Notes under the pieces: model-generated | The model's database searches: none | What the model saw: the letters and a program-made list of their open reading frames with translations, nothing else | Told to the model about the DNA's origin: nothing | Position numbers and translations under genes: made by a program | NCBI GenBank assembly: GCA_012798435.1 | Contig: JAAZNF010000028.1 | Location: 15,362 to 79,361, forward strand | Source: Myxococcales bacterium | GTDB taxonomy: Bacteria; Myxococcota; B64-G9 | Length of the DNA: 64,000 nt | Direction: 5' to 3' | Shown here: one piece after another, positions 1 to 64,000 of the stretch | Position numbering within the stretch: the stretch's first letter is position 1 | How the letters are laid out: every line of letters starts with the position of its first letter

Positions 1-2
1 AG

Positions 3-551
3 ATGCACGGCAAGCTCATGTGGCGCTCCTCGAACACCGCCGAGCTGTACTTCGAGGACTGCCGCGTGCCGCGGGACAACCTGCTGGGGAAGCGCGGGGA
101 TGGCTTCAAGCAGATGCTGGCCACCCTGGACGGCGGGCGGCTGTCCATCGGCGCCATGGGGCTGGGCTGCGCCCAGGGCGCCTTCGACCTGGCCCTGCGC
201 TATGCCAAGGAGCGCGTGCAGTTCGGCCAGCCCATCTGCCACTTCCAGGTCAACGCCTTCAAGCTGGCCGACATGGCCATGGAGATCGAGGCCGGCCGGC
301 ACCTCATGTACAAGGCCTGCTGGCTGAAGGACCAGCACCGGCCCTTCGGGCGCGAGGCGGCCATGGGCAAGCTGTACTGCTCGGAGCTGGCGCGCCGGGT
401 GAGCAACCAGGCGGTGCAGCTCCACGGCGGCTACGGCCTGATGAAGGAGTACGACGTGGAGCGCTTCTACCGCGACGCGAAACTCCTCGAGATCGGCGAG
501 GGCACCTCCGAGGTGCAGCGCATCGTCATCTCGCGCCACCTGGGCTGCTGA
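3..551 (+). CDS. Acyl-CoA dehydrogenase, C-terminal part (5' end lies outside the window)
   Basis: Translation ...EDCRVPRDNLLGKRGDGFKQMLATLDGGRLSIGAMGLGCAQGAFDLALRYAKERVQFGQPI...EIGEGTSEVQRIVISRHL is a typical ACAD C-terminal helical domain ending in the conserved EGT.E.Q motif. The ORF is open to the window edge. Confidence 0.85.
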   Translation: MHGKLMWRSSNTAELYFEDCRVPRDNLLGKRGDGFKQMLATLDGGRLSIGAMGLGCAQGAFDLALRYAKERVQFGQPICHFQVNAFKLADMAMEIEAGRHLMYKACWLKDQHRPFGREAAMGKLYCSELARRVSNQAVQLHGGYGLMKEYDVERFYRDAKLLEIGEGTSEVQRIVISRHLGC

Positions 552-804
552 CCCGGTCTGCCAGGAATACCTTCAGCCCAAAGAAGATCTCGCCAAGGGA
601 ACACACCCCCTTGAACCCCCACCGAAACTGCCCCGAAAAAACCTGCTAGTACGGAAAAATCCAGAAAAAGGCCCGGGGAAAACCCTTGGTGGAGGCAACG
701 GCGCCGGATCGCTGGCACCTCTGCCTTTTCCCCTGTGCTATGAGCGGATTTTTTCAGGGACTTTTACGGGGGTTCAAAGGGGGCAGAGCCCCCGGGCAGA
801 TCAG

Positions 805-3195
805 CTACGGAAGCTCGGCCCAGGAGAAAGCGGCGACGGCGACCGGGAGGTCCCACATGTCGTTTGCGCCAAACCCGAAGAGCTTCGGGAAGCTCCAGCC
901 GTCCTGGAGTCGCACGGCCATGAGCCCGGCGGCGGCGGCGCGATCCGTTCCGGTCGGGCTGGGCGGCAGCGCGATGACCGTCCGAGGCAGCTCGGCGAAC
1001 ACCCGCCACGGCTGTCCGTCCGCCGCCGAGAACTCGGCCACGGCCAACTGGGCGCCGGTGGGCATGGCGCCGATGTCGATCTTCCGCTCGGCGGCCGAGA
1101 ACGAGCCCTGCGGCGGGGCCAGGAAGGCGTCCAGCGCAAGCTCGCCGTCGAAGTCATCCAGCAACACCACCTGACCGGCGCGGTGGGACGGATCGCCGGC
1201 CCGCCAGGCCAGCGCCAGCAGCACCCGTTGCGCTCCCGCCTCGGGCATGCGCCCGGCCACCTCCGAGACGCGCACCTCGACCGGGCCGGGGAGCAGGCCG
1301 TCGGGCGGATCGTGGACCGGGTCATCGCTGTCGAAGCCGGCGGCCAGGCCCAGCGGTACGAACCCGCCGGCCGGGGTGTGGATGCCCGCGAGCAGCAGCA
1401 CGCTGTCGTAGGCGTTGGCGGGGAACTGCGGCACCGTGACCTTGAGCGAGTGGGCTTGCGGCATGGTGAGCGGCAGGTCGAGCGAGCTGAAGTTCTGGTA
1501 GTCGGGCACAAGCTCCGTGCGATCGCCGTCGCCGTCGAGGTCGCTGCGGTCCGCCACCAGCGGGATCTCGGCGATGAGCTGGTTGGGCGCCAGGGCCCCG
1601 CGTTGAGCGGAGAGGTTGATCAGCCGGTACACCAGCCCCAGCGAGTCCTGGCCGTCGGCGGCCTGCAAGAACGGCAGCAGCCGGGTCCTAAACTCCGCTT
1701 CGTCGAGCTTGCCGCCCAGCCCGAAGAACACGCGGTTCTCGGGGACGGCGCTCACGGAGTAGCGGTTCTTGTAGCTCGAGGAGCCGTTCAGCCATACCTG
1801 CCCGCCCGGAAGCCGCAGGTCGTAGGTATGGTCGTCGAACATGAACCGGGCCCGGAAGACGTCCTGCCAGGGAAAGTCGGGCGCGATGTCGAGCGGGAAG
1901 CCGGGCAGCGAGAACCCGGCCAGGGCCAGGCTCATCTCGCAGGGGTGAGGCGCCGGGCAGCGGATCCGGTCGAAGGAGAACCGTCCGGCTACCCCGCCGG
2001 CCCGATCCGCCTGCACCAGCCGCCGCATCGGGATCACCAGGTCGCGCCAGGTGACGCCCGCGATGGTGATGAACTCGTAGGCCGGGTCGGCCACAGTGAC
2101 GTCGCCGGGGTGTTCGGGATCGAGGTAGCGGTCGTAGATCCACGAGCCGGAGGCGTCCATGCGCGCCGGGGGCAGGTCGTTGATCTGGAAGAAGGCCCCC
2201 TTGACCGGTGCCCCGGTCTCGGCGTCGACCGCCGCCGCGCGCGTCCCCACCGGCGGCGGATCCCCCAGGTTGATGGCCCAGGCGTGGCACTTTGTGTTGC
2301 AGCCACGCACGGTGACGGTGAGCTCGACGGCGCCCGAGGCGGTGGCGCCCCCGGTGAGCAGGCCGTCCCCGTTGACGTCGGCGGAGGCTGGCGCGGCCGA
2401 GGACCAGTCGCTGGCCACCCCGGGAGCGTACGTGCCGTCGGCGCGAAAGGCCCCGGCCACGAGCTGCACCTGGTAGCCGGGCATGAACACCACCCACGAC
2501 GGCCAGATGCGACAGGCGGCGACCTCGGCGCACCCCGCCGGGCTCAAACAGTCGCCGCTCTGGCACACGTGCCCGCCGGAGCAATCCGCGTCGCGCTCGC
2601 AGTGCGCAAAGTCGCAGACCCCGTCCTGGCCGCACAGGAGGTCGCCGGCGTGCGGGACATCCGCCCGCTGAGTGCACTCGGCATCGGTGGTGCAGCGGCT
2701 GCGGCACTTGTTGTCGAAGAGGTCGCAGGAAAGCCCCTCACAGCAGTTGCCGGGATCGGCGTTGCAGTATCCATCCGCCTGGATGCAGGGCTTCTCGCAA
2801 GTGCCCCCGGCGGTGCACACCATCCCGGCCTCGGGGCAGTCGCCGTCCTGGCAGCACTCGTGGCACTTGCCGTCGGTGCAGCAACGCGCTCCGCTGCAAC
2901 AGTCGTCCTGGCAGGTCTCGCCGATGGTGCGGCAGGGCACCTCGTGACAGCGCCGGTCCACGCCGCACACCGGAGTGGCGCCGGAGCAGTCGCCGTCGCC
3001 GCAACACTCCTGGCAGGTGAAGTCGGCGCAGCAGTGCCCGCCACCGGTGCAGGCCGCACCGGGGCAGCAGGCGTGGCACTCCCCGTCGGAGCAGCGCTCG
3101 GTCCCCGCCGGGCACTGCGTGCCACCGTTCCCGCCGCACGCTCCCAATGCCAGCGCCAGCATCCCACCCACAACGATCCGCAGGAAACGTGTCAT
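805..3195 (-). CDS. Secreted lipoprotein with N-terminal Cys-rich module (about 60 Cys in the first 250 aa) and a large C-terminal domain of unknown function
   Basis: ATG at 3193-3195. Lipoprotein-type signal MTRFLRIVVGGMLALALGAC. Dense CxxC/CC clusters with protein-like composition. The overlapping + strand ORF 1183..3213 is Arg/Gly-rich junk. Confidence 0.6.
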   Translation of the reverse strand: MTRFLRIVVGGMLALALGACGGNGGTQCPAGTERCSDGECHACCPGAACTGGGHCCADFTCQECCGDGDCSGATPVCGVDRRCHEVPCRTIGETCQDDCCSGARCCTDGKCHECCQDGDCPEAGMVCTAGGTCEKPCIQADGYCNADPGNCCEGLSCDLFDNKCRSRCTTDAECTQRADVPHAGDLLCGQDGVCDFAHCERDADCSGGHVCQSGDCLSPAGCAEVAACRIWPSWVVFMPGYQVQLVAGAFRADGTYAPGVASDWSSAAPASADVNGDGLLTGGATASGAVELTVTVRGCNTKCHAWAINLGDPPPVGTRAAAVDAETGAPVKGAFFQINDLPPARMDASGSWIYDRYLDPEHPGDVTVADPAYEFITIAGVTWRDLVIPMRRLVQADRAGGVAGRFSFDRIRCPAPHPCEMSLALAGFSLPGFPLDIAPDFPWQDVFRARFMFDDHTYDLRLPGGQVWLNGSSSYKNRYSVSAVPENRVFFGLGGKLDEAEFRTRLLPFLQAADGQDSLGLVYRLINLSAQRGALAPNQLIAEIPLVADRSDLDGDGDRTELVPDYQNFSSLDLPLTMPQAHSLKVTVPQFPANAYDSVLLLAGIHTPAGGFVPLGLAAGFDSDDPVHDPPDGLLPGPVEVRVSEVAGRMPEAGAQRVLLALAWRAGDPSHRAGQVVLLDDFDGELALDAFLAPPQGSFSAAERKIDIGAMPTGAQLAVAEFSAADGQPWRVFAELPRTVIALPPSPTGTDRAAAAGLMAVRLQDGWSFPKLFGFGANDMWDLPVAVAAFSWAELP

Positions 3196-3315
3196 GAACG
3201 ACCCCTTGGTTAGATAAGGTTCGACCCATTCTCACCACAGGAAAAAACTCTTGGCAAGATCCTTTGTATAAAAACGATTGGAGGCGCGACCCGGCGGCGG
3301 TAGAATCTCTCCACC

Positions 3316-6240
3316 ATGGTCCTCAAGCGGGCACTGGTTCTGCTGCTATGGTCGGTTCCGTCGTTGGCCCGGGCCGAGCCGGTGCCGCTGGAAGAGTTGC
3401 AGACGGTCGCCGGGCCGGCCTACGAGGTACGCTCGGCCACCATCGCGGACGAAGTGCTGGAGGTGGTCCTCTCCGGCGATTGGCGCGCGCTACGAGACGA
3501 CCTTACGCGCGAGGATCTCATCCGCGAGCTGCTGTGGGCCGCCCGCCGGTTTGCCGACACCGAGGGCATTCGTGTGCTGTGGCAAACGAACGAGGGGCTG
3601 CGGCCGCTCGATTCGCTGGTTCGGGATCCAAGCGAGGCCGAGCGCATGCGCGCCATCATCGAGACGCGTGCTCCCGGACTGCGCCGGCTCCCACCGCAGG
3701 ATCTCCCCCTGGGCGGAAGCCTCCAGGGACGAACCATCGTCCTGAGCCCGGGCCACGGCTGGATCTATTACGACAGCCTCGCCAACTGGTCCACCCAGCG
3801 CGGCCTCATCAACCTGCCGGACTGCGAGACCTGCCGCGGCATCATCGAGGACTTCTCCAACGCCGAGATCGCCTTCCGCTACCTCTTGCCCGACCTGCTG
3901 CGCGCCGGGGCCACGGTGTGGGTGGTGCGCGAGCGGGACGAGGCGAGCTTCGAGCAGATCATCGACGACGGCGAGGCCGGCTACCTCGAGGAGGGGAGCT
4001 TTCGCGATGGCACCTCGACGGGCGGTTTCAATGGCGGATACCGGGTGCTGCTGGCCTCGGACGGCGGGCGCGCCCGGTACCGGTTCGCCGTCCCGAAGGA
4101 CGGCGAATACTGGCTCTCGCTGTGGACGGTGGCGGGCGGCAACCGCATCTCCGACGCCCGCCTGAGCCTGGCCCAGGCCGATCGGACGGAGTCGGCCCAC
4201 CTCGACCTGCGCGTGGACGGCTCGCGCTGGCGGCACGTGATGCGGACGTGGCTTCAGGCCGGCCCGGCGGAGGCGATCCTGGAGCCCGGGCCCGCGGCTG
4301 AAACCGACGGCTACCTGGTAGCGGACGCGATCCGCCTCGGCGGCGGCGTGGACCAAAGCGTGGTGGCCGGGAAGGCCGCCGACAAGCCCCGCTGGCAAAT
4401 GGGCGCGCTGTTCGCCCTGCCCTACCTCGGGTTGCCACCGTCGCTCAACCCCGGCTCGGACGTCACGGTGCGGCCGGCGGGCGCCGAGTGGTTCGGCGCC
4501 GACGCCTACCTCTCGCTACACTCGAACGCGTCCGGCGGCTCGACGCAAAACGCCTCGGGGACCTCCACCTACCGCTACAACTGCGGCAGCTACCCCGACC
4601 ACTCGGTGGCCCCCGATCCTTCGCTGTGCGACCAGCCACCGGGGAGCGACCGGCTTCAGAAGGCCGTGCACCAGTCCATCATCCAGGTGCTGCGCGCTCA
4701 GTGGGATCCGGCCTGGCGCGACCGGGGGACGCTGGTGGCCAACTTCGGCGAGCTTAGGCCCCTGCGCACCATGCCGGGCGCGCTGGTGGAGAGCGCCTTC
4801 CACGACGGCATCCAGAAGGCCTCGGCCGACATGCGCATGGCCGACAACGAGGCGTTGCAGGACCCGCGCTTCCGCCACTGGCTGGCCTACGCCATCTACG
4901 CGGGGCTGACCCGCTTCTTCGATCCCGACGCCGAGCTGGCCCCGGCCGAGGCCCCGGCCTGGCTCTCAGTGACCCACCGCGACGAGGGGGGCCTGCGAGT
5001 GGAGTGGGCACCCGTCGCGGGCGCCCTCCAGTACCGGGTGCGCTGGTCCGAGGGCGGCCGGGCGCTGGACCGCTCGCTCGTCACCGGCGAGCTCGCCGTC
5101 TCGCTGCTGGACGTCGTCCCCGCCGAGATCTACGCCGTGACCGTCTCCGGCCTCAACGCCGGCGGCGAGGGCCCACCGTCCGAGCTGGCCACGGTGCGCT
5201 ACCGCGGGCACGGCGCCCCGGCCGACCTCCTGCTGGTCGGCGGTTTCGACCGGCAGGACGCCCGCATCGGAGACGGTTGGAACCGGCGCGACCAGGCCTT
5301 CGCCCACGCCGAGGCGCTGCGCGACTACCTGCTCTCCCGCTACTACTTCGACTTCGTCTCCAACGAGCGGGTGGAGGCGGGCGCGCTGGATCTTTCGCGC
5401 TACCGGGCCGCGGTGTGGATCCTGGGCGAGGAGTCCACCGCCGACCAGACCTTCTCGGCCGCCGAGCAGGCGCGGGTGCGGGACTACCTGGCCGCCGGCG
5501 GAGCCTTGCTCGCCTCCGGCGCCGAGATCGGCTGGGACCTGGTCGAGCGGGGCTCGGCCGAGGACCGAGCCTTCTTCGAGCAGGCCTTCGGCGCCACCTA
5601 CCAAAACGACGACGCGGGCGTGTACTCCGCCGAGGGCACCGGGGCGCTGGTGGACATCCCGGCCTTCACCTTCGACGACGGCACCGCCGGCATCTACCCG
5701 GTGGAGTACCCGGACGTCTTTTCCCCGGCCGGCGGCGAGACGGTGCTGGAGTACGGAAACGGCCTGCCGGCCGCCATCGCCCATGCCGCACCCTTCGGAC
5801 GCTCCGTCCTGATCGGCTTCCCCCTCGAGACGGTGGTCGACCCCGAGATCCGCAGCGATCTTGCCGGCGCCTGCCTGGACTGGCTGCTTCCCGGACACCT
5901 CTCGGACGACTTCGACAGGGACGGCCTTCCCGACGAGTGGGAGGACCGCTATGGCACCGACCCCCGGACGCCGTCGGCCGAGCTCGATCCCGACGCAGAC
6001 GGGGCCAGCAACCTCGAGGAGTACCGGCGCGGCACCGACCCGCTCCACCCCGACAACGAGCCCGATGGCGGGAGCGACGGCGGCGCGGACGGCGGCGACC
6101 ATGAAGCGACGTCGGGCGGGTGCGGCTGCGGCGGAAACGGACCGGGCGCGGCGGGGCTCCTCTGGCTGGCGGTTCTCGGGCCACTCTCCCGCTGCCGGCG
6201 ATTCACCGGAAAACCAAGCGCTGAAAAATCCTTGACTTGA
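3316..6240 (+). CDS. Surface-anchored N-acetylmuramoyl-L-alanine amidase (Amidase_3-like) with Fn3-like domain, thrombospondin type-3-like Asp repeats and a MYXO-CTERM sorting signal
   Basis: Signal peptide MVLKRALVLLLWSVPSLARA. Motifs RTIVLSPGHGW and LSLHSNASGG resemble the Zn-binding segments of Amidase_3. Fn3-like RVEWAPVAGALQYRVRWSEGG. DxDxDG repeats (DRDGLPDEWEDRYGTDP, DPDADGASNLEEY). C-terminus SGGCGCGGNGPGAAGLLWLAVLGPLSRCRRF matches MYXO-CTERM. Confidence 0.7.
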   Translation: MVLKRALVLLLWSVPSLARAEPVPLEELQTVAGPAYEVRSATIADEVLEVVLSGDWRALRDDLTREDLIRELLWAARRFADTEGIRVLWQTNEGLRPLDSLVRDPSEAERMRAIIETRAPGLRRLPPQDLPLGGSLQGRTIVLSPGHGWIYYDSLANWSTQRGLINLPDCETCRGIIEDFSNAEIAFRYLLPDLLRAGATVWVVRERDEASFEQIIDDGEAGYLEEGSFRDGTSTGGFNGGYRVLLASDGGRARYRFAVPKDGEYWLSLWTVAGGNRISDARLSLAQADRTESAHLDLRVDGSRWRHVMRTWLQAGPAEAILEPGPAAETDGYLVADAIRLGGGVDQSVVAGKAADKPRWQMGALFALPYLGLPPSLNPGSDVTVRPAGAEWFGADAYLSLHSNASGGSTQNASGTSTYRYNCGSYPDHSVAPDPSLCDQPPGSDRLQKAVHQSIIQVLRAQWDPAWRDRGTLVANFGELRPLRTMPGALVESAFHDGIQKASADMRMADNEALQDPRFRHWLAYAIYAGLTRFFDPDAELAPAEAPAWLSVTHRDEGGLRVEWAPVAGALQYRVRWSEGGRALDRSLVTGELAVSLLDVVPAEIYAVTVSGLNAGGEGPPSELATVRYRGHGAPADLLLVGGFDRQDARIGDGWNRRDQAFAHAEALRDYLLSRYYFDFVSNERVEAGALDLSRYRAAVWILGEESTADQTFSAAEQARVRDYLAAGGALLASGAEIGWDLVERGSAEDRAFFEQAFGATYQNDDAGVYSAEGTGALVDIPAFTFDDGTAGIYPVEYPDVFSPAGGETVLEYGNGLPAAIAHAAPFGRSVLIGFPLETVVDPEIRSDLAGACLDWLLPGHLSDDFDRDGLPDEWEDRYGTDPRTPSAELDPDADGASNLEEYRRGTDPLHPDNEPDGGSDGGADGGDHEATSGGCGCGGNGPGAAGLLWLAVLGPLSRCRRFTGKPSAEKSLT

Positions 6241-6282
6241 AGCGGCGGGATCGCTAATTTGCGCACCCGTGCCGGGGTTCCT

Positions 6283-6366
6283 GCCGAAGTGGCGGAACTG
6301 GTAGACGCGCTAGATTCAGGGTCTAGTGGGTTCACCCCCGTGCAGGTTCGAGTCCTGTCTTCGGCA
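6283..6366 (+). tRNA. tRNA-Leu (anticodon CAG), type II tRNA with long variable arm
   Basis: Acceptor stem GCCGAAG/CTTCGGC plus discriminator A. Anticodon stem CTAGA/TCTAG with loop TTCAGGG (anticodon CAG). Long variable arm TGGGTTCACCCCCGT. T-loop TTCGAGT. No encoded CCA. Confidence 0.85.
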
Positions 6367-6381
6367 TCCCCCCGGCACCTG

Positions 6382-6408
6382 GCACCGCCTCGGCGGTGCT
6401 TTTTTTTT
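6382..6408 (+). terminator. Rho-independent terminator immediately after tRNA-Leu
   Basis: Perfect GC-rich inverted repeat GCACCGCC-tc-GGCGGTGC followed by a run of nine T. The T-run overlaps the stop codon of the convergent minus-strand lipoprotein gene. Confidence 0.65.
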
Positions 6409-6934
6409 AGAACGTCGCCGAGATCTTCTGCGCCAGTTTCTCGACCGCCGGGAGCAGGGCCTCGATCGGCCCCTCGGTCTCCTGGGTGAAACGCGTCTTC
6501 ACCTTGCCCTCGGCCGTGTGGAGCACCGCATCGAGCAGGTACTTGTCACCCACCTTGCCGATGTTGAGGTTGAGCACGAACTCGGCGTTGGCGGCCTCTG
6601 CCATCTTGGCCAGGCACTGCTCCTCCTCGCAGGCGGCGAACATCATCTGATCCTGCAGGTGGGTGAGCACCGCGGCCAGATCCTGGGCGCACAAAAGGTC
6701 GAACTTCTTCCCCTGGGCCAGACTGGCGCAGAAGGCCCCCTCCAGCCCGGAGCAGGCGGCCGCGTCCACCGCTGCGCTCTTGATGGGCTTCACCGCCAGG
6801 CGCACCGTCTTGCCCGACTTCCCGCCGCTCTCCACCACCTTGACCTCCGTGTCGCCGCCCGCGCGCGGCCCGGCGCAGGCGAACAGGGAAAACGCCATCA
6901 CCACCCACACGCACGCCGAGCACATGCCTTTCAT
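6407..6934 (-). CDS. Hypothetical lipoprotein
   Basis: Signal and lipobox MKGMCSACVWVVMAFSLFAC. 175 aa, balanced composition, conserved-looking Cys pairs. I recognise no family. Confidence 0.55.
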   Translation of the reverse strand: MKGMCSACVWVVMAFSLFACAGPRAGGDTEVKVVESGGKSGKTVRLAVKPIKSAAVDAAACSGLEGAFCASLAQGKKFDLLCAQDLAAVLTHLQDQMMFAACEEEQCLAKMAEAANAEFVLNLNIGKVGDKYLLDAVLHTAEGKVKTRFTQETEGPIEALLPAVEKLAQKISATF

Positions 6935-6937
6935 GAG

Positions 6938-7507
6938 CTACCTCCCTTTGGCGCTGGAATCCTCCAGCCTCTTCTTGACCTCGTCCACCGGCAGCGAGTC
7001 CTTCGGATCGTACCCGACGTTCCGCAAGCGCACCACGTTGCGCTCATCGAGCAGAAACAGCGTCGGCAGCGTGTCCACCTGGTAGCGGCGTTGCACCACC
7101 TGGAAGCGGTCGCGCAACACCGGGAAGGTGAGCTCGAGCTCGCCCACGAGTTTCTGCGCCTCGGCGATCTTCTCGGGCAACGCGTCCACGCCCACCACCA
7201 CCACCGAAAGCCCTCTCGCCCCCAGCTCCTGGTGGAGCTTCTGGAGCTCGGGCAGCTCGCGACGGCACGGCTTGCAGTCCACGGAGAAGAAGCTCACCAG
7301 GCTCACCCGCGGCCGCGCGGCTCCGTCGCCCGGCGCACCATCCTCGACGCCGGCCCGGCGCTGGCCGCAGGCCTCGGGGTTGACGGTGGGAAGGGTGAAC
7401 GTCGGCGCCGGGCTCCCGAGCCCGACCTTGTCCTCGGCCGCGGCCCCGGCCGCGGCGCACCAGGCGATGGCGATGCTCGCGGCGAAAATCGCTCTCGCGA
7501 CGGTCAT
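6938..7507 (-). CDS. TlpA/ResA-like periplasmic thiol:disulfide oxidoreductase (thioredoxin fold)
   Basis: Start [11 protein letters not shown] (ATG 7505-7507) inside a longer track ORF whose upstream part is junk. The CKPC active site sits in VSLVSFFSVDCKPCRRELPELQKL. The start overlaps the hisS stop. Confidence 0.75.
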   Translation of the reverse strand: MTVARAIFAASIAIAWCAAAGAAAEDKVGLGSPAPTFTLPTVNPEACGQRRAGVEDGAPGDGAARPRVSLVSFFSVDCKPCRRELPELQKLHQELGARGLSVVVVGVDALPEKIAEAQKLVGELELTFPVLRDRFQVVQRRYQVDTLPTLFLLDERNVVRLRNVGYDPKDSLPVDEVKKRLEDSSAKGR

Positions 7508-8802
7508 GGGCGCATCTCCTCCGAGACCCTCAGGCGCAGCTTGTCGCGGATCAGTGCGTCCAGTCCCTGGCGTGGCACGCGGCTCTGCTTGTCGGCGGAC
7601 TCGGCCGCGGCCAGGTCCTTGAGCGTGACCGTGCCGGTGCGCAGCTCCTCCTCTCCCAGGATGAGGGCCAGGCGCGCCCCGCGCCGGTCGGCGAGCTTCA
7701 TCTGGGACTTTATGCTTCCGCAGCGAACGTCGCACTCCACTCGCAACCCCGAACGCCGGAGCTCGCGCATGAGCGAGAGCGCGCTCTTGTGGCTCTCGGT
7801 GTCGAGCGCCACCACGAACACCAGCGGCGCCTCGGGCGCCCGCGCGCCCTGCTCGGCCAGCAGCATCACGATCCGGTCGAGCCCCGCCGCGAAGCCGATG
7901 GCTGGGGTGGGCCGGCCGCCCAGCATCTCCACCAGCCCGTCGTAGCGCCCGCCGCCGGCGACGGCGTTCTGGGCGCCCAGGCCCTCGGCCAGCAGCTCGA
8001 AGGTGGTGCGGGTGTAGTAGTCCAGCCCGCGCATGAGCCGGTGATCGAGCGCGTAGGCGATGCCGAGCTGGTCCAGGTAGGCGCGCACCGCGTCGAAGTG
8101 GGCGGCGCACTCCGCGCACAGCTTGTCCAGCATGTGCGGGGCGCCCTCGGCCGCGCGGCGGCAGCCTTCGACCTTGCAGTCCAGCACGCGCAGCGGGTTC
8201 TTGTGGAGGCGCTCGGTACAGGTCGGGCACAGCTCGCCGACCCGTCCCGTGAAGTATTCGACCAGCGCCTCGCGGTAGCCCGGGCGGCAGGCGGCGCAGC
8301 CCAGCGAGTTGAGGTGCACCGAGACTGCGCGCAGCGAAAGCGCCGCGGCGAACTCCCACAGGATCTCGATCATCTCGGCGTCGGCCGCCGGATGGGCGGC
8401 GCCCAGCAGCTCCACCCCCAGCTGATAGAACTGGCGAAAGCGCCCCTTCTGCGGCCGCTCGTGGCGGAACATCGGCCCCAGGTACCACAGCCGGTTGAGC
8501 GGCAGTTCGTTTGCGAGGTTATGCTCCAGGTAGGCCCGCACCGCCGAGGCCGTCCCCTCCGGGCGCAAGGTCACCGATTCACCGTCCCGGTCGGCGAAGG
8601 TGTACATCTCCTTGGCCACGATGTCGGTGGCCTCGCCGATGCCGCGGGCGAAGAGCGCGGTGGGTTCGAGCAACGGGGTGCGGATCTCAGAGTAGTTGAA
8701 GCGCGACAGTAGATCCCGCGCCGTGCCTTCCACAAACTGCCACAACGGCATGTCGGCGGGGAGCAGATCCCGCATGCCGCGAATGGATTGGATGCGTTCC
8801 AT
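7504..8802 (-). CDS. hisS: Histidine--tRNA ligase
   Basis: [15 protein letters not shown]...[12 protein letters not shown]...GGGRYDGL motifs 1-3 and a C-terminal anticodon-binding domain. ATG at 8800-8802. The track ORF is extended upstream by 61 junk codons. Confidence 0.9.
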
Positions 8803-8834
8803 CGGCGGCAATCTAGCAACCGCGCCAACGCGAG

Positions 8835-10661
8835 TCAAACGGGAACAGCGGGCGCGGCCAGGGCCTGCCGCACCATGGTATCGAGCCGGTCCAGGCTGAA
8901 GGGCTTCTCGAGCAACAAGACACCGGGCTGCAGCACCTGGTCCTTGGCGATGACGTTCTCGGTGTAGCCGGACATGAACAGGCACCGCAGCCCCGGGCGC
9001 AGTTTCCGCAGTTGCCGGGCCAGCTCCACGCCGTTCATCTTCGGCATCACCACGTCCGTGATCACGAGTTGGATCTCCCCATCGTGCTCACCGGCCCGGC
9101 GCAGTGCCTCCTGCGGGCTGGCGGCGGCGAGCACGCGGTAGCCGAGCGACTCCAGCATGGCGCCTGTCGCCCGGCGCACCATCTCCTGGTCTTCCACCAG
9201 CAGGATGGTTTCCGCCCCTCCGCGCGGCGCCAGCGTACTCTGGGCACGCGGCTCCGGGACGGCCTCCTGGCAGCGGGGCAGAAAGATCTCGAAGCGCGTC
9301 CCTCGGTCCGGCTCGCTCTCGATGCGGATGTGGCCCTGATTCTGGTGGATGATGCCATAGACGGTGGAAAGCCCAAGGCCGGTGCCGCGCCCCTTCTCCT
9401 TGGTGGTGAAGAACGGTTCGAAGACGTGCTGTAGGGCCTCGCGCGAAAACCCCGGGCCATCGTCGCTGATCGCAAGCTGAACGTACTCGCCCGCCAACCC
9501 TCCCTTCGAAGAAGCTGGTGAACCCGGCGCCACGTTCCGCGTCTCGACGTGAATGGTCCCTCCCCGCTTGGCGTCGACCAACGCATCCCGGGCGTTCACC
9601 ACCAGGTTGGCCACGATCTGATCGATCTGGGAGGGATCCATCTTGACATTCCAAAGGTCTTCTGTCGGGGACCACCGCAACGTGATGTCTTCCCGGAGCA
9701 GGCGCCGCAGCAGCCGCAAGGTCGAGTCCACCGCCATGTTCAGATCGAGCACCACCGGCGCGGCCGCCTGGCGACGGGCGAAGGCCAGGAGCTGGCGTAC
9801 GATCTCGGCCGAGCTGCGGGTAGCCGAGAGGATCTCGCTCAAGTGCAGCCAGGGGGGACTCTCGGGCTCCAGCATGCCAATGGCCAGGTCGGCGTTTCCC
9901 AGGATGACGCCCAGGAAGTTATTGATGTCGTGGGCCACGCCGCCGGCCAGCCGCCCGATCGATTCCATCTTCTGCGCCTGCACAAGCTGTTCCTGCAGGG
10001 CCTGCCGCTCCCGCTCCGCCCGCAGACGCTGGCGCTCGCCCAGGGCCAGCGCCAGCTGGTCAGCGAGCTGGCAGGCGAAGGCGACCTCGTCCGGCTCCCA
10101 TCGGTGGGGCTTGTCCACGTGCTCCAGGCACAGCACTCCCAGGTTGCGGCCGCGGGAGTGGATCACTACATCCAGCATGGAGGTGATGCGGTTGGGTTTG
10201 AGGTAACCCTCGACGTATCCGGCGGTGCGGGGATCGCTGAGCGGATCGTCGGCGGCCACGTAGCGCGAGGTCTTGAGCGCCGCGAACTCGTTGCGATACT
10301 CGGGCTCTCGCAGCTCGCCTCCAGCGAGGTGGCTACGCTGCGTGGCCTGGTACATGTCCACGCAGCGAAGCAGCGTCTCGCCCTTGTCGAACAGCCACAC
10401 CCCGACCCGCTCCACCTCGCAAACCGCCGCGGTGCTCTCGGTGATGTCGCGGGCCAGATCTTCCACCCGGCCTTCTCCGATGGCCGAGCTCATCGCGATC
10501 CGGGCCATGGTGGCCGACTGCCGCCGGAAGCGCTCGCTGAGCGTCCACAGGTCCTCGGTTGCACCGCGTTGTTGCTCGAGCTGGCGTTCGAGGTCGGCGA
10601 CCCGCTCGCGTAACACGGTCAGCTCGGCCTCTGCCTCAAGAGCATCCGGTTTTTGCGGCAT
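8835..10661 (-). CDS. Hybrid sensor histidine kinase / response regulator with GAF domain
   Basis: Coiled-coil N-terminus. GAF-like region (VGVWLFDKGETLLRCVDMY). HisKA H-box MESIGRLAGGVAHDINN. HATPase_c (DDGPGFS, GTGLGLS). C-terminal receiver (ILLVEDQEMV...ITDVVMPKMNG...EKPF). Confidence 0.85.
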   Translation of the reverse strand: MPQKPDALEAEAELTVLRERVADLERQLEQQRGATEDLWTLSERFRRQSATMARIAMSSAIGEGRVEDLARDITESTAAVCEVERVGVWLFDKGETLLRCVDMYQATQRSHLAGGELREPEYRNEFAALKTSRYVAADDPLSDPRTAGYVEGYLKPNRITSMLDVVIHSRGRNLGVLCLEHVDKPHRWEPDEVAFACQLADQLALALGERQRLRAERERQALQEQLVQAQKMESIGRLAGGVAHDINNFLGVILGNADLAIGMLEPESPPWLHLSEILSATRSSAEIVRQLLAFARRQAAAPVVLDLNMAVDSTLRLLRRLLREDITLRWSPTEDLWNVKMDPSQIDQIVANLVVNARDALVDAKRGGTIHVETRNVAPGSPASSKGGLAGEYVQLAISDDGPGFSREALQHVFEPFFTTKEKGRGTGLGLSTVYGIIHQNQGHIRIESEPDRGTRFEIFLPRCQEAVPEPRAQSTLAPRGGAETILLVEDQEMVRRATGAMLESLGYRVLAAASPQEALRRAGEHDGEIQLVITDVVMPKMNGVELARQLRKLRPGLRCLFMSGYTENVIAKDQVLQPGVLLLEKPFSLDRLDTMVRQALAAPAVPV

Positions 10662-13600
10662 TCAGAAATCCATGACTCCCTGGACCCCGACAATCCACAC
10701 CGGGGACAATATATCGTTTCCCGGGGGAGGTGGCAACAGGAACATCCCCGGCACCGGCGGGCGGGGGAAGAAGCTGCGCTCGCCGCTCGGCAGGAAGGCC
10801 TCGGCGGCCGCGGCGGTGCCCTGCGAGGAGGTCGAGGTTTCGGTTGGCGCAGGCGCCGGCGCCGCGGTGCCCTTGCCGGGGCCGCCGGGCGGGCCCGCCG
10901 CCGCCGTCCAGATCACGCCCGCCAGCCACCCCAGGGCGGTGGAGAGCGCCATGCCCCCGGCGATCACCCGCGAGTCCTTGCTGAAGATGGCGGAGAAGCT
11001 CACCCCCAGGGCCAGGCCGGCCACGGAGGTGATTTCGGTCCAGCCCACGCTCCAGTTGGAGACCTTCATGGCGTCGGAGAGCGCCAGCGCCGCCAGCAGC
11101 AGCCCCGCGTCGCCGCCGACCAGCGCCCCCAGCAGGATGGAGTCGTCGTCGTTCGCCAGGGCATACATGCCCCAGGCGCCAATCCACGTCCCCAGCGCCG
11201 CCCCGCCGGCCATCAGGGCGTCCTGCAACAGGTTGTAGTCCTGGAACTGGTTGGTGATCATGGGCACCAGGAACCCGGCGGAGAGCCCCATGAGCGCGCC
11301 GGCGCCCAGCTCGCGGTCGGTCTGATCGCCGAGCAACGCCAGACCCAGCCCGTGCCAGCTCCCGTACGCCTGGCCCAGGAAGTATTCCCAGATGTCGTCC
11401 CGGCGGAACTTGAGCTTTCCGGCCACCAGCCCGGTGAGGGTCTTGAGACCCCAGCCCCCCAGCGACGAGGCCAGCGCGATGGTCCCCCCACCGGCGTCCT
11501 CGTCCAACATGACCGCGCCCGCGCCCAGGCCGCTGCCGGCGTAGGCGGAGAGCTCGGTGAAGAGCACCTCGGAGAAGTCCAGATCGGCGGCCCGGGCGAA
11601 CACGTCGCCGGCGATGAGCCCGACGCCCGAACCGAAGATCAGCGCGCCGGCGAGCGGGTCGCCCTCCAGTCCCGAGGCCTTGCCGATGAGGTAGCCCTGG
11701 AACAATCCCCAGCCGCCGCCCAGGCCCAAAGCCAGGTAATCGGCGCCGGTGTAATGGGCCTCCTGGAGGGCGAAGGCGTACACCGAGAGCCCCGCCCAGC
11801 CGCCGGTCATGGCCAACGCCAGCGGCCCCTCGTCGCCCAGATCCGGCGCCATGAGGCCCAGGCCCAATCCCAACATGGAGCCGAACAGCCCGCCGGTGGC
11901 CGCGCGGCCCACGGTCGAGGGCGGGATCTCGACAAACTGCGCCAGCGTCCCGGCGGCCAGCGCGCCCCCCAGCCCGCCCAGGATGGCGCTGCCCCAGAAG
12001 GCCCGCTCGGTGAGAGCCTCGGAGGCGTCCGCCGCTCCGTACAGGGCCAGCCCCTGGTACAGGCCCCAGCCGGCGCCGAACAGCACCAGGGTGCGGTCGG
12101 CCGGCGAGAAGCGCGTGTGGGCCTCGGTGGCCAGATCGAGCGCCAGCCCGGCGTAGGCGCCACCGAGCAAGAGGCCCCAGAAGGGTTCCGCCTCGAGATC
12201 GGGGAGCGACAGGGCCAGGCCCGCGCCGAAGGCCGTGCCCAGCCCGAACCCCAGCGTGGCGCGCCCGACCGCGCCGTAGCTGCCGTCGGTATGCGCCGCC
12301 GCCACCGCGCCGGCCGTGAACCCCAGCGCCCCGCCCAGGGCCAGGCCGCCCAGGTCGGCCGTCGCGTGCTCCGGGCGCAGCGCCCGCATCAGGCCGAACC
12401 CGGTGAAGCCGCCCATGGCGGTGGCCTCGGTCATGAGGAGTTTGTCGGGCCCGGAGTAGTCGAGCCCGCGCCCGAAGAGCGCCCCGGCGGCGATGCCCGC
12501 GGCGCCGCCGCCCAGCACGAGAAGCGGCGCGCGCCGGCCCGCCAGGTCATCGAACTGGAGCAGCGTCCCCAGGCCGGCCAGGTTGCCCGCCAGGAAAGAC
12601 AGGTTGCCCATGACCAGGTCGGTCGGGCTGCTCTCGGAGTAGGTGGCGGCGACCGCGCCCGCGGCCAGGCCCAGTGGCACCCCGGCCAGGATCCCGCCAG
12701 GGGCCGCCCGCGCGTGATCCGGTTGCGCGGCGTTGGCGATGAGCGCGCCAGCCCAGCCGCCGTACAACCCGGCCGAGCCGGCCAACCAGACGTCGTTGGG
12801 GCCAAACGAGACGGAGCGCGCAAGCAGCCCGGCGGTCCCCAACCCGGCCAGCGAGCCGGAGAGGATCCACAGGCTGTCCCACTGGTCCGATGGATCCGCG
12901 CGCTGCCAGGCCAACCCCAGGCCGGCCAGACCGCCGCCGACGAGCGCGCCGTCGATGCCGAGCAGCAGCAGGGGCGGCACCTCGGTCTTGGCGGCGATCC
13001 AGGAGCCCGCCGCGAAACCCAGGCCCATCCCCAGGATGGCCGCCCCGCTGGGGGCGGCGCGGTTGTCGAGCTGGAGGCTGTCCACCAGCAGGGCAGACAA
13101 CCCGGCGCCAATGGCCATGGTGTTCAGGGTCTGGAGGGTATCCCCGCGCTCGAACTTGAGATCGCGCCCGAGCGTCCCCGAGAGGGTCAGGCCGAGCAGG
13201 CCGCCGCCCATGGCCCAGGCCGCGGACTTGCTGGTGAGATCGTCGTCGAGCGTCAGGGAGAGGCCCAGGCCGCTCAGACCGCCCATCACCCAGGACAGGT
13301 CCATATAGGATTGCTGGCCCCAGTCCTTGCCCAGCGAGTTGCGGGTGAGCCAGCCGAAGGTCAGCCCGCCCACCTGGGTGGCGAAGGCCAGCGCCTTGCC
13401 CACCCGGACCATGTCGGGATCCTCTTCTTCTCCCGACTGGAGCGCGAGCCCCAGCAGGCCCGCCTCGCCGAGCGCCCACACGCCGGTGGTGGCCACCCAC
13501 ACCGCCTGGGCGTTGGTGAAGCTCTCCTCCCGCCAGGTGAGGAGCAGCGAGCTTCCCGCTCCCAGGATGACGCCGCCCAGCACCGGCAGGTAGACGAGCT

Positions 13601-15554
13601 GGTCGTTCTGCGGATCGCTGGCGTCGGCCACCAGGTACATCCCCACCGCGCCGTGCAGGGCCATGAGCAGCGCCGAGGGAACCACCCCGGCCCGGCTCAC
13701 CGGGACGGTTTCCTTCCAGGTGAGGCCGCGGGCGGCGGCGATGTCGGGGTAACGGCGGGTGAGGGTCTTCCGGATGGGCTCGCGCAGCGCCTCCTCGGAG
13801 GAGGCGTGCAGCTCCTCGAGCAACGGCACGCCGGCCAGCGCCGGCTGGGCGGCCAGGGCCTCCACCGCCAGGATGCGAAGCGGCAGCGGGTGGGCGCGCT
13901 CGGCGGCGTAGCCCCGCAGAAGCGCGCGGGTCTCCGGCCGGGCGCGGTCTTCGAGCAAGGGGATGAGCCACTCGGCCTGGAGCGGGTTTTCCAGCTCGGG
14001 GACGAGCGCCGGCAGGATATCCGCCTCCAGGGCCGCCGCTCGCCGCAGGCCGTTTGTATGCCGGGCCGCGATCGGGGATAGGATGTCCAGCAGGATCTCG
14101 ACCTCCACCTCCGAGTCGGAAGAGCGGGCCAGCTCGCGGGCGCGGTGGCGCTCGGGCAGGCGGCGCTGCATCAGGGCGATCGCTTCATCGGTCAGACCCG
14201 CCATGACCCCCGGCACCTCCCAGGAGAGATCGAGCACCGCGCCGGCCGCGGCGGGCGTGTCCTGCGAGATCAGCGCGCGCAGGCAGGTGCGCTGTTCATC
14301 GTCCGAGACCTTCTTGCGCGCGTGCTGGGCCAGCAGCTCGGAGGCCAGCGGATCGGCGATCCGGCCCAGGGCGGTGATGGCCGAGAGGCGCCGGGCGGAT
14401 TCGGCCTGCTGGAGCATGGCGCCCAGCGCCGGCACGGCCCGCGCGTCGCCGAGACCCGCCAGCGAAAGCGCCGCGCCGTCCTGAAGCGACGGGAAGCGCG
14501 GATCGTGCAGGGCCAGTAAGAGCCGCGCAAGCTCTCCGTCGGTCTCGCGTTCGGCCACCGCGCCGATCTCGCCGCGGGCGAGAGCCTCCAGGATCGCCAG
14601 CCGCGTGGCGTAATTCGCCTCGAGCTCGGCGCGGGCCGGCCCGGCGATCGCCGCGTCGCGCCCGCGCGAGAGCTCGAACAGCGTGTCGGCGGCCAGCTCC
14701 GTCCCCATCCGCCCGAGAGAGCGCACCGCCTCCAGACGAGCCTCGAGCCGATATTCCTGGGTCTCGACGAGGCGGCGCAGGTGTTCGACCGTGGCCAGCG
14801 TCGGGAATTTCGCCAGCGCCTGCACGGCCGGGATGGCCAGCTCGCCACCCCCGGCAAGCGCAAGCAGCACGGGCAGGGCGCGCGCGTCGCGCAAGCGGGC
14901 GAGGTCGGAGAGCGAGCGCAGCCGCGCGTCTCGGTCGCGTTCATAGAGGCCGAGCAGGGCCCGGCGCAGCAGGCGCGCATCGGCGTTCCAGGTGAGCGTT
15001 GGGCTTTCGGGGATCTCGGACGGCGGCAGCGTTGTCGCGACGGGCGGCGCCTCCGGGCCGGACGTTGGCCCGGGACCAGCAGCGATACCCCCCGGTGGGT
15101 TCGCCGGCGCCGCGGCCTGATCCAGGATGGCACCCGCCTTGAGAAACACGCTCGCGGGCACCGCCGGGGGCTTGCCCTGCAAGGCCTCGGCCAGGGCCGA
15201 CACCGTCTCCACCACCCGCGGGAAGTCCACCACCACGGCCACCGCCGTGCCGACGCCGCCCCGGGCGATCTTCGAAAGGCGCAGTTGCAGCTCGCGCACC
15301 CGCTCCGAGATGCGCTGGAGCGTCGGCCCGCTCACCTGCCAGTTCTCGCCCTGCTCCGCGGCCAGGGTGCGGATCTCCGCCACCAGCGCGCGCACGTCCT
15401 CGCAGGCGCCGCGGATGGTGAGGTGGGCCGAGGCCGCGTCCAGGGCCACGTCCAGGGGCTTGTCCTTCACCGTCCGGACCGTGCGCGTCATCCCCGTGCA
15501 GGCCGACAACGCCAGGGCCCCACCGATTGCGACGAAGAGCATGACAGCTTTCAT
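10662..15554 (-). CDS. Giant (1630 aa) lipoprotein-anchored polytopic membrane protein with N-terminal HEAT/PBS-lyase-like repeats and about 25 Gly/Ala-rich transmembrane hairpin repeats
   Basis: MKAVMLFVAIGGALALSAC lipobox. About 600 aa of helical repeats (ARALPVLLALAGGGELAIPAVQALAKFP..., RLEAVRSLGRMG). About 1000 aa of repeated GLxGxxxG hydrophobic segments. The stop abuts the hybrid HK start (10661/10662). The antisense 1142-aa ORF is Arg/Gly/Gln junk. Confidence 0.65.
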   Translation of the reverse strand: MKAVMLFVAIGGALALSACTGMTRTVRTVKDKPLDVALDAASAHLTIRGACEDVRALVAEIRTLAAEQGENWQVSGPTLQRISERVRELQLRLSKIARGGVGTAVAVVVDFPRVVETVSALAEALQGKPPAVPASVFLKAGAILDQAAAPANPPGGIAAGPGPTSGPEAPPVATTLPPSEIPESPTLTWNADARLLRRALLGLYERDRDARLRSLSDLARLRDARALPVLLALAGGGELAIPAVQALAKFPTLATVEHLRRLVETQEYRLEARLEAVRSLGRMGTELAADTLFELSRGRDAAIAGPARAELEANYATRLAILEALARGEIGAVAERETDGELARLLLALHDPRFPSLQDGAALSLAGLGDARAVPALGAMLQQAESARRLSAITALGRIADPLASELLAQHARKKVSDDEQRTCLRALISQDTPAAAGAVLDLSWEVPGVMAGLTDEAIALMQRRLPERHRARELARSSDSEVEVEILLDILSPIAARHTNGLRRAAALEADILPALVPELENPLQAEWLIPLLEDRARPETRALLRGYAAERAHPLPLRILAVEALAAQPALAGVPLLEELHASSEEALREPIRKTLTRRYPDIAAARGLTWKETVPVSRAGVVPSALLMALHGAVGMYLVADASDPQNDQLVYLPVLGGVILGAGSSLLLTWREESFTNAQAVWVATTGVWALGEAGLLGLALQSGEEEDPDMVRVGKALAFATQVGGLTFGWLTRNSLGKDWGQQSYMDLSWVMGGLSGLGLSLTLDDDLTSKSAAWAMGGGLLGLTLSGTLGRDLKFERGDTLQTLNTMAIGAGLSALLVDSLQLDNRAAPSGAAILGMGLGFAAGSWIAAKTEVPPLLLLGIDGALVGGGLAGLGLAWQRADPSDQWDSLWILSGSLAGLGTAGLLARSVSFGPNDVWLAGSAGLYGGWAGALIANAAQPDHARAAPGGILAGVPLGLAAGAVAATYSESSPTDLVMGNLSFLAGNLAGLGTLLQFDDLAGRRAPLLVLGGGAAGIAAGALFGRGLDYSGPDKLLMTEATAMGGFTGFGLMRALRPEHATADLGGLALGGALGFTAGAVAAAHTDGSYGAVGRATLGFGLGTAFGAGLALSLPDLEAEPFWGLLLGGAYAGLALDLATEAHTRFSPADRTLVLFGAGWGLYQGLALYGAADASEALTERAFWGSAILGGLGGALAAGTLAQFVEIPPSTVGRAATGGLFGSMLGLGLGLMAPDLGDEGPLALAMTGGWAGLSVYAFALQEAHYTGADYLALGLGGGWGLFQGYLIGKASGLEGDPLAGALIFGSGVGLIAGDVFARAADLDFSEVLFTELSAYAGSGLGAGAVMLDEDAGGGTIALASSLGGWGLKTLTGLVAGKLKFRRDDIWEYFLGQAYGSWHGLGLALLGDQTDRELGAGALMGLSAGFLVPMITNQFQDYNLLQDALMAGGAALGTWIGAWGMYALANDDDSILLGALVGGDAGLLLAALALSDAMKVSNWSVGWTEITSVAGLALGVSFSAIFSKDSRVIAGGMALSTALGWLAGVIWTAAAGPPGGPGKGTAAPAPAPTETSTSSQGTAAAAEAFLPSGERSFFPRPPVPGMFLLPPPPGNDILSPVWIVGVQGVMDF

Positions 15555-15611
15555 GTCCGCTCCTTGACCCGTTGAACTGTGCCCGAAACGTATAGTGCCG
15601 CAGGTAAATAA

Positions 15612-16211
15612 TCAATCCTCGAGCGGAGATATCCCGATGCGCCGAAGCAGCTCGCACAGGCGGAGCAGCGGAAGGCCCTCGATGGCGGTGGGGTCGGAGG
15701 CGGAGACGCCTTCGAACAGGGCCGCCCCCAGACCCTCGAAACGATACGCTCCGGCGCAGTCGAGCGGCTGGTCCAGCGTGACGTAGCGGCGGATCTCCTG
15801 CGGCGAAAGGATCCGCATGCGCAGCTCGACCACCTCCAGCGCCTCCTCCAGCCGGCCGCGTTCGGAGTCGGCGACGGCCACCGCGGTCCACAGGCGGTGG
15901 GTGCGGCCCGAAAGCAGCTCGAGCTGGGCGCACGCCGCCTCCACGGAGCCGGGCTTTCCCAGGAGGTGCCCGTCGATCTCGGCCGCCTGGTCGGCGCCGA
16001 TGATTGACGCTTTCGGAAACCGCGCCATGAGCGAGCGGGCCTTCTCCGCGGCCAGCGCCCGCACCAGCTCGGCCGGGGTGGAAAGACGCGCCTTGAAAAC
16101 CTCCTCGTCGACCGCCGGCGCGCACGATTCGAAGGGGATGCGCAGGCGGGAGAGCAGCTTTTCGCGGTACGGCGAGGTGGAGGCCAGGATCAGTTTTTTC
16201 TTGCCTGTCAT
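15612..16211 (-). CDS. maf: Maf-like nucleoside triphosphate pyrophosphatase (septum formation protein)
   Basis: MTGKKKLILASTSPYREKLLSRLRIPF...IIGADQAAEIDGHLLGKP...LDCAGAYRFEGLG is the canonical Maf pattern. ATG at 16209-16211. Confidence 0.8.
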   Translation of the reverse strand: MTGKKKLILASTSPYREKLLSRLRIPFESCAPAVDEEVFKARLSTPAELVRALAAEKARSLMARFPKASIIGADQAAEIDGHLLGKPGSVEAACAQLELLSGRTHRLWTAVAVADSERGRLEEALEVVELRMRILSPQEIRRYVTLDQPLDCAGAYRFEGLGAALFEGVSASDPTAIEGLPLLRLCELLRRIGISPLED

Positions 16212-16294
16212 GGCGCTTGGGGTACCCTTGCCGGTTGGCCGGCTTCCGGAATGATGCGCCGTCGCATCGGCGGGCGTCAAGGCGAGGTCGAATC

Positions 16295-17665
16295 ATGCGA
16301 ACACTGCTTTTGTTGCTCCTGTCTTTCCTCGGATTGGGCTCGAGCCTCGCGCCGGCGCAGGAAAAAGACACGCCCGAGGGACTCCCGACGGTCGGAGACG
16401 AACAGTCCGTCCCGGACCCGAGACCCGCGGCGGCCTCCCCCGACGAGTCCCCGGAGGATTTCATCGCCGAGGCGCGCGCGCTCATGCGCGTGGTGGCCTG
16501 CCGCGAGGGCGAGCCGTTGCCCGAGGGCGTGGACGCCAAGATCGTCGAGCGGCACTGCAAGGAGTTTGCACCCAAGCTCGCGGTCTACCGAAAGAACTAC
16601 GTGGAGAAGGCCCAGAAGTTCCTCTCCACCCTGCGCACGCCGGACCTTCCGCGCACCGTGGTCTACCCCTTCGGCGGCGGCGATCTGCTCTCGGCCCTCA
16701 CCACCTACCCCGAGGCGGAGAAGATCGTCACCATGTCGCTGGAGCGTGGCGGCGATCCCCGAGGGCTGGCCGGCCTCTCGCAGAAGCGACTCGCCGAGAT
16801 CCTGGGCAAGATACGCCGCGGCGCCTGGGGGCTGCTGCGCGCCGACAATAGCACCAGCGAGAGCCTCATCAACCTGGAGGGCCTGGAACTCCCGGGCGAA
16901 CTGTGTTTCTTCTTGATCGCGCTCGCCATCCACGATCTCGAGCCGGTATCCCTGCGCTACTTCGGCATCGGACCCGACGGGACGCTCCATTACTTTTCTC
17001 ATGAGGACCTCGCCGAGCTGGCCGAGCGCAAGGCCTCCCGGCTCCACTACAAGTGGAAGAACTACAAGGGCTCGGTGGCCTTCTCCAACCTCGAACTCGG
17101 CTTCCGGCGCAAGGACGATCCCCCCGGTCTCGTGCGCGTGCACCAGCACATCGCCGCCAATCTCAAGGACGACTTCCTCAAGACCGAGCCGTCGCTGCTG
17201 CGCTACCTCGAGACGTTGGGGCCGGTGTCGGCCATGACCAAGGCTGCCAGCTACTGCCTGGCCAACCCGGCCTTCTCCATGATCCGCGACTACCTGCTCG
17301 AGCACATGAACATCCTGATCTCCGACAGCACCGGCATCCCGCCGCGCTACTACAAGAAGCTCCCCTTCACCCTGGAAGCCTACGGCGACTTCGAGTACTC
17401 CCTGCTCAAGCTGCGGCCCGAGCTCAACGAAGAGATCAAGCGTTTCTTCCGCAAGCAGAAGCGAAAACCTCTTTCCTTCCGCTACGGCTACCCCGACGGC
17501 CGGGGGGTGTTCCACATGATGGTGGCGCGGCGCAACGCCTCCACGGAGGTCCCGCCCGCTCCGGCCCCGACCCCGACCCCGGCCCCGGCCCCGGCCCCGG
17601 CCCCGACCCCGGCCCCGGCCCCGACCCCGGCCCCGGCCCCAGCCCCGGAGACCACGGGGAAATAG
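16295..17665 (+). CDS. Secreted protein of unknown function with C-terminal Pro-Ala-Thr repeat tail
   Basis: Signal MRTLLLLLLSFLGLGSSLAPAQ. C-terminus VPPAPAPTPTPAPAPAPAPTPAPAPTPAPAPAPETTGK, encoded by a hexanucleotide tandem repeat. Confidence 0.55.
   Translation: MRTLLLLLLSFLGLGSSLAPAQEKDTPEGLPTVGDEQSVPDPRPAAASPDESPEDFIAEARALMRVVACREGEPLPEGVDAKIVERHCKEFAPKLAVYRKNYVEKAQKFLSTLRTPDLPRTVVYPFGGGDLLSALTTYPEAEKIVTMSLERGGDPRGLAGLSQKRLAEILGKIRRGAWGLLRADNSTSESLINLEGLELPGELCFFLIALAIHDLEPVSLRYFGIGPDGTLHYFSHEDLAELAERKASRLHYKWKNYKGSVAFSNLELGFRRKDDPPGLVRVHQHIAANLKDDFLKTEPSLLRYLETLGPVSAMTKAASYCLANPAFSMIRDYLLEHMNILISDSTGIPPRYYKKLPFTLEAYGDFEYSLLKLRPELNEEIKRFFRKQKRKPLSFRYGYPDGRGVFHMMVARRNASTEVPPAPAPTPTPAPAPAPAPTPAPAPTPAPAPAPETTGK
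17555..17648 (+). repeat. Hexanucleotide tandem repeat (CCGGCC/CCGACC) x ~15 encoding a (PA/PT)n tail
   Basis: Direct reading: ccggccccgaccccgaccccggccccggccccggccccggccccgaccccggccccggccccgaccccggccccggccccagcc. Confidence 0.9.
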
Positions 17666-17687
17666 ACGAAGGAAATCCGGTTTCACC

Positions 17688-18512
17688 ATGACCCGGCTCA
17701 AGACCGGCACAGTGCTTACGCTCTGTTTGGTCCTCCCCCCGGCTCCCCTGCGGGCCGGCCCCCAGGTGCCACCGTTGTCTCCCGTCGGCGCGGACGAGGA
17801 TCTCGTGGAGCATCCCGGCGGTGAGGAGGTTTCGGGCGGCGTCCACTGGCGCTTCGAGACCGAGCGGGGCCCGGTGCACGTGTGGCGCCCCTTCGCCTAC
17901 CGCCACGAGACCGCGGGGGTGGTGGTGTACGTCCACGGCTACTACCAGACGGTGGACGAGTGTTTCCGCGACCATGGCCTGGCCGAGCAGTTCGCCCGCT
18001 CCGGCCGCAACGCGCTGTTCATCGTCCCCGAGGCCCCGGTGGCCAACGAGGACACGGTGCGCTACGACGATCTGGGCGCGCTGCTGGACCAGGTGGCCGC
18101 GCACACCCGCCAGCCTGTCCCCGCCGGCCCGCTGGTGGTGGCCGGGCACTCCGGGGCCATCCGCACCATCCGCCTGTGGCTGAATTTTCAGCACATCGAC
18201 GAGATCCTGCTGCTGGACGGCATGTACGCCTTCGAGGACGAGCTGCGCGCCTGGTTGAACGCCGGGGCGGAGCACGGGGCGCGCCTCACCCTGGTGGGCT
18301 GCGAGACCTTCGATCGCTCGCTCGCCTTTGTGCAATCGGTCCCGGGGGCCCGCCTGCGGGAGGACCTGCCGCCGGATCCAGCGCTGTTCGTCGAGGAGGA
18401 CTTCGCGGCCCGCTTGCTCTTCCTATCGGCGCCGGAAGGCCATATGGAGATCGTAACCCAGGGCCGGGTGCTGCCGCTGTTGCTGCGCACCACTCGGCTG
18501 GTGCCGCTATGA
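17688..18512 (+). CDS. Secreted alpha/beta-hydrolase-like protein (GxSxG)
   Basis: Signal MTRLKTGTVLTLCLVLPPAPLRAG. Nucleophile-elbow motif VVAGHSGA. The end overlaps the start of the following helicase gene (ATGA). Confidence 0.5.
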   Translation: MTRLKTGTVLTLCLVLPPAPLRAGPQVPPLSPVGADEDLVEHPGGEEVSGGVHWRFETERGPVHVWRPFAYRHETAGVVVYVHGYYQTVDECFRDHGLAEQFARSGRNALFIVPEAPVANEDTVRYDDLGALLDQVAAHTRQPVPAGPLVVAGHSGAIRTIRLWLNFQHIDEILLLDGMYAFEDELRAWLNAGAEHGARLTLVGCETFDRSLAFVQSVPGARLREDLPPDPALFVEEDFAARLLFLSAPEGHMEIVTQGRVLPLLLRTTRLVPL

Positions 18513-20617
18513 CGCGCAAGCCGCGTCCGGGCGACGCCCCGCTCGATCCTGGTCCTGAGGACGACGCCATCCCCGCCGTGGTCCGGGAGGAGCTCCACCT
18601 GCTGCAAAAGGTGCAGCAGGCCATCTCCCAGAGCCGCGGCGTGATTCCCTTTTTCGACTACGAGAACGAGATGTTGGCGCTACGCGACACGCTGGCCGAG
18701 GAACGTCTGGCCGAGGATCAGGCCTCCATCATCGAGCAGATGGATCGCACCGCCGCCCTGGCGGCCGCCCGGGTGCGGCGAACCCCGGAGCGGGTGGACG
18801 CGCGCTGCCCCTACTTCGGCCACCTGGTGATCCGCACCGATGACGGCCGCACCCGCGAGCTCATGGTGGGCCCGCGGGCCTTCCTGGCGGCGGGCGTGCG
18901 CATCGTGGACTGGCGGGACGCCCCGGTGGCGCGCATCTTCTACCGCTACCGGGAAGGTGACAACTTCGTCGAGGACATCGCCGGCCGCGAGTGGTCCGGG
19001 GTGGTGGTGGTGCGCCGCCTGCTCACCATCGTGGACGGGGCGCTGGTCCGGGTGCAGACGCCGGACGAGGTTTGGGTGCGCACCCGCCAGGGCTTCGGGC
19101 GCGCGGGCGGTGAATACCTCCTCGCCGGCGGCGCGGGCAGTGCTTTGCGTCCCGAGAACGCACGCCCCTTCCTCGGCGTCGGCCCGGGCGAGGCGCTGCG
19201 CGCCGACCTGGCCAACAACCAGGTGGCGGCCCTGCTGGACCCGCGCCAGTACGAGCTGGTCACCTCCCCCGGAACCGGCATGGTAGTGGTACGCGGCGGC
19301 GCGGGCTCGGGCAAGACCACGGTGGTGCTGCACCGGCTGGCTTTTTTGGCCGGGCTCGATCCGCAGCGGTTCCGGGCCCGGCGCATGTTGGTGGTGGTGT
19401 TCAACCGCGCCCTGGCGGCCTTCGTCTCGCGCGTGCTGGCCGAGCTCGGCGTCCACGACGTGCCGGTGGTCACGCTGGCCCGCTGGACCCGCACCATGAT
19501 GCAGCGCCATTTCCGCCAGCTCACGCCCTACCGCTCCCAGAATCCCCCGGCGGCGGTGGTGCGCTTCAAGACCCACGCGCTCCTGCTCCCGGCCCTGGAG
19601 GAAGCCGCCCGCGCCACCCCGAGGGCCGATCCCGTGGGTTTGTTCGACGAGCTGTTCACCGACCGGGGTTGGCTGGCGGCCTGCGTGGCCCGTCACGCCC
19701 CGGGATGTTTCTCCGATAGCGAGATCACCCAGATCCATCGCTGGTGCAGCGACCTGCAAGGTCTGCGCAGCGAGAGTCGCCCCGGGGACGAGGAGGACCC
19801 CGATCGCCCCGAGTACGATGAGGCCGACGAGGCGATCCTGCTCCGGCTCCACCAGTTGCTGCGCGGCCCGCTGCTGCACTCGCCCGGACACAAGCTGGCC
19901 TACGACCACCTGGCCATCGACGAGGCCGAGGATCTGGGGCCGCTGGAGCTCTCGGTGCTACTACCGCTGGCGCGGGAGAACTCGCTGACCCTGGCCGGCG
20001 ACGCCGCCCAGCGGCTCGGCCCGGGCGACTTCTCCTCCTGGGAGGAGATCCTGCCGCACCTGGCCGCCCCGGCGGTGGAGGTGTCTCCGCTCCAGGTGAG
20101 CTACCGCTGCACCCGGCCGATCCTGGAGTTCGCCCGCGCCGTGCTGGGAGAGTTTGCCCCCCCGGATACTCCCCGCGCCGTGCGCGAGGGCGCCCCGGTG
20201 GAGCTGCTGCGCGCGGGAAGCCGCGGGGCGGCCATGACCTTCCTGTCCGACGCGCTGTCCGATCTGGCGCGGCGTGAGCCGCGTGCCTCGGTGGCGGTAC
20301 TGGCGCGCGACGCGACGCAGGCGCGACAAGCCTACCAGATCCTGGCCGCCGCCGATCTCCCCGGCCTGCGCCTGGCGCTGGACCAGGACTTCGCCTTCAC
20401 GCCGGCCATCGAGGTGAGTGAGATCGCCCAGAGCAAAGGCCTCGAGTTCGACTACGTCATCCTGCTCAACCCCAACCCGGTGAACTTCCCCCCCACCCGC
20501 ATGGCGCGCCAGCTCTGGCACGTGGGCGCCACCCGAGCCATCCACCAGCTATGGGTGGTGTGCTGGGATCCCCCTTCGCCGGCGCTGCCGCCGCTCCCGC
20601 CCCGGCTGGTGGGCTGA
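18509..20617 (+). CDS. UvrD-like ATP-dependent helicase, HelD (helicase IV)-like N-terminal domain
   Basis: Start MTRKPRPGD (ATG 18509). Walker A GGAGSGKTTVVLHRLAFL, about 280 aa from the start (HelD-like layout). UvrD motifs (VVVFNRALA, AIDEAEDL, TLAGDAAQR, VSYRCTRPI, FDYVILLNPN). The track ORF 17882.. is an upstream junk extension. Confidence 0.75.
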   Translation: MTRKPRPGDAPLDPGPEDDAIPAVVREELHLLQKVQQAISQSRGVIPFFDYENEMLALRDTLAEERLAEDQASIIEQMDRTAALAAARVRRTPERVDARCPYFGHLVIRTDDGRTRELMVGPRAFLAAGVRIVDWRDAPVARIFYRYREGDNFVEDIAGREWSGVVVVRRLLTIVDGALVRVQTPDEVWVRTRQGFGRAGGEYLLAGGAGSALRPENARPFLGVGPGEALRADLANNQVAALLDPRQYELVTSPGTGMVVVRGGAGSGKTTVVLHRLAFLAGLDPQRFRARRMLVVVFNRALAAFVSRVLAELGVHDVPVVTLARWTRTMMQRHFRQLTPYRSQNPPAAVVRFKTHALLLPALEEAARATPRADPVGLFDELFTDRGWLAACVARHAPGCFSDSEITQIHRWCSDLQGLRSESRPGDEEDPDRPEYDEADEAILLRLHQLLRGPLLHSPGHKLAYDHLAIDEAEDLGPLELSVLLPLARENSLTLAGDAAQRLGPGDFSSWEEILPHLAAPAVEVSPLQVSYRCTRPILEFARAVLGEFAPPDTPRAVREGAPVELLRAGSRGAAMTFLSDALSDLARREPRASVAVLARDATQARQAYQILAAADLPGLRLALDQDFAFTPAIEVSEIAQSKGLEFDYVILLNPNPVNFPPTRMARQLWHVGATRAIHQLWVVCWDPPSPALPPLPPRLVG

Positions 20618-20624
20618 GGTCGCC

Positions 20625-22670
20625 GTGTCGCGCTGGCTGAAGGGGCTCAACCCCGAGCAGAAACAGGCGGTGACCCACCGCGGCGGCCCGCTGCTGGTGC
20701 TGGCCGGCGCGGGCAGCGGCAAGACCCGGGTCATCACCCACCGCATCGCCCACCTGCTCGAGCAGGGGTTGAGCGGGGAGCGGGTGCTGGCGCTCACCTT
20801 CACCAACAAGGCGGCCGCCGAGATGCGCGAGCGCTTGCGCCGCATGCTGGGAAAGCGCGCCGAGCCGGTCACGCTCAGCACCTTCCACTCCTTCGGCCTG
20901 ATGTTGCTGCGCGAGCTGGAAGGCAAGGGCGCCACCGGCACTGCCTCACGCCGGGCCCGGCGCTTCGTGATCTACGATACCGGGGATCAGTTGGCGCTGC
21001 TGCGCGAGATCCTGCGCCGCACCCGCCTCGGGCGCGAGTTCGACCTGCCCGCCCTGCTGGCCCGCATCAGCGCCTTCAAGAACGCCTTCCTCCCCTGGGA
21101 CGAAGTGCCCGAGAACGACGATCCGTACCACCAGGCGGCGGCCCTGCTCTACCCGCGCTACATCGAGGCCATGCGGGCCTACGCGGCGCTGGACTTCGAC
21201 GACCTGGTGTGCGAGCCGGTGCGGCGCCTCGAATCCGACGAGGCGCTGCGCCGCCGTCTCCAGCGCCGTCTGCGCGCCATCCTGGTGGACGAGTACCAGG
21301 ACACCAGCGCCGCCCAGCTGCGTTTCCTGCGCCTGCTGGCCGGGCCGGACACCGAGGTGTGCGCGGTGGGCGACGACGACCAGTCCATCTACGGCTGGCG
21401 CGGGGCCGAGGTGAAGAACATCCTGCGCTTCGAGGAGCACTTCCCCGGCGCGCGCACGGTGATCCTGCACCGGAACTACCGCTCGCTGGCGCCGGTGCTG
21501 GAGGTGGCCAACGCGGTGATCGCCGAGAACCCCGATCGCCACGAGAAGCGCCTGCGCGCGGAGCGCGGCGGCGGGGAGCGGGTGCGGCTGTGGTCCTTCC
21601 CGGACGGAGAGGCCGAGGCGGCCGGGGTGGCCGACGAGGTCGAGCGCGCCTTGCGCGAGAAGCGTTTCGCGCCGGGCGAGATCGCCGTCCTGTACCGCGG
21701 CTCGATTCTGTCGCGCGCGCTCGAGCCGCAGCTGCGCGCCCGCCGCATCCCCTACCGGGTGCTGGGCGGGACGTCCTTCTTCGATCGCCGCGAGGTGAAG
21801 GACCTGGTGGCCTGGCTGCGCCTGTGCCTGAACCCCACCGACGAGATCAGCCTGCGCCGGGCACTCTCGAACCCGCCCCGCGGCATCGGCCCCAAGACCC
21901 TGCTGCGCCTGGAAGAGGCGGCCCGCCGCGAGGGCCGTGACATGATGTGGGCGGTCGAGCACGCCGGCCGTTGGCTGGAGCCGGGCGACCGTGCCCTCGA
22001 GCCGCTGCGGCGTTTCTTCGAGCAGCTCGCCATGCTGCGCCCGAAGCTGCGCGGCACCGGGCTTTCGCGGGCGGTACGGCAGGCGGTGGACGAGATCGGG
22101 ATCGTCGCGGCGCTGGAGGAATCCCACTCCGAGAAGGCGGCCGAGTTCCGGCGCGCCGACCTGGAGGCTTTCCTGGAGAGCGTTGACGGATACTGCCGCG
22201 AGGCTTCCCGGCCCGACCTGCGCGAGTTCCTGGGGCGCATGGCGCTGGCCGGCAGCGAGCGGGACCAGGGGGAGGAGGCCGGCCCACGCGTCACCCTGTC
22301 CACCCTGCACGGGGTGAAGGGCCTGGAGTTCGGCCTGGTCATCCTGGTGGGCTGCGAGGAGGGGCTCCTGCCCCACGATCGCACCCTGAACCCCCAGGCG
22401 AGCGACGTGGCCGGCGCCGATCTGGCCGAGGAGCGTCGCCTGTGCTACGTGGGTATTACCCGCACCCGGGATCAACTGATCCTTTCCTGGGCCCGGGAGC
22501 GAGAGGTGCACGGGAGGCCGCGGCCGCGTGCCCTGAGCCGGTTTCTGGCCCAACTCCCGGAGGAATCCTTGGAGCGAACCGAGTTCGGCGCCCCGACCAG
22601 CCCCGAGAAGGCCCGCGAAATGCTCTCCCGCATCCGCGAGATGCTGCGCGAGCCGGGCGCGACGAACTGA
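20625..22670 (+). CDS. uvrD: ATP-dependent DNA helicase UvrD/PcrA/Rep family
   Basis: GTG start. LNPEQKQAVTHRGGPLLVLAGAGSGKTRVITHRIAHLL (Walker A), ILVDEYQDTS, VGDDDQSIYGWRGA, RNYRS, VGITRTRDQLIL. Confidence 0.85.
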   Translation: MSRWLKGLNPEQKQAVTHRGGPLLVLAGAGSGKTRVITHRIAHLLEQGLSGERVLALTFTNKAAAEMRERLRRMLGKRAEPVTLSTFHSFGLMLLRELEGKGATGTASRRARRFVIYDTGDQLALLREILRRTRLGREFDLPALLARISAFKNAFLPWDEVPENDDPYHQAAALLYPRYIEAMRAYAALDFDDLVCEPVRRLESDEALRRRLQRRLRAILVDEYQDTSAAQLRFLRLLAGPDTEVCAVGDDDQSIYGWRGAEVKNILRFEEHFPGARTVILHRNYRSLAPVLEVANAVIAENPDRHEKRLRAERGGGERVRLWSFPDGEAEAAGVADEVERALREKRFAPGEIAVLYRGSILSRALEPQLRARRIPYRVLGGTSFFDRREVKDLVAWLRLCLNPTDEISLRRALSNPPRGIGPKTLLRLEEAARREGRDMMWAVEHAGRWLEPGDRALEPLRRFFEQLAMLRPKLRGTGLSRAVRQAVDEIGIVAALEESHSEKAAEFRRADLEAFLESVDGYCREASRPDLREFLGRMALAGSERDQGEEAGPRVTLSTLHGVKGLEFGLVILVGCEEGLLPHDRTLNPQASDVAGADLAEERRLCYVGITRTRDQLILSWAREREVHGRPRPRALSRFLAQLPEESLERTEFGAPTSPEKAREMLSRIREMLREPGATN

Positions 22671-22688
22671 CATAACCAGGAGGAACCC

Positions 22689-23087
22689 ATGGCGCACGGA
22701 AAGTTCGGGACGGTCATCAACTGCATGGACGGGCGCACCCAGGAGCCGGTGCTGCGCTGGATGAAGGGCCGCTTCGACCTCGACTACGTGGACAACATCA
22801 CCGAGCCCGGCCCGGACCAGGTGCTGCTCGCTGGCGACGAGGCCACCCGCAAGGCGCTGCGGCGCAAGCTCGACATCTCGCTGCGCGGCCACGGCTCCAA
22901 GGTGGTGGCGGTGATCGGCCACACCGACTGCGCCGGAAACCCGGTGGACAACGACAAGCACCTGGCCCAGATCCAGCAGAGCGTGGCCGCCCTGGAGGCC
23001 ATGCACCTGGGCGTGCCCGTGCTCGGCCTGTGGCTCGACGAGAACTGGACGGTGCGCCAGGTGGCGGGCCGGTCGGCGGACGATTGA
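22689..23087 (+). CDS. Small protein with beta-carbonic-anhydrase-like zinc-ligand motifs (CxDxR ... HxxC)
   Basis: INCMDGR and IGHTDCAG match the beta-CA ligand signature. At 132 aa it is shorter than canonical beta-CAs. Good RBS (AGGAGG) upstream. Confidence 0.5.
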   Translation: MAHGKFGTVINCMDGRTQEPVLRWMKGRFDLDYVDNITEPGPDQVLLAGDEATRKALRRKLDISLRGHGSKVVAVIGHTDCAGNPVDNDKHLAQIQQSVAALEAMHLGVPVLGLWLDENWTVRQVAGRSADD

Positions 23088-23265
23088 GCGGCCCCTTCCG
23101 CTGATATGAGGAGCCTGCAAGAAGCATGCTCCTCGTGTTCCAGAGAGACCTTTTTCTATCTGCCATATCTCGTGTGCGTCTGGCCGCGATGCCCTGGGAG
23201 CAAGCGGTTCCAGACGCCTACTCGACCATGGGTCCCGGCCGCGATCTTTATAAGGGAACGCCGGC

Positions 23266-23940
23266 TCAGCGGGGCGGCGGGGCGGGTTCTTCGGGCGGAC
23301 GGCGGCGGTCCAGCGCCGAGGGGAACTCCTCCGGCTTGGCCAGGATGTCGAGCTTCTGCTCGACCTTGCGCCGGTCGCGCCCGTCGGGTTTGAGGCGCAG
23401 GTAGGTGCGGTAGGCCTCGCGCGCCGGTTCGGGCTTGGCCGCGGTCTTGTCGGCCAGGTACTGCGCAAGGAAGCGCTCGAACTCGCACTCGCCGATGAGC
23501 AGCCAGGCCTCGGCGTGGTCGGGTTTCAGGCCGACCGCCTTGCGCAGCGGCTCGAGGGCCTCCTCGTAGCGCCGCAGGCTGTGCAGCACGTAGCCGCGGT
23601 TGAACAGCGGTAGCGGATCGTCGGGGGCGATCTGCGCGGCCCGCTCGAACGACTGCAATGCCTCGTCGAAACGGTGCCGCTCGGCCAGGGCGATGCCCCG
23701 GTTGATGAGCACCTCGCGGTTGTCGGGATCGAGGATCTGGGCCTGGTCCAGGATCTCCAGCGCCTTCTCGTAGTCGCCGAGCCCCATCTGCTCGACCGCC
23801 TCGTTGTTGAGCCGGGTGGCCCGGGTCATGTAGCGGTAGCTCAGCATGACCGCGGCCGCGATGAGCAGCGCCACGAAGATCGCCAGCCCCGGCCGCAGCG
23901 CGCCGCGTTCACTCTTCCAGGGGTTCGTCGCTCGGTTCAT
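23266..23940 (-). CDS. Membrane-anchored TPR-repeat protein
   Basis: TM helix LAIFVALLIAAAVMLSY followed by three TPR units (YEKALEILDQAQILDPDN, FDEALQSFERAAQIAPDD, YEEALEPLRKAVGLKPDH). The start is uncertain (ATG 23940 or 23964). Confidence 0.6.
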   Translation of the reverse strand: MNRATNPWKSERGALRPGLAIFVALLIAAAVMLSYRYMTRATRLNNEAVEQMGLGDYEKALEILDQAQILDPDNREVLINRGIALAERHRFDEALQSFERAAQIAPDDPLPLFNRGYVLHSLRRYEEALEPLRKAVGLKPDHAEAWLLIGECEFERFLAQYLADKTAAKPEPAREAYRTYLRLKPDGRDRRKVEQKLDILAKPEEFPSALDRRRPPEEPAPPPR

Positions 23941-24601
23941 GGTCCGCGCTCCCTCGCGTGGCAAGGTGGGTCAGAATGCGGTCGGCGTTCTTCACCGCTC
24001 GCCGCATCCACTCGGCGATGAGCTCCTCCTGCTCGGCCGCCGAGAGGTCGCCGTGGCGACCGAGCCGGCGCAGCCGCTCGCGCACGGCCACGGCCAGCGC
24101 CACGCCCGCGGCTACCGACACGTTGAAGCTGTCGCCGAAGCCGTACATGGGGATGCAGAAGAACCCGGCCGCGGCCTGGCTCGTCTCCCGCGAGGCACCG
24201 TCTTTCTCGTTGCCGAACACCAGGGCGAGCTTCTTCTCCCAGGGGAGGTCGTCCACCGGCCGCCCACCCGGGCGGGGATCGGCCACCCACAGCTCGAAAC
24301 CTTCCGCGCGCAGCGCCGCCACCGCCTCGAGCGGACTGGGGTGACGGTGGATACGGATCCATTTCTCGGTGCCCTGGGACACCTTGCGCCGCACCCGGAA
24401 GGGCTTGGCGCTCTCGATGACGTGCAGCTCCAGCACCCCGAAGCCGTCGCACGAGCGCACCGCCGCCGACAGGTTGTGGGGATCGTGCACCCCGTCCAGC
24501 ACCACCCGCAGGTTGCGGGTGCGCTGGCGCGCCGCTTCCCGCAGGCGCTCGATGCGCGCCGGCAGCAAGAAGGGCTCGAGCAGCGCGGCCGGGTCGTCCA
24601 T
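23909..24601 (-). CDS. SpoU/TrmH-family RNA 2'-O-methyltransferase
   Basis: LRVVLDGVHDPHNLSAAVRSCDGFGV...LVFGNEKDGASRE...CIPMYGFGDSFNVSVAAGVALA is the SPOUT knot motif set. Confidence 0.75.
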   Translation of the reverse strand: MDDPAALLEPFLLPARIERLREAARQRTRNLRVVLDGVHDPHNLSAAVRSCDGFGVLELHVIESAKPFRVRRKVSQGTEKWIRIHRHPSPLEAVAALRAEGFELWVADPRPGGRPVDDLPWEKKLALVFGNEKDGASRETSQAAAGFFCIPMYGFGDSFNVSVAAGVALAVAVRERLRRLGRHGDLSAAEQEELIAEWMRRAVKNADRILTHLATRGSADHEPSDEPLEE

Positions 24602-24708
24602 GGGGCGCACCATAATCGCCGGCCCCGGAACCTGTCAAGGCGGGACTCTCGCCAGCCTGCCCTACCAAATCCGTTGATCGCTCCGGGTACCGGGGGTATC
24701 ATGCGCCC

Positions 24709-26016
24709 ATGCCTCCCAAGCAGGTGAACAACTGCGACATCATCGGCGAGATCGGCATCGGCGGCATGGCGGTGGTGTACAAGGCGGTGCAGAATTCTCT
24801 CAACCGCCCGGTGGCCATCAAGGAACTCAAGGCCGAGTACGCCAAGGACCCGCAGCTCACCGCGCGCTTCATCCGCGAGGCCACCGCCCTGGCCGCCTTG
24901 CAGCACGAGAACATCGTGCAGATCCACGACTTCGTGAAGGAAGGCGACTCCTTCCGTATGATCATGGAGTACGTGGACGGCATCGATCTCTTTGACGTGC
25001 TGGACCGGGTGCACCACCTACCGCCCGAAGTGGGGGCCATCGTGGGGTTCTTTCTGGCCTCGGCCCTGGAGTACGCCCACTACCACGGCATCATCCACCG
25101 CGACATCAAGCCCAGCAACATCATCATCTCGCGCAAGGGCGAGGTGAAGCTCATGGACTTCGGCATCGCCCGCGACGAGAACCTGGGCGACCTCACCCGC
25201 CCGGGCACCTCGCTGGGCACCCCGGCCTACATGTCCCCCGAGCAGATCATGGGGGTCCGGATCGACTTCCGCTCCGACATCTTCTCCTTCGGCATCGTGC
25301 TGTACCAGGCGCTCACCGGGCTGAAACCCTTCAGCGAGAGCGGCAACCGCAGCATCATGCACAAGATCCTGAACGGCGAGTTCGTGCGCCCGCGCCGGCT
25401 CAACCCCAACATCCCGCGCAAGCTGGAGAAGATCATCTTGCGCTGCCTGGCCCGCGAGCCCGACCAGCGCTACCGCTCGACCGGTGAGCTCCGGTTGGCG
25501 CTGGAGGCGTTCTTGATGAACCGGGTGCGGGGGAACTTCTCGGAGCGCCTGCTGGCCTACCTGGCTCACGCCAAGCTGGTGACCCGGGCCGAGGCCGAGA
25601 CCTTCGTCAAGCCCGCCGTGCTCGACGACCCCGACCTCATCCGCACCGACGACAACCTGCCACCGCCGCCGCGCCTCTCCACCGTGGCCGGGATCCAGGC
25701 CGGCCTGGGCGCGGCGCTGCTCCTGTGGGTGCTGCTGCTGCGCCTGGCCACCGGTCCGAGCGCCGCGGCGGCCTGCGGCGAGGGAGCCGGAGGCCCCCCC
25801 GGTGCCCTCAAGGTGGTGGCCTGGCCCTGGGCCGAGATCCACATCGATGGGGCGTTGGTGGAGACCACCCCGGTGGCGCGCAGCTTCTCGCTGGCTCCCG
25901 GCATACACGAGGTGGTGCTCAAGAACCCCCACTACAAGTCCGTGAAACGGCGCCTGCTCATCGAGCCGGGTCGGCTGCAGAAGCTCACGGTCACCCTCGA
26001 GCCCAGGAAGCCATGA
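24709..26016 (+). CDS. Ser/Thr protein kinase with C-terminal TM segment and PEGA domain
   Basis: GEIGIGGMAVVYKA, VAIKELK, HRDIKPSNIII, DFGIAR, GTPAYMSPE. C-terminal VVAWPWAEIHIDGALVETTP...HEVVLKNPHYKSVKRRLLIEPG is a PEGA-like beta-sandwich. Confidence 0.85.
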   Translation: MPPKQVNNCDIIGEIGIGGMAVVYKAVQNSLNRPVAIKELKAEYAKDPQLTARFIREATALAALQHENIVQIHDFVKEGDSFRMIMEYVDGIDLFDVLDRVHHLPPEVGAIVGFFLASALEYAHYHGIIHRDIKPSNIIISRKGEVKLMDFGIARDENLGDLTRPGTSLGTPAYMSPEQIMGVRIDFRSDIFSFGIVLYQALTGLKPFSESGNRSIMHKILNGEFVRPRRLNPNIPRKLEKIILRCLAREPDQRYRSTGELRLALEAFLMNRVRGNFSERLLAYLAHAKLVTRAEAETFVKPAVLDDPDLIRTDDNLPPPPRLSTVAGIQAGLGAALLLWVLLLRLATGPSAAAACGEGAGGPPGALKVVAWPWAEIHIDGALVETTPVARSFSLAPGIHEVVLKNPHYKSVKRRLLIEPGRLQKLTVTLEPRKP

Positions 26017-27065
26017 CCATGCGCGCGCTCACCTGCAAGACGACGCTTCTCCTCCTGCTGCTGCCCTGCGCCGCCGTCGCCCTCAACTACAAACCGCAAC
26101 CGGAGGAGAGCCTGTCCCGGGTGGCGCAGATGCACTACGGCGACGCGCGCAAGGTGGTGTACCTGCAGGCGGCCAACGGCCTGGGGGACGGAGACAACGT
26201 TCCCCGCGGCAACACCTTGTGGGTGCCCACGGTGTGGAAGTACCGCATCAAGAAAGGCGAGGACCTGGCCCAGATCGCCGGCCGCTACCTCAAGGACCCC
26301 AAGCGCGCCGATTTCGTGCTGTGGCTCAACCGCATCGGCGACCCCAAGGACATCAAGCCCGGGACCGAGATCCAGATCCCCTTCCTGCTCAACCACCGCG
26401 CCTCCGGCGCCCAGAGCCTGGCGGACGTCTCCCGCCGCTACTACTTCAACACCCGCCAGGCGCCGCTGCTCAAGAAGTTCAACGCCCGCAAGACGGACAC
26501 CCTGAAGGCCGGCGAGGTCATCCAGGTGCCCATCTACGATCCCGAGGCGGCGTTCGAGAAGGTCGCCGAAAGGGTGAAGGTCTTCAAGGAGCAGGAAGAG
26601 AGGGCCGCCAAGGCCGCCTTGAAGCTGGTCGCGAAACCCGGCCCCGCCCCGGCGCCGCCCGAAACCCCGCCGTCCCCGGCGGAAAGGCCCCAACCCGGCA
26701 CACCGCACGAGGCCCCGGCGGAGGGGCCCGAGCCGCCCGAGGAAGGCCCGGACGCTGCCAACGCCAAGCCGGCGCCGGAGGACAGCAAGCCCCTGGACGA
26801 TGCGACCGAGCTGTACCTGGCCGGAGACTTCGAGCTGGCGGCCGCCAACCTGTCGCAGCTGCTCGAGCAAAAGCCGCTCCCGCGTGAGGTCGAAGGCCGG
26901 GCGCGCGAGCTACTGGCCTCCTGCCTGGTGGCGCTGGACCGACCGGGCGAGGCCGAGCACGAGTTCGTGCGCCTGCTCATGATCGACCCCGAGCGCACCC
27001 TGGATGTCAAGACCACTTCACCCAAGATCCTCGAGGTCTTCCGCCGCGCCCGCGGCCGGCGCTGA
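26013..27065 (+). CDS. Secreted LysM-domain protein with Pro-rich linker and C-terminal TPR-like helical region
   Basis: ATG 26013 overlaps the upstream STK stop (ATGA). Signal MTMRALTCKTTLLLLLLPCAAVA. LysM-like YRIKKGEDLAQIAGRYL and a second (TLKAGEVIQVP). Confidence 0.65.
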   Translation: MTMRALTCKTTLLLLLLPCAAVALNYKPQPEESLSRVAQMHYGDARKVVYLQAANGLGDGDNVPRGNTLWVPTVWKYRIKKGEDLAQIAGRYLKDPKRADFVLWLNRIGDPKDIKPGTEIQIPFLLNHRASGAQSLADVSRRYYFNTRQAPLLKKFNARKTDTLKAGEVIQVPIYDPEAAFEKVAERVKVFKEQEERAAKAALKLVAKPGPAPAPPETPPSPAERPQPGTPHEAPAEGPEPPEEGPDAANAKPAPEDSKPLDDATELYLAGDFELAAANLSQLLEQKPLPREVEGRARELLASCLVALDRPGEAEHEFVRLLMIDPERTLDVKTTSPKILEVFRRARGRR

Positions 27066-27177
27066 GCCGGCGCCCCACCGCTCTTGAAGCAGCATCGAGC
27101 GTACCTTTGCCTGGACCGGCGGCTTGGTCTACAATCCGCCGGGTGGCGCTGAACCTTCTCGCGGAGGGCTGCCGCCG

Positions 27178-29139
27178 GTGCGCCTGTCGCTGGCCACCAA
27201 GATGTTTCTCGGCTACACCCTGCTCATCCTGATGTTCGGGGTGGTGTCGGTGTACGTGCTGGGTCGGTTCTCGGCGGAGCGCGCCCAGCTCAACCAGCTC
27301 AACCGCCAACTCCTGCCCCTGGACCGCCTGGCGGCGGAGATCGAGGCGCTCAGCGACGCCTCGGTGCGCGGGCTCACCGACATCCTGCGCGCCGACCCCG
27401 CCACTCGTCTCACCCTGCTGCAGAGCGGCCGGCGCTCCTTTCAGCGCAGCATGCAGCTGCGCATCCGTCAAGCCCAGGGCATCCTGGGACGCAGCGACAC
27501 AGCCTCCCTGCCGGACAAGCAGCGGCGTTTCCTCGACGAGGTCGGCACCCGGCTGGAGCAGATCCGCGAGCAGAGCGAGGCGCTGGACCGGACGCTGGCC
27601 GAAATCGAGAAGCGTTGGCTGGAGCCCGAGTCGTTCGAGCCCCCCCCGGGCCCAGAGGCCGAGATCGAGCCCGCCGGCCGCCGCCTGCTGCGCGACGTGC
27701 GCCTGATGAAACTGGCTCTCAAAAACCGCATCACCGCTCAGGTGCTGGACCTGGAGCAGCAGGAAGGCACGGCCACCGCGGTGGTGCTGTGGCTCTCGCT
27801 CCTGTCGGTGGCGGTCGGGGCGCTCATCGTGCTGCTGTCCTTCCTCGCCCTGCGGCCGGTGCAGCGGCTCTCCGAGGCGGCGCGCCGCATCTCCCAGGGA
27901 GATTTCTCCGCCAGCGTGCCCACGGGCGCCCGCGACGAGATCGGCTTTCTGGCGACGGAGTTCAACCGCATGGCGCGCGCCCTGGAGGCGCGGGAGGCCG
28001 AGAGCCGGCGCCAGCAGGAGCAACTGGCCCTGGTCAACCGTCAGCTCAAGCAGTCCAGTCTGGACCTGGAGCTCTTGAAGCTCTACAACGAGAACATCAT
28101 CCGCTCCATCCACCACGGCATCCTGGTGTGCGACGTGCGCGGGTTCGTCACCACCCTCAACCCGGCGGCCGAGACCCTGTTCGGGTTGCAGCCGGCGACC
28201 GCGGTGGGAAAGCCGCTGTCGGAGTTGCCGCTGGCCGGCACCTGCGCCGAGCTGCTCCGGAACTGGAGCCGGGTGCTGAACGAGAAGGCCGGCTTGTTCT
28301 TCGAGGCCCTGACCCTGCCCGGCCCCGGCGAGCGCCTGGTGGATCTGCGGGCGGCGCCGCTGTTCGGCGCCGACGGCAACGCCCAGGGCGTGCTGATCCT
28401 GGGGGAGGAGGTGACCGAGAAGGTGCGCACCAAGCAGGCGCTCATCCAGTCGGAGCGCCTGGCGGCCATCGGCCGCATGTCGGCCATGGTGGCGCACGAG
28501 ATCCGCAACCCCCTGAGCGCCATCGGGCTCAACGCCGAGTTGCTGGAGGAGGAGCTGCTGCGCCTGGAGCGCGGCGTCGGCGACGAGCCTCGCAAGCTGC
28601 TGGCCTCCATCAGCGGGGAGGTGGAGCGGCTCACCCAGGTCACCGACGAGTACCTCCGCTTCGCCCGGCTGCCCAAACCCCACCTGGCGCCGGAGGACCT
28701 CAACGCCATCGTCCGGGACCTGCTGCGCTTCCTCGGCCCGGAGATGACGCGGGCCAAGGTGGAGGTTCATCTGGAGCTGGACGCGGCTACCCCTCCCCTG
28801 CCCCTGGACGAATCCCAGGTGCGCCAGGCGCTGATCAACCTGATCAAGAACTCCGTGCAGAGCATGCCCGAGGGCGGCACGCTGCGCATCCGCACCGACC
28901 GTAGCGACGGGACCGTCCGCCTGCGCATCCAGGACTCCGGGCGGGGCATGGACGCGGCCTGCCTGGAGCGCATCTTCGATCCCTTCTTCAGCACCCGCGA
29001 CGGGGGCACCGGGCTGGGGCTCACCCTGACCCAGCAGATCGTCTTGGAGCACGGCGGCCGTATCCGCTGCGAGAGCGCGCCGGGCCAGGGCACCTGTTTC
29101 GTGGTCGAATTCCCTTCGCCGGGGCCGGCGGCGGGATAG
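27178..29139 (+). CDS. Sensor histidine kinase (2 TM, HAMP, PAS, HisKA, HATPase_c)
   Basis: GTG 27178 with GGAGGG RBS 9 nt upstream. TM MFLGYTLLILMFGVVSVYVLG. HAMP PVQRLSEAARRISQGDFSA. PAS (IIRSIHHGILVCDVRGFVT). H-box AIGRMSAMVAHEIRNPL. G-boxes (DSGRGM, GTGLGLTL). The long antisense ORF 27007..29592 is rejected. Confidence 0.8.
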   Translation: MRLSLATKMFLGYTLLILMFGVVSVYVLGRFSAERAQLNQLNRQLLPLDRLAAEIEALSDASVRGLTDILRADPATRLTLLQSGRRSFQRSMQLRIRQAQGILGRSDTASLPDKQRRFLDEVGTRLEQIREQSEALDRTLAEIEKRWLEPESFEPPPGPEAEIEPAGRRLLRDVRLMKLALKNRITAQVLDLEQQEGTATAVVLWLSLLSVAVGALIVLLSFLALRPVQRLSEAARRISQGDFSASVPTGARDEIGFLATEFNRMARALEAREAESRRQQEQLALVNRQLKQSSLDLELLKLYNENIIRSIHHGILVCDVRGFVTTLNPAAETLFGLQPATAVGKPLSELPLAGTCAELLRNWSRVLNEKAGLFFEALTLPGPGERLVDLRAAPLFGADGNAQGVLILGEEVTEKVRTKQALIQSERLAAIGRMSAMVAHEIRNPLSAIGLNAELLEEELLRLERGVGDEPRKLLASISGEVERLTQVTDEYLRFARLPKPHLAPEDLNAIVRDLLRFLGPEMTRAKVEVHLELDAATPPLPLDESQVRQALINLIKNSVQSMPEGGTLRIRTDRSDGTVRLRIQDSGRGMDAACLERIFDPFFSTRDGGTGLGLTLTQQIVLEHGGRIRCESAPGQGTCFVVEFPSPGPAAG

Positions 29140-29157
29140 AGCTTTGGAGAGAGGCAC

Positions 29158-30564
29158 GTGGCCGTCGGTCGCGAGTTCGGACCCTACACCCTGCTGCGCA
29201 AGCTGGCGCGCGGCGGCATGGCCGACATCTTCCTGGCCCGGCGCCGCCACGAGGTGGGGGACGAGCTGTGCGTCATCAAGATGATGCTGCCCCACACCCT
29301 GCGTAATCCACGTGCCATCAAGCTCTTCCTGGGCGAGGCCCGCCTCATCACCCACCTCGAGCACCCCAACATCGTGCGCATCCAGGTGCTGGACCGGGTG
29401 GACAACTACTTCTTCATCGCCATGGAGTACATCCCCGGCGAGACCGCCTTCCACCTCCTGCACCAGGCCTGCGAGGCGCGCCGGCCGGTGCGGCCCGAGG
29501 AGGCCGCCGGCATCGTGTGGCAGACCTGCCAGGGCCTGCACTACGCCCACGAACTGTGCGACGATCGGGGCCAGCCACTGCGGCTGGTGCACCGCGACAT
29601 CAGCCCCAGCAACCTGATGATCTCCTACGACGGCCAGGTGAAGATCCTCGACTTCGGCATTGCAGCCGCGGTGAGCCGCTCGCGCGATCTGCCACCGAAC
29701 CGCACCCTGGGCAAGTACGGCTACATGTCGCCCGAGCAGTACCGTGGCCAGGTGGTGGACCGCCGCTCGGACATCTTCTCGCTGGGCGTGGTGCTGTGGG
29801 AGCTGTGCACCGGCAGCGCGCTCTTCCCGGGGAGCGATCCGGCGCAGATCCGGCGCGCCGCGCTGGAGGGCCGCATCCTCACGCCGCGCGAGGTCAACCT
29901 GAACGTCCCCGAGGCCCTGGAGAGCGTGGCGATGGTGGCGCTGGAGCGGGATCCCAAGCGCCGCTTCCGCGACGCCGCCGAGATGGGCCTGGCCCTGCAG
30001 GAAGCGTGCGGCGAAGCCCTGGCGGACGAGGCCAGGCTGTCGCAGATGTTGCGGGAGATATTCGGTCCGGAGCGGGAGCGCATGTCGCGCGCCGGCGAGG
30101 TAGGCGCCGAGCTGGAACTCGAGACCTTGCTGTTCGACGATCTGGGAACCAGCGATGGGGAGGCGCTCCGTCCGGAAGCTCAGCCGCTGCGGCGCCGCGT
30201 CTTGCGGCCGGCGACGCTGGCCTGGCTCATCCTCTCGCTACTGCTCATCGGCGCGGCGCTCGCGCTACGCCTGCTGGTGGACGCCATGGACCCGGTGCGC
30301 CCACCGCGCACCGAGCCGGCGCCTCAAGAGGGCACCATCCAGGTGGATTCCAACCCCAGGGGCGCGGCCATCTTCCTCAACGGCCGCGACACCGGCCTGG
30401 TCACCCCGGCCGAGCTGCGCCGCATCCCGCTGGCCACGGATCAGGACATCGAGCTGCGCCGGGCGGGATATATGCCGTTCCGCAGCCGGGTGCGGCTGGA
30501 GAACGATGCGCCTCGCCGCATCAGCGCCGCGCTGGTGCGAGAACCCAAGGCGCCGCGCAAATGA
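29158..30564 (+). CDS. Ser/Thr protein kinase with C-terminal TM segment and PEGA domain
   Basis: GTG start 18 nt after the HK stop with GGAGAGAGG RBS. LARGGMADIFLA, VIKMM, HRDISPSNLMIS, DFGIA, GYMSPEQ. C-terminal TIQVDSNPRGAAIFLNGRDTGLVTP...LRRAGYMPF is PEGA. Confidence 0.85.
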   Translation: MAVGREFGPYTLLRKLARGGMADIFLARRRHEVGDELCVIKMMLPHTLRNPRAIKLFLGEARLITHLEHPNIVRIQVLDRVDNYFFIAMEYIPGETAFHLLHQACEARRPVRPEEAAGIVWQTCQGLHYAHELCDDRGQPLRLVHRDISPSNLMISYDGQVKILDFGIAAAVSRSRDLPPNRTLGKYGYMSPEQYRGQVVDRRSDIFSLGVVLWELCTGSALFPGSDPAQIRRAALEGRILTPREVNLNVPEALESVAMVALERDPKRRFRDAAEMGLALQEACGEALADEARLSQMLREIFGPERERMSRAGEVGAELELETLLFDDLGTSDGEALRPEAQPLRRRVLRPATLAWLILSLLLIGAALALRLLVDAMDPVRPPRTEPAPQEGTIQVDSNPRGAAIFLNGRDTGLVTPAELRRIPLATDQDIELRRAGYMPFRSRVRLENDAPRRISAALVREPKAPRK

Positions 30565-33443
30565 GGCGCGTCCGACCGCTCGCCGCATGTCTGCTGTTGC
30601 TCGCCGGGATCCTCGTCTCCCCGGGCGCGCGGGCGCGCGATCCCGCGCTGGAGTGGCGGTCGCTGCGCACGCCCCACTTCGTGGTGCACTTCAATCCAGA
30701 GGCGGAGGCGCTGGCGCAGCGGGTGGCGCGCACCGCCGAGGCCGCCCTGGCGCGCGTGGCCCGGGAGCTCGGCCACCTCCCGCGCGAGCCCATCCAGATG
30801 GTGATCTCCGACGAGGGCGACTCGGCCAACGGCATGGCCACGGTCATCCCCTACAACACGGTCCACGTGTTCGCCTCGCCGCCGGACGATCTCAGCGTGC
30901 TGCACGATTACGACGACTACCTGGGTGTCTTGCTGCTGCACGAGCTCAGCCACGTGGTGCACATGGACACGGTCTCGGGCGTGCCCGCCCTGATCAACGC
31001 CATCTTCGGCCGCACCGTCTTCCCCAACGGCGCCCAGCCGGGCTGGTTCATCGAGGGCGTGGCGGTACGCAACGAGTCGGCGCTGTCTTCGGCCGGGCGC
31101 GTCCGCTCGTCGCTGTTCCGGATGGTCCTGCGCACCGCGGCCCTGTCCGGCACCTTCCCCGCCATCGACGAGCTCTCCGGCTGGATGCGACGCTGGCCGC
31201 AGGGGAACGCCCCCTACCTGTTCGGCGGGTTCTTCCTCGATTTTCTGGCGCGGCACCATGGCTCGGACGCGCTTCGCCAGTTGTCCCACCTCATGAGCGG
31301 CCGGCTGATCCCCTGGACCCTCAACCTGAACGCCCGGGAGGTTCTGGGCGCCGACTACCCGGCGCTGTGGGACGAGTGGCGGCGCGAGGTGGAGGACGAG
31401 GCGAAAGGCCTGCTCTCCAGGCTCGAACTCGACGGCCTGACCCCCTTTCGGCGCCTGACCGAGCGCGCCCAAATGCAGCACGCGCCGCGCTTCTCGCCCG
31501 GCGGCGCGCGGGTGCTGTACGCCAGCCTTTCGACGTCCGCCTGGCCCGCCTGGCGCCTGGTGGGCCCGGACGGGTCGGAGGACCGGCTCCTGTTCGAATC
31601 GAACGACGCCGGTGGCGCGGACTTCCTCCCGGACGGCACGGCGGTGATCTTCTCCCAGTCCGAGGTGGAGCGGGGGTTCTACGTCTTCTTCGACCTGTAC
31701 CGTTACGACCTAACGAGCGGCCGGCAGCAGCGGCTCACCCAAGGCCTGCGGGCCCACTCCCCGGACGTCTCGCCGGACGGACGGCGGGTGGTGTTCGTGT
31801 CCCAGCGCCTGGGCCGGACCCGGCTGGGCCTGCTCGAGCTCGAAAACCCCACCCAGGTGCGCTGGCTCCTCGAGCCCTCGCTGGACGAGGCGTTGCACAC
31901 GCCGCGATTCTCCCCCGATGGAAAGCAGGTGGTGTTCTCCATGGCCGTACCAGGCGGCGGCCGGAACCTGTGGCTGCTCGACCTCGCCGGCGGCGCACCT
32001 CGGCGGCTCACCCATGGAGCGGCGCTGGACCTCGACCCGGTGTTTTCCCCGAACGGAACTCAGGTCTTCTTCGCCTCGGACCGCACCGGCGTGTTCAACT
32101 TGTGGAGCCTGGATCTCATGAGCGGCGCCTTGCGCCGCATCACCAACCTCGCCACCGGCGCCTTCTCGCCGGAACCCGCCCCGGACGGCTCGTGCCTGGT
32201 GTTCGTGGTGTACGGCCCGCGCGGCTTCGACCTGGCGCGCATCGACGCACCCTTCCGGGAGTACCCTGGAGGCCCCGCGCGCGCCGCCCGTCCACCCGCG
32301 GAGGACCTGGCGGCCTCCGGCGAGCGCTACCCGGTGGAGGGTTACTCGCCCCTCGAGACACTGTGGCCGCGAAGCTGGCTGCCGCTCTTCGGCAGCGATC
32401 CCGACGGCATGACCGTGGGGGTACTGGTCGGCGGAACAGACGTTTTGGACTTCGCCTCGTACCAGGCATCGCTCTCGGCGGGTGTGGTGGGGGGCCGGCT
32501 CTCCTGGGACATCAGCGCCACCCTGCATCTCGTATATCCGTACCTCTACCTGTTCCACAGCCGGCGGGCCTTCGAGGCCGGGCACGACGCCGTGCTCGAC
32601 GACAAGGGCTTTTCGGTGGTGAAGACCGAGCACGTCGGCTTCGCGGAGCTCTCCTTCCCTTTCTCCTCGATGCGGCAGCGCCATTTTCTGTTTTTCAACT
32701 ATGACTTTCACCACTTCGACCGGGAGACGCCGCTCGTCTTGCGCCCGGACGACGCCGCCCCGACCTTTCCAGACGACCGGCGGCGGGCCTGGCTGGGCAT
32801 GGGCTGGTCCTTTTCGAGCCTGCGCTACTACATCGACTCCATCAGCGCCGAACAAGGCCTGTGGGCCTCGGTGTCGCTGCGCTACAGCCACCCGCAGATC
32901 GGTAGCGGCCTTTCGCTAGTCGAGGGCAGGCTCGCCCTGCGCGGCTATCTTCCGGTGTGGCCGGAGAAGAACCACGTCCTGGCGCTGGGGTTCAACGCCG
33001 GCGCCGCGGTGGGCGACGATCGCCGCCGCCCGGTGTACTGGCTGGGCGGGCTACCGCTGCGCGATCCGCTACAGGACTCCTACTTCGGCTACCGCTACGC
33101 CGACGTGTACCTGCGCGGCTACGACCCCTGGGCTTTTTCCGGCTACGCCTACGCCCTGGGCTCGGCCGAGTACCGCCTGCCGCTTTGCGACATCGAGCGG
33201 GGTGTGCTGACCCTGCCGGTGTACGCCGGGCGCCTGCACGCGGCGGCGTTCGTCGACGTCGGGGCGGCGGCCTTTTCGCTCTCGGACATCCCGTCCCGTC
33301 TCAAGGTCGGCTTGGGCGCGGAGCTGCGATTGGACCTGATGCTCGCCTACTACTTTCCCATGACCGTGCGCCTGGGATACGCCCGCGGCCTCATGGCCGA
33401 GGGCGTGGACAACGTCTTTCTGGTGCTGGGCAACGGGTTCTGA
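30561..33443 (+). CDS. Multi-domain outer-membrane protein: HExxH zinc-metalloprotease-like domain + TolB-like (PD40/WD40-like) beta-propeller + C-terminal Omp85/surface-antigen-like beta-barrel
   Basis: ATG 30561 overlaps the STK stop (ATGA). Signal MRRVRPLAACLLLLAGILVSPGARA. LLLHELSHVVHMD ... WFIEG (gluzincin-like). Repeated FSPDG(K/R)xVVF and FSPNGTQVFFASDRTG propeller blades. The final residues GYARGLMAEGVDNVFLVLGNGF end in a terminal aromatic typical of OM beta-barrels. Confidence 0.65.
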   Translation: MRRVRPLAACLLLLAGILVSPGARARDPALEWRSLRTPHFVVHFNPEAEALAQRVARTAEAALARVARELGHLPREPIQMVISDEGDSANGMATVIPYNTVHVFASPPDDLSVLHDYDDYLGVLLLHELSHVVHMDTVSGVPALINAIFGRTVFPNGAQPGWFIEGVAVRNESALSSAGRVRSSLFRMVLRTAALSGTFPAIDELSGWMRRWPQGNAPYLFGGFFLDFLARHHGSDALRQLSHLMSGRLIPWTLNLNAREVLGADYPALWDEWRREVEDEAKGLLSRLELDGLTPFRRLTERAQMQHAPRFSPGGARVLYASLSTSAWPAWRLVGPDGSEDRLLFESNDAGGADFLPDGTAVIFSQSEVERGFYVFFDLYRYDLTSGRQQRLTQGLRAHSPDVSPDGRRVVFVSQRLGRTRLGLLELENPTQVRWLLEPSLDEALHTPRFSPDGKQVVFSMAVPGGGRNLWLLDLAGGAPRRLTHGAALDLDPVFSPNGTQVFFASDRTGVFNLWSLDLMSGALRRITNLATGAFSPEPAPDGSCLVFVVYGPRGFDLARIDAPFREYPGGPARAARPPAEDLAASGERYPVEGYSPLETLWPRSWLPLFGSDPDGMTVGVLVGGTDVLDFASYQASLSAGVVGGRLSWDISATLHLVYPYLYLFHSRRAFEAGHDAVLDDKGFSVVKTEHVGFAELSFPFSSMRQRHFLFFNYDFHHFDRETPLVLRPDDAAPTFPDDRRRAWLGMGWSFSSLRYYIDSISAEQGLWASVSLRYSHPQIGSGLSLVEGRLALRGYLPVWPEKNHVLALGFNAGAAVGDDRRRPVYWLGGLPLRDPLQDSYFGYRYADVYLRGYDPWAFSGYAYALGSAEYRLPLCDIERGVLTLPVYAGRLHAAAFVDVGAAAFSLSDIPSRLKVGLGAELRLDLMLAYYFPMTVRLGYARGLMAEGVDNVFLVLGNGF

Positions 33444-33448
33444 GCGAA

Positions 33449-33859
33449 TCAGCGCCAGGCGGCGGGCCGCGCCACCCGGAACACCCAGCCGCGCAGCAAC
33501 GGATAGGTGAAGCACACCCACACCAACGCCAGGCTCACCAGGTGCAACAGGCGGGGATCGCCGCCGGTGACCAGGCGCAGCAGCCACCAGGTCAGGGTGG
33601 CCAGGCTGACGGCCGAGAGCGCGGTCACGGCATAGCGGCCGGCCTGGCTCCACAACCCACCGCCGCATCCTTGGAACGCGAAGCGGCGGTTCAGGGTGAA
33701 GTTGCTCACCGCCCCGAGCGCCCCACACACCCAGCGGGCGACCAGCAGGGCTCTGCCGCCGGCCAGGAGCAGGGTGCACAGGCAGAACAACCCGGCGTCC
33801 ACGGCGGTCGAGAGCAAGCTCACCGACAGGCTTCGCAGGGTCAGGCGGCCCGGCGCCAT
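33449..33859 (-). CDS. GtrA-family small polytopic membrane protein (flippase-associated)
   Basis: 136 aa with four hydrophobic helices. FTLNRRFAFQG motif is typical of the GtrA family. The start overlaps the stop of the upstream deacetylase-like gene. Confidence 0.55.
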   Translation of the reverse strand: MAPGRLTLRSLSVSLLSTAVDAGLFCLCTLLLAGGRALLVARWVCGALGAVSNFTLNRRFAFQGCGGGLWSQAGRYAVTALSAVSLATLTWWLLRLVTGGDPRLLHLVSLALVWVCFTYPLLRGWVFRVARPAAWR

Positions 33860-34611
33860 GTCTCCCTCCAATCCGGGTACGTCACCTGAACGCGGGTTCT
33901 GAGCAACTCCCGGATGCGCGTAAGGATGTGCTCCACCGGCCGGGCACCGCGCAGGTCGGCCGGGTGCAGGGCTACCCGCACCAGCGTTGCCTCCCGGCCC
34001 CGTTCTTCGATGGCGCGCATGACCACGCGCTTGCCGTAGTCGATGGCCGGGTGCGCCGCGTCGAAGGTCAGCGCGGGCGAGGGCACCGATTCGGCGCCGC
34101 GAGCGCCGAACCACACGACCTTGTGGAGGAAGGCGGTGAATGAAAACCCCTCCGCCCATACCGCCGCGAGCGCCTCCGGGCTCTGGAGCCAGGCCGGCGC
34201 CACGAAACCTTCCGCGTGCAAACCGCAGGCCGCCAGGATGTGCCGGCCCCGCTGGAGCCGCTCGCTCGCCTGGGCGAAATTCAAATGGGCGAACTCGGCG
34301 CAGCCGCGGCTGAAGGCATGGTGGTAGAAGGCGTTGACCAGGCCCGGCGGTGGCGGATCGGGCGCCCGGTGGGTGAGCCCGTGCTGCACGATCTGCGCAC
34401 CCGCCTCCTGCTCGCGCCGCAGCCACTCGGCGAACCAGGGAGAAGAGCGCAGATCCCACCGGCGACCTCGCGCATCCTGCCAGCAGGGCACCACCAGCAG
34501 CGCCGGCCGATTCACCCCCAGGCGCAGAAGCCGCCAGCGCATCCACCGGACCTCCGGCTCGGAGGCAGGACTGACGTCGTGGATCTCCACGCTGAGGCCG
34601 AGCCGGGTCAT
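33841..34611 (-). CDS. DUF2334 / polysaccharide-deacetylase-like protein
   Basis: MTRLGLSVEIHDVSP...LLVVPCWQD...QHGLTHRAP...AEGFVAPAW pattern resembles the predicted-deacetylase DUF2334 family. Translationally coupled to GT2 upstream (CAT 34609-34611 against stop 34608). Confidence 0.55.
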   Translation of the reverse strand: MTRLGLSVEIHDVSPASEPEVRWMRWRLLRLGVNRPALLVVPCWQDARGRRWDLRSSPWFAEWLRREQEAGAQIVQHGLTHRAPDPPPPGLVNAFYHHAFSRGCAEFAHLNFAQASERLQRGRHILAACGLHAEGFVAPAWLQSPEALAAVWAEGFSFTAFLHKVVWFGARGAESVPSPALTFDAAHPAIDYGKRVVMRAIEERGREATLVRVALHPADLRGARPVEHILTRIRELLRTRVQVTYPDWRETWRRAA

Positions 34612-35429
34612 CGGGCACCTTCCAGGGCCAGAGTTTCCCAGGCGGCCAGGCGAAGCCGCAGCGCCTGCCGCATCGTCTCCAGGACGAGCTGCGCGACGTC
34701 CCGCCCGCCGATGTGGCTCCTGGAGACGCCGTAGCGGCAGCGGACAGACGCGGCGGCGGCCCGGATGTCGCGATCCTGCTCTCGCGAGTATTCGGCCAGC
34801 GCGGCCAGCGACTCGTGTTCGAGGGCGTATCGGCCCCGCTCGGGCAGGCGCTCGGAGAGCACGTCGGCCAGGCGCTTGCTATACAGGCGCAGGCCGGACT
34901 GCACGTCCCCGAAGTCCACACCGCCGATCCACGCGAAGCAGCGGTTGACCAGCCAGTTCGAGAGCCGGCGCTCGATCGGCATTTCGAGGCGCTCGCGCGC
35001 TCCGATCACCAGCTCGTAGCCCTGGCGCACGAGTTCGCACAGGCGCGGTAGATCCGCCGGATCGTGCTGGCCGTCGCCGTCGAGAAGGGCCACGGCGTCG
35101 AGGTCCATCGGACGCAGGACCTTCAAGCCGCGGCGGATCGAGCCCTGCTTTCCCAGGTTCACCTCGCATCGTTCCCAACACAGCGGCGTCCCGGTGCGGC
35201 AGCGAGCCTCCTCTCGCTCGAGGACCTCGATGGTGTCGTCGCTGGAGGCGTCGTCCACCACCAGGATCACCGAGGGCTCCACGGCCCGGCAGGCCCGGAT
35301 CACGTCCGGCAGGTGAGCGGCCTCGTTATAGGCCGGGATGAGCACGGCCAGGCGCAGGCCCGCGATCTTGGATGGCGCATCTTTCTCTTTGTGCTGCTGG
35401 GTACTGGAGATGACGGTGCAGCGAATCAT
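34608..35429 (-). CDS. Family-2 glycosyltransferase (GtrB/DPM1-like polyprenyl-phosphate sugar transferase)
   Basis: LAVLIPAYNEAAHLPDVI, VDDASSDDT, LLDGDGQHDP (DxD). RBS GGGAGGTGA before ATG 35427-35429. Confidence 0.8.
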   Translation of the reverse strand: MIRCTVISSTQQHKEKDAPSKIAGLRLAVLIPAYNEAAHLPDVIRACRAVEPSVILVVDDASSDDTIEVLEREEARCRTGTPLCWERCEVNLGKQGSIRRGLKVLRPMDLDAVALLDGDGQHDPADLPRLCELVRQGYELVIGARERLEMPIERRLSNWLVNRCFAWIGGVDFGDVQSGLRLYSKRLADVLSERLPERGRYALEHESLAALAEYSREQDRDIRAAAASVRCRYGVSRSHIGGRDVAQLVLETMRQALRLRLAAWETLALEGAR

Positions 35430-35726
35430 GATCACCTCCCTTGTGATGCGGCGCAAGCCGCGACGAATCACGAATTCAAGCCCCGTGCCACGGATGACGC
35501 GTCGCGTTGCCAAGATGGCATCGGGCTGTTTTGCCTTGGTTTTCTGACCTGGGAAAGCGGTCGGAATTCCGACCGGCGCTGCTCAGGTGCGAACGCGGTT
35601 GCCCAGATCGGCCCGGCACCGCAACCGGGCCTTCCGATTCGAGACGGTTTCATGGCGTGGATTGCCGCCGGCGACCGCCCCGTGCTAGATTGGCGCCCGG
35701 ACGGAAGAGGAAAAGGAGGCCTGGAC

Positions 35727-37088
35727 ATGAGCGGACGCTTCCTGTGCATTTCGATCGCGGCGCTCTCGCTATCGGTGTTCTCTTGCGACTCGTCGAGCGG
35801 CGTACGGCCGGTGAACTGCGAGCTCGACACGGATTGTCCCGAGGGCCAGGTGTGCAACCCCTACCGGGGAGTGTGCCTCACGGGCTGCCGCTCCCACGAA
35901 GAATGCCGCCGCGGCGAGATCTGCAACCCCTTCACCAGCCAGTGCATCATTGGCTGCCTCGAGTCCAGCGAGTGCCCCGCCGGGAAGATCTGCAGCGTCT
36001 TCACCGCGCAGTGCGTGCCGGGCTGCGACGAGGACGCCGACTGCCCGGAGGGCCAGCTGTGCAGCCCCATCACCGCGAGTTGCACAAACCCCTACACCCG
36101 CTGCCGCAGCGACGCCGACTGCCCCTCGGGCACCCGCTGCCAGGTGGAGAGCGGCGCCTGTCAGGTAGTGACGGTGGAGTGCACCGCGGACCGGGAGTGC
36201 CCGGTCGGCAAGCGCTGCCGTGACAACCTGTGCGTCACCGCCACCTGCGCCACCGACGCCGAGTGCCTCAACGGCGAGGAGTGTGAAAACGGCGTGTGCC
36301 AACCGCGCAGCGGCTGTATCACGGATTCCGAGTGCCTCAACGGCTTTCACTGCGAGAACGGGCAGTGCGTGGCCAACCCCGCCGGCTGCCAGCGCGACAG
36401 CGACTGCCCGCAAGGCCAGGTGTGCCAGGATGGCGACTGCGTGCCCGCGCAGACCGGCTGCACCCAGAACAGCGACTGCCCCGCGGGCCAGGTGTGCAAC
36501 CTGTTCACGCGCCAGTGCCAGGTGCAGAACACCGCCAACTGCCAGAGTGACGCCGACTGTCCGAGCGGGCTCACCTGCTCCTTCGGCTTCTGCACCGGTT
36601 GCTCATCCGCCACGGACTGCTTCCCCGGCCAGCAGTGCATCCTGGGGGCCTGCGTCGGCAACGCCACCACCACCTGCCAGACGGACGCCGACTGTCCCTC
36701 GGGCAAGCGCTGCCAGGACGGCCAGTGCGTCTCCGACAGCGGCTGCCAGAGCGACGCCGACTGCTCGTTCGGGCTCCAGTGCCAGTTCGGATTCTGCATC
36801 GGCTGCACCAGCGACGCCCAGTGCAAGCCCTCCGAGCAGTGCGTGCTGTACGCCTGCATCCCGCGCCTCGACAACCCCTGCGACAACGTGACCTGCCCGG
36901 CCGGCGAGCTGTGCGACCCGGAGAACGGCTCGTGCTACCCCGAGGACGGCACCTGCGTGGACGACACCGACTGCCGCGCCGGCCAGACCTGCAACGTCCT
37001 CCACTACTGCTCCGGCTGCCAGGCGGACGCCGACTGCCGCTCGGGCCAGCGCTGCGTCCTGCAGACCTGCATCCCCATCGGAGGCTGA
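35727..37088 (+). CDS. Cys-rich repeat lipoprotein (about 20 tandem [D/E]xDCPxGxxCxxxxxxC modules)
   Basis: RBS AAAAGGAGG. Lipobox MSGRFLCISIAALSLSVFSC. Repeats ELDTDCPEGQVCNPYRGVCLTGC / HEECRRGEICNPFTSQCIIGC / SSECPAGKICSVFTAQCVPGC and so on. The track ORF 35064.. is an upstream junk extension. Confidence 0.7.
   Translation: MSGRFLCISIAALSLSVFSCDSSSGVRPVNCELDTDCPEGQVCNPYRGVCLTGCRSHEECRRGEICNPFTSQCIIGCLESSECPAGKICSVFTAQCVPGCDEDADCPEGQLCSPITASCTNPYTRCRSDADCPSGTRCQVESGACQVVTVECTADRECPVGKRCRDNLCVTATCATDAECLNGEECENGVCQPRSGCITDSECLNGFHCENGQCVANPAGCQRDSDCPQGQVCQDGDCVPAQTGCTQNSDCPAGQVCNLFTRQCQVQNTANCQSDADCPSGLTCSFGFCTGCSSATDCFPGQQCILGACVGNATTTCQTDADCPSGKRCQDGQCVSDSGCQSDADCSFGLQCQFGFCIGCTSDAQCKPSEQCVLYACIPRLDNPCDNVTCPAGELCDPENGSCYPEDGTCVDDTDCRAGQTCNVLHYCSGCQADADCRSGQRCVLQTCIPIGG
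35800..37080 (+). repeat. Coding tandem repeat array (about 60-66 bp period) of Cys-rich modules
   Basis: Recurring gac tgc cc[n] [gag]gg[c] cag ... tgc codon pattern across the gene. Confidence 0.7.
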
Positions 37089-37284
37089 GGCGAACACCCG
37101 GCCCCCCGCTCGCGCAGAGGCGCGTTCTCGCACTTTTCACAACCCTGTGCCGCCGACCGCATGGGCCAACCACCGGGTGCAAAAGCGCGTCCGCGTGAAA
37201 GGGGAGCGTCTGACCGCCATGCCGCCAGAGCAAGCGCGGTCAGACGCGCACCTTGCTGCGGCCGAAGGTCGCGGCCGAAAACAT

Positions 37285-37569
37285 CTAGATGACAGGGCGG
37301 GGGATGCCGGACAGAGCCAGGTGCCAGCGCTCGCGACAGGTGGCGCACAGGCGAAAGACGCGCCTCTCGTGGACGCGGGCCTCCTCGGCGGCGATCTCGG
37401 CCTCGCCCATGGCGCGCAGCCGGTCGATGAGCTCGTCGAGCTCCGGCCGGCGGTCGCGCGCCAGGTCCTCTTCACTGAAAGACGGTGCCTCCGGCGCGGC
37501 GAAGAGCTCGACGCACAGCACGAAGGAACTCCAGGCGGCGACTTCTTGCCCGCATCCAGCGCAGCGCAT
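37285..37569 (-). CDS. Small zinc-ribbon-like protein (CxxC...CxxC), hypothetical
   Basis: MRCAGCGQEV...LCATCRERW has two CxxC pairs. GAGGAGGAGG lies 6 nt upstream of ATG 37567-37569. Surrounded by about 500 bp of non-coding DNA. Confidence 0.4.
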   Translation of the reverse strand: MRCAGCGQEVAAWSSFVLCVELFAAPEAPSFSEEDLARDRRPELDELIDRLRAMGEAEIAAEEARVHERRVFRLCATCRERWHLALSGIPRPVI

Positions 37570-37888
37570 GTGCGCCTCCTCCTCGAACACTGGAAAACAC
37601 CTTCTCGGGCATTTTTCAACCCTCGAATCCCGAGAATCTGACCGTACATCAGTTTTTTTTCCGACAATATTCTCTTCGGCGCGGCTGCTTAATGTCGGGT
37701 CCTCCTAACTGCTCGCCGCAGAGCCGGCTCCGCTGGATGGAGGACCCGCCTTGCGCGCCGCGCCACAACAAGTTCAACAATGCCTCAGTGGAATCATGGT
37801 ATATGTAAGGTACGATCAGCCCGAGAATGGCTTGTCCTGGGCCAGCAGGCGCGCTAGCATGGGCGCGGGTTGTCTCCGGAAGGTGCCG

Positions 37889-38878
37889 ATGGACCGCAGG
37901 AAGTTCTTGCAGACGCTCGGGCTGGCCTCCGCGGCCGCCGGACTCTCCAGCGCCGGCGCGGCCTGCGCCCGCTCCGCGGCCCAGAAGCCCGCCGGGGACG
38001 GCCGCAGCCGCGTGGCCCTGGTCACCGATCCCGGCGTGCGCCGGGGCGAGGAGATCGACGCAAAGCGCGTGGAACGATTGCTCCGGGCCACCCTCGAAAA
38101 GGCCCTGGGGAGCGCGAACCTGGCGGGCGTGCTTCCGGCGGACGAGGTGGTGGGCATCAAGCTCAACTGCCTGGCCGGCCGGCCGCTCTCCCCTGCTCTA
38201 CCGCTGGTCGAGGCCCTGATCAAAATCCTTTCAGACGCCGGCATCCCGCGCGAGCGGGTGATCGTGTTCGAGCGCGGCGAGCGCGATCTGCGCCGCGGCG
38301 GCTTCACCCCCGGCGAACACGACGGCGTCCGCTACCTGGGAAACGACAGCGCCGGCGCCGGCTACGAGGAGGAGCCCGAGATCTCCGGCCAGCTCGGCTC
38401 CTGCCTCTCCCGTATCCTCACCCGGCGCATCGGCGCCATGATCAACCTGGGCGTGCTCAAGGATCACAGCCTGGCAGGCCTGGGCGCGGGGACGAAGAAC
38501 CTCTACGGCCTCATCCACAACCCCAACAAGTACCACGACAACGGCTGCGACCCGTACCTGGCCGACCTGCTGGCCATGCCGGTGGTGCAGAAGAGGCTCT
38601 GCCTTACCATCCTGGACGGGCTCACCGCCCAGTGTCACGGCGGCCCCGGCTTTTCGCCCGCGCACGCCTGGTCATACAATAGCCTGCTGGCGAGCCGGGA
38701 CGTCATCGCGCTCGACCGGGTGGCCTGGGACGTCATCGAGGAGCGCCGCAAGCAGACCGGGCTTCCTCCGCTCGAGCGCGAGAACCGCGCCCCGCGCTGG
38801 TTGCGCACCGCTGCCTCGCGCGGCCTGGGCACCGACGAGATGATCCGCATCCTGGTGTTGCGCGAGGTGCTGTCGTGA
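37889..38878 (+). CDS. Tat-signal protein, DUF362-like (putative Fe-S / cofactor-binding) domain
   Basis: Twin-arginine motif MDRRKFLQTLGLASAAAGLSSAGAACA. RVALVTDPG...VVGIKLNCLAGRP...RVIVFER resembles DUF362. The stop overlaps the GTG of the next gene (GTGA). Confidence 0.6.
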   Translation: MDRRKFLQTLGLASAAAGLSSAGAACARSAAQKPAGDGRSRVALVTDPGVRRGEEIDAKRVERLLRATLEKALGSANLAGVLPADEVVGIKLNCLAGRPLSPALPLVEALIKILSDAGIPRERVIVFERGERDLRRGGFTPGEHDGVRYLGNDSAGAGYEEEPEISGQLGSCLSRILTRRIGAMINLGVLKDHSLAGLGAGTKNLYGLIHNPNKYHDNGCDPYLADLLAMPVVQKRLCLTILDGLTAQCHGGPGFSPAHAWSYNSLLASRDVIALDRVAWDVIEERRKQTGLPPLERENRAPRWLRTAASRGLGTDEMIRILVLREVLS

Positions 38879-40023
38879 AGCGGCGCGAGTTTTTTGCCCT
38901 GGGCGCCGCTCTGGGCGGCGGCCCCTGGCCTGCCACCGGCGCCGAACACCCGAGGAAAGACCCGCCGCGGGGCGGCACGACGCTGGCGCTGGACGGGGAG
39001 CGCCAGTTCTGGCGCGAGGCGGCCCATTACCAGAAACTCCCGGAGTCCAGGGTGGAGTGCCGCCTGTGCCCGCGCCGCTGCCAGGTGGCGGACCAGGAGA
39101 ACGGCTGGTGCGGCGTGCGCCTGAACGAGCGCGGCACCTACTACACCACCGTATTCGGCCGCCCGGTGACCATCGCCAACGATCCCATCGAGAAGAAGCC
39201 GCTGTTCCACTATAAGCCCGGCTCGCTCACCCTGTCGCTGGCCACCGCCGGCTGCAACTTCGAGTGCCTGTTCTGCCAGAACTGGGAGATCTCCCAGTTC
39301 CGCCCGGAACAGATCCCGGCCCGCTACGGCTTCGTCTCCCCCGAGGACCTGGTCGAGCTCGCGAAGCGCCAGGGCTCGCGCTCGCTTTCGTTCACCTACG
39401 CCGAGCCGGTGGTGTTCTTCGAGTACGCGCTGGCCACCGCGCGCGCTTCCAAGGCGGCCGGCCTCCCGGGCGTGATGATCAGCAACGGCTTCATCGAATC
39501 CGCACCCATGGACGAACTGCTCCAGGAGCTCGGCGCGGTCAAGATCGACTTCAAGGCCTTTGACGACAAGTTCTACCAGCGCCAGTGTCGCGGCACGCTG
39601 GAGCCGGTGCTGCGCACCATGGAGCGAATCCGCAAAGCCGGGGTGTGGCTCGAGCTGGTCCACCTCACCGTCCCCACCCTGAACGACGACGCCGAGCAGG
39701 CGAAGCGCCTGTGCGGTTGGGTCCTGGAGAAGCTCGGGCCCGACGTGCCGGTGCACTTCACCCGCTTCCACCCCACCTACAAGCTCAAGAATCTGCCGGC
39801 CACGCCGCCGGCGACGCTGGAGCGCCAGTACGACATCGCCCGCAAGGCCGGCCTGCGCTACGCCTACCTGGGCAACCTGCCCGGACACGAGGGCGAAAAC
39901 ACCCGCTGCCACGGCTGCCGCGAGACGCTCATCCGGCGGGTGGGCTTCACCGTGCTGGAGAACCGCCTCCGGGAGGGGAAGTGCCCGAAGTGCGGCGAGA
40001 AGATCCCCGGCGTGTGGAGCTGA
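38875..40023 (+). CDS. Radical SAM enzyme, AmmeMemoRadiSam (AmrS)-like, with unusual N-terminal twin-arginine-like extension
   Basis: CNFECLFCQNWEIS is a CxxxCxxC radical-SAM cluster motif. N-proximal VECRLCPRRCQVADQENGWCGVR and C-terminal CHGCRE...CPKCGE Cys clusters are typical of AmrS/PflA-like activases. The N-terminal 45 aa MKRREFFALGAALGGGPWPATGAEH look like a Tat signal. Confidence 0.8.
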   Translation: MKRREFFALGAALGGGPWPATGAEHPRKDPPRGGTTLALDGERQFWREAAHYQKLPESRVECRLCPRRCQVADQENGWCGVRLNERGTYYTTVFGRPVTIANDPIEKKPLFHYKPGSLTLSLATAGCNFECLFCQNWEISQFRPEQIPARYGFVSPEDLVELAKRQGSRSLSFTYAEPVVFFEYALATARASKAAGLPGVMISNGFIESAPMDELLQELGAVKIDFKAFDDKFYQRQCRGTLEPVLRTMERIRKAGVWLELVHLTVPTLNDDAEQAKRLCGWVLEKLGPDVPVHFTRFHPTYKLKNLPATPPATLERQYDIARKAGLRYAYLGNLPGHEGENTRCHGCRETLIRRVGFTVLENRLREGKCPKCGEKIPGVWS

Positions 40024-40025
40024 CC

Positions 40026-41096
40026 ATGCGCCTCCCCTGGCTCGTCGGGGTGGGAGCGCTGCTGCTTTCTTGCTGCTCTCGAGCGAGCCCGGACCTCCCC
40101 CAGCGCCTCATCATCGACTCGCACGTCCATCTATCGCCCGACCCGGAGTCGGTCGAGCGCGCCCTGCGCATCTTCGAGCGCAACGGCATCGGCCGCTTCT
40201 GCGTAAAGAGCGCCGGCCATTTCGGCTCGTCCCGCTTTCGCGCGACGCTGGAGCTGAAACGCAGGCTCGGCGACCGCCTGGCCTTCTTCAGCAACCCCGA
40301 CTTTGGCGGAGTGGACCGGCCCGACTTCGGCGAGGGCCTGGCCAAGAACCTGGAGGCCGCCGTGCGCGCCGGGGCGCGCGGCATCAAGATCTTCAAGGCG
40401 CTGGGGCTCTACGTGCGCCGGGCCGACGGCACGCTGCTCGCCCCGGACGATCCCGCCCTGGAGCCGCTGTGGCAGAAGGCCGGCGAGCTCGGCGCCATCG
40501 TGGCCTGGCACGTGGCCGATCCGCGGGCGTTCTTCCAGGCCCCCACTCCCGACAACGAGCGCTACCTCGAGCTGTTGTTCGCGCCGGGCTGGGGGTTCTA
40601 CGGCAAGGACTTCCCCGCCTTCGACACGCTGCTTGCCGCCGCCGAGCGGGTCATCGCCGCGCACCCCAAGACCACCTTCCTGCTCATCCACCTCGGCTGC
40701 GACGCCGAGAACCTCGAGCACGTCGACCGCATGCTGCGGGCCTACCCCAACCTCTACACCGACACCTCGGCGCGCGTGCCCGAGTTCGGCCGCCACCCGG
40801 CCGAGGCGGTGCGCGAGTTCTTCCTGCGCCACCAGGACCGCATTCTGTTCGGCTCCGACATCTTGATCGGGCCGGGCGAGCTGCAGCTCGGCTCGCTCTC
40901 CATCTGGCCAGACACCGACGAGGACGCGGACGTCTTCTACCGGGCACACCGGGAGTACTTCGAGACCGACCACAAGGCGCTGGCCACACCCACCCCCATC
41001 CAGGGCGCCTGGCGCATCGACGGCATCCACCTCCCCGAGGAGGTGCTGGAGAAACTCTACGTGAAGAACGCCGAGCGACTCATCTGGAAGCAATGA
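40026..41096 (+). CDS. Amidohydrolase-family (TIM-barrel metal-dependent hydrolase) lipoprotein
   Basis: ATG 3 nt after the radical-SAM stop. Lipobox MRLPWLVGVGALLLSCCS. IIDSHVHLSPD metal-binding HxH. Conserved H and D later (LIHLGCD, FGSDILIGP). Confidence 0.75.
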   Translation: MRLPWLVGVGALLLSCCSRASPDLPQRLIIDSHVHLSPDPESVERALRIFERNGIGRFCVKSAGHFGSSRFRATLELKRRLGDRLAFFSNPDFGGVDRPDFGEGLAKNLEAAVRAGARGIKIFKALGLYVRRADGTLLAPDDPALEPLWQKAGELGAIVAWHVADPRAFFQAPTPDNERYLELLFAPGWGFYGKDFPAFDTLLAAAERVIAAHPKTTFLLIHLGCDAENLEHVDRMLRAYPNLYTDTSARVPEFGRHPAEAVREFFLRHQDRILFGSDILIGPGELQLGSLSIWPDTDEDADVFYRAHREYFETDHKALATPTPIQGAWRIDGIHLPEEVLEKLYVKNAERLIWKQ

Positions 41097-41297
41097 GCCG
41101 TGGCACCCTGGCCGATCGCACAGCGGCCGAGCCCCCTCTCCGCTGCACCGCTCCCCCCTCTCCTCTATGGCTGTCTCTCAGTCACATTTCTAGGCGTCGC
41201 CTCCGCCCGACCTATACCGTCAAGGGTTTTCAATCGCTTCGCGACTCGCTGCGCTCGCCCTTGACGGCGGTCGGGCTTCGGCTGAAATCGCAATTGT

Positions 41298-41321
41298 GAA
41301 GAGCATGCAGGCATGCTCTTC
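41298..41321. repeat. Perfect 11-bp inverted repeat GAAGAGCATGC-ag-GCATGCTCTTC in convergent intergenic region
   Basis: Read directly. There is no downstream T-tract. A related GCATGCTC-containing hairpin (GAGGAGC...GCTCCTC) sits at 23108-23134 after another convergent gene end. Confidence 0.5.
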
Positions 41322-41474
41322 CTGCTCGAGGAAGACCCATTTCATTCAATCGAACGCCTGGTCGCGGGGCCACGGGAGCCAGCGCGACCTGGCGAAGGCG
41401 AACGCCGCCAACGCGGGCCCATAACGATACAAGTTAAAACAGGTTGGGCGGTGGTCGCCGGAGCGATGGCGGGG

Positions 41475-44400
41475 CTACTTGCGCCGCTTGATGCCGAGCA
41501 GGGACAGGCCGAGCAGCATGAGCAGGCCCGAGCCGCCGGAGGCTCCGGTGCCACACCCGCAGCCGCCGCCGCTGGTCTCCTCCTTGGGGCAGGCGACCTG
41601 GTCGTCGCTGTCGGTCAGCCCGTCGCAGTTGTTGTCGAGCTGATCGCCGCAGATCTCGGCGGTGTTCGGGTGCACGCCCTGGCGGGTGTCGTCGCAGTCG
41701 TTGCCGCAGGGCGGTTTCGCGTAGCCGTCGCCGTCGTCGTCGGGACAGAGGCAGTTCTTCTCGCGGCACTCCTGCCCGTTGCCGCACTCGATGCCGCAGC
41801 GGCCGCAGTTGGCCTCGTCGCTGGTGAGGTCCGCCTCGCAACCGTTGGCGGTCTGCCCGTCGCAGTTGCCGAAGTCGGCCTCGCAGCGGGTGATGACGCA
41901 GGCGGAGGCGTCGCAGGCCGACACCGCGTGCGCGAGGGCGCAGGAGGTGCCGCAGGCGCCGCAGTTCTGGGCGTCGCTGCGGGTGTCGACCTCGCAGCCG
42001 TCAGCCGCGTCACCGTTGCAGTCGGCGTAGCCGATGTCGCAGCTTCCCACCACGCACTGGCCCAGGTGGCAAGCAGCGGTGGCGTGCGATAGCCGGCATA
42101 AAACCCCGCAGGCGCCGCAGTTCTGGGCGTCCTCACCGGTGTGCACCTCGCAGCCGTCGGCGAGCGCGTGGTTGCAGTCGGTCCAGCCCTCGTCGCAAGC
42201 GGCGATGCCGCAGTAGCCACCGACGCAGTTGGCGGTGGCGTGCGCCGCTTCGCAGCGCCTGCCGCAGCTCCCGCAGTTCTCGGGATCGGTGCGGTAGTTG
42301 CTTTCGCAACCATCGGCCGGGTCGTTGTTGCAGTTGTTGAAGCCGCCGATGCAGCGATCGAGCTGGCACTGCCCACCCACGCACAGCGCCGAGGCGTTGG
42401 CGAAGGTGCAGGCATTGCCGCACTGGCCACAGTTTTCCGGATCCGAGCCTACCAGCGACTCACAGCCGTTGAAACCGGCCCCGTCGCAGTTGCCCCAACC
42501 CGTGGCGCAGGAGTCGATGGCGCAGTCCACGCCCTCGCAGTGCCCGGTGGCGTGGGGCAGACTGTTGCAGGTGCGGCCGCAAGCGCCGCAGTTCGCCGGA
42601 TCGTCCACCACCGGCTGCTCGCAGCCGTTGGCGGCCGCATGGTCGCAGTCGCCCCAACCCACCTCGCAGCTCGCCACCCGGCACTCGCCCGCCGCGCAAC
42701 CGGCGCTGGCGTGGTCGAGCGTGCACACGTTGCCGCACGAACCGCAGTTCTGCGGATCGGTGCTGGTCTGGACCTCGCATCCGTCGGACGGGCTGTCGTT
42801 GCAGTTGGCATATCCGCTGGCGCAGTTCCCCAACTCGCAGGTGCCGTTGTTGCACACGCCCGAGGCATGGTCGTAGGTGCAGGCGCTGCCGCAGGCGCTG
42901 CAGTGCTGGGCGCTCGAGGTGAGGTCGGTCTCGCAGCCGTTGGTGGCCACGCCGTCGCAATCGCCCCAGCCGGCCAGACAGCTCGTGCCGGGCTGGCATG
43001 TGCCACCGACGCACTGGCTGTCCATGTGCGGGTAGCCGCACACCACACCGCAACCACCGCAGTTGTCGACGTCGCTCTGGACCGAGGCCTCGCAACCGTT
43101 CGCCGGCAGACCGTCGCAGTCGCCGTAGCCGGCCTCGCAGGCACCGAGACAGGCGCGCACCATGTCGATGGTGAAGCCGTCGTAGGCGACCGAGCTGTCG
43201 CTGGTGAAGTTCACCTTCACGGTCGAGCCGGGGACGTTCGGCGACCAGAAGGGCTCGTACTGCCCGGTATAGGTCGCGATCTCGGAATCGTTACCGTCGA
43301 GCACGCGCACGAAGTCCCAGTTGCGCTCGACGTTGAGCATCGAGAAATGCACCGACATCACGCTGGCGCCGGGCCGGGTGATGGTCCAGGTGTTGTTGTA
43401 GTTGTGAGGATAGGGGTGTGGCGACTGCACGTCCTCTGCGCTGTCCTGGCAGGTGGAGGGGTAACACACGCCGTCGATACAGGAGTGACCGGTGGCGTGC
43501 GGCAGGTTGCACACGTTTCCGCAGGTGCCGCAGTTCTGCACGTCGGCGGTGACGTCCCGCTCACAACCGTTTCCGACGTTGCCATCGCAGTCGCCCCAAC
43601 CCGCCTCGCAGGTGCCGACGGTGCACTGGCCGCCGGCGCAGCCGCCGCTGCCGTGGGGCACCGGCCCGCAGGTGGGGTTGCCGCAGCCGGTCAGGCCGCA
43701 GTTCTGCGGGTCGATGAGCGGGTTGCTCTCGCAACCATCGGCAAAGTCGTTGTTGCAGTCGAACCAGCCGCTCTCGCAACCGGCCACCTGGCACATGCCG
43801 GCCACGCACTGGTTGACGGCGTGCGGGGCGGCGCAGGCGTGGCCGCACCAGCCGCAGTTCTGTGTGCTGCTTGCGGTGTTCGTCTCGCAGCCGTCGGGGC
43901 CGGTGGCGGGATCGTCGTCGCAGTCGCCCAGGCCCGGCGGGCAGCGCCCGGCGTCGCACCAGGTGATCGCATCGGCCACGAAACCGTTTCGGTTCACCGA
44001 GCTGTCGCTGGTGAGCCGCAGCTTGATGGTGTTTCCGGTCACCACGGGAGTGCTGAAGGCGCCCAGCGCACCCGAGTAGCTCGCCACCTCGACGTCGTTG
44101 GCGTCCAGCACGTGCACGAAGTCGTACCCCTGCTCGGTGTCGAAGGACGCAAAGTGTACCCCGATCACCACCGCGCCCGGCTGGGTGATGGTCCAGGTGT
44201 AGTCGAAGTTGTCGGCGTAGGGGTGAGCGCTCTCCACCACGGGGTTGAGCGCCGTCTGGTTGACCGCGACGACGCGGGCCCGGTCGGGGTTGGAGATGAG
44301 GCCGGTCGAGTCGGTCACGGTGAGGATGCCCTGGTACTCGCCGCACACGTCGGCGTCGAAGGTCGGCGCCGGAGCGGTCGTGCTGGAGAGGACGGCCGAG

Positions 44401-45968
44401 CTGTTCGCCGGGCGGTAGAACTGCCACTCGTGGGAGATGGGATCGCCGTTGGGGTCGAACGAGTGCGAGCCGTCCAGGGTCACGTGGGTGCCGGTGGGCA
44501 CGGTCTGGTTGCCGCCGGCCAGCGCCACCGGGGGCAGCGGCACGCCCGAGATGGCCTGCAAGGCTCGAAGGGCGTTCACCCGGCCGCCGCTGACGCACCG
44601 TCCCTGGAGGTCGGCCACCGGGTCGATGGTGCCGATGAGGGTGTTCTTTACCTGGAGCATGTCGAGGTCGGGCCGGATGGAGAACATGAGCGCGCACAGG
44701 CCCGCCACGTGCGGGGTGGCCATGGAGGTGCCGGACATGAGATCGTAGCCACCGCCCGGCCAGATGGTGGAAAGGATGTCCTCGCCTGGAGCGCCCACGT
44801 CCACCGTCACCAGGCCGTAGTTGGAAAAGCTGGCCTTCTGGTCGGTGTGGGTGGTGGCCGCCACCGCAATGATGTTGTCGTAGGGCCAAGAGCTGGGCCA
44901 GTGCATGGTGGAGGGGTCGTCGGTGTCCTTGCCGATGCCGTCGGGGTAACCGTTGCCGGCGGCCGCCACCAGGATGACGCCCATGCTGTTCGCGTAGGCG
45001 ACGGCGTTCTCCAGCGTCTGGCTATAGTGCTGCACCGTCCACCAGGAGCAGCTCATGACGCGAGCGCCGTTGTCCACCGCGTAGTGGATGGCCTCGGCGG
45101 CGTCCACGCAGTAGTCCTCGAGCTCCTGGTTGCCGATGATACGCAGGGGCATGATGGTGACGCGCCAGTTGACGCCCGCCACGCCCAGGCTGTTGTTGCC
45201 GACCGCGCCGATGATGCCCGAGCAGTGCGTGCCGTGACCGTAGTCGTCCATGGGGTCGTTGGTCTGGTGCTCGAAGTCCCAGCCGCGCACGTCGTCGATG
45301 TAGCCGTTGTTGTCGTCGTCGATGCCGTTGCCCGCGATCTCGTCCGCGTTCGTCCACATGTTGGCGGCGAGGTCCGGGTGGGTGTAGTCCACGCCGGTGT
45401 CCAGCACCGCCACCACCACGTCGTAGGAGCCGATGGAGATGTCCCAGGCCTCGGGGGCATCGATGTCGGCGTCGGGGGTCCCGCCGGTCTGGCCGGTGTT
45501 GTTCATGCCCCAGTCCTCGGAGTAGCGGGGATCGTTGGGGGTGTTGAGCAGGCGGATCTTCCAGTTGGGCTCGGCATAGGCCACGCGCGGATCGCGGGCG
45601 ATGCGCCGGGCTGCCTCTTCGGGGGTCTCCTTGCTCGAGAGACCCATGCGGTACAGGTCCAGGGGCTTGCGGTACTCGACCACCGACAGCCCGAGGCTTT
45701 TGGCGATGGAGGCGGCCGAGAGGCGGTCCACGCCGGCGCGGAACTTCACCACCACCACGCCCGGCTCGTAGGGAATCCAGTTGGGATCATCCGGATACTG
45801 AATGGGCGGCCGGTGCTCGAGGGCGACCGACTTTTCCGGCGCCGCCTTGGCCGCGCTCTCGGCCTGCAGGCCGGAGGAGCTTTGCGCCACGTCGGCGCCG
45901 CCCTGGCAGGCTGCCATTATAACCCCTAGACCAAACACCCATGCCCCGGCCAACCCTGACTTCTTCAT
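41475..45968 (-). CDS. Giant secreted subtilisin-like serine protease (peptidase S8) with Cys-rich repeat domains and MYXO-CTERM anchor
   Basis: Signal MKKSGLAGAWVFGLGVIMAAC (ATG 45966-45968). S8 catalytic triad segments VVAVLDTGVDYTHPDL (Asp), HGTHCSGIIGA (His), GTSMATPHVAG (Ser). Many CxxCxxxC / NCGxCG repeats. C-terminal GGGCGCGTGASGGSGLLMLLGLSLLGIKRRK. The antisense 1262-aa ORF is rejected. Confidence 0.85.
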   Translation of the reverse strand: MKKSGLAGAWVFGLGVIMAACQGGADVAQSSSGLQAESAAKAAPEKSVALEHRPPIQYPDDPNWIPYEPGVVVVKFRAGVDRLSAASIAKSLGLSVVEYRKPLDLYRMGLSSKETPEEAARRIARDPRVAYAEPNWKIRLLNTPNDPRYSEDWGMNNTGQTGGTPDADIDAPEAWDISIGSYDVVVAVLDTGVDYTHPDLAANMWTNADEIAGNGIDDDNNGYIDDVRGWDFEHQTNDPMDDYGHGTHCSGIIGAVGNNSLGVAGVNWRVTIMPLRIIGNQELEDYCVDAAEAIHYAVDNGARVMSCSWWTVQHYSQTLENAVAYANSMGVILVAAAGNGYPDGIGKDTDDPSTMHWPSSWPYDNIIAVAATTHTDQKASFSNYGLVTVDVGAPGEDILSTIWPGGGYDLMSGTSMATPHVAGLCALMFSIRPDLDMLQVKNTLIGTIDPVADLQGRCVSGGRVNALRALQAISGVPLPPVALAGGNQTVPTGTHVTLDGSHSFDPNGDPISHEWQFYRPANSSAVLSSTTAPAPTFDADVCGEYQGILTVTDSTGLISNPDRARVVAVNQTALNPVVESAHPYADNFDYTWTITQPGAVVIGVHFASFDTEQGYDFVHVLDANDVEVASYSGALGAFSTPVVTGNTIKLRLTSDSSVNRNGFVADAITWCDAGRCPPGLGDCDDDPATGPDGCETNTASSTQNCGWCGHACAAPHAVNQCVAGMCQVAGCESGWFDCNNDFADGCESNPLIDPQNCGLTGCGNPTCGPVPHGSGGCAGGQCTVGTCEAGWGDCDGNVGNGCERDVTADVQNCGTCGNVCNLPHATGHSCIDGVCYPSTCQDSAEDVQSPHPYPHNYNNTWTITRPGASVMSVHFSMLNVERNWDFVRVLDGNDSEIATYTGQYEPFWSPNVPGSTVKVNFTSDSSVAYDGFTIDMVRACLGACEAGYGDCDGLPANGCEASVQSDVDNCGGCGVVCGYPHMDSQCVGGTCQPGTSCLAGWGDCDGVATNGCETDLTSSAQHCSACGSACTYDHASGVCNNGTCELGNCASGYANCNDSPSDGCEVQTSTDPQNCGSCGNVCTLDHASAGCAAGECRVASCEVGWGDCDHAAANGCEQPVVDDPANCGACGRTCNSLPHATGHCEGVDCAIDSCATGWGNCDGAGFNGCESLVGSDPENCGQCGNACTFANASALCVGGQCQLDRCIGGFNNCNNDPADGCESNYRTDPENCGSCGRRCEAAHATANCVGGYCGIAACDEGWTDCNHALADGCEVHTGEDAQNCGACGVLCRLSHATAACHLGQCVVGSCDIGYADCNGDAADGCEVDTRSDAQNCGACGTSCALAHAVSACDASACVITRCEADFGNCDGQTANGCEADLTSDEANCGRCGIECGNGQECREKNCLCPDDDGDGYAKPPCGNDCDDTRQGVHPNTAEICGDQLDNNCDGLTDSDDQVACPKEETSGGGCGCGTGASGGSGLLMLLGLSLLGIKRRK

Positions 45969-46060
45969 GCGTGTCTCCTTCTCTTCATAAGGATTTTCTG
46001 CCCTCGCCCTTATTGAGCTTCTATCCACATTCCACCCCCATGGACAAGAGAAATCTTTTT

Positions 46061-48394
46061 CTAGCGAAGCCGCTCCAGGTTGCGGCAGGCCTCGGGAAGC
46101 GAGAGCTTGTCGCACAGTCGCCGGTACTCCTCCTTCGCCTTTCCCAAAAGCTCCAGCTTCTCGAACACCCGTCCCCGCAGATCGGCGATCCTCGCCTCCA
46201 TGGAAAGCCAGGTCAGGCGCTCGGCCTGGGGCCGGTCCAGCGCGGCCAGCCGCCGCATCGTGGCGAACCCGTCCTCATCTCCTCCCCCGCGGCTCATGAG
46301 GGTTCGCAGAAGCTCCAACATCTCGCCATCGGCGGCGGCCAGGTGGGGCTCGATGTACGGCCCCGCCACCTCGCGGACCTGGTCCAGCAGCGCGAGCGCC
46401 TGGTCGTAGCGCTCGCGCATGAAGAAGCGCTGTGCGCCGAACACAGCCTGGTGGCAAAAGAGCAGGGCCTGCTCCATCCCCTTCGCCTGGGCCTTGAGCA
46501 GCTGGAGCCCCTTGGCGAAATACTGGTCCCGTTCCGCCTCGCTGGCGTCGCCTCCGCCGAAATCGCTCAACACGAAGTACTGTTCCGCGGTGGCCTTGCC
46601 TCGGCGGGCGAGCTCGTGCAGACGCTTGGTGATGGCCTCGGACTTCTTCTGCTGGGCCGCCGGCGGCAGGCGCCCGAAATCCTCTATCTTCATCCCCAGC
46701 GCCCGCTCGCGCCACTCCCGCTCCAGACCGGTGGCGATCTTGACAAAGTGCGACTTCTTCTCTAGCTCGGCGAACTCGCGCGCCTCACGCTCCATCCGTT
46801 CGCGCTCCTTGCGCCGCTCCTGCTCCTCGAGAGCGCGAGCCTTTTCGTGGTCCTTCTTGGCCAGTTCCTCCTGACCCGCCTCGCGGTAGCGGTAGGCGCG
46901 GTTGTGGTAGTAGCTATGCAGCTCCGCCTGTCCGTAATAGTAGCGCGCCGGGCGGGTCAGCTCCTCCTCCTTGGCCTCGATGGCCCGGGTGGCGTCGGCG
47001 ATGGCTTGCTCCTTGCGGCCGGCCTGGGCGTTCAGCACGCTCCGGAGGTTGTAGAGGTGGGAGCGGGCGATGGAGCCGAGCGCGATGGCGCGGTCGATGT
47101 CCTTGCGGATGTGTTGGTTGTGCCCTTCACGGATGGCCTGCTGCCGCGCCCCAAGCTCGTCCGAGGACCCCAGCTCGACCAGGACAGCGAACTCCTCGAC
47201 CTCGATGAGGGCCTCACGAACGTTCACCCGCATGGCGTAGAACTCGGCCTCTCCCTCGGCGAGCGCCACCGCCCGGTCGAGCGCGCCCAGGGCCTCGTCC
47301 AAGGCCTTCTTCTGCTCGCGTAGCCGCGCCAGGCACGCCTCTTTCTTCTCCGGCCCCTCGTTGCAATCTGCCGGCGTCCCCATGTTGCGGGACCACAGCA
47401 CATCGGCCCGCTCGGCGTGGGCCGCGGCCAGCTCGGGATCGAGCGCGAGCGCCTGGTCCAGGGCCCGGAATTTCTGCTCTTCTTCCAAGATCGAAAGCGA
47501 GCGGGCGTACTCGAGCCACAGCTCGGCCTTCTTCCGGTCGAGCTGCTTCTTCTTCGCCACCGCGTCCGGTCGCGCGCCGGGGAGCTGGGGCTCGCTCTTC
47601 AGCCGGGTGAGCAGCTTGTCCGCCGCCTCGGCCACCGCGGCGCGGGCGGACTCGGCGAGGTAGGGCGCGCTCCCCGCCGCCAGCAGGCAACCGCTCTCGG
47701 CCGAGAACAACATGAGCGAGAGGCGCGCCGGTTTTTCCTTGGAGAGCGAAACCTTGAGCAGGGAGTTCGCCGACAGCTCCTGGCCCAGCTCGCACTGGAG
47801 CCGGTCGTCGAAGCGCGCCTCGAAGGAGCGCTTCTTCACCTTCTCCAGCTCGGCCGACTCGGCCTCGCCGGCGAGCAGCACGAGCTTGCCACGAGCGAGA
47901 AGCTGCTCGCGCACCACGTCGCGCAACCCCGGCACGCCAATGGAAGAGTCCAGGACCAGCCGGGGGCTCTTCTGCAAATAGGCCTCGATGGCCCGCTCGG
48001 CCTCGTCCACGTGGCCGTGGCTGACCAGCAGGTTCCCTTGCCAGCTCCACACGAAGGCCGCCGGGAGCTTCCCGCCCAACCCGAAGGCCTCGGCGATCTT
48101 GCCTTCGGTATCGCACACCGTCTCGTCGGGCATCCAGCCCGGGTTGACGCACTGGCCTTCCGGGTCGAGCGTGCTCACCACCACCAGGCGCAACCCCTGC
48201 GCGCGGTACTTCTCGTGCAGGGCCTTCCAGCGGGGGACGGCCTTCATGCAGGGTTCGCACCATGTGGCGTAGAACTCCACCGCCAGAAGCCGCGTCCCCG
48301 GCCTGTCCAGCCAGCCTCGCACATCAAGCTCGCCGGCGTGCAACAATCCAACATGCAAGAAGATGCCTGCCAACAGCGGCCCGACGGTCTTCAT
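46061..48394 (-). CDS. Secreted thioredoxin-like (TlpA-type WCxxC) domain protein fused to long coiled-coil/TPR-like helical region
   Basis: Signal MKTVGPLLAGIFLHVGLLHA. LLAVEFYATWCEPCMKAVPRW is a thioredoxin fold active site. The remaining roughly 600 aa are charged helical repeats (EEQKFRALDQALALDPE...). Confidence 0.65.
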   Translation of the reverse strand: MKTVGPLLAGIFLHVGLLHAGELDVRGWLDRPGTRLLAVEFYATWCEPCMKAVPRWKALHEKYRAQGLRLVVVSTLDPEGQCVNPGWMPDETVCDTEGKIAEAFGLGGKLPAAFVWSWQGNLLVSHGHVDEAERAIEAYLQKSPRLVLDSSIGVPGLRDVVREQLLARGKLVLLAGEAESAELEKVKKRSFEARFDDRLQCELGQELSANSLLKVSLSKEKPARLSLMLFSAESGCLLAAGSAPYLAESARAAVAEAADKLLTRLKSEPQLPGARPDAVAKKKQLDRKKAELWLEYARSLSILEEEQKFRALDQALALDPELAAAHAERADVLWSRNMGTPADCNEGPEKKEACLARLREQKKALDEALGALDRAVALAEGEAEFYAMRVNVREALIEVEEFAVLVELGSSDELGARQQAIREGHNQHIRKDIDRAIALGSIARSHLYNLRSVLNAQAGRKEQAIADATRAIEAKEEELTRPARYYYGQAELHSYYHNRAYRYREAGQEELAKKDHEKARALEEQERRKERERMEREAREFAELEKKSHFVKIATGLEREWRERALGMKIEDFGRLPPAAQQKKSEAITKRLHELARRGKATAEQYFVLSDFGGGDASEAERDQYFAKGLQLLKAQAKGMEQALLFCHQAVFGAQRFFMRERYDQALALLDQVREVAGPYIEPHLAAADGEMLELLRTLMSRGGGDEDGFATMRRLAALDRPQAERLTWLSMEARIADLRGRVFEKLELLGKAKEEYRRLCDKLSLPEACRNLERLR

Positions 48395-48555
48395 GGACTC
48401 CTCCTCGCACAACCTGTTACACTTGCCGCACGTTCCCTGGTCACGCAAGAGAAAACATACCAGCCCCTGAATAGTGCAGGAAAAATTCCGTCTGCTGTTG
48501 CCAGTTGATCGGTTTTTTGCTTTCTTGGGCCAATAGTATTCAAAAGGAGCGAAAC

Positions 48556-49578
48556 ATGAGTTTCGTACGGTTTGTGGCGGGGTTGGCGATCGCTTCCCTG
48601 GCGGGGACGGCCGGCTGTTCGGGCGGGGGCGGGGGCCGCCCCACGCCCAACGTCACCCAGGAGAACCTGTGCCAGCAGGTGGCCGACGTCCTGTGCTACA
48701 ACATGTTCGAGTGCTGCACCGGCAAGCAGATCGAGGACATCCTGGGGCTCACCATCACCGTCACCCACGACAAGTGCCTGCGCGACATGGAGCTCATCTG
48801 CGAAGACCAGATCGCGCCGCTGCTCTACGCGGTGGACAAGGGCACGGCGGTCATCCGGGAGGGCGAGACCCAGCTCTGCCTGGAGGCGCTGCTGGTGTCA
48901 CCGGGGAGCTGCTTCCAGGTCGACTTCCAGGTCCCCTGGCAGCAGTATTGCCGGGAGGTGTGGTGGTCGGGGTTGCAGAACGCCGGCCAGGATTGCGTGT
49001 ACGACCTGGAGTGCATGCCGCAGCTCTACTGCGCCGCCGACCGCAAGTGCCGGGCCTACCCGCAGTTCAACGAGCTGTGCCCCTCCGGGGTGTGCGCCAC
49101 CGGGCTGTACTGCTCATACGAGGACGGCCGCTGCAAGGCGAGGAAGGGCGTCAACCAGGAGTGCCGCGACCCGGTCGAGTGCCTGGAGGGCCTCTACTGT
49201 GGGCTGGACAACCTGCAGAAGTACGTATGCCAGGCCCCGCGCAACTTCGGCGAGGCCTGCACGGCCGACTTCGAGTGCCAGAGCCAATTCTGCATCCCCG
49301 GTCTGTGCAACGACGGCAAGGAGTGCTACCGCAACGAGGACTGCGCCGGGCGCTGCGAGTTCGGCAACCAGGTGTGCGCCAACGACAGCCAGTGCCCCGG
49401 CAAGTGCCCGAACGGCACCACCACCTGCTACGACGACTACGATTGCACCGGCATCGGCTCGGGGGTGTGCTTCCACGAGCGCTGCATCCGCGGCTGCAAC
49501 GGCCAGCCGGTGTGCGGGCTCGAGTACCGAGTGATCGATTACTGCACGGACACCGTCGGTTTCTTCATGGAGGACTGA
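48556..49578 (+). CDS. Cys-rich lipoprotein (about 44 Cys), hypothetical
   Basis: RBS AAAAGGAG. Lipobox MSFVRFVAGLAIASLAGTAGCSGG. Regularly spaced Cys resembling disulfide-knot modules. The 3' end overlaps the convergent FAD oxidase gene by 14 bp. Confidence 0.6.
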   Translation: MSFVRFVAGLAIASLAGTAGCSGGGGGRPTPNVTQENLCQQVADVLCYNMFECCTGKQIEDILGLTITVTHDKCLRDMELICEDQIAPLLYAVDKGTAVIREGETQLCLEALLVSPGSCFQVDFQVPWQQYCREVWWSGLQNAGQDCVYDLECMPQLYCAADRKCRAYPQFNELCPSGVCATGLYCSYEDGRCKARKGVNQECRDPVECLEGLYCGLDNLQKYVCQAPRNFGEACTADFECQSQFCIPGLCNDGKECYRNEDCAGRCEFGNQVCANDSQCPGKCPNGTTTCYDDYDCTGIGSGVCFHERCIRGCNGQPVCGLEYRVIDYCTDTVGFFMED

Positions 49579-51016
49579 GCGGCGGGAACTGGAGCCGGCC
49601 GGGGTTCATGATGCCGGCGGGATCGAGCAGCCGGCGCACCGCATCCACCACCTCGCGAAAGGCGGGATCGAGGCGCGCGCCGTGCGCCTCCCACACCCAC
49701 TGCGGCGTCTTGTACGGAAAGAACCCCAGGGAGATGGCCATCTCGGCCAGCGCCCGGTTGGCGGCCTTCACCCGCGCCACCTCGCCCGGATCGGAGCGAT
49801 CGAAGACGGAGATCCAGCGCAGCACGCCAAAGTGCCCGCCCAGCATGGGCCGGCACACCACCACCGGCGAGAACCCGTGCGCGGCCAGGATGTCGCTGCC
49901 GCGCTGGTATCCTTCGGCGAAGCGGCTGGTCGGCCCGTAGGTGCCCACCCAGCTCAGGCCGCCACCGTGTCCGTCCAGCAAGAAATCCAGCCGGGTGGGA
50001 AAGTCCGCGAACTTGCCGAAACGCGGCTCGAGGCGCACCAGATCGGCGATGTCGAGGGGGCCGTCCAGCCGCGTGCCCGCCTGCCGCCACTCGCGCACCA
50101 GGCGCTCGATCGCCTTCACCCGGGCCTCGAACAGCTCGCGGTGGTGGCCCGAGACGTCGAGGTACAGAAAGAGCAGCGGCTCCGCCGGGTCGCGCCACAG
50201 CGGCCGGTGGTCGCCGAAGAGCATCTTGCCCGAGGCCCAGCTGAGCGCCCCCAGGTCGTCGGCCAGGTCCTCGCGGGCGAGGTGCCGCAGGGCCGCGAAA
50301 GCCTCGGCCGCATCGTAGGCCATGAGGAAGAAGCGGCGCCGGTGCGCTGGATTCGGCCATAGCTGCACCGCCAGTCGGGTGACGATGCCGGTGGTGCCGG
50401 CGAAGTTCACGAACAACCCCTCGAGCTGTGGGAAGGGCGCCCGGGCGCAGGGCTTTCCCGCGTAGGCCCAGTGGCCGGTCCGCAGCAGCCGCCCGTCAGG
50501 GAGCACCGCCTCCAGCGCGTTGATCCAGTACGAGGCCGGGCCGGCGCGCAGCGAGAGGTTCGCCAGGCCGTCGAGCAGGCAGTTCGGCACGATGCCGCTC
50601 TCCGGCGGCGACAGCGGGTAGGCGAAGCGCAGCTCTGGCGCGTGTCGTTCCAGGTGATCGTGGAGCTTCTGCCAGGTCACCCCTGGCTCGATCACCGCGA
50701 ACAGGTCCTCGCGGTCCACCTCCAGCACGCGCTCCATGCGCCGCAGGTCCATCACCAGCCCGCCGCGGACCGGGATGGCCAGCCCGCCCAGGTTTGTGTT
50801 GGCCACCACCGGTGTGATCGGCACACGCTCCGCCGCGCACAGGCGAACCACCGCCTGCACCTCCTCGGCGCTCTTCGGGCACACCGCCACGTCCGGCTCC
50901 ACGGGATCGTTCTCGGTCATGTCGCCGGCGTAGAGAACCAGCTTCGCCGGATCCGTGATCACCGCCTCCGGCCCGAGAGCGGCCACGAGCCTTCTTTGGA
51001 GTTCGTCCCGGTTCAT
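49565..51016 (-). CDS. FAD-linked oxidase (GlcD / D-lactate dehydrogenase / alkyl-DHAP synthase-like PCMH-type FAD-binding)
   Basis: MNRDELQRRLVAALGPEAVITDP...VAVCPKSAEEVQAVVRLCAAERVPITPVVANTNLGG is a classic FAD_binding_4 N-terminus. About 480 aa. ATG 51014-51016 with a purine-rich patch GGGAGG(ccgg) immediately upstream. Confidence 0.8.
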   Translation of the reverse strand: MNRDELQRRLVAALGPEAVITDPAKLVLYAGDMTENDPVEPDVAVCPKSAEEVQAVVRLCAAERVPITPVVANTNLGGLAIPVRGGLVMDLRRMERVLEVDREDLFAVIEPGVTWQKLHDHLERHAPELRFAYPLSPPESGIVPNCLLDGLANLSLRAGPASYWINALEAVLPDGRLLRTGHWAYAGKPCARAPFPQLEGLFVNFAGTTGIVTRLAVQLWPNPAHRRRFFLMAYDAAEAFAALRHLAREDLADDLGALSWASGKMLFGDHRPLWRDPAEPLLFLYLDVSGHHRELFEARVKAIERLVREWRQAGTRLDGPLDIADLVRLEPRFGKFADFPTRLDFLLDGHGGGLSWVGTYGPTSRFAEGYQRGSDILAAHGFSPVVVCRPMLGGHFGVLRWISVFDRSDPGEVARVKAANRALAEMAISLGFFPYKTPQWVWEAHGARLDPAFREVVDAVRRLLDPAGIMNPGRLQFPPLSPP

Positions 51017-51393
51017 CCGGCCTCCCGCGCCCGCAGCAAGGAGAGCAGCGGCAGCAACCGCCACACCCGGCCACCCACGCGCAACCGCCCGCGCAAGAGG
51101 TTACGGACGAGCCCCCTCCCCAGGGTGAGGCCCAGCAGCGCCTCCAGGTCGCCGCGCACCCAGGCCGCCGGGCGCGCGGTCGGCTCGCCGGCCTGCTCCG
51201 GAACCCGCAGCACCACCTCCTCGCCGGTGGTGAGCAGCACGACCCGCATCGCCGAGGCGCGGATCTCGATCGGCCGGTCCACCTTGCGCATCCGTCGCGC
51301 CAGCCGCGGCTTGGAAAGCGCGCGTTCGAGGAGCGAGCGCAGGATGTAGCCCAGCAGGTTCATGCGCTCCGGCGGCGCGAACACCACCCTCAT
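51013..51393 (-). CDS. SCP2 sterol-carrier-like small protein
   Basis: 126 aa MRVVFAPPERMNLLGYILRSLLE...RVVLLTTGEEVVLRV...VRGDLEALLGLTLGRGLVRNLLRGRLRVGG fits the SCP2 alpha/beta fold pattern. RBS GAGGTGA. Stop overlaps the oxidase start (ATGA). Hidden in the track inside a longer junk ORF. Confidence 0.5.
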   Translation of the reverse strand: MRVVFAPPERMNLLGYILRSLLERALSKPRLARRMRKVDRPIEIRASAMRVVLLTTGEEVVLRVPEQAGEPTARPAAWVRGDLEALLGLTLGRGLVRNLLRGRLRVGGRVWRLLPLLSLLRAREAG

Positions 51394-51397
51394 ACCG

Positions 51398-51922
51398 TCA
51401 CCTCGCCCTTCCGGTGGCGCGGCTCCAGCGCACCAGGACGGCTTCGAAGATCTCGGCGCGATCGCCCTCTCGAAGCTCCCCAATGTCGATGCGGACCTCG
51501 CCCTGTGGCAGCTCGGTGTGCAGGACGAGCAGCTCGTACTCGTCGCTGGTCTTCGTCTCCACGTCGCGCACCGCGCCCCAGGGGATCGGCCCGCGGCCGG
51601 CCTGCAGGTCCTCGATGCCGACGTCATCTACCCGGATCGCAAAGCCACGGCGGCGCAGGGCGAAAAAGCCCGCGCCGATGGTGGCCGCCCCGATCCCCGC
51701 GGCCAGGAGCAGCTTCCAGCGCTCCGGGTTGGGGAGCGAAACCTCTCGCCCATCGACGGTCTCGATCACGCTGGGCGCGGCGAGGAAGAAGAGCGCCAGC
51801 ATGGTGACCAGGTCCACCGCGCCCACGATGAACAGGTAGGTCGCTGTCCGGCGCGAGCGCCGGAACAGGCGCGGCCGGGACTCGATAGCCTTTTCCCGAA
51901 CGCTTTGATAAGGCGTGCCCAT
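51398..51922 (-). CDS. Small membrane protein with cytoplasmic PH-like (bPH) domain
   Basis: One TM (YLFIVGAVDLVTMLALFFLAAP), then a second hydrophobic stretch and a beta-rich C-terminus. It is only the C-terminal 174 aa of the 1082-aa antisense track ORF; the rest of that ORF is junk overlapping the real + strand gene. Confidence 0.45.
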   Translation of the reverse strand: MGTPYQSVREKAIESRPRLFRRSRRTATYLFIVGAVDLVTMLALFFLAAPSVIETVDGREVSLPNPERWKLLLAAGIGAATIGAGFFALRRRGFAIRVDDVGIEDLQAGRGPIPWGAVRDVETKTSDEYELLVLHTELPQGEVRIDIGELREGDRAEIFEAVLVRWSRATGRAR

Positions 51923-52039
51923 GCCCGCTCCCACCGCCAGGAATATCCACGGGCGGGTGAGCCTGTCAACCCGGGGCACGACCGACGGGGACGGCGGCCC
52001 TCTTTTCTGGTAAGCTACGTTCTTATCGTGGAGGTTTCC

Positions 52040-54538
52040 ATGTCCCGACGCAGGTTCCAGACGAGGGCTCTTGGGCTTGCCATCTGGCTCGCCGCGGCCG
52101 GGTGCGGCGGTGGCAACAGTCCCGAGCGGGAGGTGTTCGCAGCCCGCATCTCCTCCGCCGATGAACTCCTCAGCGGCCGCATGACGCGTGGGCGGATCGG
52201 CGACTACAAGATCTGGAACCGGCACGTCTCGTTCGTGATCGCGGACAGCGGGCTCGTCGACGGCTACGGCCGCTACGGCGGGCGGGTGGTGGACGCCGAC
52301 GTCACCCGCGCCCCGGGGGAGGCGGGGGCGAGCCAGCTCGGCGATCTCTTCTTCGGCTTCAACCAGCGGCTCTTCGAACCCGCCTCGGCCGAGATCCTCT
52401 CCGACGGCTCCGATGGCCGCGCCGCGGTGCGCTTTGTGGGCCGAGACGCCCTGTTCGCCTGGCTGGCCTCGTTCCTGGGCGACATCTTCTCCATGGACAC
52501 CATCGAGTGCGAGATGCGCGTTACCTACTCGCTGGGGCCAACGGACCGCACGCTGCGGATCGACATCGAGCTGCAAAACCGCAGCAACCAGCCGCGGCGC
52601 ATCGACATGATGGAGGCGGCCCTCATCATGGGCGATGGGCTGGAGTCGTTCTTTCCGGGCGCGGGCTTCGACAAGGAGCAGCAGTACGGCGAGTTCCCGT
52701 TGTGGGCGGGGATGGGTGAGCGACTGTCCTATGGCCTTCTCGGCGAGGGCCCGCTGGACATGATCTTCACCTACTCCAACATCGCCTTCGGCACCTACCC
52801 GGTCCAGGACGTGCCGGGAGGCGGCACGCTCACCCTGACCCGACACCTGGCGGTCGCCGAGGGTGGGGTGGACCGAGTGCAGGCCATCCTGCGCGATCCG
52901 GCCGAGCCCTTCGGGACGCTCTCCGGCTCCGTCCAGGCCGACGCGGCCGCCCTGTCCGAGGGGCTCCGCCTGCACGTCCTCTCCGAGGGCAAACCCTTCT
53001 CGGTCGTCCGCGCCAGCGCCGACGGAACCTTCGCGGCCGAACTGCCACCGGGGAGCTACACCGTCATCGCCAAGGCGCACGGCCACGCCCCGACGGAGGC
53101 ACAGACCGTGGAGATCGCGGCGGGCCAGACGACCCAGTTCGACGCAACCCTCCCCACCGCCACGCCGGTGTCGGTGGAGGTGACCTCGGGCGGGCAGGCC
53201 GTGCCCGCGCGGGTGGGGTTCTACTCGCTCGACGGCCAGGCCAAGAACCTCCTGGCGGCGTACTTCGGCGAGGAGACACACGAGGGCGGGGCCGCGCTCA
53301 CCCTGTACCTCACCGACGGGCGCGGGCAAGGCGCGCTGCCGCCCGGCCGCTACCGCGCCGTGGCCATGCGCGGCTTCGAGTACGAGATGGACCGGCAGGA
53401 GATCGAGCTCGGCGCCGAGCCGAAGGCGCTGCGCTTCGATCTCGTCAAGGCGGTCGATACCACCGGCTGGGTGGCCGCCGACTTCCACCTGCACGCCCAG
53501 TACAGCCCCGACTCGAGCGTTCATCCGCTGCGCCGGGTGGCCACGGCGCTGGCGGCCGGCATGCCCATCCTGGCCGTCACCGAGCACGACACCGTGCGCG
53601 ACTTCCGGGCGGTGGTCGAGTCCATCCCGGGCGCTTCCGACTGGATCTTCCCCTTGACCGCGAGCGAGATCACTACCTATTACTACGGCCACTTCAACGC
53701 CTGGCCGCTCACCGAGAAGCCCGACGCGCTCAACCACGGCGGCATCGAGTGGTTCGACACGCCGGCCCCGGCGCTCCTTGCGCGTATGCGGGACTCCGAG
53801 GACCACCCCATCGTCATCCAGGTGAACCACCCCCGCTCCGAGTCCATCGGGGGATACTTCAGCGCGGTCGGGCTGGACATCCTCGCCGGCACCTACGAGC
53901 GCGCCGATTGGTGGAGCGAGGACCTCGATGCCATCGAGGTGTTCAACGGCACATGCAGCAACGGCAACCGCGAGGAGGTCTACGACTGGTTCGCCTTCCT
54001 CAACCGCGGCTACCGCGTGGCGGTGAGCGGCGGCTCCGACTCGCACCAGGAGCGCGTGGGCATCCCGCGGGTGTATCTGCCCTCTCCCCACACGCCGTCC
54101 GAATACCAGGAGCAGGAGTCGGTGACGGCGGTGAAGGACCTCAAGACCTTCGTCTCGTGCGGGCCCTTCGTGCGCTTTTCCATCGACGGGCACGGGCTCG
54201 GCGAGACGGTCCCACTCTCCGGCGCGCTCGACATCCGCGTGCGAGTGGAAGCGCCGAGCTGGATGAGCTTCGACGAGTTCCGCCTGGTGCGCAACGGCGA
54301 GGTGGCGCTGCGAAAGAGCGCGGCGGAGTGGACGGCGGGGGCCGGCGGGGTGCGCTGCGACGAGGTGCTGTCGGACACGCCGGCGGCGGACGCCTGGTAC
54401 GTCCTCGAGGTCAAGGGGACAGGCACGCTGTCGGAGCTCGGCGGCGAGCCGCCCTACGCCATCACCAACCCCATCTTCGTGGACGCGGACGGCAACGGGC
54501 GCTTCGACCCGCCGCTGCCGAAGTTCCAGCCGCGCTGA
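52040..54538 (+). CDS. PHP-domain metallohydrolase lipoprotein (CehA/McbA-like) with N-terminal beta-rich domains
   Basis: RBS TGGAGG. Lipobox MSRRRFQTRALGLAIWLAAAGC. PHP motifs ADFHLHAQYSPDS, LAVTEHD, VNHPRSE, SGGSDSHQ. The track ORF 51362.. is an upstream junk extension. Confidence 0.7.
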   Translation: MSRRRFQTRALGLAIWLAAAGCGGGNSPEREVFAARISSADELLSGRMTRGRIGDYKIWNRHVSFVIADSGLVDGYGRYGGRVVDADVTRAPGEAGASQLGDLFFGFNQRLFEPASAEILSDGSDGRAAVRFVGRDALFAWLASFLGDIFSMDTIECEMRVTYSLGPTDRTLRIDIELQNRSNQPRRIDMMEAALIMGDGLESFFPGAGFDKEQQYGEFPLWAGMGERLSYGLLGEGPLDMIFTYSNIAFGTYPVQDVPGGGTLTLTRHLAVAEGGVDRVQAILRDPAEPFGTLSGSVQADAAALSEGLRLHVLSEGKPFSVVRASADGTFAAELPPGSYTVIAKAHGHAPTEAQTVEIAAGQTTQFDATLPTATPVSVEVTSGGQAVPARVGFYSLDGQAKNLLAAYFGEETHEGGAALTLYLTDGRGQGALPPGRYRAVAMRGFEYEMDRQEIELGAEPKALRFDLVKAVDTTGWVAADFHLHAQYSPDSSVHPLRRVATALAAGMPILAVTEHDTVRDFRAVVESIPGASDWIFPLTASEITTYYYGHFNAWPLTEKPDALNHGGIEWFDTPAPALLARMRDSEDHPIVIQVNHPRSESIGGYFSAVGLDILAGTYERADWWSEDLDAIEVFNGTCSNGNREEVYDWFAFLNRGYRVAVSGGSDSHQERVGIPRVYLPSPHTPSEYQEQESVTAVKDLKTFVSCGPFVRFSIDGHGLGETVPLSGALDIRVRVEAPSWMSFDEFRLVRNGEVALRKSAAEWTAGAGGVRCDEVLSDTPAADAWYVLEVKGTGTLSELGGEPPYAITNPIFVDADGNGRFDPPLPKFQPR

Positions 54539-54703
54539 TAAGCGACCGCGCCGAGTGTCACTCGAGCGGACCCGCAAGACCAGCCACCGCCGGCAACAAC
54601 ACGGCCGCTCTGGCAATACACCGCCCTCGGGACCAACTTGCCCCATGGCTCGCCCGGCATCAGCCCAAGGCGTGTTCTGGGCCCGAAGCCAGCGATGTCA
54701 GCG

Positions 54704-57082
54704 CTAGCGCATCCCCGATGCGCGCATGATCCGGTCGATTTCCTTCTGGAAAGCCTCGTCGGCCTTGCCGGCGGCCTCGGCCCGCAGCATCATCTCCGCC
54801 GCCTCCCCCTTGCGGCCGGTGTCGCGGGCGAGCTCGGCCTGGCGCAGCAGGCACCAGTAGGCCGGCCAGTCGGCAAGGTCCTGCGACGCTTTCAGGCACT
54901 CCGCGTAGAACGGCCCCGCGCTTGTGGGATCTTTCTTGAGGTACCGGAAGGTCTCGCCCCAGTAGTAGAAGACGTCATTCTGGAAGTACCATGCGATGCG
55001 CGGCAGCACCTCGCGCAGGCCGGTAAAGTGCGAGAGCGCGCCCTCGGCGTTGCCTTGGTCGAAGGCCATGACGCCCAGGATGTAGCGGCTCCAGAAGCCG
55101 GGCCAGTCCGCCTTGTCCTCGGAGACGTCCCAGGCCCGCTGGTGGTACCCGGCGGCGCGGACCGGATCCTTCTTCTGCGTGCGATACACCTCGCCGAGGA
55201 CGTAGAGGACGTCGTTCTGGAGGCGCCAGCGCGGAAGATCCGGCGGGAACCAGCTGGCGCGGTCCATCGCGGTCTGAGCCTCTTTGCACAACGCGATGGC
55301 GCGGTCGGCGTTGCCCTGCTGGTAAGCCATGAGCCCCAGGATGTAGCGGCTCCAGAAGGCCGGCCAGTCGGACTTGTCCTCGGAGACGTCCCAGGCCTTC
55401 TGGTGGAACTCGGCCGCCCGGGCCGGGTCGTTCTTCTGGTTGCGGCAGGTCTCGCCCAGCATGTGGAAGATGTCGTTCTTGAGGTTCCAGCTCATCCCCG
55501 GCGCGAAGGCCAGCGCCTGCTGGAACGAGGTGATGGCCCGGTCGGGTTGGTTCTGCTCGTGGGCGAGCACCCCCAGGATGTACTCGCTCCAGAAGGCCGG
55601 CCACTCGGACTTGTCCTGTGATACCTCTACTGCCTTCTGGTGAAACTCGGCCGCCTTGGCCTGATCGTTCTTTTTCAGCCGGTAGGTCTCGCCCAGCAGG
55701 TGGTAGATGTCGTTGGCGAGGTTCCAGTCCATGTTCGGCGCGAAAAGGAGCGCCTGTTTCAAGAGCGCAATGACCTCGTCGGGCTGGTTCTGCTCGTAGG
55801 CGAGTACCCCCAGGATGTATTCGCTCCAGAAGGCCGGCCACTCGGACTTGTCCTGCGACACCTCCACCGCCTTCTTGAAAAACTCGGCGGCCTTGGCCGG
55901 GTCGCCCTTCGGGTTGCGATAGACCTCTCCCAGCATGTGATAGATGTCGTTTTTCAGGTTCCAGCTCATGTCCGGCGCGAAGAGAAGCGCCTGCTGGTAC
56001 AGGGCGATGGCCCGGTCGGGCTGGTTGTTCTCGTAGGCGAGCACCCCCAGCAGGTACTCGCTCCAGAACGCCGGCCAGTCGGACTTGTCCTGCGACACCT
56101 CCACCGTCTTCTGGTGAAACTCGGCCGCCTTGGCCGGGTCGTGGAGCAACACCCGGTACGTCTCGCCCAGCATGTGGTACACGTCGTTCTGGTAGGCGAA
56201 GGAGGCGCCCTTCATGAACGACAGCGCCCGCTCGAAGTGCTCGATGGCCGGCTGCGACTTCCCCTGCTCGTAGGCCTGCAGGCCCTGGAGGTAGACGCAC
56301 CAGTAGGCCGGCCACTCGGTCTTGTCCTGCGACACCTCCACACAGCGGTGAAACATCTCAGCGGCCTTGGCAGGGTCTTTCTTGCGCGCGCGGTACAGTT
56401 CGCCCCACTGGTGGTAGAGGTCGTTCTCCAGCTTCCAGTCGGAAAACCCCGCCTTCTCCGCCTCTGCGAAGCTCTTCTCCGCCGCCGGGAGGTCGTTCTT
56501 CTCCAGCGCGGCCAGGCCCTCCTGGTAGTGTCTGGCGGCGGCCGCGGGATCGGCGACCTTCTCCGCCGGGCCCGCGCCACGGAGCTTCTTCGCCAGGAAC
56601 TCGAGCCCCGTGAACAAGGCATCCTTGCCGCAGGCGCCCTTGTAGGTGGTGGCCTTCTCGCTGGCCGCCTGGCGCAGGTCGTACAAGGTGGCGATGATGC
56701 CGCACTGCTGGCCCACCTGCATGATGCGCGTGGCCAGGGTCTTCTGGGCCGCCACCTCGCGCCCGATCTCGATCTGGCAGCGCTCGTCGAAGCACTCGCG
56801 GTAGGACTCGCGCTTCTTGTCCAGAAGCGCCTTCTTGAGCTGCTCCGGCGGCACCACCCGGTACGTCCCGTCCTCGGCCAGGATGGCCCCGAGGTACACG
56901 GTGAGGTCGGCGCGCTCGCGGTCGGAGAGGCGCGCCTTCTGTGGGCGGGTGTCCTCGATCTCGAACACCGCCACGACTGTCCCACCCTGCTCCTGGGCGC
57001 GACCAGTACGAGCCGCCGCGAACGAGGCCACGCCGCACGCGGCCACGAGCAACGCCATCCCAGGCAGTCTTCGAATGCGCAT
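54704..57082 (-). CDS. Lipoprotein with N-terminal alpha/beta domain and about 9 highly similar 73-aa TPR-like repeats
   Basis: Signal MRIRRLPGMALLVAACGVASFAAA. Repeated unit KAAEFHQKAVEVSQDKSEWPAFWSEYILGVLAYEQNQPD.AI.L.QQAL.FAP.M.WNL.NDIYH.LGE.YR. Confidence 0.75.
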   Translation of the reverse strand: MRIRRLPGMALLVAACGVASFAAARTGRAQEQGGTVVAVFEIEDTRPQKARLSDRERADLTVYLGAILAEDGTYRVVPPEQLKKALLDKKRESYRECFDERCQIEIGREVAAQKTLATRIMQVGQQCGIIATLYDLRQAASEKATTYKGACGKDALFTGLEFLAKKLRGAGPAEKVADPAAAARHYQEGLAALEKNDLPAAEKSFAEAEKAGFSDWKLENDLYHQWGELYRARKKDPAKAAEMFHRCVEVSQDKTEWPAYWCVYLQGLQAYEQGKSQPAIEHFERALSFMKGASFAYQNDVYHMLGETYRVLLHDPAKAAEFHQKTVEVSQDKSDWPAFWSEYLLGVLAYENNQPDRAIALYQQALLFAPDMSWNLKNDIYHMLGEVYRNPKGDPAKAAEFFKKAVEVSQDKSEWPAFWSEYILGVLAYEQNQPDEVIALLKQALLFAPNMDWNLANDIYHLLGETYRLKKNDQAKAAEFHQKAVEVSQDKSEWPAFWSEYILGVLAHEQNQPDRAITSFQQALAFAPGMSWNLKNDIFHMLGETCRNQKNDPARAAEFHQKAWDVSEDKSDWPAFWSRYILGLMAYQQGNADRAIALCKEAQTAMDRASWFPPDLPRWRLQNDVLYVLGEVYRTQKKDPVRAAGYHQRAWDVSEDKADWPGFWSRYILGVMAFDQGNAEGALSHFTGLREVLPRIAWYFQNDVFYYWGETFRYLKKDPTSAGPFYAECLKASQDLADWPAYWCLLRQAELARDTGRKGEAAEMMLRAEAAGKADEAFQKEIDRIMRASGMR
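54980..56390. repeat. Coding tandem repeats, about 219-bp unit, 8-9 copies with high nucleotide identity
   Basis: The string gtactcgctccagaaggccggccactcggacttgtcctgcgacacctccac recurs near-verbatim at least four times. Confidence 0.8.
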
Positions 57083-57173
57083 CGCGCGGCACCTCCGGGC
57101 GGAGGGAATTATCATTCGGGAACTAGCTGAATGCAAAGATGCCCACCACGCTACATGCTGAGGCCTGCCCGAA

Positions 57174-57932
57174 TCACTCTCCATCTGCTGGGTTATACAC
57201 AATCGTCGTCATCCCGCACGGTGTTTCGATCTCGAGTTGAATGGAACAACCCCTGCGCCTTTCGTTCTCGAGTGGAATGTTGAAAGGAAAAGGAAAGAAA
57301 ACGAAACCGCTGACGGTCTGTCCGGGAAAGACCGTATTTCGCTTCAGGGTGGAACTGGATACGTGGGCCACGGCTTCGTGCGCGTATCGATCGACCGTGG
57401 CGATTTGATCCCTGGTATCCCTCATGACCTCAAGTTGTTGCTGAGTTTTGTTATTGATGAGGATTGTTTTCCCGTCGGTTGTACTTGCAACGGTTGGTGC
57501 CAGGTACATCGTTTGCGCCCACCCGAAGGTCGCAATTGCCGCCTTGGTCATGGCAGCAGAGGTTTCCACGGAAGCTGCCAGTGTCGACGGAGAATCCGGC
57601 AGGATTGGCTTGTCTGCCCCCTTGATTCCTCTTGGAATGATCCTCATTGTTTTTCCCGGATAGAACAGTACCTCCTTCTCCGTCGTATTGCGATACGCCA
57701 GGTACACCTTGATGTACTTGTAACCGGCCACATAATCGAAGCCCATCGATGACATCAGCGTCGAACATGTGTTATCAGACACCGCGTATGGAATTCCGTC
57801 CGAGAAGAACAAGTAACGGCCTTCTGGCACTTCTGGAAGCATGATCATGGTGGGGCCCACCACTCGGTGCACCGGGACACAACTTGAGAAAATACAGAAT
57901 GCCAGGGCCATGGTGACAAGAACTGTCCTCAT
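57174..57932 (-). CDS. Hypothetical lipoprotein encoded in a low-GC (about 50%) islet
   Basis: Lipobox MRTVLVTMALAFCIFSSC. AT-rich codon usage (Lys/Asn/Ile/Tyr-rich, e.g. GFDYVAGYKYIKVYLAYRNTTEKEV) unlike every neighbouring gene. Confidence 0.6.
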   Translation of the reverse strand: MRTVLVTMALAFCIFSSCVPVHRVVGPTMIMLPEVPEGRYLFFSDGIPYAVSDNTCSTLMSSMGFDYVAGYKYIKVYLAYRNTTEKEVLFYPGKTMRIIPRGIKGADKPILPDSPSTLAASVETSAAMTKAAIATFGWAQTMYLAPTVASTTDGKTILINNKTQQQLEVMRDTRDQIATVDRYAHEAVAHVSSSTLKRNTVFPGQTVSGFVFFPFPFNIPLENERRRGCSIQLEIETPCGMTTIVYNPADGE

Positions 57933-58050
57933 GATCCCGCCACCTTCCTTTCTGTTTTTCAATTTCGGCGTCTTCCCAAAAACCACCTGTCAGCCAACGC
58001 CACCTCGCTCGGGTTGCATCTTTGCGTTCGAAGACAAAACACTGCGTTGA

Positions 58051-60240
58051 TTACCCATCTTCATCGCCGTCTTCTCCAGGCTCCTCCCCGTCTTCTTCTT
58101 CTCCCTGGCACTCTTCGCACTCCGCGCACCCATCCTCTTCTTCGTCGCTCTCTTCTTCCTCCTCGTCCTCGCCACGTTCTTGCTCACCGAAGAGGTCCAC
58201 CGGGCCGCCCTTGGCGAATTCGAGCGTCTGCAAAAAAACCGCCTCGTCCTGCTGGATGAAGCTCGCGTCCGGCGAGGCCTCGATGTCGGCGATCTTGAGC
58301 CCGAACCAGTCGGACTGGAGCGCGAGCTCGCGGGCCAGCGACGCCACCTTCTCGATGTCGCCCTCGACCACGATGGTGGATTTTCTCGCCAAATCCAGCA
58401 GCACCTCGGAGGGGTCCTCCGCATTGGCGAGGAAGTTCCGCGCGATCCCCACGATGTGCAGCGGCACGCTGTCCTCGCGAAGCGCAAGCTCCTGCGGCAG
58501 CGCGAGCTTGTCGAGGCCGGCGAAGTGGCACAGCCAGACCAGCCGGGTCCACTCCTGCCGACACAGGTGCTGGATGCCAACGCCCTGGTAATCCTCGGGG
58601 ACGGGCACCTCGACCGGCCCGTCCGGGAGAAGGAACGACACGTCGGGGACCATCCAGTCACGTTCGCCGAAGACCTCGGTCAACCGGGCCCGGTGGCGCA
58701 GCAAGCGGGTGGCGCTCTTCTGGATGGCCAGGCGGAAGCTCTCCAGGCTGGCCGCCTTGAGCCAGTGCCCCCGCTGGAGGTATCGCCGAAGCGGCGCCAG
58801 GTTGGCGCGGCGCGAGTCGGTGGCGGGCCAGAAGGTCCAGGCCGGGAACAAGGCCCGCAGATAAGCCCCGATGCCCCGGGCGGTATCGGGGTCGGCCCGG
58901 GCCAGGGTCTCGATGGAGCAAAGCGCCCCGTCGCGATCACCCAGGCTGGCGCGCACCAGCGAGCGGGTGTACTCGTGGAGCGGCGCCTCCTCGGCCGGCG
59001 CGGCCGCGATGGCGGCGTCCACCAGCTCGAGCGCGAGCCGGGACTCGCCCATGTCGTCGAGCACGCCGGCGCCGAAGCGCAGCAGCTCTGTTCCGAAGCC
59101 CCCGCGGCGGATACCCTCGAAGACCTGGTTGAGGCACTTGTCCGGTCCGGCGCCGAAGCGCACCATGTTGGACACCACCATCTTGGCGTACTGGGTCACG
59201 TGAAAGGTCGCGTGATCGGACCACGGGCGAGCCAGCCCCGCCAGGGCGCCGCGCAATTTCTCGGCGTCCGTCTCGCCGCGCCCCACGCCCCGGCCCAGGG
59301 CGAACAGCCAAGCGCCTGTCTTGCGCTCGCGTAAAAGCGCACCGGCCAGGTCGGCGAACCCTCCGCCGGCACCGAGGACCTGCTGCGTGGCCTCGAGATC
59401 CTCCGGCAGGCCGGTGTCGATGCGCGCCAGCACCTTCCCTGCCCCGTCGAGGTACTCGACGACCCCGAGCGGCGCGTCGTCCTCGAACTCGCCGCGCTCG
59501 CTCACCGCCTTCACCTGGAGCGGTTCCGATTCGTCTTGTTCCAGCGGCCGGCAGCGCGGGCCCCGCTTTTTCCCCTCAACGCAGGTGATCTCCTCGGTCG
59601 GCTCGCCGCTCTCCGGCGAGAAGTACTTCGCCAGGCCGTGCAGCTTGCCGTCCTTGTAGTTCTCCTCCGCGACCAGCACCCCCTCGGGCGTGTAGAAGCG
59701 CCAGGTGCCGATACGGGCGATGGTGCCATCCTGGTGGTCCACCACCGAGCCGACCACCCAGCGGTACTCGCCGTCCTGCTCGCGCTTGCGAAAGTGGGCG
59801 TCCGCGGGCACGTTCTTCGGCCGCTCGGGGAAGGGGGCGCCGTCCTCCATGCACTGGCGGTCCTGCTCGTCGTAGCAGCGCGCGGCCACGATGTCGCCCA
59901 TCCGGTAGTCCATCTCGGCGCGCTTCACCGCCTCTCCCAACCCCTGCGGGAACTTCTCGGTGGTCTTGGCGCTGGAGCGGTAGAAGACGTTGGTGCCATG
60001 GAGCCGGCCCTGCTCGAAGCGGCCCTCGCGCGACACCTCGCCGTTCTCATGGAACCGCCGGAAGACGCCGTGCGGAGCGCCGTGCTGGTACTCAGTCTTG
60101 CAGCACAGGGTGCCGTCCGGGCGCCACCACTGCACCCAGCCGTGGTACTCGCCTTGATCGTCCCGTTCGGGTAGGCACCACTCGTTCTCGTCTTCGGACC
60201 AGAAGGCCTCGGCGGGTACGCTGGCGGGTCTTTCCGGCAT
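58051..60240 (-). CDS. MORN-repeat-variant (YwqK-like) domain protein with large helical body and poly-acidic Cys-containing C-terminal tail
   Basis: RBS AGGAGGAAAC. N-terminal repeats GEYHGWVQWWRPDGTL..KTEYQHGAPHGVFRRFHENGEVSREGRFEQGRLHG and a later copy near KDGKLHGLAKYFSPESGE. Tail GEDEEEEESDEEEDGCAECEECQGEEEDGEEPGEDGDEDG. Confidence 0.65.
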   Translation of the reverse strand: MPERPASVPAEAFWSEDENEWCLPERDDQGEYHGWVQWWRPDGTLCCKTEYQHGAPHGVFRRFHENGEVSREGRFEQGRLHGTNVFYRSSAKTTEKFPQGLGEAVKRAEMDYRMGDIVAARCYDEQDRQCMEDGAPFPERPKNVPADAHFRKREQDGEYRWVVGSVVDHQDGTIARIGTWRFYTPEGVLVAEENYKDGKLHGLAKYFSPESGEPTEEITCVEGKKRGPRCRPLEQDESEPLQVKAVSERGEFEDDAPLGVVEYLDGAGKVLARIDTGLPEDLEATQQVLGAGGGFADLAGALLRERKTGAWLFALGRGVGRGETDAEKLRGALAGLARPWSDHATFHVTQYAKMVVSNMVRFGAGPDKCLNQVFEGIRRGGFGTELLRFGAGVLDDMGESRLALELVDAAIAAAPAEEAPLHEYTRSLVRASLGDRDGALCSIETLARADPDTARGIGAYLRALFPAWTFWPATDSRRANLAPLRRYLQRGHWLKAASLESFRLAIQKSATRLLRHRARLTEVFGERDWMVPDVSFLLPDGPVEVPVPEDYQGVGIQHLCRQEWTRLVWLCHFAGLDKLALPQELALREDSVPLHIVGIARNFLANAEDPSEVLLDLARKSTIVVEGDIEKVASLARELALQSDWFGLKIADIEASPDASFIQQDEAVFLQTLEFAKGGPVDLFGEQERGEDEEEEESDEEEDGCAECEECQGEEEDGEEPGEDGDEDG

Positions 60241-60500
60241 GTTTCCTCCTCGGCAGGACACCGTCCGCCTGAAATGGACTGGACACTGGCCTCGGCGACC
60301 ATATCAGCAAACACAACAACCGCAACGAGAAATCGATGGAATGGCTTTCGACAGACCTCTCGCGGAGCGCGGTCGCCGATTGCATCTTCCGCCGATGTTT
60401 GAGACGCTGCTTCACGTCATCCCGAAGAACCGCATCCGGGTAGATCCATCGCAGGCATGGCCCGTCAACAACGGTGTCGAAAAAATAAAGGAGAAAAGCC

Positions 60501-61623
60501 CATGAAAACAAAGGTGATTTCGATCACGTTCCAGGTCCTCGTCGCCGTCCTGCTGGCGCTTCCGGCGAGCGCCCAGCAACAGCGAAAGCCGCTCATCCAG
60601 ATGGCCATCTTGCTCGACACCTCGGGCAGCATGGACGGGCTCATCAACCAGGCCCGCACCCAGCTGTGGAAAGTGGTCAACCAGTTCGTCGCCACCAAGA
60701 AGGACGGGGTGCGGCCCGAGCTCCAGGTGGCGGTGTACGAATACGGCAACGACGGCCTGCCGGCCAACGGCGGCTACCTGCGCATGGTGTCGCCGCTCAC
60801 CACCGATCTCGACGCCGTGTCCGAGGCGCTGTTCGCGCTCAAGACCAACGGCGGCAGCGAGCACTGCGGGCAGGTGATCCAGGCCGCGGTGAACGGGCTC
60901 TCCTGGAGCCCGTCCCCCGCCGACCTCAAGGTGATCTTCATCGCCGGCAACGAGCCCTTCACCCAGGGCCCGGTGGACTTCCGCCAGGCCGTCAAGGCGG
61001 CCATCGCCAAGGGCATCATGGTCAACACCATCTTCTGCGGCAACCGCAGCGAGGGCGAGAACAGCGGTTGGAAGGAGGGGGCACAGCTCGCCGACGGCAG
61101 CTTCATGGCCATCGACCAGAACCGTCAGGTGCTCGAGATCGCGGCCCCGCAGGACGCCGAGATCCGCAGGCTGAACGACGAGCTCAACCGCACCTACGTG
61201 GCCTACGGCGCGCGCGGCAAGGCGGCCAAGGCGCGCATGGCGGCGCAGGACAAGAAGGCCGAGTCGGCGGCCCCGGCCGCCGCGGCGGAGCGCGCGGCTT
61301 TCAAGTCGTCGGGGAGCTACGGCGCTGGCGGCTGGGACCTGGTGGACGCGGTCAAGGAGGGCAAGGCCAAGGCCGGCGACATCCCGGCCGAGGAACTCCC
61401 CGAGGAGATGCGCGGCATGAACGCCGAGCAGCAGAAGGCCTACCTCGCCGAGCAGCAGAAGAAACGCGCCGAGCTCCAGCAGAAGATTCAGAAGCTGGCC
61501 GAGGAGCGCCGAAAGTACATCGCCGAAAAGCAAAAAGAGGCGGCCGGCGCGGACACGCTCGACGGCGCCATGATCCAGTCGGTGCGCGAGCAGGCGAAGA
61601 AGAAGGCCTTCCAGCTCGAGTAG
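60501..61623 (+). CDS. Secreted von Willebrand factor A (vWA) domain protein with Lys/Glu-rich coiled-coil tail
   Basis: RBS AAGGAGAAAA. Signal MKTKVISITFQVLVAVLLALPASA. MIDAS LLDTSGSM. ...IFIAGNEPFTQG...NTIFCG. Confidence 0.75.
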
Positions 61624-61758
61624 CGACCGGCCGCGCCGAATACCACCGCCCCCCTCGACCCTCTGGCAGCACCCTCAGCATACGACCCCCTTGACGAACT
61701 CGACGGGACGGAGGCTAATGTCGATCTCGTCGCCGGACCGCCCCCGCGGAGGAAATGA

Positions 61759-64000
61759 ATGAAAACCATGATAAATGCCACGCGAATTCTCCTTGGCTGC
61801 GCTCTTACGCTGCACTTCTGGGCAGGCTGTTCGAGCCACCATGCCGGCGGAGACGGCGGCGCGGACGGTTTCTCCGACGGCTCGGATGGCGGCGGGGACA
61901 AGAGCGACAGCGGCGGCGATCCGGGCCCCGGCCATTGCCCGCCCGACCCGCTGTGCGGCTCGGTGTGCTGCGCCGCGGACGAGCTTTGCCTGCACGACGT
62001 GTGCGTGAAGCAGGCGGCCACCTGTGTCACCGACGGCGAGTGCCAGGACGACAGCTACTGCGACGCGGGCCACTGCATCCCCTACGGCAGCGGCCCCCGG
62101 GGCGACACCAACCCCGATTGCACCCGGCTGGTGGTGGCCGGCCTGTTCCAGCCGGCGCTGCAGTGCGAATGGACCGGCCCGCCGGCGGGAGACCCCTACC
62201 CCGCCCACGTGCAGGTGCTGGGCACGCCGGTGGTGGTGGACTTCGACTTCGACAACGACCCGGAGACGGTGCGCCCCTCCATCGTCTTCAACACCTACGA
62301 CGGCCTGGACGGCGACTCCGGCTGCATCACCGAGCTCGACGGCGTGCTGCGCATCATCGACGGCGCCACCTGCCAGACCCAGTTCACCCTGGGGCCCTAC
62401 CTCAACGGCAGCAACCCGGTGGCCGTGGGAGACCTGGACAACGACGGCCGGCCGGAGATCGTGGCCCACCGCAACCTGGGCGGCACGCTGGCCTACCGCT
62501 ACGATGCCGGCAGCGGCGCCTGGGCCACCCTGTGGGAGGCGCACGACGCCGGGGGCAATCCGCTGGCCCCGGGCGAGGCCGCCACGCACTGGGGCGGTCC
62601 GAGCCTCCTCGACCTCGACGACGACGGGGTGCCGGAGGTTCTCTCCGGCGGCCTGGTGTACGACTCCCGGGGCCTGCTACTCGACGATGCGCTCGGGTTG
62701 GCGGGCGTGCACGCGGTGGGTTTCCCGGTGGCCGCCGATCTGGACGGCGACGGACGGGTGGAGCTGGCCAACGGAAACGGGATCTGGGAATGGGACGCCG
62801 CGGCACATGTCTGGAAGCTCGAACGGGCCTTCGGCGGCGCGCACGGTTACGTGGCGGTGGCCGACTTCGGCACGTACACCCCGGCCGGGGAGGATCGAAC
62901 CATGCTGGACGGCGTGCCGGAGATCGCGGTGGTGGAGAACGGACAAGCCCGCCTCGACGCGCTCGACGGGCGGACGGTCTTCGGGCCAGTGGCCATCCCT
63001 TCCAGCGCCGGCGGCGGGCCGCCCACCATCGGCGACTTCGATGGCGACGGTCGGGCGGAGCTGGCCGCCTCGGGCTCAGACTCCATGACCATCTTCGATC
63101 CCGACTGCCGGGGCGTCCCCCAGGCCGCCACCTGCCCCACCCTGCGCAGCGACGGCATCCTGTGGAGCCAGCCCTCCCAGGATCACTCCTCCAACATCAC
63201 CGGGAGCTCGCTGTTCGACTTCGAAGGGGACGGCAAGGTGGAGGCGGTGTACGCCGACGAGTGTTTCGTGCGCGTCTACCGCGGCTCGGACGGGACGGTG
63301 CTCTACTCCCAGTGGCGCAGCTCCTGCACCTGGAACGAGAACCCGGTGGTGGCCGACGTCGACGGCGACTACTCGGCGGAGCTGGTGGTCCCCTCCAACG
63401 AGAGCTGCGAGAACGTCGTGCCCTCCAGCCTGGGCGGCCGCTCCTACGACGTGAGCCCCGGCGGTCACCCCATGGATCCCCTGTTCGCCGGGCTGCCCTG
63501 CAAGGGAGACAGCGATTGTGCGCACTCCTGCCTCGAGGGCTTCTGCCGCTGCACCGCCGACGCGGACTGCGGCGGCGGAGGGTTCGTGTGCGCGCCGCCG
63601 CCGGCCGGCACCCCCGGCGCGGGCAATACCTGCCGGGCCGAGTGGCGCGGCAAGCTGCATGGCGTGCGAGTGTACCGCGACACGCTCGATCGCTGGGTGG
63701 GCTCGCGCCCCATCTGGAACCAGCACGCCTACGCCGTCACCAACGTGGAGGACGACGGGCGCATTCCACGCACCTCCACGGCCCGCAAGAACTGGCAAGT
63801 CCCCGGCCTCAACAACTTCCGCCAGAACGTGCAGGGAGATCTCAACCCCGAGCACATCCCCGACCTCACCTCCGGCCGTGGCGACTTCGACCCGGGCTGT
63901 GTCGGCAGCTCGCTTTCGCTTCACGCCCGGGTGTGCAACCGCGGCACGAACCCCATCGCCGCCGGGGTCAGCGTCGGCTTCTACCTCGGCGACCCCGCCG
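61759..64000 (+). CDS. Secreted lipoprotein with FG-GAP (integrin-alpha-like beta-propeller) repeats and Cys-rich modules; 3' end beyond window; not in supplied ORF track
   Basis: RBS GGAGGA 6 nt before ATG 61759. Signal MKTMINATRILLGCALTLHFWAGCSS. FG-GAP signatures GDLDNDGRPEIV, DLDGDGRVELA, GDFDGDGRAELA, FDFEGDGKVEAV, ADVDGDYSAELV. Open to the window end. The other two + frames here are Arg- or Ala/Thr-rich junk. Confidence 0.7.
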   Translation, partial: MKTMINATRILLGCALTLHFWAGCSSHHAGGDGGADGFSDGSDGGGDKSDSGGDPGPGHCPPDPLCGSVCCAADELCLHDVCVKQAATCVTDGECQDDSYCDAGHCIPYGSGPRGDTNPDCTRLVVAGLFQPALQCEWTGPPAGDPYPAHVQVLGTPVVVDFDFDNDPETVRPSIVFNTYDGLDGDSGCITELDGVLRIIDGATCQTQFTLGPYLNGSNPVAVGDLDNDGRPEIVAHRNLGGTLAYRYDAGSGAWATLWEAHDAGGNPLAPGEAATHWGGPSLLDLDDDGVPEVLSGGLVYDSRGLLLDDALGLAGVHAVGFPVAADLDGDGRVELANGNGIWEWDAAAHVWKLERAFGGAHGYVAVADFGTYTPAGEDRTMLDGVPEIAVVENGQARLDALDGRTVFGPVAIPSSAGGGPPTIGDFDGDGRAELAASGSDSMTIFDPDCRGVPQAATCPTLRSDGILWSQPSQDHSSNITGSSLFDFEGDGKVEAVYADECFVRVYRGSDGTVLYSQWRSSCTWNENPVVADVDGDYSAELVVPSNESCENVVPSSLGGRSYDVSPGGHPMDPLFAGLPCKGDSDCAHSCLEGFCRCTADADCGGGGFVCAPPPAGTPGAGNTCRAEWRGKLHGVRVYRDTLDRWVGSRPIWNQHAYAVTNVEDDGRIPRTSTARKNWQVPGLNNFRQNVQGDLNPEHIPDLTSGRGDFDPGCVGSSLSLHARVCNRGTNPIAAGVSVGFYLGDPA

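Follow-up and report, generated by a model that had tools for sequence, protein, structure and literature searches.

The locus analysed here raises the question why the gene for a three-part, protease-like outer-membrane protein is located directly behind genes for envelope sensors, and whether this neighbourhood has a functional meaning. It is part of a window of 64,000 nucleotides (the whole stretch of DNA analysed) from an uncultured Myxococcales bacterium.

Gene set and layout

Five tightly packed + strand genes are found at positions 24709-33443 of the window:

24709..26016, + strand: g1, Hanks-type Ser/Thr kinase with PEGA domain (open reading frame, Pfam)
26013..27065, + strand: g2, exported LysM-TPR protein (open reading frame, Pfam)
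27178..29139, + strand: g3, sensor histidine kinase (Pfam, topology)
29158..30564, + strand: g4, second Ser/Thr kinase with PEGA domain (Pfam, topology)
30561..33443, + strand: g5, 960-aa gluzincin / PD40 propeller / Omp85 barrel protein (open reading frame, Pfam, conservation, predicted fold)

GC3 amounts to 0.90-0.94 in all five reading frames, a coding-type value not seen in the antisense or alternative reading frames overlapping them; g1-g5 are real genes. The domain calls of a preliminary description of this DNA (PEGA Ser/Thr kinase, LysM-TPR protein, PAS histidine kinase, PEGA Ser/Thr kinase, fusion protein) are borne out by Pfam, conservation and predicted folds, and its label "envelope" is reasonable, since each of the five products has an envelope-exposed part. 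It had also placed the fusion gene between two kinase genes, which is incorrect: the cluster ends with g5, and a convergent GtrA gene comes next.

The first kinase, g1 (Pkinase 188 bits; PEGA 22.2 bits, gathering score 20.8), consists of a cytoplasmic kinase with intact motifs (VAIK35, HRDIKPSN130, DFG150, SPE176), a single membrane-spanning helix (aa 323-351) and, in the periplasm, a PEGA domain (aa 375-433). The second kinase, g4 (Pkinase 133 bits, PEGA 35.4 bits), likewise crosses the membrane once (helix at aa 348-380) and exposes a PEGA domain (aa 392-461) to the periplasm. Both resemble PknB-type kinases in combining a Hanks kinase, a single transmembrane helix and an extracytoplasmic sensor, which here is PEGA and not PASTA. 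The g2 product comprises a signal peptide, a LysM domain (33.2 bits, aa 77-123), a Pro-rich linker and a C-terminal TPR region, for which the Pfam matches are weak and under the cut-offs. By eye, two LysM-like repeats flank the LysM domain. In g3, a first transmembrane helix, a periplasmic helical region of ~165 aa and a second transmembrane helix are followed by HAMP, PAS (PAS_4), HisKA and HATPase_c domains (Pfam); no response regulator is encoded within the cluster. The cluster combines neighbouring genes for a histidine kinase and Ser/Thr kinases, as do mixed myxobacterial loci such as EspA/EspC with PktA5/PktB8. Orthology to EspA/EspC was rejected, as scores with the NCBIfam models of these two proteins are 132-155 bits, where the cut-offs are 1,200-1,400.

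Junctions and transcription units

Direct reading of the sequence reproduces the close junctions reported before: the g1 stop and g2 start share ATGA (26013-26016), the g4 stop and g5 start share ATGA (30561-30564), and the g3 stop codon TAG (29137-29139) is followed, after an 18-nt gap with a GGAGAG ribosome-binding site, by the g4 start GTG at 29158. Tight coupling does not extend to the g2-g3 junction. The first start of the g3 reading frame is TTG 27124; translation more probably begins at GTG 27178, which GGAGGG precedes, and the g2-g3 gap is thus 112 nt. Two promoter-like sites concern this cluster:

24674..24702, + strand: sigma-70-like promoter site TTGATC-17-TATCAT in the divergent intergenic region upstream of g1
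27107..27135, + strand: sigma-70-like promoter site TTGCCT-17-TACAAT within the g2-g3 gap

The -10 hexamer of the former ends 7 nt upstream of the g1 ATG. Sigma-70-like sites occur three times in 9.3 kb, with 0.4 expected. In the related loci L001 and L002, extra genes, some of them on the opposite strand, lie between g2 and g3; in relatives the 4-nt g1/g2 overlap is kept, and the gap from the preceding kinase gene to g5 is at most 17 nt. A single five-gene operon, as originally proposed, therefore appears doubtful in view of the promoter-like site in the g2-g3 gap and the genes inserted there in relatives. Gaps, consensus matches and insertions make two tightly coupled sub-operons, g1-g2 and g3-g4-g5, the likelier arrangement.

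Domain architecture of g5

The following features were assigned to g5:

30561..30635, + strand: signal peptide, aa 1-25 (sequence, hydropathy), with a predicted signal-peptidase I site between ARA and RD
30636..31460, + strand: predicted gluzincin-fold metallopeptidase domain, aa 26-300 (conservation, predicted fold)
30939-30953, + strand: HELSH motif
31044-31076, + strand: WFIEGVAVRNE, including E165 and E172
31461..32240, + strand: TolB-like PD40 beta-propeller, aa ~301-560 (Pfam, sequence-structure match, blade signatures)
32241..32366, + strand: Pro-rich linker of 42 aa, aa 561-602 (predicted coil)
32367..33440, + strand: 16-strand Omp85 barrel, aa 603-960 (AF2, Foldseek, Pfam, motifs)
33114-33122, + strand: loop-6 RGY (motif conservation)
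33249-33263, + strand: strand-13 FVDVG (motif conservation)

Homologues of g5 display a matching N-terminal pattern, followed by a conserved DPxLxW. Residues H127, E128, H131, E165, E172, R180 and R191 are invariant in all 118 full-length homologues, at 31-54% overall identity. Conservation and the predicted gluzincin fold confirm the earlier reading of the HExxH region as a metallopeptidase domain, with E165 as the invariant candidate third zinc ligand. In M1 peptidases this ligand is carried by the "WLNEGFA...E" block, and the W-x-x-E-G-x-A-x-x-x-E block of g5 has the same spacing. Identity to clan MA(E) gluzincins (M1 LTA4H, ERAP1 and tricorn factor F3; M9 collagenases; M30 lugdulysin) is 8-17%. 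The distance from H131 to E165 is 34 residues, as opposed to 18-19 in M1, and a conserved D-S-A-N-G-S-A replaces the M1 exopeptidase motif GxMEN. None of the Pfam or NCBIfam peptidase models matches the gluzincin domain, and the HExxH region and N-terminus of g5 have no match to a Pfam peptidase model, which may suggest a catalytically dead, zincin-like binding module. However, invariance of HExxH, E165 and E172 in 118/118 homologues of such divergence is typically seen in functional active sites and renders this explanation highly improbable.

Both other domains named in the preliminary description, PD40 and Omp85, are matched by Pfam. The propeller (PD40, 80.9 bits) is formed by six PD40 blades with signatures (S/L)P(D/G/N)G at aa 312, 356, 404, 451, 496 and 540; TolB is its best sequence match among solved structures (E ~1e-17), and g5 homologues carry precomputed Pfam matches to Tricorn_N and Tricorn_2nd. 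In contrast to TolB itself, g5 reaches 125 bits with the NCBIfam TolB model (cut-off 343), and has neither the TolB N-terminal domain nor a Tol-Pal context.

The C-terminus, for which a barrel had been anticipated, matches Omp85 with 27.2-30 bits (gathering score 24), and AF2 predicts 16 strands with a pLDDT of 91.7. The top Foldseek matches are TamA and BamA (E 3e-10 to 1e-7). Like these, the g5 barrel displays 16 strands, a loop-6 RGY/F (R852 and G853 invariant, Y/F854 conserved in the 118 homologues), a strand-13 FxDxG (F897-x-D899-x-G901) and a C-terminal aromatic residue (Phe in g5, aromatic in 116 of 118 homologues). Unlike BamA/TamA, with ~13-18% identity in structural alignments, g5 contains an N-terminal peptidase and propeller and no POTRA domain (Pfam, predicted structure).

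The WD40-like Omp85 family

A homologue search with g5 returned 944 matches, the best 120 of them nearly all full length, and the N-terminal domain alone retrieved 5,706 cluster representatives, mostly of 945-1,030 aa. A Pedobacter (Bacteroidota) homologue has the same peptidase / propeller / barrel architecture, and its N-terminus matches Peptidase_MA_2 (E 2.5e-7) and BSP. Within the Omp85/TpsB superfamily, Heinz & Lithgow (2014; PMC4104836) catalogued a "WD40-like Omp85" cluster, aminopeptidase-like matches included. Their Table S3 lists members from Sorangium, Anaeromyxobacter, Myxococcus, Rhodothermus, Caldithrix and Geobacter, with BamA/TamA matches for the barrel, TolB matches for the propeller, and 1z5h, 4kxd, 4fgm, 4ar1 and 3qnf as "best aminopeptidase hit". 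In g5 as in this cluster, a PD40/TolB-like propeller is N-terminal to a PF01103 barrel, with no structural difference. Hence g5 is an ordinary member of a large, uncharacterised family, and the fusion, once described as unusual for a single polypeptide, is a conserved, already catalogued architecture with very many members. In the literature, we came across no experiments on proteins of this family. What is new for this family is the explicit set of invariant active-site residues, the mapping of the 16-strand topology and its motif positions, and the lineage-specific position behind kinase genes.

Gene order in relatives

Kinase linkage is kept in six relatives with g5 46-93% identical. The full cluster is present in L001, L002 and L012, and L006 has the cluster without g4. 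In L008 and P0018, only g4 or its Pkinase domain is seen next to g5 (L008 starts 36 nt into a putative reading frame, and P0018 is without a locus). Flanking genes differ among the window, L001, L002 and L006. The linkage does not extend to eight further loci, whose g5 is 32-42% identical and where g1-g4 are absent nearby. More distant loci display housekeeping-like contexts (fmt, rpoN-rapZ, PBP1A), and BAM or TAM partner genes are absent near g5 in the loci read. The g5-kinase linkage, for which the preliminary description had suggested an envelope-sensing or surface-proteolysis signalling unit, is confined to one Myxococcales lineage and, given its absence from the eight more distant loci, may be local gene order without function.

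Proposed role of g5 and alternative explanations

Based on this dataset, we hypothesize that g5 is an outer-membrane-anchored, periplasm-facing zinc peptidase which in this lineage is co-expressed with envelope sensors from two sub-operons (probability roughly 0.6). The protein would be exported via Sec and cleaved after ARA, and the 16-strand Omp85 barrel at its C-terminus would be integrated into the outer membrane by BAM. Gluzincin domain and six-bladed propeller would remain periplasmic, in analogy to the N-terminal parts of BamA/TamA, and would work in that compartment as an active zinc peptidase, with the propeller possibly binding or gating substrates as in tricorn, DPP-IV and prolyl oligopeptidase. 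Its substrates would probably be proteins or peptides of the envelope, at the outer membrane's inner face. Only in this Myxococcales lineage does g5 come directly after genes for envelope-spanning sensors, an order by which peptidase and sensors would be made together. As g5 has no cytoplasmic part, any functional link would have to use the periplasmic domains of the sensors (PEGA, LysM-TPR, the kinase sensor loop).

Alternatively, g5 may be a self-exporting surface protease akin to type Vd autotransporters, the barrel translocating both of its N-terminal domains to the cell surface, where external protein such as prey or matrix would be degraded. Myxobacteria secrete many proteases, the loop-6 RGY and strand-13 FxDxG of functional Omp85 proteins are kept without decay to an inert anchor, and the flexible 42-aa linker connects passenger and barrel; Heinz & Lithgow raise such export for another Omp85-enzyme fusion (PMC4104836). 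[quoted passage not shown] However, PlpD combines a lipase with a POTRA domain, and its passenger is known to be surface-exposed, whereas g5 has a predicted zinc peptidase plus propeller and no POTRA domain. The g5 passenger would include a closed propeller of 260 aa, and non-predatory phyla widely carry members of the family, in the housekeeping-like contexts above. We thus regard self-export as unlikely. As a separate observation, which runs counter to a periplasmic g5, PlpD exemplifies an Omp85 barrel able to export its own N-terminal domain. Somewhat less probable still is a factor for outer-membrane protein assembly or quality control, with BamA, BamB and BepA arranged in one chain: a BamA/TamA-like barrel, a BamB/TolB-like scaffold, and a peptidase clearing stalled substrates. 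The conserved motifs associated with the Omp85 lateral gate would fit, but POTRA domains for receiving substrates are missing, BAM/TAM partners are absent from the neighbourhoods read, and similarity of the peptidase domain to BepA is far weaker than to M1, M9 and M30 peptidases, only the zincin core being shared.

A more serious competitor to the periplasmic, co-expressed peptidase, though still the less probable of the two, is that the adjacency is meaningless and g5 a stand-alone housekeeping envelope protein that in one lineage came to follow a cluster of signalling genes. Ser/Thr kinases are very numerous in myxobacteria, so that their genes would often be neighbours by chance; the eight unlinked loci, the missing g4 in L006 and the lack of a cytoplasmic part of g5 as a target for phosphorylation point in the same direction. 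On the other hand, wherever a kinase gene precedes it (window, L001, L002, L006, L008), g5 begins at most 17 nt downstream or with a 4-nt overlap, and the cluster is kept down to 46% g5 identity although the flanking genes change.

Gene organisation of the cluster

The window has a G+C content of about 69%, and real genes were told from many spurious open reading frames by codon-position GC. Five frames on the + strand display a GC3 of 0.90–0.94, whereas overlapping antisense and alternative frames lack such values; long antisense frames (e.g. 27007–29592, − strand) were rejected on this basis as high-GC artefacts.

Open reading frames of the cluster, called on GC3
24709–26016, + strand: g1, PEGA Ser/Thr kinase
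26013–27065, + strand: g2, LysM-TPR protein
27124/27178–29139, + strand: g3, HAMP-PAS histidine kinase (two possible starts)
29158–30564, + strand: g4, second PEGA Ser/Thr kinase
30561–33443, + strand: g5, exported protein of 960 amino acids

The preliminary description had listed five + strand genes with ATGA overlaps at 26013 and 30561 and an 18-nt gap at 29158, and all of this proved correct when the junctions were read directly from the sequence. Genes g1 and g2 share 4 nt (gccATGAcc, 26013–26016), as do g4 and g5 (aaATGAgg, 30561–30564), and between g3 and g4 a TAG (29137–29139) is followed by GGAGAG and a GTG at 29158, with a gap of 18 nt. The only loose junction is that of g2 and g3. 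The frame of g3 opens at TTG 27124, but GTG 27178 is a better candidate, as it stands 8 nt behind GGAGGG, and leaves a gap of 112 nt.

Three sigma-70-like sites were found in 24400–33700 against 0.4 expected, two of them back to back in the intergenic region between the SpoU methylase gene and g1. The third, a promoter-like consensus match TTGCCT-17-TACAAT (27107–27135), lies in the g2–g3 gap. At the promoter-like site 24674–24711, the −10 hexamer TATCAT ends 7 nt before the ATG of g1 (24709), which is the first possible start in frame; the g1 mRNA may therefore be leaderless or nearly so.

Domain composition of g1 to g4

Pfam matches, predicted folds and motifs bear out the domains that had been guessed for the five genes. 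Both g1 (Pkinase 188 bits, PEGA 22.2 bits) and g4 (Pkinase 133 bits, PEGA 35.4 bits) retain all four of catalytic Lys, HRDxxxxN, DFG and SPE, and are thus Hanks-type Ser/Thr kinases. In each, a single transmembrane helix separates the kinase domain from PEGA, which places PEGA outside the cytoplasm. The g2 protein carries a signal peptide. Its LysM domain, the only one to score significantly (33.2 bits), lies between two LysM-like repeats recognised by eye, and a Pro-rich linker and weak TPR matches come after it. A literature search on PEGA kinases with LysM returned nothing relevant.

The order of elements in g3 is TM1, about 165 periplasmic residues, TM2, HAMP, PAS, HisKA and HATPase_c; no NCBIfam equivalog matched above cut-off. 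Its kinase core (HisKA and HATPase_c) is present, but the stretch from 20.6 to 38.9 kb of the window encodes no receiver domain and hence no response regulator, so that g3 is an orphan kinase. The receiver domain nearest to it belongs to a hybrid kinase at 8835–10661 on the other strand.

Architecture of g5

The product of g5 is exported and combines three parts, namely a zincin domain with a conserved active site, a propeller of six blades and an Omp85 barrel that is complete with its functional motifs. It starts with a signal peptide of the signal-peptidase I type (cleavage between ARA and RD), after which homologues continue with a conserved DPxLxW...TPHF. A lipoprotein reading of LAAC (aa 7–10) was rejected, as the Cys is too near the N-terminus for a lipobox and the AxA site follows the hydrophobic core. 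Residue 20 (nt 30618–30620) is Ser in the window and Ala in P0001, a database representative reported as 100% identical, so the stored sequence and that of the window do not agree exactly.

The first 340 amino acids of g5 match no Pfam model of any kind and no peptidase family of Pfam or NCBIfam, even at E up to 10, and a search of PDB chains with the whole protein returned TolB and S9 propellers only. The N-terminal domain was therefore assigned by fold and motif. An AlphaFold2 model of aa 1–335 (pLDDT 92.2, from an alignment of 101 sequences) displays a thermolysin-like two-lobe fold, and its top Foldseek matches against the PDB are clostridial collagenase (M9), M1 enzymes (LTA4H, IRAP, ERAP1) and M61, at E 1.8e-5 to 1e-3. 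On the basis of this model the domain is predicted to have the gluzincin fold of clan MA(E).

Conservation was assessed in 118 homologues longer than 900 aa. The database search gave 944 matches, and the best 120 of these are nearly all full length (916–1,019 aa) at 31–54% identity. Residues H127, E128, H131, E165, E172, R180 and R191 are invariant (118/118), and Y219 (116), H134 (114) and D136 (110 of 118) nearly so. The HExxH motif, H127-E-L-S-H131, sits in a predicted helix (120–136), and E165 in another (161–174) within W-F-I-E-G-V-A-V-R-N-E. In M1 enzymes the block that carries the third zinc ligand has the spacing W(−3) E(0) G(+1) A/T(+3) E(+7). E165 of g5 sits in a W-x-x-E-G-x-A-x-x-x-E block that resembles the one of M1 and Peptidase_MA_2 and has the M1 spacing, which by homology makes E165 a candidate third zinc ligand.

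The domain differs from M1 aminopeptidases in other respects. The spacing HExxH-x18-E of that family compares with 34 residues from H131 to E165 in g5, and M1 models of Pfam and NCBIfam find no match in g5. The exopeptidase motif GxMEN, which M1 enzymes have upstream of HExxH, is missing, and the corresponding strand carries a conserved D-S-A-N-G-S-A (aa 87–93) instead, so that g5 does not belong to M1. Peptidase_MA_2 (PF13485) likewise has no match in the g5 of the window.

The propeller is recognised by PD40 (80.9 bits in Pfam), and six (S/L)P(D/G/N)G signatures (aa 312, 356, 404, 451, 496 and 540) indicate, from the sequence, six TolB-like blades. The NCBIfam model of TolB itself (TIGR02800) stays below its cut-off (125 bits, with 343 required) and matches the propeller part alone, so only this part of g5 is TolB-like. 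Unlike TolB of the Tol-Pal system, g5 lacks the TolB N-terminal domain and has no tol or pal genes next to it.

A Pro-rich stretch of 42 residues, predicted to be coil, leads into the barrel. No Pfam POTRA match was obtained in g5 even at E up to 10, and g5 thereby differs from BamA, TamA and TpsB, which have POTRA domain(s) N-terminal to the barrel. Pfam Omp85 (PF01103, gathering score 24) matches at 27.2 bits in the whole protein and at 30.0 bits in the C-terminal 380 aa, and is precomputed on many homologues. The AlphaFold2 model of aa 575–960 (pLDDT 91.7) consists of exactly 16 long strands, with the barrels of TamA and BamA as best Foldseek matches (E 3e-10 to 1e-7).

R852 and G853 are present in all 118 homologues, followed by Y (113) or F (5) at position 854. 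In the model RGY, the loop-6 motif of Omp85 proteins, falls between strands 11 and 12, and F897-x-D899-x-G901 (kept in 112, 116 and 115 of 118, respectively) lies on strand 13. As modelled, the strand count and the placement of RGY and FxDxG correspond to the canonical Omp85 layout. E870-Y-R872 is conserved as well, and 116 of the 118 homologues end in an aromatic residue. The peptidase active site is strictly conserved, as are the Omp85 gate motifs, which speaks for a functional barrel that carries an active enzyme.

The WD40-like Omp85 family

The preliminary description had considered the fusion unusual as a single polypeptide, an impression of rarity that our analysis corrects. With aa 1–305 of g5 as query, 5,706 representatives of 50%-identity clusters were found at E <= 1e-3 and 1,104 at E <= 1e-30. 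Among the best 150 matches, most measure 945–1,030 aa and carry the domain at their extreme N-terminus; shorter ones may be contig fragments. When genome contigs and metagenome contigs were scanned with the single g5 protein, each set yielded one close relative besides distant matches of the Bacteroidota type.

The architecture also occurs in Pedobacter psychroterrae, where a protein of 1,043 aa consists of the same three parts as g5 (HELVH, WMIEGMAE, five PD40 stretches, LIRGYE, FFDAG) and is colinear with it over aa 1–553 (E 1e-14). The N-terminus of this protein scores 31.2 bits with Peptidase_MA_2 against a gathering score of 32.4, and 26.1 against 23.8 with BSP (PF04450).

Among ten Omp85 subfamilies, a "WD40-Omp85" cluster was defined in 2014 (Heinz and Lithgow, 2014; PMC4104836). 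Its Table S3 contains members from Sorangium, Anaeromyxobacter, Myxococcus, Rhodothermus, Caldithrix, Geobacter and others, and gives for each a BamA/TamA barrel match, a TolB match and a "best aminopeptidase hit" (templates 1z5h, 4kxd, 4fgm, 4ar1 and 3qnf). Of these templates, 4fgm, 4ar1 and 3qnf recur in our searches, and the proteins of the other two recur under different PDB entries (1z1w, 4kx7). Members of the cluster have a propeller N-terminal to the barrel and an aminopeptidase-like region before it (Tables S2 and S3), and g5 has all of these features. A literature search turned up the 2014 survey alone and no experimental study of any WD40-like Omp85 member; a paper on the outer-membrane proteome of M. 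xanthus does not mention the family.

The Pedobacter gene (locus L009, NZ_SJSL01000007.1) lies 92 nt downstream of a gene for 819 aa on the same strand, which we judge from its translation to encode a PBP1A-type penicillin-binding protein; the pair occupies 5750–11433 of the locus. In Chondromyces, FtsEX, an M23 peptidase and a transpeptidase are encoded within 6 kb of the g5 homologue. The two neighbourhoods hint at a link of the family with the cell wall or the envelope.

Conservation of gene order

Loci carrying g5 homologues
L012: g5 identity 80%, whole neighbourhood syntenic
L008, uncultured Myxococcales MAG: g5 identity 93%, g4–g5 overlap kept
L001: g5 identity 53%, g2 and g3 separated by an insertion of two genes and one opposite-strand gene
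L002: g5 identity 51%, one opposite-strand gene and one gene inserted between g2 and g3
L006: g5 identity 46%, g1, g2, g3 and g5 contiguous, g4 absent
L003 (Chondromyces), L004: fmt, a hypothetical or PilZ gene, then g5
L005 and the locus of protein P0026: rpoN, rapZ, a GNAT gene, then g5
L015, L016: an alpha/beta-hydrolase gene, then g5
L007, L017: other contexts of distant g5 genes

The nearest named genome for g5 is the uncultured Myxococcales MAG CAZLNM010000147.1 (93% identity). In kinase-linked relatives, the kinase gene before g5 ends at most 17 nt ahead of it or shares 4 nt with it (L002, L008), and the 4-nt overlap of g1 and g2 is kept in L001 and L006. The most conserved member of the cluster is g1 (69% identity). 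Beyond the cluster, the window, L001, L002 and L006 have different genes. This pattern of gene order, with the promoter-like site in the 112-nt gap of the window, suggests that two conserved sub-operons, g1–g2 and g3–(g4)–g5, have been kept together in one lineage, and the single operon of five genes proposed in the preliminary description is probably two units.

Large secreted proteins (Beta_helix, MopE Cu-binding motif, LTD) are encoded by the inserts between g2 and g3 (L001, 2331–6444; L002, 4089–6518), which also contain small frames on the opposite strand, and the junction looks like an insertion hotspot.

Distant g5 genes (32–42% identity; L003, L004, L005, P0026, L007, L015, L016 and L017) sit in contexts other than g1–g4. 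Kinase linkage is lineage-specific and not a property of the g5 family. At about 38% identity, the hydrolase gene directly precedes g5 in L015 (7099–10862), with a 4-nt overlap, and in L016 (7027–12102), with an 8-nt gap. In L016 an unrelated Pkinase gene (410 aa, no PEGA) begins 7 nt after g5, and we regard such a neighbour as within chance for kinase-rich genomes.

Possible function

In the reading that we favour, the first 560 aa of g5 would face the periplasm, by analogy with BamA and TamA, and the propeller would select or gate substrates for the peptidase, as known from tricorn, DPP-IV and prolyl oligopeptidase. Gene coupling suggests that in this lineage g5 would be co-produced with the sensors, whose extracytoplasmic parts (PEGA, LysM-TPR, the loop of g3) would share a compartment with the enzyme. 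More speculatively, g5 may have been recruited in this lineage into an envelope-surveillance circuit, in which periplasmic proteolysis by g5 of a substrate associated with the outer membrane or the cell wall makes or removes a cue that is read by PEGA of g1 and g4, the LysM-TPR protein and the histidine kinase. We assign this circuit a probability of about 0.15. The logic of such a proteolysis-coupled envelope stress pathway would be that of DegS/RseP and BAM-RcsF.

Other explanations have to be considered. That the adjacency of g5 and the kinases is meaningless is a real possibility, if short of even odds. The periplasmic orientation would be reversed if g5 exported itself to the cell surface in a PlpD-like manner, which appears unlikely. 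Alternatively, g5 may act as an assembly and quality-control factor combining BamA, BamB and BepA-like parts, a role that we consider quite improbable.

The locus is largely an ordinary myxobacterial signalling cluster. Some mild interest remains in the finding that, specifically in this lineage, the gene of an Omp85-peptidase stands behind those of envelope sensor kinases and is translationally coupled to them. The WD40-like Omp85 proteins form a subfamily without known function, yet they are very common, and one lineage in which g5 is translationally coupled to such kinases offers a modest lead to the biology of the family. The surveillance circuit, if true, would be the first functional handle on this subfamily.

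Surroundings of the cluster

Upstream neighbours (UvrD, a Pro_CA_2 protein, a TPR protein and a divergent SpoU methylase) are unrelated to the cluster, as is the convergent GtrA / DUF2334 / GT2 set downstream, which ends 5 nt after g5. Rfam and tRNA scans gave nothing in the five-gene region. Further features of the window are as follows.

6282–6369, + strand: tRNA-Leu(CAG), the sole RNA gene in the window (ARAGORN, Rfam)
8835–10661, − strand: GAF / HATPase / receiver hybrid kinase, directly downstream of the following gene on the same strand
10662–15611, − strand: protein of 1,649 aa with one HEAT_2 match only
35064–37088, + strand: protein of 674 aa with Cys-rich Dickkopf_N (66 bits), a eukaryote-type module, and DUF7107
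41475–46274, − strand: S8 subtilase of 1,599 aa with fervidolysin-like prodomain, PKD, CUB and MopE metal-binding motifs

A Dickkopf_N protein is also encoded about 7 kb from the g5 homologue of L016.

Follow-up and report, generated by a model that had tools for sequence, protein, structure and literature searches.

A DUF362-AmrS gene pair with twin-arginine signals in a Myxococcales bacterium, the probable core of an export-signal-bearing AmmeMemoRadiSam variant

The AmmeMemoRadiSam system was defined computationally and comprises three proteins, each with an NCBIfam model: AmrA/AMMECR1 (TIGR04335), AmrB/Memo (TIGR04336) and the radical SAM enzyme AmrS (TIGR04337). We know of no settled molecular function for Memo or AMMECR1, both of which have human homologues. 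Burroughs et al. (2019, JBC) reportedly proposed that the system modifies nucleotide bases or isoprenoids. To our knowledge, radical SAM enzymes are regarded as strictly cytoplasmic, and no extracytoplasmic location is known to us; the reason lies in their requirement for SAM, for a low-potential reductant and for shelter from oxygen. An earlier proposal assigned RNA base modification to AmmeMemoRadiSam (PMC2034487).

We analyzed a locus of three genes that lie head to tail on the forward strand of the window (the whole 64-kb stretch of DNA under study) and encode, in order, a DUF362 protein (g1), a radical SAM enzyme (g2) and a PF04909 amidohydrolase (g3). Their features are as follows.

37889..38878, forward strand: g1, DUF362 protein of 329 aa (PF04015)
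37889..37975, forward strand: predicted twin-arginine signal of g1, MDRRKFLQTLGLASAAAGLSSAGAACARS (TIGR01409)
38875..38878, forward strand: GTGA start/stop overlap of g1 and g2, read directly from the sequence
38875..40023, forward strand: g2, AmrS-family radical SAM enzyme of 382 aa (TIGR04337)
38875..39018, forward strand: 48-aa N-terminal extension of g2 with a Tat-like signal, MKRREFFALGAALGGGPWPATGA, and a linker, outside the TIGR04337 model
39253..39276, forward strand: radical SAM cluster motif C127-N-F-E-C131-L-F-C134, with three invariant Cys columns
40026..41096, forward strand: g3, lipoprotein amidohydrolase of 356 aa, PF04909 TIM barrel
40026..40073, forward strand: predicted lipoprotein signal of g3, MRLPWLVGVGALLLSC, with lipobox Cys16

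The genes start with ATG (g1, GGAAGG upstream), GTG at 38875 (g2, with a Shine-Dalgarno-like GAGGTG 6-11 nt upstream) and ATG (g3, GGAG upstream). The first-pass annotation of this DNA had described coupling by a GTGA overlap and a 3-nt gap. The overlap is present, and the same coupling of DUF362 and AmrS genes recurs in three related loci (L001, L007 and L178), but the spacing between g2 and g3 is 2 nt ('cc'). Its view that the genes form one operon agrees with the overlap, the 2-nt gap and the tight spacing, and the pair and g3 are probably co-transcribed in this Myxococcota lineage.

The AmrS-like character suggested for g2 was borne out by an HMM search, in which the protein scored 357.1 bits against TIGR04337 (cutoff 220) over residues 51-381, and 70 bits against PF04055. 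We aligned 107 homologues drawn from many phyla, with identities of 50-94%, and every one (107/107) matched TIGR04337. Three groups of cysteines are invariant among them: C127-x3-C131-x2-C134 of the radical SAM motif, an N-terminal group (C62, C65, C69 and C79) and a C-terminal group (C345, C348, C370 and C373). As a separate matter, we rejected g2 as a glycyl-radical activase, since it scored 45.4 bits against TIGR02493 (cutoff 231.75) and 33.7 against TIGR02494 (cutoff 174.35).

Ahead of the AmrS domain, g2 begins with MKRREFFAL followed by a Gly/Pro-rich hydrophobic stretch. The extension with a near-consensus twin-arginine motif had been noticed before; we find it to be about 48 aa long, and the motif is kept far beyond the lineage. 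Neither R3 nor R4 varies in alignments of 24 and of 107 sequences, and the remainder of the extension is not conserved. RR-bearing AmrS proteins occur in Deltaproteobacteria/Myxococcota, Planctomycetota (Brocadia, Scalindua), Acidobacteriota, Thermoanaerobaculales and others, and clustering of the top 150 representatives at 50% identity gave at least 30 separate Tat-type clusters. The Tat model TIGR01409 was matched by 24 of 52 AmrS homologue N-termini. The N-terminus of g2 itself did not match this model; its signal is weak, with a Gly/Pro-rich h-region and no clean AxA site.

The g1 protein scored 63 bits against PF04015 (DUF362), above the Pfam gathering score, and its AF2 model (pLDDT 92.8) has a predicted fold that is LarA-like. 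The Tat motif reported for this protein stands: the N-terminus, MDRRKFLQ, passes TIGR01409 with 17.6 bits (cutoff 16.7), and RR is found in 106/120 DUF362 homologues, the remaining ones appearing N-terminally truncated. Throughout the closest DUF362 clade a position-conserved Cys follows the RR by about 20-23 residues. The lipobox of g1 is non-canonical at position -3, and the conserved Cys that ends the signal may mark a Tat-lipoprotein.

The DUF362 gene is a conserved upstream partner specific to Tat-type AmrS. It adjoins AmrS in 33/76 Tat-type loci vs 0/78 other AmrS loci. When the comparison was restricted to loci with enough upstream DNA, DUF362 lay directly upstream in 26 of 59 Tat-type loci and in 0 of 56 others (Fisher p = 1e-9).

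Many related loci also couple the DUF362/Tat-AmrS pair to a Memo-AMMECR1 (AmrB-AmrA) fusion that carries a Sec or lipoprotein signal (L178, L014, L021, L022, L024, L027, L033, L037, L038, L041, L043, L044 and L051). For instance, in L178 the genes for AmrB-AmrA, DUF362 and AmrS form a fully overlapping operon; the fusion scored 221 bits against TIGR04336 and 173 bits against TIGR04335, and both models begin only after the first 30 aa or so, which form a signal peptide. Signal-like N-termini were found on 30/31 AmrB-AmrA fusions that adjoin signal-bearing AmrS. By sequence these appear to be cleavable signals of the classical Sec or lipoprotein type, and they stop immediately ahead of the conserved Memo N-terminus. 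Conversely, one signal-less AmrS is paired with a signal-less fusion (L081). Two further signal-less AmrS proteins (L089 and L072) apparently have signal-bearing AmrB-AmrA, which counts against a reading in terms of export.

AmrS also occurs as part of larger proteins. Single-chain AmrS-Memo-AMMECR1 fusions exist, and other AmrS domains are fused to FMN_bind and Fer4_5 (NosR-like), DsbD_2, CBM_11 or a beta-propeller, each with N-terminal transmembrane segments ahead.

Given these family memberships, conserved signals, linkages and fusions, we consider it probable that g1 and g2 represent the conserved two-gene core of a previously undescribed, export-signal-bearing variant of AmmeMemoRadiSam found in many phyla. 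The locus in the window would be a reduced copy of that variant. The conserved Tat signals on AmrS and DUF362 suggest that an iron-sulfur radical system acts outside the cytoplasm, and the literature that could be searched gave no earlier account of an exported radical SAM arrangement.

We tentatively propose a truly extracytoplasmic AmmeMemoRadiSam, a reading that we regard as possible and hold with less than even confidence. DUF362, with its LarA-like fold, and AmrS would fold and load their cofactors in the cytoplasm, which for AmrS means the radical SAM [4Fe-4S] cluster together with two additional 4-Cys sites. Tat would then move both across the membrane in folded form, and AmrB-AmrA, where present, would follow the Sec route. 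Once on the outer side of the cytoplasmic membrane, AmrS would reductively cleave SAM and take hydrogen from an envelope substrate; candidates are a partner protein and a lipid-like molecule that AmrB-AmrA handles. DUF362 would be an accessory that the exported form of AmrS cannot do without. Membrane redox modules like those fused to AmrS relatives (DsbD-like, FMN_bind, NosR-like) would pass electrons to the enzyme. Several points count against export. About 20 AmrS relatives have Sec-like, not Tat-like, N-termini, which are hard to square with iron-sulfur cluster loading. Myxococcota are mostly aerobes, and in them a [4Fe-4S] radical SAM enzyme would be endangered if exposed. We also know of no periplasmic source of SAM or of low-potential electrons.

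Alternatively, the RR-hydrophobic N-termini could be uncleaved anchors or Tat-independent targeting helices. AmrS (and, by analogy, DUF362) would then stay on the inner side of the membrane, with SAM and reductants at hand and a membrane lipid or isoprenoid as substrate. SAM and ferredoxin/flavodoxin are indeed cytoplasmic, the g2 signal fails TIGR01409, and some relatives have plain hydrophobic N-termini. One relative (P0398) has its positive charges after the transmembrane segment, so the anchor could leave its domains in the cytoplasm. The NosR-like fusions have KR or KK, not RR, before the last transmembrane segment, and their topology is suggestive at most. In NosR and NapH the polyferredoxin end is cytoplasmic, and an AmrS domain behind such a polyferredoxin would be cytoplasmic too if one predicted transmembrane segment were false. 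However, an invariant RR ahead of an h-region of moderate hydrophobicity and then small residues is the signature of a Tat substrate rather than of a plain anchor, and DUF362 passes the Tat model. Moreover, the partner AmrB-AmrA proteins carry classical cleavable Sec or lipoprotein signals, and the CBM_11 and propeller fusions of AmrS follow a single N-in transmembrane segment. We therefore consider an inner-face location unlikely.

More doubtful still is a dedicated three-enzyme pathway in which DUF362, AmrS and the amidohydrolase replace AmrA and AmrB, for example to mature or modify an exported substrate for subsequent processing by the hydrolase. The amidohydrolase scored 75.2 bits against PF04909 (cutoff 26.4), and its AF2 model has a pLDDT of 93.5. 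The best Foldseek match in the PDB is 2,6-dihydroxybenzoate decarboxylase (2dvt, E 1.6e-9, TM about 0.5), and ACMSD-type enzymes are also among the matches (E ~1e-9, TM about 0.5). In an alignment of 57 homologues, D31, S32 and H33 do not vary and H35 scarcely does, which we take to be a putative N-terminal metal motif of the HxH type. The lipobox assigned to this protein is well founded: Cys16 is invariant in the 57 homologues, whose N-termini show a hydrophobic stretch and then a Cys, and g3 is by these sequence features a conserved, predicted Myxococcota lipoprotein.

The gene arrangement gives such a pathway some support, since the three genes are joined by the GTGA overlap and the 2-nt gap with a Shine-Dalgarno-like motif before each, all three proteins bear export signals, and the triad is kept in relatives of 84-94% identity (L001-3, L007 and L096). 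The range ends there, and a conserved triad is not supported by the neighborhood comparison: g3 accompanies the pair in no relative below 84% identity, and g3 homologues were absent from all of the roughly 150 other AmrS loci. The g3 homologues of 60-61% identity have neither a DUF362 nor a radical SAM gene nearby. L181 has the amidohydrolase in front of the convergent fervidolysin-like S8 protease that also follows it in the window; this suggests that amidohydrolase and protease go together and that the pair was brought next to them. In addition, DUF362-AmrS pairs elsewhere link to AmrB-AmrA. The amidohydrolase is a lineage-specific neighbor, not a conserved partner, and we judge the three-enzyme pathway improbable.

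The first-pass annotation was right that AmrA and AmrB are missing locally, as we found no Memo or AMMECR1 ORF in the 64-kb window. Its idea of a separate system working without them is not supported, because the same pair is coupled to an AmrB-AmrA fusion in related genomes. It had also allowed that the locus might be a rearrangement if AmrA and AmrB lay adjacent in relatives; they do so at the related loci named above (for instance L178), but AmrB-AmrA is not within 3 kb of 11/17 well-flanked DUF362-AmrS pairs, so local absence is common and not peculiar to this locus. In the NJ order, the subclade of the window lies inside the Tat clade, beside loci that have both DUF362 and AmrB-AmrA. The fusion may truly be missing from this genome.

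That the extension is an annotation artefact, left untranslated in an ordinary cytoplasmic AmrS with a downstream start, is hardly credible: the start is a GTG, high-GC genomes yield long spurious upstream ORFs and the upstream part of the g2 ORF is indeed non-coding for g2, but the GTG at 38875 has the Shine-Dalgarno-like GAGGTG 6-11 nt upstream, there is no ATG, GTG or TTG start between codon 1 and codon 60, the next in-frame one (V60, 39052) would delete the conserved block of residues 46-59, so that the extension is forced, the equivalent start in the 94% identical L001 is an ATG, and RR is invariant in 107 homologues. The shorter start that had been suggested as a check is thus absent before V60, and orthologues keep the RR.

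If the extracytoplasmic reading is true, this would be, as far as we know, the first radical SAM system in the periplasm, with SAM supplied by a novel route or pre-loaded for a single turnover. Together, Tat-AmrS, Tat-DUF362, Sec-Memo-AMMECR1 and the fusions to electron modules would make extracytoplasmic radical chemistry directly testable. A location in the bacterial envelope would argue against RNA modification, at least for this form, and would point to membrane or envelope substrates for Memo and AMMECR1. For the DUF362 family, the linkage to AmrS offers a first specific genomic context.

Compared with AmmeMemoRadiSam as described, the likeness lies in g2, well over the TIGR04337 cutoff, and in the coupling of AmrS to AmrB-AmrA at related loci. 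The differences are the export signals on all components of this variant, a fourth protein (DUF362) specific to the Tat-type form, and the absence of AmrA and AmrB from this window; an extracytoplasmic location would also not fit the RNA-modification proposal. The nearest characterized radical SAM relatives are the activases PFL-AE and NrdG, which have the CX3CX2C core in common with g2, and PFL-AE alone was matched by g2 in PDB sequence searches (E 2e-5). Activases act on protein substrates, which makes them a plausible model, by analogy, for AmrS acting on AmrA or AmrB. The activases are cytoplasmic; AmrS differs from them in carrying further 4-Cys motifs on its N- and C-terminal sides, and no glycyl-radical enzyme lies near g2.

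Hydrogenase small subunits and Rieske proteins are Tat-exported cofactor proteins, and NosR/NapH and DsbD/CcdA are transmembrane electron conduits. The variant resembles the former in having twin-arginine signals on proteins that need cytoplasmic cofactor uptake, and the latter through the AmrS relatives fused to FMN_bind/Fer4_5 (NosR-like) or DsbD_2. We are not aware of any radical SAM enzyme with demonstrated Tat export, nor of SAM as a metabolite of the periplasm. DUF362 shares the Pfam clan CL0471 with the LarA/DUF2088 nickel-pincer-nucleotide racemases (PMC11770544). Sequence identity between g1 and LarA is just 11-15%, g1 spans about half the length of a LarA chain and, unlike LarA, has a Tat signal; no PDB chain was matched by g1 as a single sequence or as a profile. 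Finally, the HXS antiphage system (PMC13128918) likewise ties radical SAM chemistry to a periplasmic function; as described, the enzyme matures an effector that acts in the periplasm, whereas here the enzyme itself has the signal.

The radical SAM gene lies between the genes for a DUF362 protein and a lipoprotein amidohydrolase (g1, g2 and g3, in order):

37889..38878, plus strand: g1, DUF362 protein; ATG start, SD-like GGAAGG ahead; PF04015 family by Pfam, 63 bits
38875..40023, plus strand: g2, radical SAM (AmrS) protein; GTG start, SD-like GAGGTG ahead; Pfam 70 bits
40026..41096, plus strand: g3, Amidohydro_2 protein; ATG start, SD-like GGAG ahead; Pfam 75 bits

All three starts are preceded by an SD-like purine-rich motif, and the GTG start of g2 overlaps the stop codon of g1 as GTGA. 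The spacing between the g2 stop and the g3 ATG is 2 nt, which corrects the 3 nt of the first-pass annotation. On its 5' side g1 is flanked by an intergenic region of ~300 bp with lower GC. A consensus scan of 37200..41500 revealed no convincing internal promoter or terminator, only weak intragenic matches. The assignment of g2 as an AmrS-type enzyme was borne out: it is a member of the NCBIfam family TIGR04337, scoring 357 bits where the cutoff is 220, and the NCBIfam glycyl-radical activase models all scored far under their cutoffs. A PDB sequence search gave no match for g1, a g1 profile or g3.

The twin-arginine (RR) extension at the N-terminus of g2 depends on the start codon being correct. 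The TIGR04337 alignment begins only at residue 51. From the GTG start onward, no further ATG, GTG or TTG occurs until codon 60, and initiation at V60 would cost the conserved REAxxYxKL block that immediately precedes the first invariant Cys. Furthermore, a 94%-identical relative (L001) has an ATG at the position of the g2 GTG. A relative of 94% identity is present in the MAG GCA_964561025.1. A shorter in-frame start is thus very unlikely. At least 103 of the 120 best g2 homologues (52-94% identity) start with an RR motif, after which come a hydrophobic stretch and small residues; most of the others seem N-terminally truncated. By their labels, these homologues come from Deltaproteobacteria, Planctomycetes (Brocadia, Scalindua), Glassbacteria, Thermoanaerobaculales and further groups; Tat-type AmrS is encoded in Kuenenia too. 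R3 and R4 of g2 do not vary in alignments of either 24 or 107 homologues, and sequence conservation is absent from the other positions of the first 45 residues, the pattern expected for a signal peptide. The extension is therefore genuine and conserved among homologues.

As a stand-in for a Tat predictor, we scanned the N-terminal 48-mers of 52 sequences against NCBIfam. TIGR01409 matched 24 of them (best E 4e-5) and a formate-dehydrogenase Tat model matched six, but the N-terminus of g2 itself (KRREFFAL, with a Gly/Pro-rich h-region) had no TIGR01409 match. Judged from these sequences, the Tat-like signal is a feature of the family, of which the g2 copy is a weak example. It is also widespread: among 1.84 billion representatives of 50%-identity clusters we retrieved 1440 relatives at E <= 1e-30, and the Tat type accounts for at least 30 distinct clusters among the top 150.

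We gathered ~180 loci from assemblies, one scan of a genome collection and one metagenome scan, and examined their six-frame ORFs with phmmer and jackhmmer. The metagenome scan with g2 returned only three close relatives; the further loci, included in the census, are more distant. A heuristic classification of N-termini assigns 76 of the 154 non-redundant AmrS-like loci to a Tat-like and 20 to a Sec- or TM-like class; the other 58 have no extension. Of the 76 Tat-like loci, 33 have a DUF362 gene directly upstream; none of the 78 others does. When the count is limited to AmrS-type loci whose upstream DNA spans 1.2 kb or more, the figures are 26/59 versus 0/56 (Fisher p = 1e-9), and in a neighbor-joining (NJ) ordering all DUF362-linked AmrS proteins fall within one Tat clade. 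DUF362 is a specific partner of Tat-type AmrS. Other loci, including L045, L048, L050, L052, L058 and L074 (Omnitrophota, Elusimicrobia, Auribacterota and Chlamydiae MAGs), encode an AmrS with a classical Sec-like N-terminus, in which MKK is followed by 15-20 strongly hydrophobic residues and RR is absent; there DUF362 is never present and a Sec-signal AmrB-AmrA often is.

The DUF362 protein carries a Tat motif of its own. The g1 N-terminus (MDRRKFLQ) scores 17.6 bits with TIGR01409, above the cutoff of 16.7, and RR occurs in 106 of the 120 best g1 homologues, the remainder seeming truncated. Every member of the closest clade of g1 has a Cys ~20-23 residues past the RR, which hints at a Tat-lipoprotein, though the lipobox is non-canonical. 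This DUF362 subfamily is not covered by an NCBIfam model of its own. Pfam clan CL0471 unites DUF362 with the N-terminal domain of LarA (PMC11770544).

In the AmmeMemoRadiSam system AmrS is accompanied by AmrA (AMMECR1, TIGR04335) and AmrB (Memo, TIGR04336). The first-pass annotation reported both as missing beside g2, and indeed the 64-kb window contains no Memo or AMMECR1 ORF. Relatives tell more. Two loci (L178/L179) have a fully overlapping operon in the order Memo-AMMECR1 fusion (499 aa), DUF362 (339 aa, 49% identical to g1) and AmrS (376 aa, 53% identical to g2). With TIGR04336 the L178 and L014 fusions reach 221 bits, and with TIGR04335 (cutoff 99) 173 and 138 bits; the matches begin at residue 31 or 21, past a classical signal peptide. 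Fusion, DUF362 and AmrS genes also adjoin in L014, L021, L022, L024, L027, L033, L037, L038, L041, L043, L044 and L051. Of 17 loci that combine DUF362 with Tat-AmrS and have 5 kb or more of flanking DNA on each side, only six have AmrBA within 3 kb, so local absence, as in the window, is frequent. In the NJ ordering the window groups with L010, L016, L097, L004, L015, L008, L007 and L001, a subclade that adjoins L014, L021 and L037, which have both partners. Adjacency of AmrA and AmrB in related genomes, which had been named as evidence against a distinct arrangement, holds for L178/L179, L014 and others, and no member of the window's own subclade shows it.

The fusions bear signals of their own. 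By eye, their N-termini are typical Sec or lipoprotein signals that stop just ahead of the conserved Memo start (for example, MKSLLLLSLLCVAINGWA then DFRPPAV), and by a heuristic count signal-like N-termini occur in 30 of the 31 fusions that adjoin a signal-bearing AmrS. In two Bacteroidales loci (L081 and L090) AmrS lacks the extension and the fusions begin directly at the Memo core; L089 and L072 are apparent exceptions. The signals are split between pathways, Tat for the cofactor-bearing AmrS and DUF362 and Sec for the other components. Such a division would be expected of a system that is really exported. The main rival explanation is that AmrS is tethered to the membrane yet faces the cytoplasm; the Sec-like N-termini on ~20 AmrS proteins and the weak signal of g2 sit poorly with the export reading, which would also call for a source of SAM outside the cell.

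Long AmrS proteins bear on this topology. We surveyed 42 representatives of >430 aa. AMMECR1 is present in 20 and Memo in 17 of them; these are single-chain AmrS-AmrBA proteins, which confirms the system. FMN_bind occurs in five, Fer4_5 (NosR/NapH type) in three and DsbD_2 in three, with CBM_11 and a Reg_prop/PorZ-like propeller as one-off domains. Intein-splicing and LAGLIDADG domains are found in three AmrS representatives of this length, whose radical SAM genes appear to be intein-interrupted. The arrangements are as follows:

P0365, P0370: N-terminal TM, FMN_bind, several TM segments with Fer4_5, AmrS
P0379: DsbD_2 ahead of the P0365/P0370 arrangement
P0374, P0387: DsbD_2, then AmrS
P0366, P0369: single N-terminal TM, carbohydrate-binding (CBM_11) or beta-propeller domain, AmrS

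FMN_bind is an extracytoplasmic domain. By a simple hydropathy count, FMN_bind is separated from AmrS by six TM segments in P0365 and P0379, and five were detected in P0370; an even number would leave AmrS outside. The final TM segment lies 25-40 residues ahead of the AmrS core, as does the signal in stand-alone forms. Dual Sec/Tat insertion of the NosR-like fusions was considered and rejected, as KR, KK or RK rather than RR precede the last TM segment. Because of these residues, and because the positive charges of P0398 lie past its single TM segment, the topology of AmrS in the fusions is suggestive only. The redox fusions plausibly represent an electron route for AmrS at or beyond the membrane.

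The family of g3 is a large set of lipoproteins from Myxococcota and Deltaproteobacteria, in which Cys16 and a D-S-H motif (D31, S32, H33) do not vary among 57 sequences and H35 hardly does. The structure model of g3 is a TIM barrel of the amidohydrolase superfamily (pLDDT 93.5), distantly similar to ACMSD-type decarboxylases/hydrolases (Foldseek E 1.6e-9, TM ~0.5, 12-17% identity). A g3 homologue follows the DUF362-AmrS pair only in L001-3 (94%), L007 and L096 (84%) and in no other census locus, and no DUF362 or radical SAM gene occurs near the 60-61% homologues, which lie on long contigs. The three genes had been proposed as one unit; co-transcription is likely, and a shared pathway is unsupported. 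g3 is a neighbor, not a conserved partner. Downstream of it the window encodes a convergent protease:

41475..46115, minus strand: fervidolysin-like S8 protease, 1546 aa; PKD domain, two CUB domains, many MXAN_6577-like/MopE Cys-rich repeats

At its C-terminus, GGCGCG precedes a hydrophobic stretch and KRRK; this resembles a MYXO-CTERM sorting tag, although no HMM supported the match. The protease was rejected as a general partner of the module: adjacency was seen in the window and in L001, L010 and L176, only 3 of 154 loci, and we read it as Myxococcota synteny with no general link. In L181 (Myxococcota) the g3 homologue is followed, like g3 in the window, by a convergent fervidolysin-like S8/PKD/CUB protease. 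Most simply, the amidohydrolase-protease neighborhood came first and the DUF362-AmrS pair was later put ahead of it.

L010, L176 and L178 may share one syntenic site, since a spermine-synthase-like gene (750-780 aa) occurs in all three and an AlaRS gene in L010 and L176. The module differs among them:

L010, 6001..7131: S8, then AmrS
L176, 7001..7993: S8, then DUF362 and a 217-aa protein
L178, 5505..9147: AmrBA, then DUF362 and AmrS

These differing subsets suggest that the module is undergoing reshuffling or erosion in these lineages. Upstream of g1, the window encodes:

33449..35513, minus strand: three-gene run of GtrA-like, DUF2334 and family-2 glycosyltransferase genes
35064..37088, plus strand: myxobacterial Cys-rich repeat protein; TIGR04201 105 bits, weak TraA-like and DUF7107 matches
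37285..37590, minus strand: 101-aa ORF with paired CxxC (CAGCG ... CATCRERW), divergent from g1

The three-gene run is syntenic with L007, where it lies upstream of the triad; its DUF2334 gene is a weak match for GlcNAc-phosphatidylglycerol deacetylase, reaching 110 bits where 280 is the cutoff. The true start of the Cys-rich repeat ORF is probably a lipobox-bearing Met (MSGRFLCISIAALSLSVFSC) ~225 codons in. The 101-aa ORF has no family match.

The best-supported interpretation is that g1-g2 represents one instance of a widespread AmmeMemoRadiSam variant, so far undescribed, with an export signal on every component, that DUF362 is an added, Tat-specific component of it, and that in the window's lineage an unrelated lipoprotein hydrolase has become the gene downstream of the pair, with AmrB-AmrA not nearby. 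The components of the variant would be exported, AmrS would act by radical chemistry on a substrate in the envelope, and DUF362 may serve as an accessory of the exported AmrS. Neither Tat-type AmrS nor its link to DUF362 is described in the searchable literature, a scope outside which Burroughs et al. 2019 falls. The locus itself is a reduced example that points to a clade-wide feature surprising for radical SAM specialists.

Follow-up and report, generated by a model that had tools for sequence, protein, structure and literature searches.

Lipoproteins of the DUF4352/MPT63 type, exemplified by YcdA (4r4g) and YjhA (3cfu) of Bacillus subtilis and by MPT63 (1lmi) of Mycobacterium tuberculosis, are built on an Ig-like β-sandwich. 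Among immunity proteins, periplasmic lipoproteins are common, and the immunity proteins of the YwqK type are small, stand-alone repeat proteins. In B. subtilis, YwqK confers immunity to the LXG toxin YwqJ (PMC8321402, PMC6562991). A DUF4352 domain also occurs in mycobacterial Mpr, where it is reported to be of phage origin and to be required for resistance to phages (PMC12596739), and where it is joined to a membrane-bound nuclease part (PMC12596739; 2026 bioRxiv preprint).

The locus described here lies in a 64-kb window, i.e., the whole stretch of 64,000 nucleotides that was analysed, and contains a lipoprotein gene between a MORN and a TPR gene (Table 1). It is very probable that this one foreign gene was inserted between its two native neighbours by cross-phylum transfer, without the involvement of an integrase. 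The locus is of little importance by itself, and its interest is that of a clean, well-bounded transfer of one gene across phyla without mobility genes, with the empty site preserved in a sister species.

Table 1. Features of the locus, in window coordinates.
Feature	Position	Strand	Remarks
Low-GC block without counterpart in the closest relative	57113..58060	.	blastn against L001, junction alignment, GC and tetranucleotide profiles
TPR-repeat lipoprotein gene, native	54704..57082	-	starts MRIRRLPGMALLVAAC...; directly 3' of the MORN gene in the relative
Promoter-like site 5' of the TPR lipoprotein gene	57108..57137	-	TTTGCA, 18-nt spacer, GATAAT
Inverted-repeat right arm, 14 nt	57129..57142	-	GCATCTTTGCATTC; overlaps the -35 element of the TPR promoter-like site
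Lipoprotein gene, 252 aa, GYA21_04855	57174..57932	-	signal peptide, lipobox Cys18, β-sandwich, helical hairpin (predicted)
Spacer, MORN stop to lipoprotein start	57933..58050	-	118 bp, 52% GC
Inverted-repeat left arm, 14 nt	58016..58029	+	GCATCTTTGCGTTC
MORN gene, native, 729 aa, GYA21_04860	58051..60240	-	MORN_2, TPR-like, helical, acidic tail
~10 MORN_2-type β-hairpins	59416-60240 (aa 1-275)	-	
TPR-like repeats of the MORN protein	58846-59397 (aa 282-465)	-	
Helical domain of the MORN protein	58213-58803 (aa 480-676)	-	
Disordered poly-Glu/Asp tail of the MORN protein	58054-58173 (aa 690-729)	-	
CAECEEC in the MORN tail	58108-58128 (aa 705-711)	-	
VWA-domain gene, native	60457..61623	+	divergent from the MORN gene; syntenic in the relative

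A preliminary description had drawn attention to a low-GC segment at 57100-58050 as the only one in 64 kb and to its AT-rich codon usage, and both observations hold. GC content in this interval is 51-55%, compared with a window mean of 0.690 (sd 0.038; 300- and 400-bp windows), and sliding-window GC falls below 0.56 in no other run of the whole 64 kb. The tetranucleotide check proposed along with the GC profile identified the same block as the top outlier, the distance in 900-bp windows peaking at 57151-58050 with z=5.6, the maximum in the window. GC3 is 0.61 in the lipoprotein ORF vs. 0.89-0.93 in neighbouring genes (TPR, 0.92; MORN, 0.886; VWA, 0.92; PHP-like, 0.93). Part of the local dip is intrinsic to the lipoprotein family, because in FCB genomes, too, its members usually have a GC content 3-11 points lower than that of the flanking DNA, yet the 17-point drop and the GC3 found here are far larger. 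The foreign core probably spans ~57143-58050, its start being placed there because weak similarity to the promoter region of the relative resumes near 57142. At 58050-58300, the dip is partly just the coding sequence of the Glu/Asp-rich tail of the MORN protein. A second dip, at 60250-60550, was considered and rejected as foreign DNA, as it corresponds to a conserved divergent promoter region (blastn against the relative).

The closest relative, GCA_964561025.1 (L001; ~91% nucleotide identity), retains the VWA, MORN, and TPR genes in synteny and is collinear with the window on both sides of the block at 90-96% identity (blastn). At its site, 72 bp stand in place of the 948 bp of the block, the MORN and TPR genes being separated by 98 bp, and two more assemblies of this relative have the same empty arrangement. 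The lipoprotein orthologue at a syntenic low-GC position that had been named as a sign of ancient residence is therefore absent from the closest relative. The arrangement MORN-lipoprotein-TPR was recovered at 99.9% identity and with identical junctions in metagenome assemblies from SRR25213505 and ERR1876141. An assembly chimera was rejected, since two independent metagenome assemblies carry the block, and the insert is confirmed, at the level of assembled sequence, by three independent assemblies.

The relatives of the lipoprotein lie elsewhere. A search of ~15 billion proteins identified 91 homologue representatives at E<1e-3, all of ~250 aa and none with more than 32% identity, and the best of them (32%) is encoded in an Eisenbacteria MAG, in agreement with the non-myxobacterial best match that had been anticipated for this gene. 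A motif scan of 185,579 species genomes yielded 37 matches, 14 of which were false by HMM check; the 23 verified copies were all in FCB-type or unclassified MAGs, with none in Myxococcota, and the taxa represented were Ignavibacteria, Zixibacteria, Eisenbacteria, Fibrobacteres, Kryptoniota, and Bacteroidetes. By the protein searches, absence of the family from Myxococcota appears well supported; the genome scan is non-exhaustive, its motif being present in ~45% of family members and one that the window variant, LKRNT, would escape. A word-indexed protein search returned the query only, and the family profile in the same search returned seven proteins. In the protein collection as a whole, the lipoprotein was found only in this one population. 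As the family is found mainly in FCB-group bacteria, the transfer would have crossed phyla. The direction of change, gain or loss, was read from composition and phyletic pattern and not from parsimony, with one syntenic outgroup available, and judged on these grounds the islet is a recent import of one gene by ordinary horizontal gene transfer. A best match of only 32% among ~15 billion proteins fits the term "recent" poorly, although an unsampled donor lineage or fast evolution after the transfer could account for it.

An alternative is that the lipoprotein gene was ancestral to both genomes and was deleted in the lineage of L001. The comparison involves a single syntenic genome, and the 72 bp of the empty site align to neither spacer of the window, such that neither a clean excision scar nor a target-site duplication is present to prove insertion. 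Long residence is difficult to reconcile with a GC3 of 0.61 among genes of ~0.9, which argues for little time spent in this genome, or with the lack of a Myxococcota homologue among the proteins and species genomes searched. Loss from L001 would, moreover, still imply a foreign acquisition, only a slightly older one, and an ancestral gene is considered unlikely.

In the favoured scenario of cross-phylum import, a single foreign gene would have entered through illegitimate recombination that involved neither an integrase nor a transposase, and would have landed in the ~100-bp spacer between the co-directional native genes for the MORN/TPR scaffold and the TPR lipoprotein. No integrase, transposase, tRNA gene, or direct repeats were found at the insert borders. 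The statement that neither an integrase nor a repeat boundary is visible thus holds for the integrase and requires correction for the repeat, as a 14-nt inverted repeat brackets the insert. This repeat was equalled in 1 of 1000 shuffles, a figure to be read in light of its post hoc selection, and it has no further copy in the window. One of its arms is native promoter sequence, which weakens its reading as a mobile-element end; the promoter-like site to which that arm belongs is itself judged native because the relative without the insert has conserved part of it. With genomic islands and integron cassettes, the insert shares foreign composition, absence from the sister genome, and a single ORF of cassette size; unlike them, it lacks an integrase, a tRNA gene, a direct repeat, and any recognisable attC, and by eye the GTTRRRY core was not seen in the 91-bp spacer 3' of the lipoprotein ORF.

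Because the spacer that follows the MORN gene contains neither a sigma-70-like promoter nor a terminator, the lipoprotein gene would be expressed by read-through from the MORN transcript, with translation from its own site, the Shine-Dalgarno-like GGAAGGTGG located 7 nt 5' of the ATG. An Rfam search over 56500-60800 (E<=1) gave no match. The locus thereby offers a small test case of how promoter-less foreign genes gain expression, here apparently via read-through. Following translation, the product would be exported by the Sec pathway and held in the cell envelope, with Cys18 as the acylated residue, and it may be pictured as a divergent DUF4352/MPT63-type sandwich with a projecting helical hairpin of 80 residues.

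The insert carries this ORF only, and the gene is intact and real, as indicated by its 91 homologues of ~250 aa, a conserved lipobox Cys and family motif, and a confident AlphaFold model (pLDDT 93.9). The assignment as a lipoprotein is sustained by the lipobox MRTVLVTMALAFCIFSSC, which satisfies the PROSITE-type rule (CIFSSC, read as IF-S-S-C18), and by the invariance of its Cys in the alignment of the closest homologues; the strict regular expression matches 55 of 95 family members. The model contains a DUF4352/MPT63-type β-sandwich formed by aa ~29-101 and 199-250, between the halves of which a helical hairpin of ~80 residues (aa 115-194), with a small β-hairpin at its tip, is inserted. Family members share the motif LR[RK]NTxFPG..G[YF]xYF, and 52 of 95 keep GE at the extreme C-terminus.

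Kinship with the described lipoproteins is visible in the Ig-like β-sandwich and in the hallmarks '..Y.N.S/T....L.P' and 'PG..v.G.vyF..P'. The differences are a sub-threshold Pfam score, the 80-residue hairpin insert, the conserved C-terminal GE, and occurrence in Gram-negative FCB-group bacteria, whereas DUF4352/MPT63 proteins are found in Firmicutes or Actinobacteria. With the hairpin removed, the family consensus matched a single Pfam family, DUF4352 (PF11611; 16.2 bits vs. a gathering score of 25.9, E=0.014), which was also matched by 2 of 69 family members at E ~0.006; the window protein itself had no DUF4352 match with this HMM (gathering score, 25.9 bits). More generally, the window protein gave nothing significant in Pfam, NCBIfam, PADLOC, or PHROGs, and among PDB sequences a family-alignment profile matched one unrelated protein only, in its signal peptide. 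The modelled fold is a known one, and the family, comprising ~90 clusters at 50% identity, is unnamed; the locus defines this family together with a confident structural model. By analogy with other lipoproteins of the DUF4352/MPT63 fold, there is an even chance that the protein is a surface module that binds or oligomerises and has no enzymatic activity.

A second alternative views the lipoprotein as a mobile, single-gene envelope defence that moves between genomes and acts in phage or superinfection exclusion. The gene did arrive by horizontal transfer, and its DUF4352-like fold recalls the reportedly phage-derived domain of Mpr, but the 252-aa lipoprotein consists of a signal peptide, sandwich, and hairpin only, with no other Pfam or PADLOC domain, and therefore has neither the nuclease nor the other parts of Mpr. 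Weak Foldseek matches in BFVD are to phage DUF4352/DUF5067 lipoproteins; in contrast, PADLOC and PHROG gave no match, and of three motif matches in viral contigs, none was a family member by HMM check. One contig carries two paralogues amid GmrSD, IS110, DO-GTPase1, and SIR2_2 genes, and a single family member lies near Mu Gam, yet such matches are isolated, the 88 neighbours in 23 genomes being mostly housekeeping genes or T9SS cargo. A general association of the family with defence islands was rejected, having been seen on that one contig only. Altogether, this mobile-defence explanation is very unlikely, and a phage-exclusion role for the lipoprotein is improbable in itself. Equally doubtful is the broader idea that the family constitutes a self-sufficient envelope module against phages or predators that passes from phylum to phylum as one gene; if true, the locus would represent a freshly caught transfer of a defence module into a predatory myxobacterium. 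The proposed marks of such a module are the DUF4352-like sandwich, the projecting helical hairpin, and the conserved C-terminal Gly-Glu.

The MORN gene is native and appears to be vertically inherited, in view of its GC3 of 0.89 and its full-length orthologues in eight other assemblies, which are 51-89% identical. The proposal of horizontal acquisition accordingly survives for the lipoprotein gene, with its empty site, composition, and relatives in other phyla, and not for the MORN gene. The MORN/YwqK-like repeats are genuine, with PF07661 (MORN_2) scoring 33.8 bits vs. a gathering cut-off of 29.6 (E=2.2e-8), and the acidic tail with CAECEEC is present as described, although the supposed helical body of 600 aa proved to be ~400 aa consisting of a TPR-like region and a helical domain. 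Like YwqK, the protein has MORN_2 repeats above the Pfam threshold that form a β-hairpin repeat domain; it differs from YwqK in its length of 729 aa, its TPR-like and helical domains, its acidic tail, and the lack of an adjacent toxin here or at four orthologue loci.

These differences bear on the earlier suggestion of an immunity/effector-like pair, which found no support. No toxin domain occurs within ~18 kb in the window, where the MORN gene is accompanied by the VWA gene, the inserted lipoprotein gene, and the TPR gene, and none was found next to the MORN gene in L001, L004, L012, and L013, the four orthologue loci inspected, which all have the MORN gene without the lipoprotein and in varied contexts. 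Genes of the lipoprotein family have no conserved partner in 26 other loci, the largest neighbour cluster being T9SS-tail cargo. The MORN gene is therefore independent of the lipoprotein gene. That the two products form a toxin/immunity pair, in either assignment, acquired together, is exceedingly improbable: the significant MORN_2 match, the JGI label 'antitoxin component YwqK' on MORN orthologues, the role of YwqK in B. subtilis, and the frequency of periplasmic lipoproteins among immunity proteins are outweighed by the native, host-like codon usage of the MORN gene, the separate occurrence of the two genes, the lack of a toxin, LXG, Rhs, or nuclease domain in or around the MORN protein, its large multi-domain architecture in place of a small stand-alone immunity protein, a negative PADLOC result for both proteins, and a predicted difference in location, the lipoprotein being exported and lipid-anchored and the MORN protein having no signal peptide. 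A 'YwqK antitoxin' label on a large MORN protein need not, then, mean a toxin system.

The MORN protein reads instead as a cytoplasmic protein-interaction scaffold of MORN, TPR-like, and helical domains. In Hop/Sti1, PP5, CHIP, and SGT, TPR co-chaperone domains bind acidic C-terminal peptides; the MORN protein has no sequence-level match to them, and it is speculation that its acidic tail folds back onto its own TPR groove. CAECEEC is limited to this lineage, one Cys being gone already in the 89%-identical orthologue, and its interpretation as a metal site was rejected because it is not conserved. On the other side of the insert, the native TPR lipoprotein gene contains a 237-bp tandem repeat array.

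Across the window, GC content averages 69.0% (sd 3.8% in 400-bp windows), and between 57100 and 58000 it falls to 51-55% in every window; the 64 kb is otherwise without any run below 56%, bearing out the preliminary description of this islet as the only such segment. Sliding-window analysis also places the top tetranucleotide outlier in the same 900 bp (z=5.6), and the ORF that they contain has a GC3 of 0.61 vs. 0.89-0.93 for the four surrounding genes. Genes of the lipoprotein family to which this ORF belongs usually have a GC content 3-11 points lower than that of their flanks in their own genomes (FCB, the bacterial group holding most of them), and therefore a small share of the dip is a family trait, which the 17-point drop and the GC3 far exceed.

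Shallower dips occur elsewhere. The low values at 58050-58300 are partly due to the Glu/Asp codons of the tail of the adjacent MORN protein. A second, smaller dip (0.55-0.58) at 60250-60550 falls in the spacer from which the MORN and VWA genes diverge; foreign origin was ruled out here, since ~92% identity to the relative marks it as native regulatory DNA. Minor dips to 0.575-0.59 are found at about 37500 and at 48200-48600, and the dip near 48300 covers mostly the 5' end of 46061..48448(-), reaching the short divergent spacer before 48505..49578(+).

Coordinates of the inserted gene and of associated features (window positions, or residues where marked aa)
Feature	Location	Remark
Lipoprotein gene (GYA21_04855)	57932..57174(-)	252 aa
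14-nt inverted repeat, GCATCTTTGC[A/G]TTC	57129-57142 and 58016-58029	brackets inserted gene
Lipoprotein beta-sandwich	aa 29-101 + 199-250	AlphaFold
Lipoprotein antiparallel helices	aa 115-142 + 162-194	AlphaFold
MORN gene (GYA21_04860)	60240..58051(-)	729 aa; upstream of lipoprotein gene
MORN-type beta-hairpins, about ten	aa 1-275	AlphaFold
MORN protein, helical repeat	aa 282-465	AlphaFold
MORN protein, further helical domain	aa 480-676	AlphaFold
MORN protein, disordered tail	aa 690-729	AlphaFold
CAECEEC of MORN protein	58108-58128 (aa 705-711)	within acidic tail
TPR gene	54704..57082(-)	
Tandem array in TPR gene	55292-56341	237-bp (79-aa) unit, ~4.4 copies
VWA gene	60457..61623(+)	divergent from MORN gene

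Comparison with the closest relative (GCA_964561025.1) revealed an empty site. Its 51-kb contig has the same gene order as the window (FG-GAP/CARDB, VWA, MORN, TPR) and aligns at 91.6% identity from 64000 down to 58061 and at ~90% again from 57112 downwards, with 948 bp between the aligned blocks in the window vs. 72 bp in the relative. The distance from MORN stop to TPR start is 98 bp in this contig, and the same spacing holds in two more assemblies of the organism. An assembly chimera is ruled out by two independent assemblies (runs SRR25213505 and ERR1876141), in which the MORN-lipoprotein-TPR order recurs at 99.9% identity. The islet is thus a one-gene insertion, and what is documented, very cleanly, is an ordinary single-gene acquisition.

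The preliminary description had reported neither integrase nor repeat boundary, and the first half of this holds: no integrase or transposase lies inside the insert, no tRNA or other Rfam family was detected when the islet and the sequence directly flanking it were scanned, and no direct repeat was found at the islet borders. The second half does not hold, as a short inverted repeat brackets the islet. One as long arose in 1/1000 shuffles of the two spacers, and no further copies exist elsewhere in the window. It is not called a mobile-element end, because the right arm shares bases with the -35 element of a promoter-like site serving the TPR gene, a site that the relative without the insert also retains in part. 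The insert would have entered the spacer by illegitimate recombination, directly ahead of the TPR promoter, presumably leaving both native genes intact.

The N-terminal MRTVLVTMALAFCIFSSC of the inserted ORF is a signal peptide with a lipobox at its end, confirming the assignment of the product as a lipoprotein. A word-indexed search of 5.8 billion clusters returned only the query itself, annotated "MAG: Myxococcales bacterium, GYA21_04855," and Pfam, NCBIfam, PADLOC, and PHROG models gave no match. HMMER, run exhaustively against 1.84 billion representatives, identified 91 relatives at E<1e-3 (top identity 32%, nearly all ~250 aa), showing that the gene is real. The relatives share the lipobox Cys, a Y-x-N-x-S/T strand, and the motif LR[RK]NTxFPGxSVNG[YF]xYF. 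Gly-Glu forms the C-terminal end in 52/95 members (P0026-P0115; alignment A2), and so conserved a C-terminus points tentatively to a signal for sorting or recognition.

When 185,579 species genomes were scanned for the motif, encoded as a degenerate DNA pattern, and matches were verified by the family HMM, 23 true loci emerged: Ignavibacteria/Ignavibacteriota (9), Zixibacteria (4), Eisenbacteria (2), Fibrobacteraceae (2), Kryptoniota (1), Bacteroidetes (1), unclassified MAGs (3), and an "archaeon" MAG (1), whose contig, carrying a fragment of a member (L030 753-1175, E=5e-40), is probably mis-binned. None of the 23 belongs to Myxococcota, and the best single homologue comes from an Eisenbacteria MAG, so that the proposed non-myxobacterial kinship was upheld. 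Hence the window gene was imported across phyla, from an unsampled donor with a GC content of roughly 50%.

AlphaFold modeled the lipoprotein with high confidence (pLDDT 93.9, pTM 0.83; 69-sequence alignment) as a beta-sandwich split by a pair of long antiparallel helices that carry a small beta-hairpin at their tip. DUF4352 is the sole Pfam family matched by any members (2/69, E ~0.006); the family consensus minus the hairpin matches only DUF4352 (16.2 bits, E=0.014, under the 25.9 cut-off), and weak Foldseek matches among viral structures are DUF4352/DUF5067 lipoproteins. The relationship is read from the predicted fold, with which these weak sequence signals agree. The insert thus carries one member of an unnamed family that is structurally a DUF4352 variant, distinguished by its helical-hairpin insertion; failing to reach the gathering score, the window protein is not a DUF4352 member by the Pfam criterion.

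The 118-bp spacer between the MORN and lipoprotein genes yielded no promoter or terminator, and thus the lipoprotein gene may be transcribed by read-through from the MORN gene and translated from the GGAAGGTGG ribosome-binding site. The product would be exported, acylated at Cys18, and fulfill a non-enzymatic binding or oligomerizing role in the envelope. Because the DUF4352 domain of mycobacterial Mpr is reported to be linked to phage resistance (PMC12596739), a defense role is retained at low probability. Two paralogues lie 16 kb apart on one 78-kb JGI contig (L009 6001-6822; L014 6001-6777), surrounded by GmrSD, an IS110 transposase, DO-GTPase1, a 1275-aa SIR2_2 protein, and the small genes DUF6883 and DUF4926, which looks like a defense or mobile island. 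A block of lipoprotein, 161-aa ORF, and GmrSD recurs on another contig (L010) in a different upstream context, and one family member is near Mu Gam; such neighborhoods are not general for the family.

The MORN protein was originally viewed as a possible partner of the lipoprotein in a horizontally acquired immunity/effector-like pair. Its MORN/YwqK-like character was borne out (MORN_2, 33.8 bits vs. a gathering score of 29.6), as was its poly-Glu/Asp tail with CAECEEC. A profile search of PDB sequences yielded only a weak match to the SET7/9 MORN region. The AlphaFold model (pLDDT 90.3) comprises four regions, and the non-MORN body, thought to span 600 aa, measures ~400. Full-length orthologues form a small family (51-89% identity; P0003 of the closest relative, 89%) and keep DLFGE and the acidic tail; these orthologues and host-like codon usage indicate a native gene, to which horizontal acquisition does not extend. 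The Cys-containing stretch is an insertion restricted to the window and the closest relative, where it reads CAECDER, and the seven more distant orthologues lack Cys at the site, making a metal site unlikely. Lacking a signal peptide, the MORN protein probably serves as an interaction scaffold in the cytoplasm; that its acidic tail binds the TPR region and causes autoinhibition is speculation. In other proteins, MORN modules of the same type occur joined to LRR, HEAT, or other bodies.

Neighborhoods likewise argue against a pair. Downstream of MORN orthologues are an asparaginase/NTP-transferase (L004), a 179-aa ORF (L012), and, encoded on the opposite strand, a 1456-aa ORF (L013); these contexts contain neither the lipoprotein nor a toxin domain. 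Within about 18 kb, the window encodes a subtilase, a thioredoxin-TPR protein, an FAD oxidase, a PHP-domain protein, the TPR lipoprotein, and the VWA protein, but no toxins. PADLOC returned nothing for either protein. No neighbor is conserved across 26 loci of the lipoprotein family, whose 88 neighboring ORFs mainly encode housekeeping enzymes and T9SS cargo. The two genes are unlinked and do not form a functional pair.

The TPR gene itself contains a tandem array. The TPR protein has 792 aa in the window vs. 713 in the closest relative, so that the two lengths differ by one repeat unit exactly, by which measure the array is expanding or contracting between the sister species.
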